Position numbers and translations under genes: made by a program | The notes under the pieces: model-generated | What the model saw: only the letters and a program-made list of their open reading frames with translations | Told to the model about the DNA's origin: nothing | The model's database searches: none | Shown here: one piece after another, positions 1 to 64,000 of the stretch | How the letters are laid out: the number at the start of each line of letters is the position of its first letter | How positions within the stretch are numbered: the first letter of the stretch is position 1 | Source: Eledone cirrhosa | Taxonomy: Eukaryota | DNA length: 64,000 nucleotides | Assembly: GCA_964016885.1 (NCBI GenBank) | Contig: OZ024742.1 | Location: 326,554,001-326,618,000 of the forward strand | Direction of reading: 5' to 3'

Positions 1-230
1 TCCCTCTATAAACAGTACAATGTGTTTACTGGAAAATCACATTAAAATGTGACTTCTTTAAACATGGTATTTTTAGACTTTCAGCTTCCCAGCCCAAGGA
101 TTATTTCTGCACTTCAAGCATCGTATTGTGATCCTATTTTAAAAAATACGTCCTTTTAAATACTATTTATAGGCATTTGTTTAATTTTTTATTTTTTTAT
201 TTGTGTATCGTATTTGTGTGTATATCAAAC

Positions 231-259
231 ACACACATACACACAAATATATATATATG

Positions 260-355
<96 letters not shown>
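231..355. repeat. (CA)/(TA)/(TG)n compound microsatellite
   Basis: Direct reading. Confidence 0.95.
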
Positions 356-357
<2 letters not shown>

Positions 358-491
358 CTATACAAATCAAAGATTACAGGGTAAAAAGTGAAAATGAAAA
401 AGAACAGGGGTATAATTCAAAATTATATTTTCTTTAATCCGATAGAATAAACATTTTATGATTTTTACATTAAATAGATTTAAACTTCATC

Positions 492-543
492 AGTTGTTAC
501 CGATTTCAATTTGTATATCAACCTTAAAAAATATCAAACAACT
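492..543 (-). ncRNA. Degenerate type-I hammerhead ribozyme
   Basis: Minus strand reads agttgt-TTGATAT-...-GAAA-tcgg-TA-acaact. Stem I is 6 bp; A9 and the stem III palindrome are mutated and stem II is poor. Confidence 0.4.
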
Positions 544-615
544 TTGTTCACGTATTCTGGGGGATTTAGAACATACGTCCTAATTGTCCACAGAATATGG
601 GAACAAAGTTATTTT

Positions 616-658
616 AATATTTGATAAAATTGGCATACCAGTCGAAACCGGTAACATT
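616..658 (+). ncRNA. Minimal type-I hammerhead ribozyme, U3-A8 core
   Basis: aatat-TTGATAA-aattgg cata ccagtc-GAAA-ccgg-TA-acatt; stem III palindrome ACCGGT; one mismatch in stem I. Confidence 0.65.
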
Positions 659-1114
659 TGACAAAACTTAAATCCATTTAATACAACAATTATAAAATTA
701 TTTATTCGGTCAGATTAACGAAGATATAATCTTTAAAATATATCACTGTGTATTTTCCTGTATATTTGTGAAATGATTACATCTAGAAAGCACTAATCCC
801 GAGAAGATACATATATATAATATAAGTAGACAGTAAGTTACACGAATACACCGTTGACCATACAAGAAGTAATGGCATTTATTACATAACGTTTACATAT
901 GTTTCATTATTTGTGAAATTATTACATCTGAAAAGCACTAATCCCGAGAAGATATATATATATATAATAAATCCAGATTATAATTTACTTTTGAAATACG
1001 TGAAATATTTTACCTTTTCTACTATTCACATAACATTTTAAATACTTAACATTTACACTTATTGCTTCGGAATTCTCTAATATCAGATATTATGAAACAG
1101 CCTTCCTCTTCCAT

Positions 1115-1380
<266 letters not shown>

Positions 1381-1652
1381 TTTATCCTTCTTAAGATTTC
1401 TGGGCACTCACACTCTTGTCCATCCCCTGCAATAAAACTGAAATAAAATCCTTTTAACAATATTCGTACACACACACACACACACACATATATATACACA
1501 CATACACACATTATATATATATATATATGTGTGCGTGCGCGTGTGTGTGTGTGTGTATTCGTGTGCATACACACACATACAATTTATGTATATATTCTTC
1601 AATGAAAACAAACATTTACAAAACTACGCACTCAGACAGCAATGAAAAAACG

Positions 1653-1798
1653 CTGACACATTAGATCCACATTGGACTCTACCAATCACTGACACATTAG
1701 ATCCACATTGGACTCTACCAATCACTGACACATTAGATCCACATTGGACTCTACCAATCACTGACACAATAGATCCACATTGGACTCTACCAATCACT
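1653..1798. repeat. 36-bp minisatellite, 4 copies
   Basis: Unit ctgacacattagatccacattggactctaccaatca; copies nearly identical. Confidence 0.95.
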
Positions 1799-2474
1799 AT
1801 ATGTTCCAGAAATACTACATTAACTATAAATTTCAAATGTTTCGGGACACAATGTAATTTTCTTTATATTCGAATTTTAAGACCTACCGTAAAATACCAT
1901 GTTTGTATTTAAATATATATGCGTGTGTGCATGCGCGTGTATGCATATATATTTATGTATATTATGTGTGTATGTGTGTGTATAATAAGTAAGTGTATTC
2001 ATATATATACGTATATATATGTATATACATTTATGTATGTGTGTATGTGTGTTTGTGTGTGTATATGTGTTTGTGTGTGTATATGTTTGTATATACATAT
2101 ATGTATGTATGTATATATATAAATGTATATATATATATATATAAACAATTAAGTTAAAATGTTATATATATATATTTGTAGTTATTAATCTATTATTTGG
2201 TATTTGCATGATGTGATGTAATATATCTTGATGTACAGTTAAAAGTCGACATTTTACTGTACAATATCAAACAATGATTCAATATATTAAGATTATTAGA
2301 CCTTTACTTTATTTATTTTGTATTATTAGTAAAATTTTCAGAGGCATTAGACGCTTTTAAAAAACCTGATTTCCAAACCATAATGAATTTTAAGACTTTT
2401 TGTAGAAATTATTTTAATTTCTGAGGCACATTCTCTATCTCTCTCTCTTTTTCACTCCCTCCCTCTCTCTCATG

Positions 2475-2527
<53 letters not shown>

Positions 2528-3137
2528 TATATATATATATATATATATATGCATATATATATATATATGCATATATATATATATATAATATATATACATA
2601 TGTATATTTATATACATATATATATGCACACGTGCACCATATATATATATATATTTCTCTCACTCTGTACCAAAACACTTTCAAACCAAATGTATGTAAA
2701 TTTGGGTGAGTTGTCTTTTCTTTTGCAATGATTATTCTCAAGTCATGAACTTTCTTCTTTATTATTGATTTAATTATCTGACTGATTATCTAATTCAATT
2801 ATTTATTCTGTACTTATGTGTTAATCTGACTATAAACGTCCATTTCTAGAATACGCATAAATGATCTTGCCATCAAGATGAATGTTTGGCCTGGTGCTGA
2901 AAGCTTCTCTGCAGAGTGAACCCTGATGTAAACACATCTACATATATTCAAATATATACATATACTTATATAATATATAATTATACTTTCATGTATATAT
3001 TTATATAATTTTTTGTGTGTGTTTGTGCCTGAGTATATATATATATATATATGTATGTGTGCGTATATATACATTTACATATACATATATATATATAAAT
3101 ACATATATACACATATATATATGTACATATATATATA

Positions 3138-3175
<38 letters not shown>

Positions 3176-3558
3176 TGCAAGCACAAATTATCACTTCTCT
3201 TTTGATTTATCATTAACCATACGACATACCAGTTTGGATGCAACACTTAGATGAAAGCTAAATCATCAGTACTAATTAGTTCCCAACTACTAACAATTAT
3301 ATTATGCATAGGACAGCAGCTTCTGTAATATCACATTTGCAAACCAAGTTCATTTTCCACTTGTGGCTATTTCACTTATACTATTTCCTTTACTCTACTA
3401 ATGTTCTTGGTACAGACATATATATCACAAATACTGAACTCCCATGCTCGGAAATAAATAGTGCTTATATTCCTTTTGTTGATACATCCAGTCACAAATA
3501 TTCAAGCATTTGTCTATTTATGTGAAAGAATGTATGTATCATTATTATGCTTAAAAGA

Positions 3559-3750
3559 TGAGCGGTGAATTGGCTGTATCGGTAGAGGGTCGGATGCCAT
3601 GCCTTCCAGCATAGTTACGTCCCTTTACGTTCTGAGTTCAAATCCCATCGAGGTTAACTTTGCCTTTCATCCTTACGGGGTTGATAAAATAAAGTACCAG
3701 TAATGCACTGGGTAATTGCTGGCTTTGTGCCAAAAGTAGAAACAATTATT
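3559..3750 (+). mobile_element. tRNA-derived SINE with Nin/Deu-like central domain
   Basis: Box A-like tggctgtatcggt, box B gagttcaaatccc, central gcctttcatccttacggggttgataaaataaagtaccag, att tail; many copies in the window. Confidence 0.85.
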
Positions 3751-4826
3751 ATGCTTAAAAAATATTTTCTTCTAAATTTCAAAACAATATTAATAATAAT
3801 AATTGAAAAGAAAACACAATAATTTTGTCAAACATAAATGATATTATTAAATGGGAAAAATAAATTTTAAGAAAGATTTGAATTTTAATGAGTGTTTTTG
3901 GCCAAATTTAAAACCATTTTTTTTTTTTTTCTGAAAAACTTTTTAAAAAATAGATGAAAAAATATATAATATTTTAGCAAATATAAAAATATTTTTGCCA
4001 AATATATACAAAATATTTAGCAAACTGAAAAATATGTCAAAGGGTTGGTCTTCGGAGGTTTTTTTGACTAAACTTGAAACTTTTTTCTGGCAAAATAACC
4101 AAAACAAAGAAAAACATTTTTACTTATAAATGACTTTTATTAAATTTTAAAAGAATTTTTTTAGAAAACTTAAAAACGTTTTTTCAATCAACTTTAACAT
4201 TTTCTGCAGCAGTTTCAAAATTTCTTTCCCGTCTCAGAAAATATTTTAAAACAAGTTTTATATTAAAAGTAAAAACAGTTGTTTAGTCTCAAAATAGTCT
4301 CAAAATTGTTTTAATAAACTTTAAATTCAACTTCAAAACCATATAATTAAATTTTAACATTTTTGTCAATAAACTTTAAATTCAATGTTTTTGTTAAACC
4401 TAACTAAATAAGCTAATGAATGTTTCAAAAAATCTTAAGTTTAAGAGGTTCTTTCAATGAAAACTAAGAATGTTTTTTAATAAACTTAATAAGAATATTC
4501 CTAAGTGACACAAGATTTACAGGTGATTTGATCTGAGATCATATGTTGGAAATAAAGCAATTGCATCTTGGTAGAATTATTGTAGCAATTAAGAAATCAT
4601 ATGCACTATTATATTCACTCAAGCTTGATTAATATTTCATAATCATTGGTATGGATGTACAACAAAACAAGTTGACACCTACTATTAATATATATATACA
4701 CACATACATATATATATATATATATACATATATATACATATATATATATATAAGTATGTATATGTCCCAAGGCTCTGATACCATCAACACTATACACACA
4801 GAGCTGGCATATCTAAGAACTGACTA

Positions 4827-4882
4827 ACTGCCTGATGAGGTCATAGCCATTCAATGGCTATCATCGAAATATATATAGCAGT
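4827..4882 (+). ncRNA. Minimal type-I hammerhead in a solo PLE-terminus island (~4765-4930)
   Basis: actgc-CTGATGA-ggtcatagccat tca atggctatcatc-GAAA-tatata-TA-gcagt; all three stems pair; island is flanked by TA-rich repeats. Confidence 0.9.
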
Positions 4883-6019
4883 AAATAAAGGATTATGAGT
4901 TCATGCAATTGACTTATGTTTCGTCACTATATAAGTATGTATGTATATATGTTTATACATATATACACATATATATATAAGTATGTATGTATATATAATT
5001 ATATATATATATGTTACAAAATAAAACAGTATAAGTAAATATAACAGTCTATATAACATCTGCCATGGGTCAATTGTTTATTAAAATACTCTTGGAAAAC
5101 GTTTTTTAAGAAACTTAAGTGCACCTTCATGAAATTAATTTTTAACCCTGACTAAATGTTTTAGTAAACTTAAATTGTTACTAGTGACACTAAAATATAT
5201 CTCTTAGTATTTAAGTAAAAATAAAATGATGAATAACATTACAAACATTGTATTATACTTTGGCACAAATTGATATATTGTTGAAGACTATGTCTTTGGA
5301 TTTGTTTGTGTCTTCATTCTTGGATATAAGGTCAGTTAATTCCCTCCAGGCCTTCTTTCAAATTGAAGTAAGGCCTTGAAAGGTAAAATGTGTTTTGTGT
5401 GACTGTGTGAATACATGTGGTGCATAAATGCATGTGCAGGCTTATGTATGTGTGTATCTGTGTATGTGTGTATGTGTGTATGTGTGTGTGCACTTGTGTG
5501 TGTGTGTGTCTGTTAGGATGCATATGTGTGTTTATGTATGCATGTCTATTTGCATGAACATTTCAAGGGAAAGTTTTTTTTTTCTTTACCTCTGCTGGAT
5601 TCTGCAAAAGAACTTGCAAGAAGTATCAACTGTCTTATTGAAACATAATATAACAAGAATATTACATGAATATTCGTGCATGTCAACAAAACTAATTCTT
5701 TTTTAATTTTTTCTCACCCAGTATTTTTTTTTTTCACCTTGTATTTTTTTTTTTTTTTTTTTGTAATATTTCAATCATATCAACAATTCTATTATTTTCA
5801 AATCTGATGATTATATTTTCTATTTTCACAGTGGAAAAAAAAACTTCAAACTTGAAAATTAAGAATCCAGTATTCTTTAATATTTTCATGTCTACATACT
5901 TAATATCTGATATTTTAGCATGATACCAAACAAACACCAAACACCATATACCATATATAAGTCACTGTGGTAAATAACTTGCGCCTCTTTCATGCTTATC
6001 AAACTTTAGCATTGTTTAA

Positions 6020-6217
6020 TATTGGTGGATTGGCAAAATTATTAGTGAACATGCCTTGCAGTATTCATTATGGTTCTTTTTGTTCCCACTGGGGTTAATT
6101 TGCCTTTCATTATTCCAGGAGAAATTATTGTACCTGTCAAGTGCTGGGTCTATATAATCAACTTTCACCTTTACTCCCCAAATTGTTGGCCTTGTGTCTA
6201 AAGTAGAGACCATTATT
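6020..6217 (+). mobile_element. Degraded Nin/Deu-like SINE
   Basis: ggtggattggca ... tttgcctttcat ... ttggccttgtgtctaaagtagagaccattatt. Confidence 0.7.
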
Positions 6218-6658
6218 TTGTGTTTCAACCTTAGCTCAAGGTTTGATAGATGAGTTGCATGCAGCTTTGTAGCAAATAATTGAGTGAAAACTGCAGTATC
6301 TATGAGTTTATATGGTATAGTATTAAACTAAGCTTTCATTTACCTGACCCTTTGGTGTCTTTAGCAAAGTCCAGTCTGTTGCAAGCATTCAAACCAGATC
6401 TCTGATTTGAGGATGCTTTCCTGCCTCCCTCTCACTCCCATATTCTCGGCGGCTCTGAAAAGTGTCATACACACACCTGCCCTTCCCTTCTAAACAGAAA
6501 AAAGTAAACCCTGCAATATGTGGTCACTCAGACTGCTAAAATTGGTGTCAAATCTCCCTCAATTACAACCACACCATCTTAGAAAATCATCAGATAATCA
6601 ATACTTGGGATACCTGCACATTGAAGAAAGATAGGAGGGTCATGGGTGGTATGCTTTT

Positions 6659-7210
6659 GATCAGGGATGACCCATGGCTGCTAGATCAGGGATGACTTAT
6701 AGCTGCTAAATCAGTGGTGACCTATAGCTGCTTGATCCGGGGTGACCAGTGGCTGCTAGATCGGGGATTACCAATGGCTGCTAGATCAGGGATGACCAAT
6801 AGCTGCTAAATCAGTGATGACCTATAACTGCTTGATCCTGGGTGACCTGTGGCTGCTAGATCGGGGATTACCCATGGCTGCTAGATCAGTGATGACCTGT
6901 GGCTGCTAGATCAGGGATGACCCATGAGTGCTAGATCAGTGATGACCAGGGTCTGCTAGATCAGGGATGACCAGGGTCTGCTAGATCAGGGATGACTAGG
7001 GGCTGCTAGATCAGAGAGGACCTATGGCTGCTAGATCAGAAATGACCTGTGGCTGTTAGATCAGTGATGACCTTTGGCTGCTAGATCTAGGATGGCCTGT
7101 GGCTGCTAGATCTAGGATGACCTATGAATGCTACATCAGTGATGACCTGTGGCTGTTTGATGAGAGATGATCTATGGCTGCTACATCCAGTGACTTCTGG
7201 CTGTTAGATC
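6659..7210. repeat. 25-bp minisatellite, about 22 copies, with a 4-unit higher-order duplication
   Basis: Unit gatcagggatgacc(c/t)(a/g)tggctgcta; block 6684-6783 recurs at 6784-6884. Confidence 0.9.
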
Positions 7211-7448
7211 ATGGATAATCAACAATAAACAACAGATGCTATCAAAAACTTTCCAATTGTGTTTAATAATGGTAAATAACTTCTCTTGAAAATTATCATC
7301 CTTAACATTAAAATTTTGGTTTCAATTTTAAAACCTTAAATACATACATTATAATATTCTTTCTTTGATGGAATTAAAGGTGGGAGGGTTGCTTTGAGCT
7401 TTATACAAGCTATTTATTTCTGTGAGTCTGTATGTGCACAGGCATGTG

Positions 7449-7593
<145 letters not shown>

Positions 7594-7668
7594 CCACATG
7601 CCTGTGCACATACATATAATATATATATATATATATACACATGTGCAAATGTGCATATATATATATAA

Positions 7669-7704
<36 letters not shown>

Positions 7705-7821
7705 GTGTGCATATATATATACATATATATATGCATATATATATACGTTTATATATATATACATATACATATATATATATATACATATATATATGCGTAT
7801 ATATATGTATATATATATGTT

Positions 7822-7888
<67 letters not shown>

Positions 7889-10239
7889 ATTTATATATAA
7901 ATATATATATAAATTTTGTCTCTCTTGCTCTGCAGTTGCTTCCTATTACTTAATATTTTTTCACGTCATACTGTCTTTCTATCTCAATCTCTCTCTCTTT
8001 TTTTTTATCCCTCTCTACCTGTTTCTCTCTTACTTGCTCTCTTTGTATCAGCATTCACTCATGCTTACATCTCATGTTTCATTGATGATCACATCATATT
8101 ATATAATATCACATAGACATCATGCCCTTTTCTGGCAGCAATTCTATTATACTTACATAGCCACAGCTACTTACACCCACATTGATACTAATCCAATAGC
8201 TGGGTAATATTAATTTATAGATAAATCAGCCTCCAACACCAACACACTCACATATGCATGCATACACATGCAATTTAAATGAACCATTGGACAAACTTCT
8301 ACATGATCACTTTGCCTCAAACACCCCTCACACCATCATAAAAATGGATACATTAAATAGGTTAGCATTCGGTTCCCTACACACAGGAAAATGATGGGAT
8401 AGCTACAGTTTGGATGCCTTTAATCATAGGTTCTCATGACCAGGAATGACCTGGGACTACACAATATTCATTCTTATCCAAGTATATCTACGTATCGTTT
8501 ATGCATATACATACAAACATTACTAACAATATGTGTACTTCACCAAGATGTTATTAGAACATTGCCCCACACGAAATTATATGATTTCAAAAAACTCTTA
8601 CTACTCTGTGCCAAGTGGAAATCCTACCAGAGGGTTTAACTCAACTTTGCATTTCATCCTTCCAGACGGTCAGACAAAATTTGTTGCATACTTTATGCTG
8701 GAATTTATTCTATTTGCTTCATTCAAGCTTTGTGCAAAAATGGGCAAATAACAACTATCTTTAATAAATTTTCTCCCATCTAGATACATACACATCCTAT
8801 TTCCTCCCATATACATCACCATTTGTATATTCTTGGTAAAATTCAAATGTGTTTTGATAAACCCTTATTAAATGTTGTGAATTGTTTTTAGATTTTTATA
8901 TGAAATGCAATAGTTATGAATGAAACCCTCAAATGATAATTGGTACAAAAAAAAAAAATCTTTCTTTTAGACCAAAAATTGGAGCTGTTACAACTCAGAG
9001 CTATTCAAAAATACATGGGGTGGGTACAGTGAAACACCAGTCACTCTGTTTTCAAAAATGGGAAATGAGTAGACACTACACTCTTGGCTGAATTGCATGA
9101 TGAAAGTGTTGCCAGGGAGAACAGGGAGAAATACCCCCTGAAACAGCCAGCTCAACTCACAGGGTTTCTCTCTCAGGAGTGATGCCCTCATCATGGTTAA
9201 AGCAGAAGAAAACAGCAGGTGGCTGGTGCAAAAAGGTATTGCAAGTTTAGAGGAAAATTTGTGTTGCAAATTCACAGATTTTATCTGAAAGTACCACAGA
9301 GATATATAAATGAATCATATTGAATGAATAACAACCTGATGCCTAGGTCAAAAAGGTTCATAATGAACTATATTCAAAGAGAACAAATTGCCACTCACTT
9401 TAACCCTTTCATCACCATTTTCCTAATGAAAGACACTGCCTATTATTTTCAAATCACTTTTAAAATAATCAAGAATTTAGTAATATTACTAACATTCTCA
9501 TTACTATCCTAGTGTTTGGAGCATAACTTAGCAAAATTTCTTACATAAAATTATGATTAAATATTTTAGATAAAGATAACTTTAAAATATATAGCTTTAT
9601 ATTGTAAAACCAGGGACAGTTTCAAGTGGTTTAGTTTCCAGTGTGTTAAGAGAAGGCGGTCCATGGCATCTGATAAACTCTTTTGAGAATTTACAAATCA
9701 TAAATATTTTAATGATAGTTTGGCAGCTCCAATTTATTATAGAATATTTTATATATTTTATTCTGTATGTGTTTGTCTGTCCATGTGTTTTTTATAATAA
9801 ATTTTAGAAATAGTTATAAGCTTATAATTTAATGGTTTTAGTTAAATATTTACTTAGGATAGGACTTATTTGTATGAGAATGCATACCTTGTAGTATTTG
9901 TAATTCAAGAACAACATCGCTTTTCATGTTGATGATGATAACTAGAATGAGGAACATGAGGATTCAGCTGTCTTTTACTGTAATCATTAAAGGATTTGAT
10001 GGGAATCATTTTATAGTCCATTACACATAACTGAAGTATTTTCTCCAATCTTCTTTTTCATATTTTTTTTACTTTAGTTGTGGGGAAAGCACTGTGAGTT
10101 ATTTTTATGTAAAGAACACTAAAAAATAAATAAAGGCTAAAGATAATAAAATGAAATTCATTTAAGCTAAAACCTTAATGTGATTGAGCTTTTATTTGAA
10201 ATATTAAATATGAAAGATGCAATTAATTTTCTTCTCGGT

Positions 10240-10880
10240 TTTATCAGATTAATGGATGTTTTACATTAAGATGCTAGCTCTCAGTAAACCTAGTTTCATT
10301 ACATTGGAAGGTGCTGCAAAGTAAGATATTAGCCCCCAATAAACCCAGTTTTATTAAATAGTAGATGTAGTACATTAAAGTATTTAACACCTAGTAAACC
10401 CAGTTTTAACATATTGGTGGATAATATAACTCTCAATAAACCCAAATTTTATCACAATAATGGATACAATACAGTAAGATAGTGTCCAGCCTAGAGAAGC
10501 AAGTTTTATCATTTTAATGGGTGAAGTTAGCTTTCAGTAAACCAAACTTTGTTCACATTGGTAACGGTAGTACTACACAGAACCTAGTAAACTGCTTTAT
10601 GTTATTGGTGAATGCAGTAACATGTTAAAACCCAGTAAAATCATTATCATTGATTGGTGTAAAACAATATAATACTAGTTCCCAATGAGCCCACTTGTAT
10701 CAAATTGATGGGTGAAGCAGAATAAGAGGTTAACTCATAACAATATATAGTTTTATCTAACTAGGAGGTGTAATACAATGCATCAGATATTACCAACCAG
10801 TTAATATAGTTATATCACATTTGTAAGCTCTGTAAAGGAAGTTGTTAGCTCCCAGCAAATCAGGTATTTGATTTTATTGT
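10240..10880. repeat. Old degenerate ~50-bp minisatellite
   Basis: Recurring ccagtaaacccagttttat..acattggt.gatg motif. Confidence 0.55.
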
Positions 10881-11146
10881 ATTCAATTTTACCAGTAGTA
10901 GTAGTAGTTGAGTTTATTTGCACTACTATGATAATGCTTTGTAAAAAGGTTTAAACCTCATGACATGAGTTTTCATTTTCTTTGTCCAATCGTTTGAAAC
11001 AAAATATTTGAACAGCAATTAAAACAACTCATAAAACTCAGCCAATGGGACCAATTGAGGGTGTTACATGGATAGAATATACATACACATATATGCATAT
11101 ACTTGTATAATAATACAAGTGTATATTGTGATTGTGTGTGTATTTA

Positions 11147-11350
11147 TATAAAGAGTTGGGACCTACCAACTAAGCTCTTACCATTTCAACAGCTACTTCC
11201 AGAGTCTGAAACCTGTAACTAGCTGTTGAAATGGCAAGAGCTCAGCTGTCAGGTCCCAACTCTTTATAATATAACCTTTCTACTACCCAAGTGTCCATTA
11301 CTCTGTTGAGTAATGGTCTAACCAGTTTCAAACTGAATCCATCCTGATTT
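11147..11350 (+). mobile_element. Fold-back PLE 3'-terminus mini-element (half hammerhead), distant relative of 58435-58573
   Basis: Hairpin 11147-11268; right arm tagctgtt-GAAA-tggcaagagctcagctg-TC-aggtccc...ctactacccaagt...atggtc aligns by eye with 58445-58560. Confidence 0.7.
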
Positions 11351-11409
11351 ATATATACATGAAAAAAGTAGTCAGAAATAACAAAACAAATGACACAGCA
11401 CATTGAAGA

Positions 11410-11870
11410 AATATGCTTGCATGGGTTAGATGGGTTATCACATTATGATAAGTCAGATCTGGAAAGCACATCATGTTCAACGGATCTGCAATTTGGCTTG
11501 GTTTCTATGGCTGAATGCCCTTCCTAACACCAACCATGATATAGTGTGGACTGGATCCTTTTTATTATGGTACCAAAATGACCATCTCACAGGGTGAAAT
11601 GGCTGCTTTTTGCATGTCACCAACAAAACCACCTTACTGGCTGGATTTGGTGATTTTTGTTATGTCACCAGCATTACCAGTTTACAGTATGGACTGGGCA
11701 CTTTTTGCTATGTCACCAGCATTATCACCTTACAGTGTGGACTGAGCAATTTTTGTCGTGTCACCAGCACAACCACCTTAGATGATCAACTGGGTACATT
11801 TGTTGTTGTGGCACCAGATAAGCATACAACATGGACTTTGTGATTTTTGTAATGGCAACAGCATTGTGGG
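11410..11870 (-). mobile_element. Meta-domain-like SINE remnant with an internal ~48-bp tandem expansion
   Basis: ggctgaatgcccttcctaacaccaa (reverse complement of ggaagggcatccagcc), followed by about 7 degenerate tggactgggcactttttgctatgtcaccagca units. Confidence 0.55.
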
Positions 11871-14467
11871 AGATCAGATGTCAAGTATGTCCAGCTTTCA
11901 TGGGTTGTGCAGGCCAGGTGTATCAGGGCTAGGTGCAAGTATGCAAGTTTGACAATGATTTGGTGCGTGGTATATTTAGCAGGCTAGAGTGGATTATCAA
12001 AACTGGGGAGAGTGGATATGCCTAGTTGACATAGGAACTCAATACATATAAAATGTAGTGTATATTTAATTTATCAATAAAAATATCTTATGTCTTTAAT
12101 CTCCTTTTACTAATGTCTAATAAGCTTAGTTATTAGCAAAACAAGCCTGCAGCCTGCAAGATATTCACATACATATAGATACACACACACACACGCATAT
12201 ATATATATGTGTGTATATATATATATGTGTGTGTGTATATATATATATGTATACATGTATATTGCCATTTATTCCCACATACATATAAATACACAATTTA
12301 TAAGATCTTGTATAGTTCATAAATAATGTTTAATCATTTAATCTACTAGTACACAACTTCAACAACAACAACAATAGCAGCATCAGCAACAACAAAAATA
12401 CACATTTAACTATTAAACTAAAAAATTAAACCCCCCACCCCAATCATTATGTCATGCTTAATTTATGAATGCTGACAGTGACATCAACAATAAGTGAAAA
12501 AAGAAAATTAACAATAAATTAAACCATCTCCCTCATGCTTGTCAAGTTTATCAACATTTGTTCAAATCAAACCCAGTGGATTGATAGAATCAATAGATTA
12601 TTGGACAATATACCTTGCAGTATTCTGTATTTAATAATGGCTCTCTTCACTCCAAGTACAAATCATGTCAAGCCAACTTTACCCTTCATCATTCTAGGGC
12701 ACTGATTTCCAAAGTGGGTTCCACAATGGAGTATGTGGGCTTCTGTGAAAAAGTTAGAGGAGTATATTTATATTATGACCATATAAAAGTATTGGACTTT
12801 GGGGTTCCCCTAAAAGTTTCTGAACCGAAAAGTTTCCAGGATTGAAAAAGTTTGGGAGCCAATAAAATAATATCACCATTATAATGTCACCATAATGTGT
12901 TAATATGCTCCCCCTTTTTGTGAATATAAGGGCTGGTGCCTATGTATCAAATGAGGATTATTTCAAATCTAGTATTACTTGGTATTTATTGGATTACATT
13001 GGCTTCTACATTTTATTTTAACCTTGTTTTACCATATTTCTAATGAAAGACGCTGCCTATGATTTTCAAATAACTTTGAAAATATTCAAGAATTTGGAGA
13101 GAATTGATAATGTAACCAACTTTTTTGCTATTAAACTGGTGTTTTCAGCATAGCTTAACAAAAGTGTATACGTGAGATTATGATGGGAGGTTTTAGATTA
13201 ATATAACTATTGTAAAAGACACAGTTTTGTAACATAGAACCAGAGCATTTCAGACAGTTTGGTGTCAAAAAGGTTAAAGCTACTTCTTTCAATTATCCGT
13301 TTTCATCCTGCCTGCTCTCATCCATGATTTAATTTAATTACTCTTGTTGTTGATTTTGTTTTAATTATTGTTAAAATTTAAGTAGAGATAAAACTGTTTT
13401 ATACTCGAAAATAATTTGGGTTTAACCAACCAATGTAAATATTCAACATAGAACTTCCTGGAAACTTCCAAGATTATCTGGACATAAAAAATGTTAAATC
13501 CAGTACTTTTCTTCTTCTTCTTTTCTTTTTTCTAATTATATTTGTTGTGTGAATATGTTGCATTGCAGATTAAGACTGGATTTCAAAGAAATAACATCGA
13601 AAAATTATTATTCCCTCTCAAATAACCCACAACAACTACTACTACCAACACCACCATTGCTATTTCCATTCATCCTCACATATCCACACTACCATCACCT
13701 ACATTACTACCTAACATCACTACCATCACTATCTCTATCATTTCACTGATAAAATTAATTTACACATTTTGATATATCAATTAATAAGGGCATCAAGCTG
13801 TATTAAAAATACAATTGCCCCAACTAAATGCAAATAACAAAAATTTGCAAATGACTATCCCACCTATGCTAGCATAGAAATATAAATGTAAAACAGTAAA
13901 AAAAGAAAAGTGTTTGTTTTTTTTCTTTAAAATATGCAGTTGTATCTAATTGTTTTTGTTTGTTTGTTTTTGTTTTGGGGCTTTTTTCTTAATATGAAAA
14001 TGCATCAATCTATCTATTTAAATATCTGCATTCTTCTAAGTTCAAATCAAATTGAAGCCTGTATTGCTTTTTCAACCTTTCAGGATTAACAAAATAAAGT
14101 ATCATGTGAATTAGTGGAGTTGTCGGGGTATGTATCCCAACTTTCTGTGCTCTGAGTTCAAATCCCACTGAGGTCAGCTTTGCCCTTCATAGGGCTTACT
14201 ACCGAATCATTAAAGAATTAGATGAGATGCCTTGTGGTATTTATTCTAGTCTTTTCTGGTCTGATTTCAAATCCCTTTGTTGTCTACTTAGGTGCAAGAC
14301 TTAATCTGTCACCTGGATTAATAACATACCCTGACAGAGTCCACTCTGTTCCAAGCAATTGGACCAGGTCCCTAATTTGAGGATTCCTTCTTCCTTCCTC
14401 CCATCAATCATACAGGCCCTCAAAAACCCATAGGTACTGTTGTTCAATAATAATGATAATAATAATA

Positions 14468-14612
14468 ATGGTTTCTGATATAGGTACAAGGCCAGCAATT
14501 TGAAGGGGAGGGGAAACTCAATTAAATCAACCCCAGTATGTTACTGGTACTTTATTTTATCAACCCTGGAAGGATAAAAGGCAAAATTGGCCTCAGTGAA
14601 ATTTGACCTCAG
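14468..14612 (-). mobile_element. Nin/Deu-like SINE fragment
   Basis: Reverse complement of the 3559 family. Confidence 0.75.
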
Positions 14613-14859
14613 CACAATTTGGAAGAAATACCACCGGGTTTTATAGTTATCTATTATTTATATTCTGGAGTCATTTCAGTCCCAAACATAGAGGAATTCC
14701 AATGCAACAATGGAACATGTTAGAGAAAGAGAGTGATCAGTTCTTTGCTGCTTGGTTAAGTGGCTACTAAAATATTAATGATTCAATAAAAGAGTTATAA
14801 GCACAACTTTGATAGTTTAACAAATTGTAAGGCACTTTTGAGTAACTAGTAAGACAATG

Positions 14860-15020
14860 GTTTGTGTTAGGAAGGGCATCCAGATGTAAAAAATCCCAGC
14901 CAAAATACAGTTCTGTCTGAGCAAGGTACATGGCCAGCTGGTTAGACTTGACTCATGATGTGGACGACCTGTCTAACCCATGCAAGCATGGAAACATAGG
15001 CATTAAATGATGATGATGAT
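14860..15020 (+). mobile_element. Meta-domain-like SINE 3' part with (ATG)n tail
   Basis: ttaggaagggcatccag ... cccatgcaagcatggaa ... taaatgatgatgatgat. Confidence 0.6.
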
Positions 15021-15236
15021 ATATGTTTGTGTGGGTGTTGAACAATGAAAACAAAAGACAAAGTTTAGCATTTAGTCAGTTCATTGTTTTACAGTCATTT
15101 CAGTAGGCTGATTGATCATGACAAATCAATATATTGACTAATCAATATTATTAGTCTCAATACTCCAGATCCATCTCATCATTTTCCTCAGAAATAAATA
15201 TATGTGTGTGAGTGTGTATGTGTGTACATATATATA

Positions 15237-15314
15237 CAGGGTGTCCCCCAAAAATGTATGTGCACTTTAACTGCATTCTAATCAAAGTGTGTATACATTT
15301 TGGGGGACACCCTG
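15237..15314. mobile_element. 78-bp Tc1/mariner-type MITE
   Basis: TIRs cagggtgtcccccaaaaatgtat / atacatttttgggggacaccctg, with TA on both sides. Confidence 0.85.
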
Positions 15315-15809
15315 TATATAACAACAGAAAAAATATATTCACTACATTAATCATCAGATCAGATGTTATTGTTTCATTCTCAGTGGAAACAGGCATAATT
15401 TGTTGAACCAATAAGTATATTGTAATGGGGTTTAATTTATTACACCTGGATGAGGAGAATGCCAGCCAAGTCTTTTGGGATTTTTGCATTAAAACTTTTA
15501 ACATAACAGTATGTGCAGAAAAATTGAAGCCCTGCCTATACAGTTATAATACAAATGGATGACATTGGTTGCTAAATGGAATGGTAAAAACGAATAGAAA
15601 ACAATGGTCTTTGTTCTGGTTAAGAGTATTCATGTTATTTTCTTTTTGTTTTGTTTTGTTTTTGTTTTTTTTTCTTTTTAGAAGGAGTTGAAAAGGAATG
15701 GAGTGCTGGGGTTAGATATCAGTATGTTATGCTTCACTGATGAGATGAAAATGCATAAAAAGTAATGTCAAATGTGAATGCATGCATGCTACAGTAGAGC
15801 AATTCAAAT

Positions 15810-15996
15810 AATTGTTTTTACTTTTGGCACAAGGCCAGCAATTATCCCAGTGCATTACTGGTACTTTATTTTATCGACCCTGTAGGGATGAAAAGCAAAG
15901 TTAACCTCTGCGGGATTTGAACTTAGAATGGAAAGGGCCGTAACTCTATGCTGCAAAGCATGGCGTCCAGCCCTCTACCAATACTGCCAATCCATC
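15810..15996 (-). mobile_element. Nin/Deu-like SINE, near full length
   Basis: Reverse complement of the 19405 copy. Confidence 0.85.
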
Positions 15997-16805
15997 AAAT
16001 AATGCCAACATTCCAGGAGGGAGAGGAAAATTAAATAAAATAATAAGGTGCATGATGGGGAGAGAAAATGGGATGAGAATAAAAAGTAGCAATAGAATAG
16101 AAATGATAAAACCAGAATAAACTAATGCTTTACAAAGTATTGAGTCTCATTCCTTCACATTTCACATTCTAACCCTGCTAGAATCAGCTTTGTTTATTTT
16201 TAGTTAAAGATCGATAAACTTAAAATTACTAAATATGTACTAAAGGTTTAATTGAGTAGAAAATACCTTCCCTTTACAAATGTGTATCTTTGAGACAACC
16301 ATATTGAGAAAATATTAATTGTTCAGAAGTGAAATAAAATGTTTTTTTTCAATTGGCAGAAAAAAGATTTAATATTTCAAGAATAATTAGCAGTTAACAG
16401 AAGTGTTAAAATGTTGGCTGAAATGTATTGTGATATGCATTCTAATTTCACAGCCTACTGAGGTCAACTTCACCATTCATCCTTTCAAGGTTGATAAATA
16501 AATTATCAGTCTAAGCTGGTTGACTGGTAGAGTCATTAGATGGTTGGATAGGGGGCTCTGTGGTATTTGTTCTGGCACTTTGCCTTCTGAGTTAAATACT
16601 GCCATGGCCTATTTAGGTAGAATACTTAATGAGTATTACAGTGTGGTTTAGACTTGTCTTTGGGATGATTATCAGCAAGGTACAACGATAGGAAGTAGAC
16701 AATATAATTATGTGGCTTGGCTTCCAATCTCTATTTTTAAAAAACTTGAGACACCTCAAAATCCAATTTAGATATGCTTATAAATCTGTCATTGAACTTT
16801 AATTA

Positions 16806-17020
16806 AGGTGGTGGATTAGCAGTATCGGTAGAGCATCGGACACCATGCTTTGCAGCATTGAGTTACGACCCTTTATGTTCTGAGTTCAAATCCTGCCGAG
16901 GTTATTTTTGCCTTTCATACTTACAAGATCAATAAAATAAAGCACCAGTAATGCACAGTGTTGACTTTCCCTCCCTCAAAAATTGCTGGTCTTGTGCCTA
17001 TAGTAGAAGTCATTATTATC
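16806..17020 (+). mobile_element. Nin/Deu-like SINE
   Basis: Box A/B, central domain and tail all present. Confidence 0.85.
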
Positions 17021-17597
17021 AGGATGAATGAAGACAGAATCTATGGTAACAGTTCAAATTCCATTAAGGCTAACTTGACCTTTCATTTCCTGGTAGAGAT
17101 ATTTAGATTAAAGAAATACCAGTTTCGTATTAGGGAACTTCATCTGAGCACAAGCATGTCTGACCTAGTGCTTATGTTAGATATCATACCTCTATTGCTA
17201 ACTCACATTGTCGTAGCTTTCTCAATCACGTTTAACTCTAAATGACTGCTTCAAATAAACCATAAGTGTTAACCTGAGTGAAAATAATATAATCCTTATT
17301 ATGGTGAAATATTTCAGAATTCCAGTGGAAAATTTGGAGGTTGCCAGTGGCAAAATTATTTTTAGGTTGAAAAAGTCAAATTCTTTATCAATATTTTCAC
17401 AATTATGCTAGATTTAATTTCTCTCATTCTGATTTTAAGAATGCTGAAGTTTAATATTATGCTAATGTAATGTTACCCAATAAATTGGTTTATATAAAAC
17501 AGTTTGTTTTATCATATGTTGATGAGGATATCAAGATAGGGAATTTGTATAGAAGAGAATAAAAGGAAAAGTATCTTACACTAGCCTAATATTATTT

Positions 17598-17760
17598 AAA
17601 GTGGCAAATTGGCAGTCATTAGAATGTCTGATAGAATGCTTTGTGGTATTCATTATGGCTCTCTTCTCTCTGAGTTCAAATCTTGCTGAGGTTAACTTTG
17701 CTTTTAATCCTTTCGAGGTTCATAAAAAAAGTACCAGTTCAGTACTGAGGTTGATTCTTC
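17598..17760 (+). mobile_element. Degraded Nin/Deu-like SINE
   Basis: tctgagttcaaatcttgctgaggttaactttgcc...gtaccag. Confidence 0.7.
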
Positions 17761-18707
17761 AACTGTCTCTTATTCCCTTTTTTCTCTTTCTCATTCTTAA
17801 TCCTTCTCTGGAAGAACTCTGCTGTGTTCAGACCTGGAGAAGGATGGTCTCCATCATATTTTAAAATGCCCAAGAAATTCTCTATGCCACCACGGCACCC
17901 CAGCACCCCAAGGACACCATCCAGACTTATGGGACCATACTATATCAAACTAATATTATTTATTTTAATTATTATTATCACTGTAAAGGTAATGAAAAGC
18001 TGAATCAATATAGTTCCAAATAAAATACCTGTGCTAATTAGTTATGTTCTTTTCATTTACTGCTGATAACTTGGCAGATTTGTTAGTTGTTACTCAGTTT
18101 AAAACACCACCTGGCCTTTGAGTGCATTTTGCAGAGTCCACTCTGTTGCAAGCATTTGGGCCAGGTTTCCAGTTTGAGAATACATTGCTGTCTACCTTCC
18201 ACTAATCTTGGAGGCTCTGGAAATTGTCATGGATACTGCTCTTCCTTGTGACATTACATTGTCAGAGATAATTAAAATAGTCACAGAGTTGATAAAATAA
18301 GAACCAGTTAATATATTCTTCATTCTTAATATGCAGATGTTTCTGTTTGTTTCACATCATACCAGGCATCACATCATTGATATATATGTTATGTATGTAT
18401 GTGGATGTGTATCTAGTTGTGTGTGTTGTGTGTGTATATATACATATTTGTATGTGCATTCATAAACCATTTAACACTTTCGCTATCTTGTTTCTTTATG
18501 AAATACACGCTATTTTAATTAATTGATTAATTAATAAAGAATTAGGGATTTACTGAAATTGTGAATCATTGTGAAACCTAAGATAGTAACCTATGAGAAA
18601 CACTTAAAGATGTGTGGGGGACTGTTTTATAGAACCAAAACTGGTTTTGGTTGGGTAGGGTTTGTATCAAAAGAGTTAAACACAGTGCACATATAACGCA
18701 TAATATA

Positions 18708-18869
18708 CAGTGAAATTCACAGAGTATAAATAAAACATTTGCTGTAACAAAAAATTCTTTATAACGAGATTAACTAAAACACATCGAGTGTGTTGCCGAG
18801 GATTAATGATAAATTTGTTATTCTAAAAAATTTGTTATAATGGTATTTGTTATAACAGAAGTTTACCTG
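18708..18869. mobile_element. Possible degraded pogo/Tigger-like MITE
   Basis: tacagtgaaattc at left, ttataacagaagtttacctg at right, internal ttataac/gttataa inverted motifs. Confidence 0.35.
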
Positions 18870-19229
18870 AATTTTATGAATGTTTGTGCTTACTTCTGCA
18901 ACTCACTTTACATGATATTATGTTTTCAACTTGGAGAAAAATAACTCAAGATGGCTTTTATATTTTACTTTAGACACCACAATATATTTAACTGTTAATA
19001 TTCTAATGATTATTTTAGAAAAATATATATAATAAGCAGAAAATTGTTAACAGAATTTACTAATGATTTTGTTTTATTTTAACTGCTGTGTTTGTAATTT
19101 TTTCTAATTATAGTTATTAGTTTTGCTTTGATTATATACTATTGTAAATAATCCTGCTTCATAGATAGTAACTGATTCTTCCAGGGCTTTTCTGCGTCTC
19201 TAAATTACAGTACATTTGTATTTGTTTCA

Positions 19230-20055
19230 GATCATTTTCTTCTGAGTTCAAACCCTGTCGGGGACAATTTTGCCTTTCATCTTTTTGGTGGTCAATAGAA
19301 TAAAGTACTAATCAAGTACTGGGGTCAATTTAATCAACTTTCCTCTCCCCTAAAATTTGCTGGCCTCGTGCCAAAATTAGAAATCATTATTATCATCATA
19401 TTTTAGGCGCGGTGGATTGGCAGTATCGGTAGAGGGTCGGACGCCATGCTTTCCAGCATAGTTACGTCCCTTTACGATCTGAGTTCAAATCCCGCCGAGG
19501 TTGACTTTGCCTTTTATCCTTACGGGGTCGATAGAATAAAGTACCAGTAATGCACTGGGTAATTGCTGGCCTTGTGCCTAAAGTAGAAACAATTATTATC
19601 ATCATATTTTGAGGATTGGCAGTATCAGTAGAGTGCCAGACACCATGCTTTGCAGCATAGAGTTATGGTCCTTTACGTTCTGAGTTCAAATGCCGCTGAG
19701 GTTAGCTTTGCCTTTCATCCTTACGAGGTTTTTAAAATAAAGCACCAGTAATGCACTGGGGCCGATTTAATCGATTTTCCCCTCTCCCAACATTGCTGGC
19801 CTTGTGCCTATAATAGAAACCATTATTATTATCATCATCAGGGCGGTGAATTGGCAGTATCGGTAGAGGGTTGGACGCCATGCTTTCTAACATAGTCTGA
19901 GTTCAAATCTCAGTCTGAGTTCAAATCTCAGTCTGAGTTCAAATCCCGCTGAGGTTAACTTTGCCTTTCATCCTTACGGGGTCGATAAAATAAAGTACCA
20001 GTAATGTACTGGGTAATTGCTGGCCTTGTGCCTGAAGTAGAAACAATTATTATCA
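19230..20055 (+). mobile_element. Head-to-tail cluster of four Nin/Deu-like SINEs
   Basis: Copies at ~19230-19395, 19405-19605, 19612-19838 and 19841-20055, all on the plus strand. Confidence 0.9.
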
Positions 20056-20420
20056 TTATCATCATTAATATTATTATCCAGCTAAGGGTACAAGTAACTT
20101 AATCCACCAGAGCTTTTCTGTAACTCTAAATTAGAGTAAATTTCGTTACAAGCCTTTCATTCTATTACTTCTACTCTTATTTTTAATAATAATAATAATA
20201 TTGTCATAGTTGTTATTGGTGTTGTTGATGTTATTGATGTCATTATTAATGTTTATTATTGTCGCTAGGGAAAATACTTCCCTTATGAGCAGGAGTGCAT
20301 TATAATTGTTTTTTTTTCACTTTGTAATTCTTGCCTCTCTCAGCAGACACCAGTTTGTATTAATAGAAACCACACAAGCTAGCAGTCTTCCCCCTTTCAG
20401 CTTTTTCAGTTCAAAGGGAA

Positions 20421-20620
20421 NNNNNNNNNNNNNNNNNNNNNNNNNNNNNNNNNNNNNNNNNNNNNNNNNNNNNNNNNNNNNNNNNNNNNNNNNNNNNNNN
20501 NNNNNNNNNNNNNNNNNNNNNNNNNNNNNNNNNNNNNNNNNNNNNNNNNNNNNNNNNNNNNNNNNNNNNNNNNNNNNNNNNNNNNNNNNNNNNNNNNNNN
20601 NNNNNNNNNNNNNNNNNNNN
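20421..20620. other. Assembly gap (200 N)
   Basis: Direct reading. Confidence 1.
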
Positions 20621-22260
<1,640 letters not shown>

Positions 22261-22389
22261 TACTAAGTATAGGTATGTATTTGGAAAAGTAAATCATTTA
22301 TAACAAGCGACGATGATAACATTTTATCAATCTTCATTTGCTCTATCAGCTCTGCAAATGTATATATGTACAATATACCTCTATATTCA

Positions 22390-22524
22390 TCTGTGTGTTT
22401 TCGTGTATATCTATATATGTGTATATAGACATATGTGTGCGTTTTCGTGTATATGTATATATGTGTATATAGATATATATGTGTGTGTGTGTTTTCGTGT
22501 ATATGTATATATTTGTATATAGAC

Positions 22525-22570
<46 letters not shown>

Positions 22571-22649
22571 GTGTAATGTACCTATGTGTATATAGACATA
22601 CGTGTGTGTGTGTGTGTGTTTTTGTGTATATGTATATATGTGTATATAG

Positions 22650-22685
<36 letters not shown>

Positions 22686-22830
22686 TTTCGTGTATATGTA
22701 TATATGTGTATATAGATATATGTGTGTGTGTGTGTTTTCGTGTATATATATATATTTGTATATAGATATATGTGTGTTATGTGTTTTCGTGTATATGTAT
22801 ATATTTGTATATAGATATATGTGTGTGTTT
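22390..22830. repeat. Compound minisatellite, about 9 units, each with variable (GT)n
   Basis: Unit gttttcgtgtatatgtatatatgtgtatatagatatat(gt)n. Confidence 0.85.
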
Positions 22831-23065
22831 GATCAGCAGGAGACTAAAGACATGAAAACATAGACGTATATGGCTATAGATAAGAACCTTGCATATGTTC
22901 AACTCTCAGGCCTCGTTCCACTCGTTTTTAGTTTATTTTAAGAATTTGTGTCGTGTTGTTTGTCCTGTTGTGATATTTTATATATATTTAGTTTGCCAAG
23001 TCTTGTTTTTGTTTTATTTGTTGGTTAAGTTTATTTCTTTGTTGGTTTTTGTTTTTGTTTTCTTT

Positions 23066-23625
23066 ATGAAGGAGGTTGGTCCTCATCTGGGATGCCTCCT
23101 GCTGCGACACGTTCTCCGCCTCGCCCTTAGTCGCTTCGGCCACAAACCCCGGCATCGCAGCCCGCCTCGTAGAAGAACGTAACATAATCAAATACCGGGG
23201 TTTGTCCGGCCACTTCCTCTTCGCACCGATCGCCGTCGCCACCTCAGGCTTACTTGGACCCCGTACTGCCCAGCTCCTCCGGAGGCGCGTCTGATGAGGA
23301 GCCCTGTGAGGTTGGATGGCTGTTGCAGCGGGTGTCACTGGCCATCGGACGGGGGAATGCTTTTGCCGTCTTGTCAGCAGGGCGCAGCACTTCTGCCATC
23401 TTGCCCTAGGACCAAAAACCAATCAACCCTCCCCTCTCTTCTGGCGACACCAGAGCTCTTGCCATCCCAACTCCTTCCCAGTATTCTTTCTTTCTTTCTT
23501 TCTCTCCTTTTTTTTTTCTATATTTCCCTATTCTTTCTGTCCTTTTGTTTCCCCTTGTTTTTTATTATTTCTATATTGAAAATAAACATTTCATTTAAAA
23601 GAAAAAAATTATTATATATATATAT
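23066..23625 (+). mobile_element. 3' fragment of a CRE-clade non-LTR retrotransposon (restriction-like endonuclease) with 3' UTR
   Basis: LIWDASCCDTFSAS...PGIAARLVEERNIIKYRGL..FLFAPIAVATSGLLGP, then a frameshift, then WLLQRVSLAIGRGNAFAVL with stop at 23407-23409; ends in A/TA run. Confidence 0.8.
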
Positions 23626-23629
23626 TTCT

Positions 23630-24190
23630 AGGGCGCGTAAAATTTCGGAGATCCATGGACGAGTTCTCTCCAGCGGTCTCTGTCCCTCATTATCGCTGCC
23701 ATGTCCCTGCCACTCCAAAAGACCCGTGTCTGTCCTTAGGGCATCAACATACGTTAACATTGTCTTCCTCTTCCAGTGTTTCCATGTAGGGGCTCCCACA
23801 GGAGCACTGAGTGCAACGTCAACTCTGGATGTCAGTGAATATGTCCAGCTAACCTCAGTCTCCTCTGTGTCACTTTGAGCAAACGTTTGGGAGGCTCCCA
23901 TACAGCTCTGAGTTTTTTCATCCTCAGTGTATACTGACTAATGTTCAGAGCCATCCTCAGCATTCTCGTGTAGCACCCATCCACCATCTGAGTGAGTTTC
24001 TTGGTCAGTGTCCAAGTTTCAGACCCGTACAGCAGCACAGACTCCACTAAAGAAAATGAAGTGGCGGATTTTCAGGTCATTACGATGGTCCGACTTCCAC
24101 ACCGATCTCAAGGTGTGGCACGCCGCCCAGGCGTTGTTCTTCCTCTCAACCCCATCATCTTCTGTATTCCCAATCTTTGCTCCCAAATAC
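23630..24190 (-). mobile_element. RTE-like LINE fragment (RT C-terminal region), frameshifted
   Basis: ESVLLYGSETWTLTKK..VDGCYTRMLRMALN..RRLRLAGHI..TYVDALRTDTGL. Confidence 0.85.
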
Positions 24191-24283
<93 letters not shown>

Positions 24284-24284
<1 letters not shown>

Positions 24285-24692
24285 GGTGGCTGCCAACTCG
24301 TTTTCGAGTACGGCCACTACTTTATATCCATGTAGGAGAACCCTACCGATGCGCTAAACAAGTGTGACTTTTTAGTCCAGCCAGCGACTTAAAAACTCTG
24401 GTACAAACACTACACCTGTGACAATTATTGACACATAGTGCTGGGCCCATGGCACCATGTGACGACAAGTGCAGAGAGATCTCCAGATATAAATAATGCC
24501 TGTGCCGTGAAGCTTTTATAGTGAGCAAAGGCACTGCACAAAGCCAGTCCCACTCTCTTAACCAAGATGATATTTACAAAAAGAAGAACAAGTCAACATA
24601 ATTGGATACCATCAGGGTTGCAGGTGTTATATCAGAGTTTTCTTTCTCCTAGAATTCTGCCTTGACAAAGGCTAAGGGGGGTCATCTCTCCC
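24284..24692 (-). mobile_element. Non-autonomous RTE-related element, 3' part ending in (TA)n
   Basis: Near-identical to 62173-62582; minus strand encodes C2H2-like [17 protein letters not shown]. Confidence 0.7.
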
Positions 24693-24703
24693 TAGATAGA
24701 TAT

Positions 24704-24822
<119 letters not shown>

Positions 24823-24836
24823 TATATATATAAATG

Positions 24837-25025
<189 letters not shown>

Positions 25026-25650
25026 TCAGTTATTAGGAGTATTCCAAAGTTTGGTAGAACAAGTTGTGAGGAAAGTTCTCAACATACGTTAAGGTGACTC
25101 GACAGGTTGGTAGGGATTCTGTAGTGGAAACACGAACAAACGAGGGGTGTAATCAAAGAAGAGAAATAGGACGAAGGTAAACAGTTACAAAAGAATTTAA
25201 TCCACGTATTAACAATTGTTTCATCAGAGTTTCAGTCCATTATTGCTACACTATGTTATAATAGGCAATCAAGAAAGATACTGTAGCATCCGAATTTTCA
25301 AAATACAAAGTTGGAATGACCTTAGGAAATGAAATAAGGGGTAGTAGTGTAATATAGAGGAACAGAGAGAGAGAGGGGCAAAAGAGAGGGAGAGAGAGAG
25401 AGAAAAGGGATGGAGGTAGGGAGAGAAACAGAAAGAGATAGTGTGGTGTGAGAGGATTTGTGAGAGGATTTGTATAGGGAGGGGGAGGAGGGTTGTGTGC
25501 TAAGAGTTGTCATGAGTAGAGGGAGAGAGAAGGAAGATAGAATTTTAAGAGGCATTTGGAAGTGGACAGGCGAAAGTCTTACCAGAGAACAGATGAAGGA
25601 AGAAAGTATTAAATTTCATATATAGTCTATTTTTAGGGGTGTAGAATTGT
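25026..25650 (-). mobile_element. Solo PLE 3' UTR/pLTR remnant
   Basis: Lies between TA tracts, is CT-rich on the sense strand like the other PLE UTRs here, and contains an HHR. Confidence 0.65.
25206..25306 (-). ncRNA. Hammerhead, U3-A8 core, extended stem II
   Basis: gtatt-TTGAAAA-ttcgga tgctaca...tgtagca...tctgat-GAAA-caattg-TT-aatac; palindrome ACAATTGT. Confidence 0.8.
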
Positions 25651-25684
<34 letters not shown>

Positions 25685-25723
25685 CATATATATATATATA
25701 CACACACACATATATATATATAA

Positions 25724-25838
<115 letters not shown>

Positions 25839-25840
25839 TG

Positions 25841-25891
25841 ATATTCTACAGGACTAGAACTGTTTCATTCTTTAGAAATCATCAGGAATCT
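25841..25891 (-). ncRNA. Hammerhead family B (as 39020 and 54359)
   Basis: attc-CTGATGA-tttctaaagaat-GAAA-cag ttctagtc ctg-TA-gaat. Confidence 0.8.
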
Positions 25892-26026
25892 CCTCTTTTT
25901 CATCCTTTCCACCCACCCCCCTCATTTTTTTCCCAATATCACACATCAATCTAAAACTACTTTTCATATGTTGATTTAAAACTGCACTATTCACAAGTGT
26001 TTTTAACCTTCATATCATGTCTCCCT

Positions 26027-26095
26027 ATTTTATCTGACGAAAACGCAAATGTCATCGCATGATGATATTTGTTTTTGAAATGCGCATAATAAAAT
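26027..26095 (+). ncRNA. Hammerhead family A
   Basis: attttat-CTGACGA-16-bp stem II-GAAA-tgcgca-TA-ataaaat; palindrome ATGCGCAT. Confidence 0.9.
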
Positions 26096-26125
26096 CCATG
26101 GCACTCTTTTAACCATCTTTTGATC

Positions 26126-27310
<1,185 letters not shown>

Positions 27311-27337
27311 CAAAAGATGGTTAAATGAGTGCCATGT

Positions 27338-27406
27338 ATTTTATTATGCGCATTTCAAAAACAAATATCATCATGCGATGACATTTGCGTTTTCGTCAGA
27401 TAAAAT
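27338..27406 (-). ncRNA. Hammerhead family A, sense to the ORF
   Basis: Reverse complement of 26027-26095. Confidence 0.9.
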
Positions 27407-28631
27407 AGGGAGACATATGAAGGTTAAAAACACTTGTGAATAGTGCAGTTTTAAATCAACATATGAAAAGTAGTTTTAGATTGATGTGTGATATTGGGAA
27501 AAAAAATGAGGGGGTGGGTGGAAAGGATGAAAAAGAGGAGGAGATGAGAGTAAAGAATGGAGGGGGAGGAGTATAATAAGGAAGAATGAGATAGGAGGAG
27601 AGATGGGTGTTAGAGAGAGAGATAGCTTTTATAACTGAGAAAAATATATTGTTTTACAGAGAGAGGTTAAAAAACCGTTGGAAGATAATATATAAATTAA
27701 AAGAATTTGAAAATTAACGAAGAGAAAAATTTAAGAATAATGTTAAATTAAGGTTTGTATATTGAAGAGTTTAATAATATGTGCGATGAAAAGAAATTGT
27801 TAATATGTATTAAGAATAATATTAAGTTAAGGTTTGAATATTGAAGGGTTTAATAATATGTGCGATGGAAAGAAATTGTTGATATGTATTATTAAAAATA
27901 AAAATCGTAATGTAATTAAGGATATATTGTGAAAAGAAGTAGAAGAGTGGATGAATTATGAATTTAGAGGAATTAGTTAGTGTTTAAGTATGTTCTTATG
28001 TAAAGTAATATGTATGTGTAATATATAAATAGTTTGTTTACAAATGAGCGCAGAAAGTAAAGGAGATAGTGTTTAAGGAGAAGACTTTAACATCAAAATA
28101 TGTATGTTTATGAAGTATTTCCTAATGGTAATAATATAATGTAATAAAGGAGATTAGTTAGTTTTTAAGTTTGTTTTTATGTGTTGTGATGTGTAAGTTA
28201 GACGAGCATGAAAGAGAGAAAAATATAATGAATTGAGGATGAATAATCTAACGTAAAAAAAAATGTTTGTTTGCGAAGGATTTTTCAAGGTGATACTATA
28301 AAGTATTTAAAAGGGTAATAGTAAGTCTTATGGCCAGTGATAGGATGGAAGAAGGAAGAGTGGATATATTGTGGTCAGTAATAATGAGAATCGAGAAGTA
28401 TCTAGGAAGAAAAGGTACAGATTAGAGGTTAGAAATTAAAAGAAAAAGGGAAAAAGGAAGAAAGGGAAGTGAAAGATAGGAATGATAAAGAATGGGTAAC
28501 TAATATTATATAATGTATAATAAATAACATTGAAATAAGGTAGAAAGATGGGTATATTTTTAAAGAAAAATATATATATATATATATGTGCCTTTGAGAA
28601 AAAGGATTTTAAATTGGTAAAGTATTAGATA

Positions 28632-30991
28632 TTAGCTGTATATTTTATGGAATGTTCTGTGGAATTTATGCAAGCAGAGAGAAAACAAGTCAGTGCGTCT
28701 ATTTATTATAGAATCTAAATTAGATAAAATGGTAAATTTCTCACATAAACAGAGATTACATGTCTTGGATAGAGAGGCATTCAAGTATGGAGAGGCAGAA
28801 CAAACCTTCCTCCAAGAGATGTTATAGTTAATATTTTTGTCTTTCAAGGACCATATGAGTTCTGAGGGTGCCGTGTTGGTTCTTTTAAGTTGGTATTTAA
28901 AAGACGAATGATGATTATAAAGACGAGCTTTAAAGGAGGTGGAAGTGGAGCCAAAATAGGTAAAGGAATTGGTGTCAGTTATAACTTTACATTCATAGAT
29001 TAAGTTTTTTTCAAGACAATGGTTGTTGAGAGGACATTTATTTTTAACAGGGCAATTACAATTGCGATTAGAGAAATTAACAGAGTTATTAACAAGTGAC
29101 CTAGTGTTATATATAGGAGGAATTGGATTGGAGAAGTTATTTACGATAGGAATAATAGTTTCTTGATTTAGATTGGGATTAAGAACATTTAACGAAGTTG
29201 CGTTTGACGTTGTATTTTGGGTTTGCAGAAATTAGCCTAGAGTTAACAATGACGTTGGGAGTACTATTACTATTATTATGATATTCAGTGTTGGAAGGAA
29301 GAGATTTAGTATTTAGTATTTTATTGTTGTGTTTAGAGATAATGTTGGAGATGTTGGAGGAGGTCGAATAGGAGAATTTTATAGTGTGTTTGTTAAATAT
29401 TTTACTATAGATATGTGAGGGAGGGAAGCATTTATTTAAGGCACTAAAGAATAATTTAGGAATATTATTATTAATAGAGATGGAGAAAGGAGCATTATAC
29501 CAGATTATGTTTTTGTATCTAGGTCTTTTATTAAAGTTATTGGAATGATCATGATTAATTATTTTACTGTAAGAGCTTCTAGGATTTATTTCTTTACTGT
29601 ATTTGATTTTATCAGGATAACCGGCTTTAGAAAGCGCGTTATTATAGTAATTGGCGTTAGCATCAAAGTTGTTTTTATTAGATGATAGGTTGGATATTCT
29701 TTTTCCAATATTACTAACTATAGCATTCTTAATATTAGTGGGGTGGTTAGATTTAAAATGAACATAATTTAGATTCTCATTGTTTTTGTGGTAAGGGTAA
29801 TATAGGCCAGTGTCAAGATTAAGAGATACATCCAAGAAATTAGCTAGTTTGATGTTGTTATCAAATTTAATTTTTAAGTTATGTTGGTTAAAGAGATTAC
29901 GTATATTGTTCTTAATAATATTAAGGTTAACTATGTTGCAATTTAAGATAGTAAAAAGTCCATCGTCACGATAAATTCCACCGCGAAGTTGAGGAATTTT
30001 CCGATTCAAAGAGTTCAAAATAAAGATACCAATCTGACAATTGGGATGAATTGGATGCACCCATTGTGATGTCAAAGTTATTAAAGGTATCAGCTCCGGT
30101 CCAATATTCATTGTTAAACTCTAGGATGGTTTTATGTGCGGTGAGAATGATGTGAAGTTCATCTGTGGTGATGTCTGAATATTTGTAAGCGAAAGATAGA
30201 GCATTGTTGAGAAGTGAGGGCGAAATAGAAGAATAGTAGCTGGCAATATCAAATTGAATAAATTTTTGTTTGTTTTTCTTATTCAATTTGTTGAACCAGC
30301 CAATCACTTCAGAAGTACCAAACCATAAATTTAAGTTCGAAGTAGAGCAATTAGAACGAATCTGTGGGATAATTCTATCCAAGATGGCTTTGCTAACAAC
30401 CCCCAGATCTGATTTAGAGGGGGCGATTAATCTAACAGGTAGTTCAGTACGAAAGTTGTTTTTGTGAACCTTGAGGTTTATCCTCGGAGTTCTTGGGAGG
30501 AACGGTTCAATCTTTTTTTAATCTCAGAAGCTTCAAAGTTTATGGATTCTAAATTATCATGGTTGGTTTTGCGATATTTTTTCCTAAGTTCCTTAAGGAT
30601 AAGGTTGTTATAGTTATCCTTATATATACCGTATTTGTTTTGTCTGAGTGGACTAAAACATTTTTTTGAGGAATTTAGGTTTAAAATCGTGCTCTTGTCC
30701 TCTGTAAGGGTTTCTCTTGAATTTAAGATTTTTTATAATGTTAGTTAACTCCTCCTCGAATTGCACTAGATTTTTGTTGGAAGGAGGATTTCTTCTAGAA
30801 TTAAATAAATGATCGAGAAAGTTATGTTCCTTGGTATAGAAGTTCCCTTTTAGGCGATGGTCATAGAAAAAATCTATCCATCTAAGCCTTCTCATAAAGG
30901 AGTCAGTTTTTTCAATTAGAAGTTTGGTGAATTCAGATTTACCAGGTATAGGAATGTCTTTAGTTGAAGTGGTTATGTTGTAATAATCCAT
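28632..30991 (-). pseudogene. Frameshifted PLE RT + GIY-YIG endonuclease
   Basis: STKDIPIP..LIEKTDSFMRRLRW; FIQFDIASYYSSI; ITMG; GIYRDDG; NFLDVSLNL; SNHP; CNCPVKNKCPL; CNLCLCEK; several frameshifts. Confidence 0.9.
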
Positions 30992-31204
30992 GTTGTAGAA
31001 GAAAAAGTGAAGGACCATCAAAAGGTATCCAATATGAGAGTTAGCGCTCAACCGTTAAGGAGCAAGTTAATGTAGGAGGTGAGTTTTATTGTAGTACAAT
31101 AAAGCAATGCAGATATCGCACATCAATCTAAAACTACTTTTCATATGTTGATTTAAAACTGCACTATTCACAAGTGTTTTTTAACCTTCATATCATGTCT
31201 CCCT

Positions 31205-31273
31205 ATTTTATCTGATGAAAACGCAAATGTCATCGCATGATGATATTTGTTTTTGAAATGCGCATAATAAAAT
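31205..31273 (+). ncRNA. Hammerhead family A in the inverted pLTR
   Basis: Same fold with a CTGATGA core. Confidence 0.9.
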
Positions 31274-31494
31274 ACATGGAACTCTTTTAACCATCTTTTG
31301 ATCTTATATATTATTTATACTCCAGTCCTACAAACTGTAGAGTGCTACTTATCCGATATCTGCATTGCTTTATTGTACTACAATAAAACTCACCTCCTAC
31401 ATATATATATTTTAAGGAACGATCGACTTTCGTCAAATCGGACCGAGGGAACAATGTTTCCGTTAGTCTTTCCAATTGCTAATACTATCTATCG

Positions 31495-31634
31495 GTCGCA
31501 ACTCCAGATAGAAGGAACAACGTGAAATAAAGTGTCTTGCTGAAGGACATAACGCATCGCCTGGTCCAGGAATCGAACTCACAACCTTAGGATTGCGAAT
31601 CCAATTCTCTAACCATTCAGCCACACGCCTTCAC
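31495..31634 (-). mobile_element. tRNA-derived CORE-type SINE, 5' part
   Basis: Minus strand: ggcgtgtggctgaatggttaga..gagttcgattcc..tgtccttcagcaagacactttatttcacg. Confidence 0.8.
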
Positions 31635-32094
<460 letters not shown>

Positions 32095-32095
32095 A

Positions 32096-32428
<333 letters not shown>

Positions 32429-32621
32429 TTATATATATATATACACACACATATACATATATATATATATATATATATTATTAGAAAGTGAGGTTTTTTT
32501 TACAAAATGAAAAATAACCGAGATGTCCTACACGAGTGAAAGTATAAAAAAAAAAAGATGAAATCGACTATGCAACTGGAGTCTTATTTTTTTAAAAATA
32601 TATTTTTTTTTTATTTGGTTC

Positions 32622-32656
32622 CTTTATAGTTTCGCAGTTCTTCTGCTTTTCAAAAG
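32622..32656 (-). ncRNA. Hammerhead, degenerate stem III copy of 33426
   Basis: ctt-TTGAAAA-gcag aagaa ctgc-GAAA-cta-TA-aag. Confidence 0.55.
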
Positions 32657-33178
32657 TAGAGTTGAGATGGAGGGTCTGTGGTTTTTCTCACATCTGGTTG
32701 GTCTCCGAATGTTACTTGTTTTATATGGAAAAAAGTGGCTTGAAATGCCAGGTTTTTAGAGAAGTAACTTGATTGGTTGGTCAATAATTATAATAAATTT
32801 CGCGCCAGTTCTCGTTACAAAGTTCTTCAAACAAGGAGGGGGGGCACAGATTGTTCTTTCATATATGAGTGTTTGAATTTCTTTTTATTTAAAAAAAGGG
32901 GCTCACGAAGGCTTTTTTTAATTGACGTAATTTAATTGGTTATAAATTAAATTATGACTGTCACGTGAACAAGTTTTCATTAAATTTTCGCGCCCTTATT
33001 TGGAAATCTATTCTGTAGCCTTTTTCGAGAATTTTATGACAAGCAAAAGATAATGGTCAAGAGAAATGGGATGGGAGAATTGTTCTGGTTCAGTGAATAT
33101 GGTTAGTTCGCTGGGGTGTCAGTATTCAGATTTTCTATTGAATAAAGAAATTAAAGACATGTATGTTTATTTGTGTGC

Positions 33179-33290
<112 letters not shown>

Positions 33291-33425
33291 GTTGTTTGTG
33301 TGTGTTTCAATTTCTTTTTACTTAAAACAGGGGCTCACGAAGGCTTTTTTTCCCAATGTAAAACAAGTAACATTCAGAGACCAACCAGATGTGAGAAAAA
33401 CCACAGACCCTCCATCTCAACTCTA

Positions 33426-33461
33426 CTTTTGAAAAGCAGAAGAACTGCGAAACCGGTAAAG
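33426..33461 (+). ncRNA. Minimal hammerhead, U3-A8 core
   Basis: ctt-TTGAAAA-gcag aagaa ctgc-GAAA-ccgg-TA-aag. Confidence 0.75.
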
Positions 33462-33538
33462 GAACCAAATAAAAATATATATGTTTTTTTTAAATTAAGA
33501 CACCAGTTGCATTTTCGATTTCATCTCTTTTTCTATAT

Positions 33539-33623
<85 letters not shown>

Positions 33624-33626
<3 letters not shown>

Positions 33627-33817
33627 CGAAAGAAATGTGGTAAGGAATCAGGTGGACCATAACGCACCAAAGTACTCAATACTTAGGGTAGTAGAGTGGG
33701 TAATAGGAACGAGTAGGATCCCGACGCCTGAGCTCAAGCCGTTTCGACGGCTAATTCTGAGTCCAGAATTAGCCGCCGAAACCGCTTGAGCTCAGCCGTC
33801 GGGGTCCTACTCGTTTC

Positions 33818-33820
<3 letters not shown>
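33624..33820 (-). mobile_element. Second fold-back mini-element from a family E variant
   Basis: Same layout and breakpoints as 31900-32094, but diverged in sequence. Confidence 0.88.
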
Positions 33821-33909
<89 letters not shown>

Positions 33910-33912
33910 TGC

Positions 33913-34000
<88 letters not shown>

Positions 34001-34124
34001 CGGTAAACATTGATGCAATTCAAGTCAAGCACTCAACGTACTTTTTCTACATAGGAGTGACGGAGTAAATATCGAATAAGGAAAAGCGAAGTAGTTTCAG
34101 ATGTTCAAGTCCTTTAATAATAAT

Positions 34125-34198
34125 GCTGTGATATATATTTCAGTAACGACACTGGCCACACTGTTCTGTGTACGAGTGTCGTGTCATCATCAGACAGC
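34125..34198 (-). ncRNA. Hammerhead in a solo PLE terminus (~34008-34740)
   Basis: gctgt-CTGATGA-..acgacact..tacac/gtgtg..agtgtcgt..-GAAA-tatata-TC-acagc. Confidence 0.88.
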
Positions 34199-34750
34199 TT
34201 GTTACATAATAAGGTTGTTTCCGAGGCAATCCAAATTGGATCGACATGGGAACGGATGAATTGCGTGTTTTGGGGTTTTTCACCCGCTCCCTTGTGAGTA
34301 GCAATTCACCCCCACCGGTCTGCGCAAGCGCCTGTCCGAAGGAAGTTGACCATTAGCCACCGCAGATTTCAACGAAATTTGCTTAGTCAGTTCAACCTGT
34401 CAGCCAAAACAATGGCCCACCAATGCCTGTACCATATTTTACTGCTACCCATCACGGCTGTGACAGTCAGCCGAGAGCCGGAGGGGATGGGAGAGTGTTA
34501 GTTTTTACAGGTCATAATACTACCCCTCACTAAGCGTTGACGATACGACTGACCATCACCTTATAAGGGAAAATAAACTTAATTCTAGGTATCATGGTTT
34601 TACGTTGGAAGTTAAGAGTGAGAGTTGGAAATAAAAATTAAAATCCTAAATCAAATATCAGAAATTATAAATTAAACAATTAAGAAATTAACAATTAGAA
34701 ATTAAAGAATTAAAAAAAAGAATTAAAAAAAATTAAAAAATATGTATATG

Positions 34751-34832
<82 letters not shown>

Positions 34833-34887
34833 AAGAAAGGGTGAATATAAAATGAAAGTGCTTTTTTTTTAAAAAGGAATTTATTAG

Positions 34888-35005
34888 GTATTGACATATG
34901 TTTCCGTAACAGACTGAATAACTATGTATCGCTGCTTGCGTAATCATATAATGTTAGCAGGTATTCGATAGCAAATGTATAATCAGTTGTCACTTCTTCA
35001 GATAT
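34888..35005 (-). ncRNA. Hammerhead with long stem II and weak stem I (island 34830-35115)
   Basis: CTGAAGA-a gtgaca actga...tcagt c tgttac g-GAAA-catatg-TC; palindrome ACATATGT. Confidence 0.7.
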
Positions 35006-35180
35006 TTTGGATAAACTGGATAAAATCAGAAAAATTGAAGTATTTATATTAGTAATAGAGGAAGAAACAGAGGGGATAGTATATGACAGATAGTAGATTA
35101 ATTTACTGCTAAACAAGTATATACATATACTTATACATATATATATATATGTATAAGTATATATATATATATATATATAC

Positions 35181-35283
<103 letters not shown>

Positions 35284-35310
35284 CATATATATATATACAT
35301 ATATATATAC

Positions 35311-35406
<96 letters not shown>

Positions 35407-35407
35407 G

Positions 35408-35504
<97 letters not shown>

Positions 35505-35567
35505 GTATGTATATATATATATATATGTGTATATATATGTATGTATATATATATATATGTGTATATG

Positions 35568-35606
<39 letters not shown>

Positions 35607-35611
35607 GTATG

Positions 35612-35700
<89 letters not shown>

Positions 35701-35884
35701 GTATATATAAATATATATATATATATATATAGTAATAATAATAAAATTGAACTCTAAAATCCAAAGAGGGCTCGATAAGGAAAATATATATCAAATATAT
35801 AAGAACCGTAGAGCAAATATTTATTAAAATAAGGGTGAAAGCAGCGATTCTTTGCTTAAACTTTAATCTGTTATTTTAATAAAC

Positions 35885-36066
<182 letters not shown>

Positions 36067-36103
36067 ATATATATATATATATGTATATATAAATATATAT
36101 ATG

Positions 36104-36139
<36 letters not shown>

Positions 36140-36262
36140 TATATAAACGTTTGAATATGTGTAATAAAGCCAAAACAATGCAGGTATGGACATAGAAAAA
36201 AGAATGCAATTGTAAAAGATATTGTTGACAATTCGTCCTTTACCTTGAATTTATTTTAATGT

Positions 36263-36297
36263 CCTTAATTTTCGAGATAATATCTCTTCTTCGGAGG
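36263..36297 (-). ncRNA. Candidate variant hammerhead
   Basis: cct-CCGAAGA-a-gagat att atctc-GAAA-at-TA-agg; U4C, extra A after A9, very short stems; sits at the expected pLTR position. Confidence 0.4.
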
Positions 36298-36718
36298 GAA
36301 ATAAAGGTCTCAAACCAGCGATTTAAATATGTAGCCAAGCCATGCTAACAGGAAATAGTATAGAGTATCTGTTCTATCTCTAATATCAAAGAATTAAAAT
36401 TAGGTGGATAAAGAGTAGTCTCCCTTTAAAAGGGGTTTGTTTAGGGGGTTTTTTGTTTTTATTTTATATACATGCCTGTATAAGTGTGTGGGAGAATGCA
36501 TGAAGGTGTAGGTATGTGTGAGTGTGGGAAGATAGGTCTATTCGTAAATGTGGGGGGTAGGTGTTATCTGGTGTTAGAACTGGTTTTGTGTGTGTATGTG
36601 TGAGAGAGAATAAGTGGAGGTGTAAGTGTGTGTGCGCGTGCGTGTGTCTGTGCGCGTGCGTGTGTCTGTGCGCGTGCGTGTGTGTGTGGGGTGTGTAAAT
36701 AAGGGGCTAGAGGCCCTA

Positions 36719-38590
<1,872 letters not shown>

Positions 38591-38642
38591 CATATATATA
38601 TATATATATACATATATATACATATATATACATATATATATT

Positions 38643-38694
<52 letters not shown>

Positions 38695-38698
38695 TATC

Positions 38699-38771
<73 letters not shown>

Positions 38772-38774
38772 AAG

Positions 38775-38809
<35 letters not shown>

Positions 38810-38819
38810 GTATGTATAA

Positions 38820-38913
<94 letters not shown>

Positions 38914-38923
38914 GTATGTATAA

Positions 38924-38975
<52 letters not shown>

Positions 38976-39019
38976 GTATGTATAAGTATATATATATATA
39001 TATAGTTTTAATATAGATG

Positions 39020-39070
39020 AGATTCTACAGGACTAGAACTGTTTCATTCATTAGAAATCATCAGGAATCT
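39020..39070 (-). ncRNA. Hammerhead family B
   Basis: Reverse complement of 54359-54409. Confidence 0.82.
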
Positions 39071-39787
39071 GGGTATCAAAAAATAAATATGGTATTTATA
39101 GGTCTCTACAAGTGGTAGGAGAGGGTGGGGAGTGGGATGGGTGCAGGTCATTGGTTGATAGAAAAGGGAATTCATTAAAAGCTAATTCTACAAAGCTATA
39201 GATTATTTTTATTTTTATTTATATTTATTTATGTTTTTAGAGTAACAAAGGCAGACAGAATTCTATAAACAGGTTCCGGATGGCATACCATTCCTTGTCA
39301 ATAAGTTTCTCTTAAGCTAACAGATGTCTATAAAATCAGTGGGGGGTCAGTCATGGTCGATAGAATTAAAGAAAAGGGAGATTCTTTAAAAGCTAAAGTC
39401 ATTAAGGTTCTACTAAGTGACAAAGGTCTAGAGAATTCTGCAGACAGATTCAAAATACTGAGTGCATATCTTACTATTATCTTCGAACTTCTCTTAAACT
39501 AATCAACTATATGCCAAAAATCAAAGGACACATTCACAAAAAAACAAAAAAACAAAAAAACAAAAAAACAAAAAAACAAAAAAACACATACTCACTCACA
39601 CACTTACGCGCAACCATAAACACACACACAAACACATATACACACATAAAAAAACACACACACATATATAAAAATATATAAATATATATAAATATATATT
39701 CATGTACACACACAAACATACACACATACATACATACATACACATACAATACATATACATATATATATATACACACATACACACACG

Positions 39788-39851
<64 letters not shown>

Positions 39852-39974
39852 GATACACACACACACATACACATACATACACACACACACATATATATAC
39901 ACAAATAAATACTCACACTCATACATACAAACACGAGTAAACATATGTATAAATATCCATACATACACACATAT

Positions 39975-40017
<43 letters not shown>

Positions 40018-40162
40018 CACATATATATATATACATATACATATATATATATATATATCCATACATATACAAACATACACATACATACACAGACCTATAC
40101 ATAAATATACACATATATATACAGACATATAACGCATATATACACACACATATACATATACA

Positions 40163-40198
<36 letters not shown>

Positions 40199-40203
40199 CA
40201 TAC

Positions 40204-40234
<31 letters not shown>

Positions 40235-40384
40235 CACACACGCGCATACACACATACACACACCCACACACAAAATATATATACACACTCTCTCTCTCAC
40301 GCACATATATATATATATATACACATACACATATATATACATATATACACACACACATATATATATATATATACATATATACAC

Positions 40385-40416
<32 letters not shown>

Positions 40417-40548
40417 ATACACATATATATATATATATACACACATACACACACATACACACATATATATATACATACACACATACACATACACAGACAC
40501 ATACATATACACATATATATACACACATATATATATATATACACACAT

Positions 40549-40582
<34 letters not shown>

Positions 40583-40779
40583 GTAGATAAATCTACCAAG
40601 AGTTTACGGTAGTGTCCAATCCGTATGAAGAACTCAATGTATTCCGGATATCATGGAAAGAAGAAATGTAATGAAAAATCACTTTCGGTGAAAGATAAAC
40701 GGTATACAGAGTCAAGATAAAATATTAAACAAATAATGAATAAACAATGAAAACAGTTCCTTATATTAAACAAAAAAAG

Positions 40780-40933
40780 TTCATTATTTAACGATCGTTT
40801 CTAGGATATATATGTGTTAGAATTGGCATGCATATTCAACAGATCTATGTACAAAATTATACAAAATTATACAAACTATCAAGATTAAATATACATACCA
40901 ACACATATATACGCCGTCTTCAGAAATAATGAA
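40780..40933 (-). ncRNA. Hammerhead family C with ~115-nt stem II
   Basis: ttcattattt-CTGAAGA-long hairpin-GAAA-cgatcg-TT-aaataatgaa; 10-bp stem I; palindrome ACGATCGT. Confidence 0.85.
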
Positions 40934-41573
40934 ATATATTTATTGATAATAACAACAATTCAAAATTTCAGGTCCGTTTGGGAACAAAATTGACCAATGA
41001 AAATACAAAAGGTTTAATGCAGTTCAGTGTGTGTATATACATGTAACTACCCTTACACATATTTTACAAAAATGTATGTACAACTTGTATACGCATATCA
41101 AAAGGATGGATGCAAGTACAAAATTTCAAGGTTAATGTCTCTGTAAGTTTATAATGCACAGATAAGATGCGTATAGACACATAAATATGAAATAAGTGTA
41201 TATACATATTCACATAGTCATACATATCCGTACAATCATACACACACGCGCGTATATGCATAAACATACACATAACTACGAACATACAAACACACACACA
41301 CCCCCACTCACATATATATATGTGGATATAAAATCCTAAGCACATGGATATTAATTCACTCACATAAACACTGGCACACACATTTAGATCAAGATACAGA
41401 AATTAGGTGGGAGGGGGGGAGAGGTCAGTATTCAACGGTTTTGGCAGACTGCTTAATATAGATGTATCTATAAACTAAGAAAATAAAAAATAATAAATAA
41501 TAAATAAACAATAAAAGGAAAGAAAAGAAAAAGAAAAAAGAAAAAAGAAAAAAGAAAAAAGAAATATATCAAG

Positions 41574-41641
<68 letters not shown>

Positions 41642-41815
41642 CATACATACATATATATACATACACACACACACACACATACATATATATATATACACAT
41701 ATACAAACACATACATAGATATACACACATCCACACTTAGAACATACATACACACACATATATAAAAACATATACATATACACACATACATACATATACA
41801 CACATACATATAAAT

Positions 41816-41878
<63 letters not shown>

Positions 41879-42179
41879 TACATACATACACATACATACA
41901 CATATAATCACACATACTATATAGACACACATATATATACACACATACACGCACATATACATACACTTACATACTTATATACATACAGATATAGACATAC
42001 ATACCTATATATACACACAAATACATACAGACATACATACATACATACAGACAAATACTTACGCATCTATATATCGGTATATACATACAAACACCACTAC
42101 ACTCTCACACAACTCAGACATACAAAGAAAAAGGTATATACCTATACACAAATACATATACAAATAGAGAAACATATAC

Positions 42180-42254
<75 letters not shown>

Positions 42255-42452
42255 CACATACACATACATACACACACACATACATACACATACATGTACA
42301 CACACATAGATATATATACACATACATACATACACACATACATATATAGTCATACACACAGATACACCTACACGAACATACACATACACATATATAAAGA
42401 TATATATACACACACACACACACATACACACACACACATATATATAAAATAA

Positions 42453-42503
<51 letters not shown>

Positions 42504-42840
42504 TACATATACATACATACACACATACATAGACATATATGTACATACATACACATACACAGATACATACACACACATACATACATATATATATACACAC
42601 GTAGACATATACATACAAACACACACAACTTACATACACACATATATATTCATATATAGAATTAGATATATATTCATACATACACTCGCACTTACATATA
42701 CTCATATATATAAATACATAGGCATTCATATATGCGTATATACATAGAAACACCAATACACACTCACCCAACTCAGACATACAAAGAAAAAGGCATATAC
42801 ATATATATATATATATACACGCATTAATAGAGATATATAT

Positions 42841-42881
<41 letters not shown>

Positions 42882-43103
42882 CACTTATATATATATACCC
42901 ACACACACATACAACCATAAATACACATACAAACACCCACATATACATATATATACACATATATATATATACACACACACATAAAAAACAGACATGCACA
43001 TATATATTTTTTACACATATATATACACATATATATACATATACACAGCCTCACATATACACACATACACATAAGTTATATTATAATAATAAATAATATA
43101 TAT

Positions 43104-43146
<43 letters not shown>

Positions 43147-43409
43147 CGAATATAGACACATATACACACATAGATATATATATACGTATATATATATATA
43201 TACATACATATACACACACACATATACACACTCACATATATATATATGTGTGTGCAAACACACATATATATACACATACACACATATACACATAAACACA
43301 TATATGTGTATACATGCACACACACACATATATCCACATAGATACGAAGATAGACATATAAATAGAGAGACATACATATATATACACACACACATATACA
43401 TACATACAT

Positions 43410-43458
<49 letters not shown>

Positions 43459-43777
43459 CACACATACACATACACATATATATACACATGCATATATACA
43501 CATATACACATACATACACACATATATATACACACACAATCTTACATTCTTATTTGCATGCGCATATATGTATTTTTATATTCAGATATAAATACCCAAA
43601 CTTATATACACCTACCTACATATATATTCATACATACACACTTACAAACACAGATGATAATAGTATGGGGGAAAGGGGGGGGGGGGGTTGGAGAAGGGGA
43701 TTATAGTAAATATATGTTTCAAGAAACATAGAATATTATCCGTATCTGGATCCAATGTATGTTTTTACATATTTTCA

Positions 43778-45678
43778 AGGATCATAAATCAAACTTTAAC
43801 TCAAATCCTTCTATTAGACTTATATGTCCCTCCAAATCAGATATTGGAATAATTAGCAAAAAAATTTTGGATAGAGTCATCCCACAAATAAGAAAACATG
43901 TTATTTTACCACTCTGGGAAAACACCTCCCAGGTAATTAACTGGTTTAAAAATATTAGATGTAAATCTTCTGCTTCATTTCTACAATTTGATATAGATAA
44001 TTACTATTCTTCTATATCACCTATACTCCTGAACAAAGCATTGATATTTGCTAAAAATAGATCTAACTTAACCTTGGATGACATTAATATTATTACACAT
44101 GCTAGACTAAGACTTATTGAATTTCAGAATGAATACTGGACCAGAAACACATATAGTAATCTATTTGATATTACTATGGGTTCAAGCGATTCCGCCCAAA
44201 TTACTGATCTTGTGGGCCTCTTTCTCCTTTTCAACATAAATGCCTCCTTTCCCCACCACAAAGGTGGTTTATATCGTGATGACTGTCTTCTTCTTTCTAA
44301 CAACCTTAGCCTTTCAGAAATTGAAAAAAACAAAAAACATATTAGAACTTTCCTTAAAGACTATTATAATCTTAATATTACTTTTGAAAAAACAAGTAAA
44401 GTAGTAAATTTCCTAGATATAACTTTAGATTTAGCTACGGGTATCTACCAACCTTACCATAAACCAAACCAAAACTTACATTACATACACTCACAATCTA
44501 ATCACCCTAAATCTATCCTTAAAAACCTTGCATATAATATATCACTTAGAATTTCTAACCTTTCATCTAACCAAGATGTATTTGATAAAAATGCGACCTT
44601 CTATAACGAAGCTCTAGATAGAAGTGGCCACAAAAATAGATTAGAATATATACCTTCTACTAAAAATACTGTAAGCATACAACCTAATATTACCAACAAA
44701 CACCAAATGAAAAGTACACACCTAAATGCCACCCACACTATACCCCAAAATACCAAATCTTCTAATATAAAGTATAGTAACTCTCAAAAAACTACTCATC
44801 ATACAACTCTAATAAATATTAATAATAAAACTCCAAATAAAAAGGATAAAACACCTAAATCTACAAATATAACTAAAAATGGTTGTGGTAAGATCATTAA
44901 CATTAATCCTCCTAGTAAAAATCACGATACAACCTATAAAAATAATAAAAATAATAAACAACATAGAAACCGTAATAGACAGGTTACTTGGTATAATGCT
45001 CCATTTAATTTACAAATTAAGGATAATATTGCTAAAAAAATTTTTTATATCCTAGAGAAAAACTTCCCGCCAAACCACAAATACCATCAAATCTTAAATA
45101 GGTCTACAGTTAAATTCTCATACTCTACAACAAATAACATAAAACAAAATATAAGTGCCTATAATGCATATAAATGTAAGAAAACCATAAGTATACCACC
45201 AGTACATCAAACTAACCATAATATCTCCTCAAATACAGAATTAACGAAAGGTTGTAACTGTAGAAACAAAGCAAACTGCCCATTAAAAGGGAATTGTCTT
45301 GTTAACAACATAGTATATAAATGTAATGTTAAAACTAAAGATTCTATTTGCTCATATATAGGAGCTACCTCTAACAATTTTAAGACAAGGTTTAATACCC
45401 ACAAGCATAGTTTTAAAAATGCCGCACTGGCTAATACAACATCTCTAGCAGAAAAAATCAATAGTTATAAAAATAAGAATATAGAATATGATTTGACCTG
45501 GAGTGTGCTCAAAAGAGCCACCCCTTATCAAAATAATAGAAATGAATGTAGATTATGTTCCCAAGAACTATTTGAAATAATGAAATCTAAGGATATCCTA
45601 TTAAATAAACGACAGGAATTAATTATATCGTGTAATCATAAACTAAAAAAAACATTTAAATATTATAAACCTAATTAA
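43778..45678 (+). CDS. Naiad-type RT + GIY-YIG endonuclease, open but 5'-truncated at KDHK
   Basis: KDHK, RLICPSKSDIG, FLQFDIDNYYSSI, MGSSDSAQITDLVG, GLYRDD, NFLD, SNHP, CNCRNKANCPL, VYKC..YIG, CRLCSQE, LNKRQE..CNH. Confidence 0.93.
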
Positions 45679-46218
45679 TAACATTATTTTAGAAATTAAT
45701 TTAATTTAAATGTTAGTTAACCTATAAATTTAATTTAATTAAAATTCTATTACAGATGAGAATATAAAATATTATGTAATCTTAAATTGTGAAAAACCTT
45801 TAAATATTACTAATATATACTTAGTAATTTAATTTATAGATTAATTTTAATTTATTTAAACCTTTATTATAATTCTTTTACAGATAAAATATAACAAAAT
45901 ATCGTGTATCCAATGACAGAGAAATAATTTTTAGTATTATAGACCTAATTAATATACATTTTAGAAATATATTTATAATTTGGTTTTAATTTTAGTCAAC
46001 CTAAAAATTTAATTTAATTGGCTTAAAATTAGTATCCTTATACAGACGAATTGCAGAATGTCATGTAATCATAGAATGAGATGTGTTTTGGATATATACC
46101 TAGTTAATATATTCTTTGCAATTTTTGAAAAAATATGTATATGTATATGTTGTATGTGTATGTGTGTGTGTGTGTATATGTGTATATATGTATGTATATA
46201 TGTATATATATGTATATA

Positions 46219-46251
<33 letters not shown>

Positions 46252-46995
46252 TAATTTTGATTTCTATTTGCATATAATTATATTCTGCTATTGATAAAAT
46301 ACAATATCTGTTTTATTTATTATATACCTAATTAACATATACTATAGAAATAAATATATAATTTTTAATTTAGTTAACCTATAATTTATATTCTACTACC
46401 GATGTAATACTTATTTGTTTTTTTCCCTATTACTAAATTCATTTCCTAATATTGATACCATAACGTTATTAACTTTAATTTAGTTATACTATAATCAATA
46501 CTCTACTACTTTTTAACTTCAAAATTCTGCTTCAAATATTATAAACCTAACTAATTTACACCTTAGAAATCAATATGTTAACTATCTTTAGTTTAGTTAA
46601 CATATAATTAATGGTATACTTATTTATTTTGAAATGCATAAATTTTGCCTTATTTCTTGTTTATTGTATTTCCTAACACTGAAAATATGTAAAAACATAC
46701 ATTGGATCCAGATACGGATAATATTCTATGTTTCTTGAAACATATATTTACTATAATCCCCTTCTCCAACCCCCCCCCCTTTCCCCCATACTATTATCAT
46801 CTGTGTTTGTAAGTGTGTATGTATGAATATATATGTAGGTAGGTGTATATAAGTTTGGGTATTTATATCTGAATATAAAAATACATATATGCGCATGCAA
46901 ATAAGAATGTAAGATTGTGTGTGTATATATATGTGTGTATGTATGTGTATATGTGTATATATGCATGTGTATATATATGTGTATGTGTATGTGTG

Positions 46996-47072
<77 letters not shown>

Positions 47073-47337
47073 ATGTATGTATGTATATGTGTGTGTGTAT
47101 ATATATGTATGTCTCTCTATTTATATGTCTATCTTCGTATCTATGTGGATATATGTGTGTGTGTGCATGTATACACATATATGTGTTTATGTGTATATGT
47201 GTGTATGTGTATATATATGTGTGTTTGCACACACATATATATATATATGTGAGTGTGTATATGTGTGTGTGTATATGTATGTATATATATATATATACGT
47301 ATATATATATCTATGTGTGTATATGTGTCTATATTCG

Positions 47338-47404
<67 letters not shown>

Positions 47405-47629
47405 ATATATATATTATTTATTATTATAATATAACTTATGTGTATGTGTGTATATGTGAGGCTGTGTATATGTATATATATGTGTATATATATGTGTAAA
47501 AAAATATATATGTGCATGTCTGTTTTTTATGTGTGTGTGTATATATATATATGTGTATATATATGTATATGTGGGTGTTTGTATCTGTATTTATGGTTGT
47601 ATGTGTGTGTGGGTATATATATATAAGTG

Positions 47630-47674
<45 letters not shown>

Positions 47675-48011
47675 ATATATATCTCTATTAATGCGTGTAT
47701 ATATATATATATATGTATATGCCTTTTTCTTTGTATGTCTGAGTTGGGTGAGTGTGTATTGGTGTTTCTATGTATATACGCATATATGAATGCGTATGTA
47801 TTTATATATATGAGTATATGTAAGTGCGAGTGTATGTATGAATATTTATCTAATTCTATATATGAATATATATGTGTGTATGTAAGTTGTGTGTGTTTGT
47901 ATGTATATGTCTACGCGTGTATATATATATGTATGTATGTGTGTGTATGTATCTGTGTATGTGTATGTATGTACATATATGTCTATGTATGTGTGTATGT
48001 ATGTATATGTA

Positions 48012-48084
<73 letters not shown>

Positions 48085-48290
48085 TTATTTTATATATATG
48101 TGTGTGTGTGTATGTGTGTGTGTGTGTGTGTGTATATATATCTTTATATATGTGTATGTGTATGTTCGTGTAGGTGTATCTGTGTGTATGACTATATATG
48201 TATGTGTGTATGTATGTATGTGTATATATATCTATGTGTGTGTACATGTATGTATGTGTATGTATGTGTGTGTGTATGTATGTGTATGTG

Positions 48291-48365
<75 letters not shown>

Positions 48366-48666
48366 GTATATGTTTCTCTATTTGTATATGTATTTGTGTA
48401 TAGGTATATACCTTTTTCTTTGTATGTCTGAGTTGTGTGAGAGTGTAGTGGTGTTTGTATGTATATACCGATATATAGATGCGTAAGTATTTGTCTGTAT
48501 GTATGTATGTATGTCTGTATGTATTTGTGTGTATATATAGGTATGTATGTGTATATCTGTATGTATATAAGTATGTAAGTGTATGTATATGTGCGTGTAT
48601 GTGTGTATATATATGTGTGTCTATATAGTATGTGTGATTATATGTGTATGTATGTGTATGTATGTA

Positions 48667-48711
<45 letters not shown>

Positions 48712-48891
48712 ATTTATATGTATGTGTGTATATGTATGTATGTGTGTATATGTATATGTTTTTATATATGTGTGTGTATGTATGTTCTAAGTGTGGATGT
48801 GTGTATATCTATGTATGTGTTTGTATATGTGTATATATATATATGTATGTGTGTGTGTGTGTGTATGTATATGTGTATATATGTATGTATG

Positions 48892-48965
<74 letters not shown>

Positions 48966-49591
48966 CTTGATATATTTCTTTTTTCTTTTTTCTTTTTCTT
49001 TTCTTTCCTTTTATTGTTTATTTATTATTTATTATTTTTTATTTTCTTAGTTTATAGATACATCTATATTAAGCAGTCTGCCAAAACCGTTGAATACTGA
49101 CCTCTCCCCCCCTCCCACCTAATTTCTGTATCTTGATCTAAATGTGTGTGCCAGTGTTTATGTGAGTGAATTAATATCCATGTGCTTAGGATTTTATATC
49201 CACATATATATATGTGAGTGGGGGTGTGTGTGTGTTTGTATGTTCGTAGTTATGTGTATGTTTATGCATATACGCGCGTGTGTGTATGATTGTACGGATA
49301 TGTATGACTATGTGAATATGTATATACACTTATTTCATATTTATGTGTCTATACGCATCTTATCTGTGCATTATAAACTTACAGAGACATTAACCTTGAA
49401 ATTTTGTACTTGCATCCATCCTTTTGATATGCGTATACAAGTTGTACATACATTTTTGTAAAATATGTGTAAGGGTAGTTACATGTATATACACACACTG
49501 AACTGCATTAAACCTTTTGTATTTTCATTGGTCAATTTTGTTCCCAAACGGACCTGAAATTTTGAATTGTTGTTATTATCAATAAATATAT

Positions 49592-49747
49592 TTCATTATT
49601 TCTGAAGACGGCGTATATATGTGTTGGTATGTATATTTAATCTTGATAGTTTGTATAATTTTGTATAATTTTGTACATAGATCTGTTGAATATGCATGCC
49701 AATTCTAACACATATATATCCTAGAAACGATCGTTTTAAATAATGAA
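49592..49747 (+). ncRNA. Hammerhead family C, 3' copy with two extra T at the cleavage site
   Basis: GAAA-cgatcg-TTTT-aaataatgaa, versus TT in the 40780 copy. Confidence 0.75.
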
Positions 49748-49801
49748 CTTTTTTTGTTTAATATAAGGAACTGTTTTCATTGTTTATTCATTATTTGTTT
49801 A

Positions 49802-49867
<66 letters not shown>

Positions 49868-49928
49868 CACACACATACACATACACATACATATACATAT
49901 ATATACATATATAAACACACATATATAC

Positions 49929-49959
<31 letters not shown>

Positions 49960-50110
49960 TATACACACATATATACACATACACATACATATATATATAT
50001 ATATACATACATATACACACATATATATAAATATATATACACACACATACATATACATACATATACACACACACACACATACACACATATACATATATAC
50101 ACATACAAAT

Positions 50111-50188
<78 letters not shown>

Positions 50189-50207
50189 CTGCCCACACAA
50201 CATATAC

Positions 50208-50257
<50 letters not shown>

Positions 50258-50269
50258 GCACACACAAAC

Positions 50270-50328
<59 letters not shown>

Positions 50329-50459
50329 CATATATATACACACACATACATATACACATATATATACATATACACACACATACATACACACATACACATA
50401 CATATACATAAACATACATACATACATACACATACATACATACATACATACACATACAT

Positions 50460-50504
<45 letters not shown>

Positions 50505-50600
50505 CACATACACAAACATATACATACATATACATACATAAATATACACACTTAAAACACATATACACACAAACATATATATATATACATATGTATACAT

Positions 50601-50697
<97 letters not shown>

Positions 50698-50916
50698 TAC
50701 ACACACACACATATACAAACAAATATATACACATACAAGTAAATAGGTACTCAATAAATATACGCATATACGCAGGCACATAAAGACACCTCTACAGGCA
50801 GAAAATGTAGATACGAAAGAGGTACTCACATAACCATAGTGGCCGTATTACAGGTTGAGGAGGGGTGGGGGGTAGGGTGGGGAGGAGGTATAGGGGCCAA
50901 TAGGGGGAGGTCGTTT

Positions 50917-51466
50917 TTAGCCATCGGGCTTTAACACTGGCTTAAAGTGTTTGAATGTTGCAAAGTTCTTGTGCATGCAGTTCGGGCAGTGTTCAGAGAG
51001 TTTGTTCAGTAGCGGGCCCTTGGCGAATAAAATTTCGTAGCTCTCTGAAATACAAAGGTCGCAGCCCTTGTGTCCTCCGTTGTAAGAGCGCGCTTTCTGG
51101 AGTATTTTCCAATTAAGCGTGAAGGGGGTGGAGTTCCTTTTGAGGTCCCAAACGTAGGAGGCGAGTGTTGTCTGATTTGATTTATCCGGTCTCCTGAAGG
51201 AGTGGGTATGGGCATACCAACGGGTCTTAAAGTTGTTGGAGGTCATGCCGATGTAAGTTTTTTTGCAATCCTCGGTGCCTGAGATGACATCGCATTTGTA
51301 TACGATGTCATTTGTGAGGCATTTGTTTTCTAGTGGGCATGCTTCCTTATTTAGGCAATTACATAGAGCCCCAGTCCGGGGATTGGTTTCGGAGGTGGTT
51401 GGCTTATTTAGTTTAGAGTTGTGGTTGGCTATATTCCTAGCTAGGTTAGGTGTGGTGGAGTAAGAC
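50917..51466 (-). pseudogene. Naiad-type linker + GIY-YIG endonuclease fragment
   Basis: SYSTTPN..CNCLNKEACPLENKCL..VYKC..YIGMTSNNFKTRWYAH..CDLCISE..LLNK..CMH. Confidence 0.9.
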
Positions 51467-51467
51467 A

Positions 51468-51738
51468 GGATAAATCAAATCAGACAACACTCGCCTCCTA
51501 CGTTTGGGACCTCAAAAGGAACTCCACCCCCTTCACGCTTAATTGGAAAATACTCCAGAAAGCGCGCTCTTACAACGGAGGACACAAGGGCTGCGACCTT
51601 TGTATTTCAGAGAGCTACGAAATTTTATTCGCCAAGGGCCCGCTACTGAACAAACTCTCTGAACACTGCCCGAACTGCATGCACAAGAACTTTGCAACAT
51701 TCAAACACTTTAAGCCAGTGTTAAAGCCCGATGGCTAA
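51468..51738 (+). pseudogene. Inverted duplicate of the endonuclease C-terminus
   Basis: Reverse complement of 50917-51187. Confidence 0.9.
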
Positions 51739-51956
51739 AAACGACCTCCCCCTATTGGCCCCTATACCTCCTCCCCACCCTACCCCCACCCCTCCTCAAC
51801 CTGTAATACGGCCACTATGGTTATGTGAGTACCTCTTTCGTATCTACATTTTCTGCCTGTAGAGGTGTCTTTATGTGCCTGCGTATATGCGTATATTTAT
51901 TGAGTACCTATTTACTTGTATGTGTATATATTTGTTTGTATATGTGTGTGTGTGTA

Positions 51957-52027
<71 letters not shown>

Positions 52028-52123
52028 ATGTATACATATGTATATATATATATGTTTGTGTGTATATGTGTTTTATGTGTGTATATTTATGTATGTATAT
52101 GTATGTATATGTTTGTGTATGTG

Positions 52124-52176
<53 letters not shown>

Positions 52177-52329
52177 ATGTATGTGTATGTATGTATGTAT
52201 GTATGTATGTGTATGTATGTATGTATGTTTATGTATATGTATGTGTATGTGTGTATGTATGTGTGTGTATATGTATATATATGTGTATATGTATGTGTGT
52301 GTATATATATGTATATATATATATATATA

Positions 52330-52360
<31 letters not shown>

Positions 52361-52413
52361 GTATATGTGTATATATATGTATGTGTGTATATATGTGTGT
52401 ATATATGTATATA

Positions 52414-52480
<67 letters not shown>

Positions 52481-52496
52481 GTATGTATGTGTGTGC

Positions 52497-52560
<64 letters not shown>

Positions 52561-52709
52561 ATTTGTATGTGTATATATGTATATGTGTGTATGTGTGTGT
52601 GTGTATATGTATGTATATGTATGTGTGTGTATATATATTTATATATATGTGTGTATATGTATGTATATATATATATATATGTATGTGTATGTGTATATAT
52701 GTGTGTATA

Positions 52710-52752
<43 letters not shown>

Positions 52753-52805
52753 GTGTGTTTATATATGTATATATATGTATATGTATGTGTATGTGTATGT
52801 GTGTG

Positions 52806-52860
<55 letters not shown>

Positions 52861-52992
52861 ATGTGTGTATATATATATATATGTGTGTATATATATGTGT
52901 ATATGTATGTGTCTGTGTATGTGTATGTCTGTATGTATATATATATGTGTGTATGTGTGTGTATGTGTGTATATATATATATATATGTGTAT

Positions 52993-53026
<34 letters not shown>

Positions 53027-53181
53027 GTGTATATATGTATATATATATATATGTGTGTGTGTATATATGTATATATATGTGTATGTGTATATATATATAT
53101 ATATATGTGCGTGAGAGAGAGAGTGTGTATATATATTTTGTGTGTGGGTGTGTGTATGTGTGCATGCGCGTGTGTGTATAT

Positions 53182-53215
<34 letters not shown>

Positions 53216-53220
53216 GTATG

Positions 53221-53282
<62 letters not shown>

Positions 53283-53425
53283 TGTATATATGTATATGTG
53301 TGTGTATATATGCGTTATATGTCTGTATATATATGTGTATATTTATGTATAGGTCTGTGTATGTATGTGTATGTTTGTATATTTATGGATATATATATAT
53401 ATATGTATATGTATATATATATATG

Positions 53426-53490
<65 letters not shown>

Positions 53491-54358
53491 ATATGTGTGT
53501 ATGTATGGATATTTATACATATGTATACTCGTGTTTGTATGTATGAGTGTGAGTATTTATTTGTGTATATATGTGTGTGTGTGTGTATGTATGTGTATGT
53601 GTGTGTGTATCTGTGTGTGTGTATATATATATATATATCTATATATATATATGTGTGCGTGTGTGTATGTGTGTATATATATATATGTATATGTATTGTA
53701 TGTGTATGTATGTATGTATGTGTGTATGTTTGTGTGTGTACATGAATATATATTTATATATATTTATATATTTTTATATATGTGTGTGTGTTTTTTTATG
53801 TGTGTATATGTGTTTGTGTGTGTGTTTATGGTTGCGCGTAAGTGTGTGAGTGAGTATGTGTTTTTTTGTTTTTTTGTTTTTTTGTTTTTTTGTGAATGTG
53901 TCTGTTGATTTTTGGCATATAGTTGATTAGTTTAAGAGAAGTTCGAAGATAATAGTAAGATATGCACTCAGTATTTTGAATCTGTCTGCAGAATTCTCTA
54001 GACCTCTGTCACTTAGTAGAACCTTAATGACTTTAGCTTTTAAAGAATCTCCCTTTTCTTTAATTCTATCGACCATGACTGACCCCCCACTGATTTTATA
54101 GACATCTGTTAGCTTAAGAGAAACTTATTGACAAGGAATGGTATGCCATCCGGAACCTGTTTATAGAATTCTGTCTGCCTTTGTTACTCTAAAAACATAA
54201 ATAAATATAAATAAAAATAAAAATAAACTATAGCTTTGTAGAATTAGCTTTTAATGAATTCCCTTTTCTATCAACCAATGACCTGCACCCATCCCACTCC
54301 CCACCCTCTCCTACCACTTGTAGAGACCTATAAATACCATATTTATTTTTTGATACCC

Positions 54359-54409
54359 AGATTCCTGATGATTTCTAATGAATGAAACAGTTCTAGTCCT
54401 GTAGAATCT
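54359..54409 (+). ncRNA. Hammerhead family B
   Basis: agattc-CTGATGA-t ttc taat gaa t-GAAA-cag ttctagtc ctg-TA-gaatct. Confidence 0.82.
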
Positions 54410-54492
54410 CATCTATATTAAAACTGTTATACTCTGCTATGTATTGAGTACCTTACTTACTGTGGTTACCTCCGATTCAACCCGGAATAACG

Positions 54493-54539
<47 letters not shown>

Positions 54540-54556
54540 GTGTGTATATATATATG

Positions 54557-54664
<108 letters not shown>

Positions 54665-54665
54665 A

Positions 54666-55018
<353 letters not shown>

Positions 55019-55032
55019 CATATATAGAGAGA

Positions 55033-55825
55033 GAGAGAATTAGTACATCTACCAACATATGTGTACAGATGTACACCCATGCTAGCAAATATATATGTTA
55101 TGACTTAGTACCTTTGTGGTTCTATGCAGGGGGATGCAGAACAATTATATGAAAGACGTAAAATAAGAAAATTTTAAAAATTAAAAATCAACTTACTAAA
55201 ATGTTCACTCCAACTAATTAGTTTCTGTAAGGGGATAAATATAGTTACGTAATATAACTATAGAGAATTCCTTACGTCATCAGGGAGTCTATTCTCAGCT
55301 AAGTTCCCAGGCGATGCGCGGACACTAGGAACCCATATAAAAATAATAATTCAGTGGATGGAATAAAGCTAGCGAGGACTAAATTCCAGAGCACTGAAAA
55401 AATTCATTGCCTCTGGTAAGTGGCAGATTCTAAAGAATCAATCACGTGACACTGAGGTTAATCAGTTAGGAGCGGGGTGGTATTATGACAAGCGCCTACT
55501 ACTACCATGAATCAGCAGTAAATTTTGGCAAGTTTTGCTTAACAAATAATTTGGAGATAAGTATAGAGAATTAATACATCTACCAACATATGTGTACAGA
55601 TGTACACCCATGCTAGCAAATATATATGTTATGTCTTAGTACCTTTGTGGTTCTATGTAGGGGGATGCAGAACAATTATATGAAAGACATAAAATAAGAA
55701 AATTTTAAAAATTAAAAATCAACTTACTTCCTAAAATTTTTACTCCGCGCATCGCCTGGGAACTTAGCTGAGAATAGACTCCCTGATAACGTAAGGAATT
55801 CTCTATAGTTATATTACGTAACTAT
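55033..55825 (-). mobile_element. ORF-less PLE derivative (family D): direct ~165-bp repeats plus a short inverted arm
   Basis: 55033-55197 is repeated at 55565-55728; 55746-55825 is inverted to 55241-55321. Confidence 0.75.
55207..55288 (-). ncRNA. Hammerhead family D
   Basis: actcc-CTGATGA-c gtaagg..tatagtta/taactata..ccttac a-GAAA-ctaattag-TT-ggagt. Confidence 0.88.
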
Positions 55826-55864
55826 GTTTCGGCGAAGTCCAAGGCGGCAGTAAGTAGCGGTAAG

Positions 55865-57265
55865 GTGATTGCTTGCTACTATGCTTCAATCACCTTACCG
55901 CTACTTACTGCCGCCTTGGACTTCGCCGAAACACTTGTGCCCATCACCGACCAGGAAAGAAAAATCATCCTCCACGCCAGGAAGACAGTCTTACTCTTTG
56001 ACGACTCTAAATGGATAAAAAGAGCTCCCGACTCACCCTTCGACGTCAGCATGGGCGCCACGGATTCGGCGGAGGTCACAGATCTTATAGGATTATTCCT
56101 AATAGCCAAACTCACTGATAGGTTTCCTGCATTCGGTGGTGGATTGTACCGTGATGATGGGCTCCTTACCCTTAAAGGGTACAACCCCAGTAGTACAGTT
56201 CGGGTCCGGAAACAATTAATCAGATTCTTCCGCGACTGGGGATTTAAAATAACCCTACAAACGTCCCTGACCAGAGTAAACTTCCTGGACGTGACCCTCG
56301 ACCTCGAAAACGACCTGTACTACCCATACAGGAAACCTAATGACAATCTGCACTACATCCACCGCCGATCAAACCATCCTAGGAACATCACGAACAACCT
56401 GGTCAAAAACATCTCCCTCCGCATATCCCGTTTGTCAGCTAATGAGCGGATATTCGATGAACATGCGCCTTATTACAACCAGGCCCTCAAGCGGAGTGGT
56501 TTCCGGGAGGAAATATCCTACTGTCCAGCTCCCACTAGCGGAACCAGCAGGAGACACCGCCGCTCACGCAATGTAACATGGTTCAATCCTCCCCACAACG
56601 CAGAGGTGACAACTCCCATCGGGAAACTATTCTTTAGGCTCATTGAAAAACACTTCCCATTACAACACCGCTACCACAACATAATTAACAAAAATACCAT
56701 CAAACTCTCTTACAGCACTACACCAAACTTCGCACAAAACATCGTCTCCTCTAACAACAAAAAACTCAACCCCGATGGCAGAAATAACCTAAATAGCAGT
56801 GGAGAACCGACCAGGAGGTGTAACTGCCCGGATAGATCTATTTGCCCACTCGACAATAGATGCAGAGACCGTAATGTGATCTACCAGTGCAACGTGAGGA
56901 CGGATACCTCCAACAAAGCCTATATAGGACTTACCGCATGTGACTTCAAGACCCGGCTATACCAACATAGACATACCTTCCGAAACCCGGCCCGGCGTCA
57001 CGCCACTACACTTTCGGGCCACATATGGGACCTCAAGGACAACAACATCACCTATGATCTCACTTGGAGATTACTGTCCAGAGCCAATTCTTACACGGGA
57101 GGACGCCGTCCGTGCAATTTATGCTCGGAGGAAACTTTACAAATGCTGTTTTCGACGGACCAACTCCTAAACAAGAAAGATGAACTGGTTACTGCATGTA
57201 AACATAGATTGCGTAGGACTTACCTCGCCCTCAAACCCCATAATGACCCCGGGGGGGTAGACTAG
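55865..57265 (+). CDS. Naiad-type RT + GIY-YIG endonuclease, open but 5'-truncated
   Basis: FDVSMGATDSAEVTDLIG, GLYRDDG, VNFLDVTLDL, SNHP, WFNPP, CNCPDRSICPL, IYQC..YIG, CNLCSEE, LLNKKDE..CKH. Confidence 0.93.
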   Translation: MIACYYASITLPLLTAALDFAETLVPITDQERKIILHARKTVLLFDDSKWIKRAPDSPFDVSMGATDSAEVTDLIGLFLIAKLTDRFPAFGGGLYRDDGLLTLKGYNPSSTVRVRKQLIRFFRDWGFKITLQTSLTRVNFLDVTLDLENDLYYPYRKPNDNLHYIHRRSNHPRNITNNLVKNISLRISRLSANERIFDEHAPYYNQALKRSGFREEISYCPAPTSGTSRRHRRSRNVTWFNPPHNAEVTTPIGKLFFRLIEKHFPLQHRYHNIINKNTIKLSYSTTPNFAQNIVSSNNKKLNPDGRNNLNSSGEPTRRCNCPDRSICPLDNRCRDRNVIYQCNVRTDTSNKAYIGLTACDFKTRLYQHRHTFRNPARRHATTLSGHIWDLKDNNITYDLTWRLLSRANSYTGGRRPCNLCSEETLQMLFSTDQLLNKKDELVTACKHRLRRTYLALKPHNDPGGVD

Positions 57266-58386
57266 GGCTATAACACCCCACTTGCCGATTTTGCAATGGG
57301 TAACCCCTGCTTGCCAAGGGAGACGTAAGATCTTCTTTGTATTCTTTTATCGCTTCCTTTATTTCCTTCCTTCCCCCCTCTCTCCTTAGTCCTTCTACCC
57401 CAGCTCTTCTTTGTCGGCGTCTTTTCTCGCCCACCCGAGGCTGCCCTTTGGCCCCTTGTAGCCTTAGTACCCCACCCCCTCCCCTAGTCTAGGATAGATT
57501 TGGCGGACTCCGCCCTTTATAGCAGTTGGTTTAGACCCCGGATACTTGTCCCCTTTTTCCGACCGCTCCCACTATTCTCTGTGCCCTCTATATTTCTTAG
57601 TGGCACTTATGCCTTATTTTTTCGTTTCAGTATTTCTTTCTTCGCTTTTCTTTTGGGCGGGGTGGATTCTGAATTTATTCTTCCGTATTCTACCTTTACT
57701 TCGTACGAACTTTCATGTAGCTTGTTTTAGATCTTTTAGAGTTAGCATTAGTATATATTTTTCTCGGGACTCAGAATTATTATCTCGTATTAGTTCACTT
57801 TGCTGCACTGGGTGGTTGCTGGAATTGTGCCCGGGATGGAAACCTTTATTGTTTATTTCGTGGTAGTCTCTTTAGTATTTTGGCCCCTTTTGTTGACCCG
57901 TCACCGTATCATTTACGTACTTATACCTCTTAAAAGGGTCCTCGCCTATTCTGTCCCACCTAGTTCTTTTACTTATTTCGTTATTTCTTTATTTCTTTCT
58001 TTACTTCTTTCTTTCTTTATTTATTTATTTATTCTAGACTAACAATAGCTAGAGACCTAGGTCGTAGAATTTAATTTACTTTACTTTTTTCTTTACACTC
58101 ATTTGTTTTTCTTTACACTTATTTGCTTTTCTTCACTCTCAGTATTTTTATTTCTACCCCCCATTGTTCTACCTACCGTTCCGACTTCCTCCCCCCCCCC
58201 CCCCTCCCCTGTATATTCTTTGACCTCATGCCCAGCTGTAGCTGGCACTACAAACGCTTGATTGCGGCTACTCCACCCCCTCCCCTCTTTCTCCTACTGG
58301 CAGGTTTAGCCACCATCTCCCCTACTAATTTGCAACCACAGAATTACAACTGATTTTTGACAATCACTTTGACCATATATGGAATT

Positions 58387-58480
58387 ACCCCTTGAGAAGA
58401 TCGGCTATTTAAATACCAGGATAAATTTTCATTTGGTCCAGAATTAGCCGTCGAAACGGCTTGAGCTCAGCTGTCGGGGT
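58387..58480 (+). ncRNA. Hammerhead family E, U3-A8 core, GUC site
   Basis: acccc-TTGAGAA-gatcggcta...tagccgtc-GAAA-cggc ttgagctca gctg-TC-ggggt. Confidence 0.88.
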
Positions 58481-58639
58481 CTTACTGGTTCCTATTACCC
58501 ACTCTACTACCTCAAGTATTGAGTACTTTGGTGCGTTATGGTCCACCTGGTTCCTTACCACATTTCCTTCGTTATGTATATATATATGTATATATATATG
58601 TAAATATATATATAGGTATATATATATATGTATATAAAC

Positions 58640-59488
58640 ATGGTAGTAAAAACTCCCCCACAGTCAGGAATTAGAGAAAAACACCATGGAAAGCATCCAG
58701 CAAATAGCTAACTCCATCCACCAAAGTACTATAGACTACCCAGGAAAACAACCCAACCATCGATTACCTGTACTAGACACAGAGCTCTGGTTAGATACCA
58801 TTAATAACAAAAAACAAATCCTCCATTCCCATTATGCCAAACCCATGACTTCCAAATATCTGATCCACCGAAACTCAGCTGTTTCGGACCATACCAAAAT
58901 CAACATACTGATTGCGGATTTGGTACGGGTGATGAGAAACGTGTTCCGCATGTGCAACCCCAAAGAACTAGAAAAACACATAAAACACTTCATCCACCGT
59001 ATGCAATTCTCTGGTTACAATCAGAGAGATAAGATCACAGTATAAAGAGGAGCCAGAACCAAATGGGAAAAAATGGTAAATAATGATACAAATAGGACCT
59101 GCCCCTTGTACAGGAGCAAATTCTGGAATAGAATGGAAAGAACTAGGAATAAGGTTAATAGAATAAACTCATGGTATGATAGCAATAAATACCGGAGTGT
59201 AATGTTCATCGATACAACCCCTAGAGGTGAATTAGCTTATAAATTTAGAAGGGCCCTGGATAAACATAAACTCAATATTAAGATAGTAGAAAGACCAGGT
59301 ATCTCCATAAAAACAATTATTAGCAATACATACCCTTTTCAAAGACCTCCCTGTATAGATAAGAAATGTATAATCTGTAAACTAAGCCCCCATATTAACT
59401 GTAAAACTAGAAATGTAGTATACAGCATAAGATGTACTGAAGGACAATGTAGAGATAAGAATATAGTGTACATAGGTGAGACAGCTCG

Positions 59489-59489
<1 letters not shown>
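58640..59489 (+). pseudogene. Internal fragment of another PLE type (thumb, Zn linker, start of GIY-YIG)
   Basis: LPVLD, HYAKPM..IHRNSA..K, MQFSGY, PCIDKKCIIC..CKTRNVVYSIRC..YIGETAR; one frameshift; TA on both sides. Confidence 0.85.
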
Positions 59490-59521
<32 letters not shown>

Positions 59522-59678
59522 TGTTATACTTTGGGAGGGTCATGTTGCCAATAAGAAACACACGCACCAGTTGTTTCACTTCAATTTATTATAATAAATT
59601 TATAAACTTAGGAATTTATAAATTTATAAATTTCTGGTTGGTTGGTTGGTTCCACAACCAGATAGTTGTTTATATATT

Positions 59679-59721
59679 GTCAAAGTTCTTTCGTCACACA
59701 TTCTGTGACCTCTTCAGTGAC
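59679..59721 (-). ncRNA. Minimal hammerhead with an extra G after A9 (solo terminus 59520-59928)
   Basis: gtca-CTGAAGA-g-gtcaca gaatg tgtgac-GAAA-gaac-TT-tgac. Confidence 0.7.
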
Positions 59722-59926
59722 TGGGGATTCTTTTCTTTGTTTTTGTGCCTCTCCTTTGTTCTGTCCTACGCCATTTTGTTTCTGTGTCACATTTATCAAA
59801 TATTTCCTCATAGGAGCTTTTTAATCTTATAGCCTGGTCTAATTGATTTTAAATGTGGTTAATTATGCTAATTGGGAGAGGAAATAGTGTTTATATTTTA
59901 TCAAATGATTCTATGGACATACTTTA

Positions 59927-60098
<172 letters not shown>

Positions 60099-60344
60099 AT
60101 ATATATATATGTATATGTGTGTATATATATATGTATATATATATATTTCGTTTCTGAATTTGTTTAGCAACATTCTTTATCTGAAAACATATATAAATAC
60201 CTATACATATATATATGTGTGTGTGTGTGTGTGTGTTTGTGTATATAGGCATATGTACATATATACATGTTTCTATATGCGTATATCTATATCTATATAT
60301 ATATATATATTGTGATACTTTGAGAGTGTCCTACACCATCTTGG

Positions 60345-60545
60345 TGTAGTATAGAACAAAGGAGAGACACACAATAAAACCCCAGTCACTGAGGAGGTCA
60401 CAAAATGTGTGACAAAAGAACTTTGTCAATTTATAAATAACCATCCGAACCAGCCAACCTCGGAAATTTATAATAAATTGAAGTGAAAACCAACAGGTGC
60501 GTGTGTTTTTATTGGCAGCATGCCCCTCACAAAGTATAACAATAT
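60345..60545 (+). mobile_element. Diverged inverted copy of the 59520-59770 PLE terminus with a mutated HHR (60385-60427)
   Basis: gtcaCTGAGGAggtcaca..tgtgacAAAA; G12 is lost. Confidence 0.75.
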
Positions 60546-60610
60546 ATGTTTCAACACACGTCTTCAGATAAGAAATCTTGCAAAAGAAATTCAAAAACGA
60601 AGTATATATG

Positions 60611-60679
<69 letters not shown>

Positions 60680-61250
60680 CCTGGGAGTGTAACGTTAAAT
60701 TACTCTAGGTTCAACCAAGTGAGGTCCGATGAGCTTTTGATTCCATAGTCGGGCGGGATCGATAGAATTTAATCTAATCTGGCCGAGTTTACAGTCACAA
60801 GTAAGAAGAACCAGGACCACCCCTAGGAGCATTGGATTTGGTGTACTTTATATTTGTTTCGGTTGCTGAATACAACAGGGGGGGGGGGGGGCTGCTTCTC
60901 ATTAAGGTCAGTAGTTCTCTTGTAAATCGAACTGGAACGCCTTTCCATTGTCAATTTGCATTGATCATCTGCAAAGCCGCATTGTTCTCAGAACCACAAC
61001 ACCAGTCTTTCAATATGTGCAGCTGGAACTACTGCCACCCATTGATTTGGCAGGAATTTCTTTTTTTGCCTCTTATGATTTCTTCCGCCCTTTGTCAGGT
61101 TTTGTTATTTGTCCTGCAGGGTGTCCAAAATCACCCTCCCCACCAAGTAAATATTGTGGAGTTGCCGGTTTCGTCACCGACAACCCGACCATGCGACAGG
61201 TTGTAATGCGTTACATGCTACCAGTAGCACTCAAGAGTGACCTGACATAA
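60680..61250 (-). mobile_element. RTE-related 5' region fragment
   Basis: 61087-61224 is homologous to 62622-62759. Confidence 0.55.
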
Positions 61251-61304
61251 GATCGATACAGATCGAACCTTCTATTATTATATCATTATATATAAAAGGG
61301 CCAA

Positions 61305-61627
61305 ATCATGCCGAGGTTAACTTTGCCTTTCATCCTTACGGGGTCGATAAAATAAAGTACCAGTCATGCGCTGGGGTCGATTTAATCGACTCCCCCCCCC
61401 CCCAAATTGCTAGCCTTGGGTCTATACAAGAAACCATTATATATAAAAGGGCGGTGGATTGGCGGTATCGGTAGAGGTTCGGACGCCATGCTTTGCAGCA
61501 AAGAGTTACGGCCCTTTCATCCTTACGGGGTCGATAAAATAAAGTACCAGTCATGAGCTGGTGTTGATCTAATCGACTTTCCCCTCCCCCAAAATTGCTG
61601 GCCTTGTGCCTAAATAAGAAACCATTA
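61305..61627 (+). mobile_element. Two tandem Nin/Deu-like SINEs (first 5'-truncated, second internally deleted)
   Basis: Same central domain and tail as the other copies. Confidence 0.85.
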
Positions 61628-61820
61628 ATAGATTTGGCATATCTAAGAAATTATTTTCCTATTCTAATTTCCAATAAATCCCTTGACAGGTTTATCAGTT
61701 AGGTCGGCTTAATATTTGATTGCTTGATAACTGAGACAAAATTAATTTCTCGTAAGTCTTCGTGCGTGTGTGTGTGTGTATGTCTTTATATATGTGTATA
61801 TATGTGTGTATGTGTGTATA

Positions 61821-61905
<85 letters not shown>

Positions 61906-61950
61906 GTATATATCTATATATACATACATAAATATATATTCATATATATA

Positions 61951-61982
<32 letters not shown>

Positions 61983-62172
61983 CGTATATATCTATATATA
62001 CATACATAAATATATATTCATATATATATATTCATATATATATATATACATATATATATATACCTATATATCTATATATACATACATAAATATATATACA
62101 TATATATATATACATATATATATACATATATATATATATATACATATATACATATATATATATTTACATATA

Positions 62173-62760
62173 TGGTGGCTGCCAACTCGTTTTCGAGTAC
62201 GGCCACTACTTTATATCCATGTAGGAGAACCTCTACCGATGCGCTGAACAAGTGTGACTTTTTAGTCCAGCCAGCGTCTTAAAAACTCTGGTACAAACAC
62301 TACACTTGTGACAATTATTGACACATAGTGCTGGGCCCATGGTACCATGTGACGACAAGTGCAGAGAGATCTCCAGATATAAAGCAATGCCTGTGCCGTG
62401 AAGCTTTTATAGTGAGCAAAGGCACTGCACAAAGCCAGTCCCACTCTCTTAACCAAGATGATATTTACCAAAAAGAAGAACAAGTCAACATCATTGGATA
62501 CCATCAGGGTTGCAGGTGTTATATCAGAATTTTCCTTCTCCTAGAATTCTGCCTTGACAAAGGCTAAGGGGTCATCTCTCCCGGTGATTTTGGATGGCCA
62601 TTGACTCTTAAGAGCTCCTTTGCCCTTTGACAGGTTTTGTTTTAAGTCCTGCAGGATGTCCAAAGTCACCCTCCTCACCAAGAAACCTTGGTGGGGTTGC
62701 CAGTTTAGTCGCCAACGACACGACCATGAGACAGGTTGTACTGGGATACATGTTACCAGA
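62173..62760 (-). mobile_element. Non-autonomous RTE-related element, longer copy
   Basis: Shares ~410 bp and its left end with 24284-24692; TA flanks. Confidence 0.72.
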
Positions 62761-62767
62761 TATATAT

Positions 62768-62812
<45 letters not shown>

Positions 62813-62981
62813 TATAATTTATGTGGAAAGTCATGTACAAATATATTTGCGTTTGTTCTCAGGAGATATACAGGTATGTATAAATTGATAGCGAGGTCTA
62901 AAGATGAATTTTTTGTGCAGGTATGCGTGTTTGTATGTATATGAATGCGTATTTATAGAGATTTGTATATGAATGTATGTC

Positions 62982-63019
<38 letters not shown>

Positions 63020-63029
63020 TAATATATAA

Positions 63030-63071
63030 GAACAAAAGATGGTTAAAGGAGTTCCATGTATTTTATTATGC
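63030..63071 (-). mobile_element. 42-bp stub of the family A PLE 3' terminus
   Basis: Matches 27308-27351 and the reverse complement of 31262-31303. Confidence 0.8.
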
Positions 63072-63141
63072 TTTATATATGTATATATATATATGTATAT
63101 ATATGTATATATATTTATGTATGTATATATAGATATATACG

Positions 63142-63203
<62 letters not shown>

Positions 63204-63295
63204 CGTGAGTATATATATATATTATAGGAGAGAGGTTAACGATTAAGATCAGTAAGCTCATTCAACTTCGTAATTTATACTTTAAACTATTTTAT

Positions 63296-63590
63296 ATGTA
63301 TATGTGTGTCTGTGTGCGTGCGTCAGTGTATGTATATGTGTGTGTGTATCTGTGGGTGTCGGTGTCTGTGTCAGTGTGTGTGTGTGTGTGTGTGTGTCAG
63401 TGTCTGTGTGACAGTGTGTGTGTATGTGTATCTGTGTGTGTCAGTGTCTGTGTCAGTGTGTGTGTATGTGTGCGTCAGTGTGTGTGTATGTGTGTGTGTA
63501 AGTGTATCTGTGTGTGTCAGTGTGTGTGTGTAAGTGTATCTGTGTGTGTCAGTGTGTGTGTATGTGTATGCGAATGGGTGTGTGTGCATG
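63296..63590. repeat. (GT)n tract interrupted by gtcagt motifs
   Basis: Direct reading. Confidence 0.9.
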
Positions 63591-63941
63591 TATGTCACTG
63601 TACATTGTCTCTACATATATTTGTCTGCCTGTGTACGATGTCTGTATGGTTATATTTCAGCTTACCTAAAAAATATCAAAACATTTCTATCTCTACGATA
63701 GTATGTTGTTATCAACTGGAACATGTAAGTGGTAGTATCATTTAAACTTCTTTTCCATGGTATTGATTTTTTGCAATAATCCTATAAATCATTTTGACGT
63801 TGACATTATCTTATCAATGTATTTTAACTATGTTATAAAAAGTGAGGAAATTGGTGCTTTATAAGCATAGAGTTTTCACCTGAGTCCATCACTAGTACGG
63901 TAGGGCTTCCTGCAGGAAATGGTAAAAAAGTGAAAAAAGAT

Positions 63942-63975
<34 letters not shown>

Positions 63976-64000
63976 GTGTGTGTATATATATGTATGTACG

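Follow-up and report, generated by a model that had tools for sequence, protein, structure and literature searches.

The Hydra clade of Penelope-like elements (PLEs), of which Hydra-1_Obim and Penelope-13_HM are examples, comprises C-terminal EN+ elements (Craig et al. 2021, PMC8557442). PLEs in general have an inverted, truncated copy placed head to head with the main copy and a tail at one end (Arkhipova et al. 2013, PMC3846280; PMC8557442, Fig. 2), and in Penelope-13_HM a 966-nt inverted 5'-truncated copy lies at the 5' end (PMC8557442). Nesting of one PLE in another is known from Pen2a in Pen3 (PMC3846280; PMC8557442). In rearranged Drosophila Penelope copies, long inverted repeats have been proposed to yield dsRNA, and siRNAs map to the inverted Penelope regions in transformed D. 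melanogaster (PMC3681739, PMC3136932). The origin of the inverted ends of PLEs is considered an open question (PMC8557442).

We analyzed a 64,000-nt stretch of the Eledone cirrhosa genome (GCA_964016885.1, OZ024742.1; hereafter, the window), which contains a 15.5-kb nested double palindrome at 39005..54492. Both of its elements are paired 5'-truncated PLE copies in a head-to-head arrangement with a tail at a single end, the same architecture as in PLEs generally and in Penelope-13_HM. The initial annotation, made from the letters of the window, had described a double palindrome built from two PLEs with inverted pLTRs, and self-BLAST together with arm alignments bears out both points. It had also presented the architecture as striking; however, each component is already in the literature, namely inverted copies truncated at the 5' end, tails on one side, nested insertions, and dsRNA formed by long inverted repeats of Penelope. 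The locus is a real PLE insertion of a known kind, extreme in size, and the only unusual feature of its architecture is the length of the arms. Specifically, Hydra elements are generally <3 kb (PMC8557442), whereas the 3' regions alone measure 2.7 and 4.1 kb here, are ~60% microsatellite, and contain the clade's own (TA)n target. Similarly, Adineta pLTRs span ~180-220 bp with a 31-bp tail, in contrast to arms of ~3 kb and tails of 67 and 133 nt at this locus, which also lacks the direct-tandem pLTR and the junction palindrome of the Adineta pLTR elements (PMC3846280; PMC8557442). Long inverted repeats are shared with the Drosophila Penelope copies, although these belong to a different clade (PMC3681739, PMC3136932).

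The outer element begins at a TA tract (38406-39004), in which the distal 3' region of its long copy ends without a tail (39005..40582, minus strand). The proximal 3' region resumes at 49811..50916 (minus), starting with the right half of the TA target, and is followed by an ORF remnant (50917..51467, minus) that encodes the CxCx5C linker and the GIY-YIG endonuclease and includes an unpaired spacer (51188-51467). The inverted copy, i.e., the right arm (51468..54425, plus), carries the final 90 codons of the ORF, which stops at 51736-51738, and a 2,687-nt 3' region; it is followed by a one-sided 67-nt tail (54426..54492, plus) and then by a second TA tract (54493-55026).

The inner element interrupts the outer left arm over 9.2 kb. 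It starts after the left half of its TA target (40563..40583) with a one-sided 133-nt tail (40584..40716, minus), which leads into the inverted 5'-truncated copy, a left arm consisting of 3' region only (40717..43777, minus). The long copy, itself truncated, spans 6.0 kb (43778-49810): an ORF of 633 open codons, 5'-truncated at a KDHK motif (43778..45678, plus), encodes an RT, an N/K-rich linker, CxCx5C, and a GIY-YIG endonuclease, and the tail-less 3' region of 4,132 nt (45679..49810, plus) includes the right arm (46680-49810). Neither palindrome is tightly closed, the arms being separated by a ~280-nt spacer in the outer pair (51188-51467) and by 2.9 kb in the inner pair (43778-46679); Pen1, with a long spacer of 0.9-1.5 kb ahead of its 3' pLTR, offers a likeness (PMC3846280; PMC8557442). 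These gaps, like the splitting of the outer left arm, bear on the putative long dsRNA and instability that the initial annotation had proposed for the locus. Dinucleotide microsatellite makes up 58-61% of arm length, and all four element ends adjoin TA runs.

The inner arms (40717-43777 vs 49810-46680) are 95.6% identical including gaps by self-BLAST, and global alignment yields 3,021 matches with only 5 substitutions in 3,026 aligned bases and 15 indels, each of which lies in a run of a dinucleotide, a single base, or a short A-rich repeat. Their alignment score of 5,874 far exceeds both the 720-830 obtained with 10 six-mer shuffles and the 1,379 of an inner against an outer arm; therefore, common microsatellite content does not account for the match. 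For the outer arms, self-BLAST pairs 38421-40595 with 55026-52814 and 49827-51192 with 52846-51463. When the inner element is excised in silico, the outer left arm (39005-40582 plus 49811-51187) becomes colinear with the right arm (51468-54425) over ~2,800 matches with 15-55 substitutions, a count that varies with gap penalties and partly reflects one rearranged microsatellite block. An earlier outer count of 42 substitutions was too high because such a block was misaligned. The scattered substitutions that had been noted between arms are present in both pairs.

The proposed ordering of the two insertions is also supported. The uninterrupted right arm retains the empty site, a pure 35-nt TA run (52812..52846) that matches the inner insertion point, as claimed for an inner PLE with ~3.1-kb inverted arms sitting in a TA run of the outer left arm. 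The filled site has TA runs of 20 and 54 nt, i.e., ~36 nt extra, for which target-site duplication and slippage are inseparable. The inner arms are less diverged than the outer arms under 5/5 alignment settings (Fisher p 0.023 to 6e-9), and the same direction appears in non-microsatellite blocks alone (4/997 outer vs 0/1,006 inner substitutions, p=0.06). The greater divergence of the outer arms fits a younger inner element, which was likely inserted after the outer one.

Judged by motifs and by comparison by eye with the proteins in File S4 of PMC8557442, both elements are likely Hydra-clade PLEs. The inner ORF aligns with full-length homologs across RT and EN at 28-49% identity (89 matches among 8,000 scored), and its endonuclease lies C-terminal to the RT, unlike in Naiad, where it is N-terminal. 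The CxCx5C linker occurs in both elements and is missing from a canonical PLE in the window used as a control (36719-38404). Likewise, the GIY-to-YIG interval contains no CxxC in either element but does in the control; both elements lack this CCHH zinc-finger motif, which is a trait of Neptune, Nematis, and Penelope-Poseidon. CxxC and CxH motifs around the conserved E and N are present in both, so that the order of RT and GIY-YIG, the linker, the missing CCHH, the CxxC and CxH motifs, and the (TA)n target are all held in common with the Hydra clade (PMC8557442). A Pfam search recognized the 3' end of the outer ORF as GIY-YIG (PF01541, E 5.9e-5) and gave no match for 6/8 proteins, the inner ORF among them. 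Hydra proteins are further characterized by RWK and DKT motifs at the N-terminus, where CxC is absent. RWK and DKT occur, anywhere in the protein, in 23/89 and 51/89 homologs, respectively; both elements are truncated downstream of these motifs.

The Hydra clade has a 3' hammerhead (PMC8557442), and hammerhead-like motifs lie at the 3' ends here. The putative outer motif (39020..39070, minus; 54359..54409, plus) has a 6-bp stem I, a CUGAUGA core, a 3-bp stem II, a 4-bp stem III, and a GUA triplet. The inner candidate (40780..40933, minus) has a 10-bp stem I, a CUGAAGA core, a ~115-nt stem-loop II, and a short stem III, and its right counterpart (49592..49747, plus) has 2 additional nt where cleavage would occur. 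By eye, core and stems of both agree with the layout in File S2 of PMC8557442, where Hydra hammerheads are short stem-loops, in contrast to the ~115-nt stem II of the inner motif. Folding energy favors the inner stems (z -6.2) and not the outer motif (z 0.33). Targeted Rfam scans of the two motifs returned no hammerhead match, and in 38900-58000 Rfam gave 205 matches with E values of 1 or less; the 150 listed all belong to miRNA families and score below gathering, with nearly every one lying on microsatellite. A strict hammerhead motif scan gave four matches, namely three copies of the motif of a third element described below and one at 4827, and recovered neither the inner nor the outer motif. 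The tails are also unusual in length, since 133 and 67 nt exceed the published 30-40 bp by a factor of 2-4; neither encodes the start of the ORF in any frame.

We then considered whether the joints are genuine. Mirror arms could be produced by chimeric reads that fold back or by misjoined repeats, as the scaffold contains a 200-N gap, the inner family is of very high copy number (2,206 matching contigs in run X1), and no read or contig spans junction 43777 of the locus among the pieces listed, with 4,659 more beyond the listing. However, under a fold-back the flanks would be mirrored as well and no one-sided tail could arise, yet neither 40584-40716 nor 54426-54492 has a mirror counterpart. 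The two arm pairs contain 5 and 15+ substitutions, and beyond the insert the outer left arm returns in register, with only TA lost or duplicated. In addition, runs X1, X3, X4, and X14 contain loose ends at 43777 in which the family ORF extends upstream and the 3' region extends beyond the arm. Given these native continuations, the joint at 43777/8, where 1 base is shared, is specific to this copy. Raw reads of X14 contain equivalent arm-to-ORF joints at eight other breakpoints of the inner family (113 reads), all oriented as here: 43586>44439, 43601>45297, 43603>43780, 43629>44239, 43681>44164, 43704>44159, 43719>45354, and 43730>44151. Two more, 43706>43753 and 44494>45560, were excluded as internal deletions, and the X14 joints listed include no strand-changing ones. 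These eight joints from an independent library suggest that palindromes of this type recur, although they derive from a single reduced-representation Illumina library of one sample, to which library chimeras may contribute. We therefore regard an assembly artefact as very unlikely.

The same reads bear on two further explanations. A foldback-type DNA transposon that captured PLE pieces would have long modular terminal inverted repeats, which the simple-repeat-filled arms resemble, but the reads show the arm sequence to be a PLE family's native 3' region, the end of the endonuclease ORF lies inside the outer arms, hammerhead-like motifs end both arm pairs, the ends are asymmetric, and there is no transposase; this origin is extremely improbable. 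Alternatively, each family could have inserted twice head to head, or undergone a later inverted duplication, with gene conversion homogenizing the arms. Local TA tracts are insertion hot spots, and at least 6 unpaired inner-spacer positions (among 40 of 329 rows) differ from nearly all contigs and reads, with ~2 expected from arm divergence. Both inner arms also share two rare family alleles, the window base being found in ~8% (43602) and ~2% (43640) of ~12,300 reads, which fits a single source; a diverged source copy explains these alleles and the spacer differences equally well. Moreover, the TA target is absent between the copies at both joints, and proximal and distal outer arms show no significant difference (0/467 vs 4/530, p=0.13) of the kind that distance-dependent conversion would give. 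Separate insertions or duplication are thus highly improbable, and we infer that each palindrome arose in a single event.

Altogether, each palindrome is probably one PLE insertion, likely of the Hydra clade, in which two 5'-truncated copies lie head to head within a TA repeat, the inner one likely later and in a TA run of the outer 3' region. In the mechanism that we propose, the GIY-YIG endonuclease would nick both (TA)n strands, and each free end would prime reverse transcription off the RNA 3' region, the tail start site being used by one end and the non-tail start site by the other. Both cDNAs would terminate early, and their far ends would be joined via 1-2 nt of microhomology, with arm length set by the shorter cDNA; microsatellite-filled 3' regions of 2.7-4.1 kb would thus give arms of ~3 kb and would supply new TA targets to following insertions. 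L1 twin priming is comparable in that both target strands prime and an inverted segment is joined by microhomology, but in L1 it is a distinct, 5' piece of one RNA that becomes inverted, whereas here the 3' end is duplicated. In vitro, both strands of the target are cut and extended by an Anolis PLE protein, which initiates reverse transcription at two sites bracketing the tail (PMC11167929).

Self-priming or fold-back on a single (antisense) template, followed by asymmetric cutting in which the endonuclease trims one end to leave a one-sided tail, was proposed in PMC3846280 and, for the tail, in PMC8557442. Near-identical arms that share rare alleles fit this route, as does a fourth element in the window (55744-58572), whose junction carries a true palindrome (55825-55933). 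However, no palindrome exists at the inner or outer junction, and the short copy has a tail missing from the long copy, which in turn has ORF sequence missing from the short one, so neither can simply have been copied from its partner. The window also contains two different families joined head to head at 25890/1, a joint that requires two templates if it formed in a single event. Self-priming is therefore possible but doubtful here, and on sequence alone it is compatible with the locus, as is two-ended priming. A third, Hydra-type element (27310-31402) has the layout of the inner and outer elements; its arm measures 190 bp, and of its ~97-nt tail the last ~54 nt recur immediately upstream of the element's 5' UTR and ATG. 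In the fourth element the 3' extension is on the long copy, indicating that this polarity is not universal.

The long arms, the tails on one side only, the many independent joints, and the single joint between families make the locus a clean test case whose features can discriminate between two-ended priming and self-priming. Tentatively, the Hydra PLEs here may have evolved multi-kb, (TA)n-packed 3' regions together with two-ended priming from two RNAs, such that each jump would create a kb-sized palindrome and double the fresh targets. The outcome would be a self-feeding, genome-wide spread of microsatellites and nested dsRNA-forming palindromes, with 25890/1 as a possible fossil of two-template integration. 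If long microsatellite-filled 3' regions are found family-wide, these elements may be a main source of the TA repeats in this genome, as well as of long dsRNA substrates.

The window is AT-rich and animal-like, dense in TA and CA microsatellites, with a single 200-N gap, and its repeats resemble those of an octopus. Its self-BLAST recovered an inner arm pair (40717-43777 against 49810-46680) and, flanking it on both sides, outer pairs (39005-40582 plus 49811-51187 against 51468-54425), which, together with the arm alignments, bears out the initial annotation of two nested Penelope-like elements (PLEs) with inverted arms of ~3 kb at 39005-54492. The aligned inner arms show 3,021 matches, 5 substitutions, and 15 indels, scoring 5,874, compared with 720-830 in 10 shuffles and 1,379 across families; microsatellites make up 58-61% of each arm. 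When the inner element (40584-49810) is excised in silico, the outer left arm falls into register with the right arm, and the insertion point differs solely by ~36 extra TA bases from a pure 35-nt TA run at 52812-52846, as expected of the empty site proposed for this otherwise colinear right arm. That the nested double palindrome is real is highly probable.

Both elements share one plan, in which a long, 5'-truncated, tailless copy lies head to head with a shorter, inverted, tailed copy. In the inner long copy (43778-49810, plus strand), a 3' region of 4,132 nt follows an RT-endonuclease remnant that is open for 633 codons; its short partner (43777-40584, minus strand) ends in a 133-nt tail. 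The interrupted outer long copy (51467-39005, minus strand) retains the endonuclease only, and in the outer short copy (51468-54492, plus strand) the 3' region spans 2,687 nt and the tail 67 nt. Since the two endonucleases are just 41% identical, the elements belong to different families. The inner ORF also carries an ~95-residue N/K/T-rich in-frame insert (44660-44960) between RT and linker, missing in most aligned homologs and resembling the N-rich inserts of Adineta Penelopes (PMC3846280). From the end of this ORF onward run AT-rich degenerate tandem-like repeats (45625-46390), within which other copies, in contigs, have go-back joints.

The substitutions noted initially between the arms number 5-11 for the inner and 15-55 for the outer pair across five alignment settings, the inner arms being closer in all five (p from 0.023 to 6e-9); restricting the comparison to non-microsatellite blocks leaves 0 substitutions in 1,006 aligned bases and 4 in 997, respectively (p = 0.06). 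Given this divergence, the empty TA site, and the intact inner ORF, the proposed order, inner after outer, is well supported. The nesting of PLE in PLE can be explained by the (TA)n held in their 3' regions.

The inner ORF matches 89 proteins (8,000 candidates scored), 9 of which were aligned with three window ORFs. CxCx5C, CxxC, and CxH are present in both elements; a pair of cysteines between GIY and YIG is absent from both but present in the control, a canonical C-terminal-endonuclease PLE (36719-38404, minus strand; DKG; Pfam RVT_1 and GIY-YIG). Section 11 of PMC8557442 gives this combination as the marks of the Hydra clade, whose table there includes an octopus family, and the RT motifs of Hydra proteins in its supplement agree, by eye, with those seen here. 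By these motifs, both elements are likely members of the Hydra clade; N-terminal motifs are missing because both are truncated. At each 3' end lies a hammerhead-like motif following the layout of File S2 of PMC8557442, compact in the outer element and with an ~115-nt stem-loop II in the inner (folding z -6.2). Rfam recognized neither motif, a strict hammerhead motif scan missed both, and the folding energy of the outer one is unremarkable.

We compared region 43560-46130 with 4 of 16 runs (the read or contig sets X1, X3, X4, and X14). The inner family is abundant: X4 has 185 contigs, and X1 and X3, both from one sample, have 2,206 and 2,271. At 43777, loose ends lead into native continuations of the upstream ORF and of the 3' region; therefore, the window's joint, at which one base is common to both sides, is copy-specific. 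No record among the matches listed (4,659 further pieces being unlisted) spans this joint. Raw reduced-representation reads of X14 stack from 43560, adjoining an SphI site at 43556; 113 of them show eight other joints from inverted 3' region to ORF, every one head to head, although they come from one library in which chimeras are possible. None of the X14 joints listed changes strand. The arms of these eight copies would also be ~3 kb if their 3' region is the same as here. Two family-rare alleles are common to both inner arms.

The same head-to-head plan recurs elsewhere in the window. A near-full-length, frameshifted Hydra-type element (27310-31402, minus strand; 1.3-kb 3' region, hammerhead) has a 190-bp inverted copy and an ~97-nt tail matching its own 5' leader. 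Since the last ~54 nt of the tail also lie immediately upstream of its 5' UTR, such a tail probably represents the start of the following unit in a tandem or circular template. Another Hydra-type element (55034-58572, or 55744-58572 by narrower bounds; ORF 55931-57265, plus strand) shows a palindrome of 109 nt at the 5' joint, upstream sequence duplicated as 86 bp inverted and 180 bp direct, and a hammerhead-like region with an atypical core near 58390. Its 3' end builds two mini head-to-head units of ~190 bp (31902-32094 and 33626-33815), both within TA runs, with a nearly identical joint point and a 77-nt one-sided extension; between them lies an inverted ~190-bp pair (32543-32734 and 33346-33539, 89% identity). 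At 25837-26125, a 55-nt 3' end of the outer family (minus strand) meets an ~235-nt 3' end of the 27310-31402 family (plus strand), with 2 bases in common at joint 25890/1 and TA flanks on both sides; two-template integration and deletion between neighbours are both possible origins. A further fragment between TA runs (58637-59488; RT thumb to GIY-YIG start) is presumably Neptune-like. The window also contains minisatellites of 25 bp (6659-7216), 36 bp (1653-1798), and 48 bp (11606-11817), and one ~200-bp SINE-like repeat, dispersed and tandem (3562-3752, 15807-15999, 16810-17019, 19240-20064, and 61302-61630).

Because each arm has sequence that its partner lacks, neither can simply be copied from the other. 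We infer that the architecture arose through two-strand priming followed by cDNA joining: both nicked target strands would prime reverse transcription, and the two stalled cDNAs would then be joined to each other, which would yield head-to-head order, one-sided tail, and microhomology all at once. For an Anolis PLE protein, PMC11167929 describes cutting and extension of both target strands, with two RNA start sites bracketing the tail. Self-priming with asymmetric trimming, proposed in PMC3846280 and, for the tail, in PMC8557442, may instead account for the arms.

Inverted truncated PLE copies with tails and a Hydra member with a 966-nt inverted copy (PMC8557442), and a PLE inside a PLE (PMC3846280), have been described, as have siRNAs from long inverted Penelope repeats (PMC3681739 and PMC3136932). 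A literature search by title and abstract start, mostly of non-subscription papers, found no description of Hydra elements with arms of 3 kb or with microsatellite 3' regions of several kb; the Hydra consensus file and figures of PMC8557442 may also bear on such lengths and on the tails. The nested palindrome is of a known kind but extreme in size. Formation of dsRNA would require one transcript through both arms. With 280 nt and 2.9 kb between their arms, these structures should be less fragile than tight palindromes. A bolder and rather doubtful reading is that two-template priming drives a self-feeding spread of palindromes and microsatellites.

Follow-up and report, generated by a model that had tools for sequence, protein, structure and literature searches.

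Can a retrotransposon carry kilobases of microsatellite as part of its own sequence, including its own target, and would the spread of such elements account for the simple repeats of a genome? The question is raised by a locus in a 64,000-nucleotide stretch of the Eledone cirrhosa genome (assembly GCA_964016885.1, contig OZ024742.1), the whole of which we refer to as the window and whose coordinates are used throughout. From this sequence, the initial annotation had proposed that Penelope-like elements (PLEs) copy TA/TG mosaics as part of themselves, that one such mosaic was then used by a nested PLE, and that the resulting feed-forward loop may explain much of the genome's simple-repeat load.

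A Penelope-like element nested in the internal repeat of another

The span 39005-54492 is one head-to-head insertion of a Hydra-type PLE, family C, lying between TA-rich target tracts on its left (38406-39004) and right (54493-55026). A second element, family B (40583-49810), is nested within it, inside a (TA)17 run of the C internal repeat. In self-BLAST, the inverted arms of B are 40717-43777 versus 46680-49810, and those of C are 39005-40582 plus 49827-51192 versus 51463-54426. On the minus strand, the distal part of the C inverted arm (39005-40582) holds the short end at 39005, a hammerhead-like motif at 39070-39020 and the distal half of the cargo mosaic. The B inverted arm (40583-43777, minus strand) follows with the long end and its 134-nt tail (40583-40716), an intact hammerhead-like motif (40933-40780), the cargo mosaic (~41577-43538) and a partial 3' UTR. 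On the plus strand, B continues with a 5'-truncated ORF for reverse transcriptase (RT) with a GIY-YIG domain at the C terminus (43778-45678), an AT-rich 3' UTR (45679-46923) that includes a short TG/TA tract (46133-46251), the cargo (46924-48962), and a unique 3' region (48963-49810) with a hammerhead-like motif from 49592, which has two additional T at the cut site in this copy, and the short end at ~49808.

Beyond B, (TA)27 at 49808-49861 is one half of the C cargo run that B split, the other half being (AT)10 at ~40563-40582. The proximal part of the C inverted arm (49811-51468, minus strand) contains proximal cargo, UTR and a 3' piece of the ORF with GIY-YIG (50917-51468). The direct arm, on the plus strand, runs from the ORF end and UTR (51469-51916) through the cargo (51917-53850) to a unique 3' region (53851-54492), where a type I hammerhead-like motif at 54359-54409 is followed by a 66-nt tail, the long end, at 54427-54492. 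As initially annotated, both mosaics lie between stop codon and hammerhead-like motif: in B at 46924-48962, between 45678 and 49592, and in C at ~51917-53850, between 51738 and 54359. Both are TA/TG mosaics common to genomic copies, with 11 runs of at least (TA)8 in B and 18 in C.

B and C carry motifs of the Hydra clade

We found in these families the features of endonuclease-bearing (EN+) PLEs, namely a single ORF with RT and GIY-YIG, partial tandems (pLTR; at L061, L062, L118 and L127), inverted 5'-truncated copies, and a tail at one end, of 134 nt in B and 66 nt in C. Complete natural copies of B (L061, L123 and L127) have an 813-aa ORF with YRDD and YIGAT, and natural units are 6,758 nt long in B (L127) and 5,513 nt long in C (L118). 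The Hydra motif set (C-terminal EN, RWK-type motif, DKT, CxCX5C linker, and CxxC plus CxH near the EN end) is present as RWR37, DKT115, CNCRNKANC673, CRLC771 and CNH799 in B and as RWR (L118), DKT, CNCLNKEAC, CDLC and CMH in C; whether the GIY-YIG core lacks the CCHH motif, as in Hydra, was judged by eye on translations. The C ORF fragment scored 23.7 bits against PF01541 (GIY-YIG), barely above the cut-off of 22.6, a Pfam search of the ORF proteins of B and of window element A gave no match, and a homologue search with the element protein returned 120 homologues, none with a name. Neither family is shorter than the 3 kb typical of Hydra, a length that is a tendency of the clade and not diagnostic (PMC8557442, in the portion drawn on here). 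Assignment to Naiad/Chlamys, which have an N-terminal EN and no hammerhead, was rejected, since B and C have their EN at the C terminus and carry hammerhead-like motifs.

At least four TA units directly follow 48/54, 27/32, 47/53 and 15/20 distinct ends, 137 of 159 in total, which is the (TA)n insertion of Hydra elements. Judged by motifs alone as to clade, B and C are TA-targeting PLEs with Hydra-clade motifs. Across 40 ten-kb loci, every inverted insertion with both outer ends visible paired one long with one short end (19/19).

The hammerhead-like core reads CUGANGA...GAAAC, with a stem I of 6 bp in C and 10 bp in B, and a compensatory change in stem I was seen in the relative L057. The B motif is predicted to fold with a long stem II besides stem I (z -5.6), and the predicted fold of the C motif is not hammerhead-like (z 0.15); focused Rfam scans matched no hammerhead family. 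Matches to mir-297 on the mosaics, among the best 150 of 283 in an Rfam scan of 24000-64000, were spurious.

The mosaics are inherited family sequence

We then compared the mosaics between arms. The B arms align over 3,022 matches with five internal substitutions and one mismatch at the alignment edge, all 15 gaps are run-length changes, and 92% of interruption 14-mers are common to both arms, so that the earlier description of an interruption-for-interruption copy is accurate for B. It is merely approximate for C, whose arms show 41 mismatches in alignment, a reshuffled block at ~52340-52550, and 84% of 14-mers in common. As controls, 2-10% of 14-mers were shared with the other family's mosaic and 0-2% with six unrelated mosaics of the window.

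Arms alone are insufficient to show that a mosaic is element sequence; this follows because other copies carry it. Four mosaic-specific motifs occur 406, 231, 251 and 333 times genome-wide, counted as exact matches that miss diverged copies, and controls occur 0 times. Among the arms listed from other loci, homologous mosaic was found in 31/31 B arms and 12/12 C arms, bearing out the proposal that it travels as part of the element. Interruption 14-mers shared with the window mosaic amounted to 61-90% in 19 close B arms, 23-62% in 12 B arms of other subfamilies and 33-61% in the 12 C arms. Hundreds of copies, tandem copies and single arms among them, repeat the interruptions on numerous chromosomes and between differing flanks. 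The 2-kb TA/TG mosaic thus belongs to the family sequence of B and of C and is no local duplicate.

Such cargo is not general. The B relatives L057 and L140, which have 83-90% nucleotide identity with B at the ORF end among the matches listed, lack it, and their stop codon and hammerhead lie ~0.7 kb apart, compared with 3.9 kb in B. Three further PLEs in the window (A, D and E) are without cargo, and most PLE families among the loci listed have none comparable. The strand bias of the two mosaics is the same (G-skew 0.68 and 0.90), and across B subfamilies the mosaic is kept throughout while its blocks turn over.

The cargo is a landing site

The nested site is exact. The plus arm of C reads TATATG(TA)17(TG)7 and the minus arm TATATG(TA)27-[B]-(AT)10(GT)7, confirming that the nested PLE used a cargo TA run, and further loci are alike. 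Foreign elements that landed in C cargo comprise a PLE and RTE-like, CR1-like and retrozyme-like sequences, and nested inserts were found in C cargo at L113, L116, L119 and L120, loci picked for odd motif spacing. Of the first 30 C loci, ~5 have foreign sequence at a TA run of the cargo within ~1.5 kb. Cargo TA runs are therefore often targeted, and the loop is real locally.

A model for cargo transmission

We consider it very probable that B and C are TA-targeting PLEs whose unit holds a heritable 2-kb mosaic, likely RNA-copied, that is a landing site for others and makes up, by our estimate, 1-3% of the simple-repeat load. The class of element suggests that the mosaic is copied through RNA together with the rest; sequencing-run contigs matched to the B ORF gave no usable RNA signal. 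By analogy with an anole PLE in vitro, the GIY-YIG nuclease would cut a TA run on both strands, reverse transcription would start just beyond the hammerhead at two internal sites separated by 66 nt in C and 134 nt in B, and each strand would yield one cDNA, the two then being joined head to head. Because such a unit would end inside the leader of the next repeat, anything between ORF and hammerhead would be carried along. A TA/TG tract may have been captured by, or grown in, a source copy's 3' UTR, independently in B and C, and the mosaics may later have drifted through slippage and block loss across successive subfamilies. Genome-wide, 1,533 B arms reach the cargo edge versus 4,947 long ends, and 1,169 C arms do so versus 16,924 hammerhead motifs. 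Most insertions end short of the cargo, their cDNAs breaking off at the hammerhead's 5' edge, which is probably the 5' end of the RNA, and this caps the loop.

The cargo might instead be retained as useful and not be a passenger, if, for example, it allowed nascent cDNA to pair with the distant end of the TA target or shaped the RNA. Unrelated mosaics were gained by two families at the same position with the same strand bias, and the persistence of the mosaic despite block turnover would also fit, as would the many C arms that end within cargo with no inverted partner within 1.5 kb. The last signal is confounded, because several of these arms owe their form to a later insertion that divided the cargo (at L113 and probably at L297), and cargo is absent from close relatives and from A, D and E; we regard a function as unlikely.

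The cargo contributes little to the genome's simple repeats

To place the cargo in the genome, which has 11-14% simple repeats, we used a random sample of 960 kb from 48 sites (0.03% of the genome; without contigs C15-C18 and those beyond C21). TA/TG tracts make up 10.8% of it (bootstrap 7.5-14.8%), and no B or C cargo was found in these 960 kb. Intervals between PLE ORF end and hammerhead, 2.2% of the sample, hold 3,023 of 103,315 tract bases (2.9%), and sequence upstream of hammerheads, 20.0% of the sample, holds 21.6%; neither is enriched. Overall, TA/TG tracts total ~320 Mb, of which B and C cargo makes up at most ~6.2 Mb (1.4-2.8% of the load), and the cargo's (TA)8+ runs number at most tens of thousands versus an estimated 3.8 million genome-wide. 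We estimate that B and C cargo adds 1-3% of the genome's simple repeats, against the suggestion that such cargo explains much of them.

With its small size and omitted contigs, the sample would miss rare cargo-bearing families and old decayed cargo. B and C could be the latest of many cargo-bearing PLE waves, an improbable reading in which G-skewed TA/TG mosaics scattered by earlier waves were stripped of their flanks, expanded through slippage and turned into landing ground common to a guild of TA-targeting elements, so that much of the microsatellite load would descend from retrotransposed cargo.

A strong loop, in which new TA runs seeded by TA-targeting PLEs make up much of the simple repeats, is very improbable. 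It could draw on heritable cargo that later insertions target, on the abundance of PLEs (79 hammerhead-like motifs in the 960 kb; 0 cores in a reversed control), and on the ~0.7-3 new (TA)8+ runs that, by derived arithmetic, each B or C insertion adds on average. Against it stand the amounts above and the absence of B or C cargo at all 55 unselected insertion ends, which leaves the loop weak genome-wide. In addition, large sampled tracts show local higher-order periodicity instead of shared mosaics, and it is 150-300 nt downstream of hammerheads, on the target side, that tracts become denser (0.31 versus 0.11), and not upstream.

Improbable alternative origins of the palindromes

That the arms of one locus are nearly alike would also fit a mosaic that grew locally after insertion and entered the second arm via fold-back repair or gene conversion, but the same interruptions at so many differently flanked sites refute this, and its probability is minute. 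Long inverted repeats with microsatellites are error-prone in assembly, and none of the short-read contigs listed bridges the B junction. Assembly or amplification chimeras have, even so, next to no probability, given that point substitutions separate the arms, long and short ends pair strictly, only one arm of C contains B, and the layout agrees with published PLE structure (PMC8557442, in the portion drawn on here).

Significance and comparison with known systems

These findings show that retrotransposon family sequence can include an inherited microsatellite mosaic that is kilobase-scale and hypermutable. Repeat annotation would break such an element apart and book its interior as simple repeat, and microsatellite markers placed in cargo would be multi-copy. 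The locus provides a measured case of a TA-targeting element that supplies targets to itself and to unrelated elements, by a route whose ceiling is 1-3%. Two testable footprints of the PLE integration mechanism are the strict pairing of long with short ends and the hot spot of stops at the hammerhead's 5' edge.

Microsatellite-carrying Penelope elements (in shrimp) and TA targeting (by Hydra) have already been published separately. A literature search, with subscription papers mostly outside it, found no description of a TA-targeting PLE bearing its own target; no statement on cargo was found in the consulted portions of bioRxiv 10.64898/2026.07.22.740005, PMC3124438 and PMC13282606. With the Hydra clade (Craig et al., 2021; PMC8557442), B and C share the C-terminal GIY-YIG, RW[KR], DKT, the CxCX5C linker and CxxC plus CxH, as well as a hammerhead-like motif close to the 3' end, insertion into (TA)n, 5'-truncated inverted copies and a tail at one end. 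The 27 listed Hydra families measure 1.08-3.05 kb, and the table comments mention no internal microsatellite. B (~6.8 kb) and C (~5.5 kb) are long because of the 2-kb mosaic, compared with ~3 kb or less in Hydra families, and their tails of 134 and 66 nt compare with 30-40 nt.

In penaeid shrimp, recently moved Penelope copies likewise carry internal SSRs in synteny, long (AT)n is enriched, and a route of SSR expansion was proposed (Yuan et al., 2021; PMC7878876). As far as drawn on here, that account mentions neither a clade nor target specificity nor any nesting in the cargo, whereas in E. cirrhosa the share was measured and is small. Snake CR1-L3 and Rex LINEs are also retrotransposons that spread an SSR they carry (Pasquesi et al., 2018; PMC6050309). 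In those LINEs the SSR sits at the 3' terminus as a tail, and it drives a large motif-specific expansion; the cargo of B and C, in contrast, is internal, kilobases long, equal to the element's own target and a minor share.

In vitro, the Anolis PLE Poseidon cuts and extends both strands, two internal RT starts define its tail, and its targets are AT-rich, its own pLTR among them (Frangieh et al., 2024; PMC11167929). Poseidon belongs to another clade and has no cargo, so its mechanism is carried over to B and C by analogy only. Among DNA transposons, MuTAnT (TA-targeting Mutator-like elements) and MINEs with hitchhiking microsatellites resemble B and C in TA targeting (PMC4486113), although the portion of that paper used here does not describe MuTAnT as carrying its target internally. 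Their flanks exceed the empty sites, with 15 units per side versus 9, as do the 27+10 units versus 17 at the B site.

Nested insertion in a cargo TA run

Self-comparison of the window (G000:C3:326554001-326618000; assembly size 3.0 Gb) revealed two palindromes, one nested inside the other. Family C occupies 39005-54492 as head-to-head arms, with a plus arm at 51469-54492 and a minus arm that runs from 51468 to 49811 and then from 40582 to 39005, split by family B (40583-49810). Within B, a minus arm (40583-43777) is joined to a 5'-truncated ORF (43778-45678), followed by a UTR, the TA/TG mosaic or cargo (46924-48962), a unique region and a short end. The point of insertion can be located exactly: the intact C arm reads TATATG(TA)17(TG)7 and the split arm (TA)27-[B]-(AT)10(GT)7, bearing out the proposal of the initial annotation that a nested PLE had used a TA run in the cargo of C. 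B arms differ by 5 internal substitutions over 3,022 matches, plus run-length changes. Since the C arms are more divergent, including one reshuffled block, their sequences fit B being the younger insertion. The split target (40563-40582 plus 49808-49861) holds 37 TA units compared with 17 in the intact C arm. Young insertions are flanked by a median of 12-16 TA units, versus 6 in background runs; the target may grow longer upon insertion.

The mosaic as family sequence

Natural full copies carry an 813-aa ORF; a unit measures 6,758 nt in B and 5,513 nt in C. Their motifs fit the definition that PMC8557442 gives for the Hydra clade. Most homologues of the B protein are ~700 aa, and the B ORF contains a ~100-aa low-complexity N/K/T-rich insert between RT and EN (44650-44960). 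The mosaic had been taken to be copied within the element, and other genomic copies indeed carry it. In a genome search with the unique 3' regions of B and C, the best 40 copies of each were 98-100% identical, and among the loci listed their upstream interruptions were the same as those of the window. Exact mosaic motifs were counted genome-wide: there were 406 and 231 occurrences of those from B, 251 and 333 of those from C, and 0 of the reversed control patterns. The 40 ten-kb loci examined yielded 31 cargo arms of B and 12 of C; the B arms (1.67-2.31 kb) had 23-90% of run-collapsed interruption 14-mers in common with the window, and the C arms 33-61%, with controls at 2-10% for the other family and 0-2% for unrelated window mosaics. 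Together these results rule out both local duplication of the mosaic and an artefact: the mosaic is part of the element.

The cargo also appears derived and family-specific. Two B relatives (L057, L140; 83-90% identity at the ORF end) are without the mosaic, having a stop-to-hammerhead distance of ~0.7 kb, and older B subfamilies carry a homologous, reshuffled version. Because the mosaic of B shows no relationship to that of C, cargo was gained at least twice, perhaps by capturing a target tract, perhaps by growing in place. No mosaic is present in three other PLEs of the window. Family A, a GC-richer Hydra-type PLE without cargo (55790-58575, plus strand), has an unusual core (CTTGAGA...GAAAC) and direct and inverted repeats on its 5' side (55034-55940). 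D is a frameshifted Hydra-type PLE with a 1.3-kb 3' UTR without cargo (27320-31054, minus strand), whose terminal 200 bp are found again at 25936-26142 and 31113-31319. Two more PLEs of other clades (36150-38403, minus strand; 58650-59900) have TA runs at their flanks; one has a DKG motif, and one is related to the insert at locus L113.

Cargo as a landing site

Four C cargos were picked for odd motif spacing. They contained a 965-aa PLE of another clade, presumably Neptune-like (L113); what we take from motifs to be an RTE-like LINE (L120) and a CR1-like LINE piece (L116); and a tandem of 466 bp with a hammerhead (L119). Foreign sequence lay within 1.5 kb, at a TA run of the cargo, in 5 of the first 30 C loci; three further flagged loci among these proved to be one gap and two shortened cargos. 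The loop, in which TA-targeting PLEs spread new TA targets, therefore exists, and other elements profit from it too. At L114-L115 (G000:C1:83.68-83.70 Mb), 12 or more units of ~1.08 kb are arrayed head to tail. Each comprises distal C cargo, hammerhead and tail and starts anew in a TA run; the array resembles a retrozyme derived from family C.

The loop contributes little to the repeat load

In a random sample of 48 stretches of 20 kb, which is small, leaves out smaller contigs and is blind to decayed cargo, TA/TG/CA tracts made up 10.8% of sequence (bootstrap 7.5-14.8%); repeats called by TRF with a period of at most 6 made up 14.1%. Extrapolated to the whole genome, the tracts amount to ~320 Mb, and (TA)8+ runs number an estimated 3.8 million. 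No B or C cargo was found in this sample (positive controls, 37-539 library k-mers). The sample contained 28 PLE ORF ends, 17 with the next hammerhead within 5 kb. These intervals, the measure suggested by the initial annotation, covered 2.2% of the sequence and held 3,023 of the 103,315 tract bases (2.9%), two-thirds of them from one interval apparently spanning an element boundary. Upstream of 79 hammerhead-like motifs in the sample, tracts were not enriched (21.6% of tract bases, 20.0% of sequence); 150-300 nt downstream, on the target side, tract bases were enriched three-fold.

Counted across the genome, arms that extend to the cargo edge number 1,533 in B, compared with 4,947 long ends, and 1,169 in C, compared with 16,924 hammerhead motifs; the mosaic was below 300 nt in 14 of 30 C edge loci. 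The idea that cargo explains much of the simple-repeat load does not hold: full cargo in every arm would give at most 6.2 Mb, or 1.4-2.8% of the load, with a middle estimate of 1%, and 0 of 55 unselected insertion ends lay inside B or C cargo. The sample's tract load is dominated by TA/TG tracts that are 3-8 kb long, show higher-order periodicity locally (L201-L202, L205-L206) and are interrupted by pieces of a common interspersed repeat. Hammerhead-like motifs from many PLE families occur at ~80 per Mb across the sample (reversed control near 0), a density extrapolating to roughly 200,000 genome-wide.

Element ends and the hammerhead

At least four TA units directly followed the element end in 137 of 159 distinct ends. 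Both outer ends could be seen in 19 inverted insertions, and every one of these had one long end, with a tail (134 nt in B, 66 nt in C), and one short end without it, as do both window elements. An anole PLE has two internal start sites with extension on two strands (PMC11167929); by analogy B and C may insert likewise, and the long/short pairing fits this mechanism.

Candidate hammerhead motifs were identified by their core and their stems, and one relative has a compensatory change; an Rfam search of them returned no match, and the predicted fold of the C motif was not hammerhead-like. Arms of both families stop preferentially 5-7 nt before the core. Of 30 B arms, 8 ended at a single three-base position; of 30 C arms, 14 ended inside a ten-base stretch, in a set biased by a motif that requires the core's 3' half. 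The hot spot does not coincide with the predicted cleavage site. Most simply, RNA would start here, and the stops suggest that its 5' end lies at the hot spot and not where cleavage is predicted; short 'strong-stop' palindromes could then result if priming took place at the repeat's 5' copy. Truncation there yields thousands of 150-450 bp hammerhead palindromes (L227-L286; window 25836-25891).

Comparison with known systems

Earlier reports describe shrimp Penelope copies with SSRs in synteny (PMC7878876), microsatellite seeding by LINEs in snakes (PMC6050309) and TA targeting with lengthened flanks by MuTAnT (PMC4486113). In the literature searched, we found no description of a TA-targeting PLE with its own target inside. 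The effect of the cargo on this genome's repeat load, as measured, is small. The 27 Hydra-clade families listed in PMC8557442 measure 1.08-3.05 kb and have (TA)n as the usual target, whereas B and C units are about twice that length through their cargo; they are a real new variant, Hydra-type elements with heritable target-like cargo.
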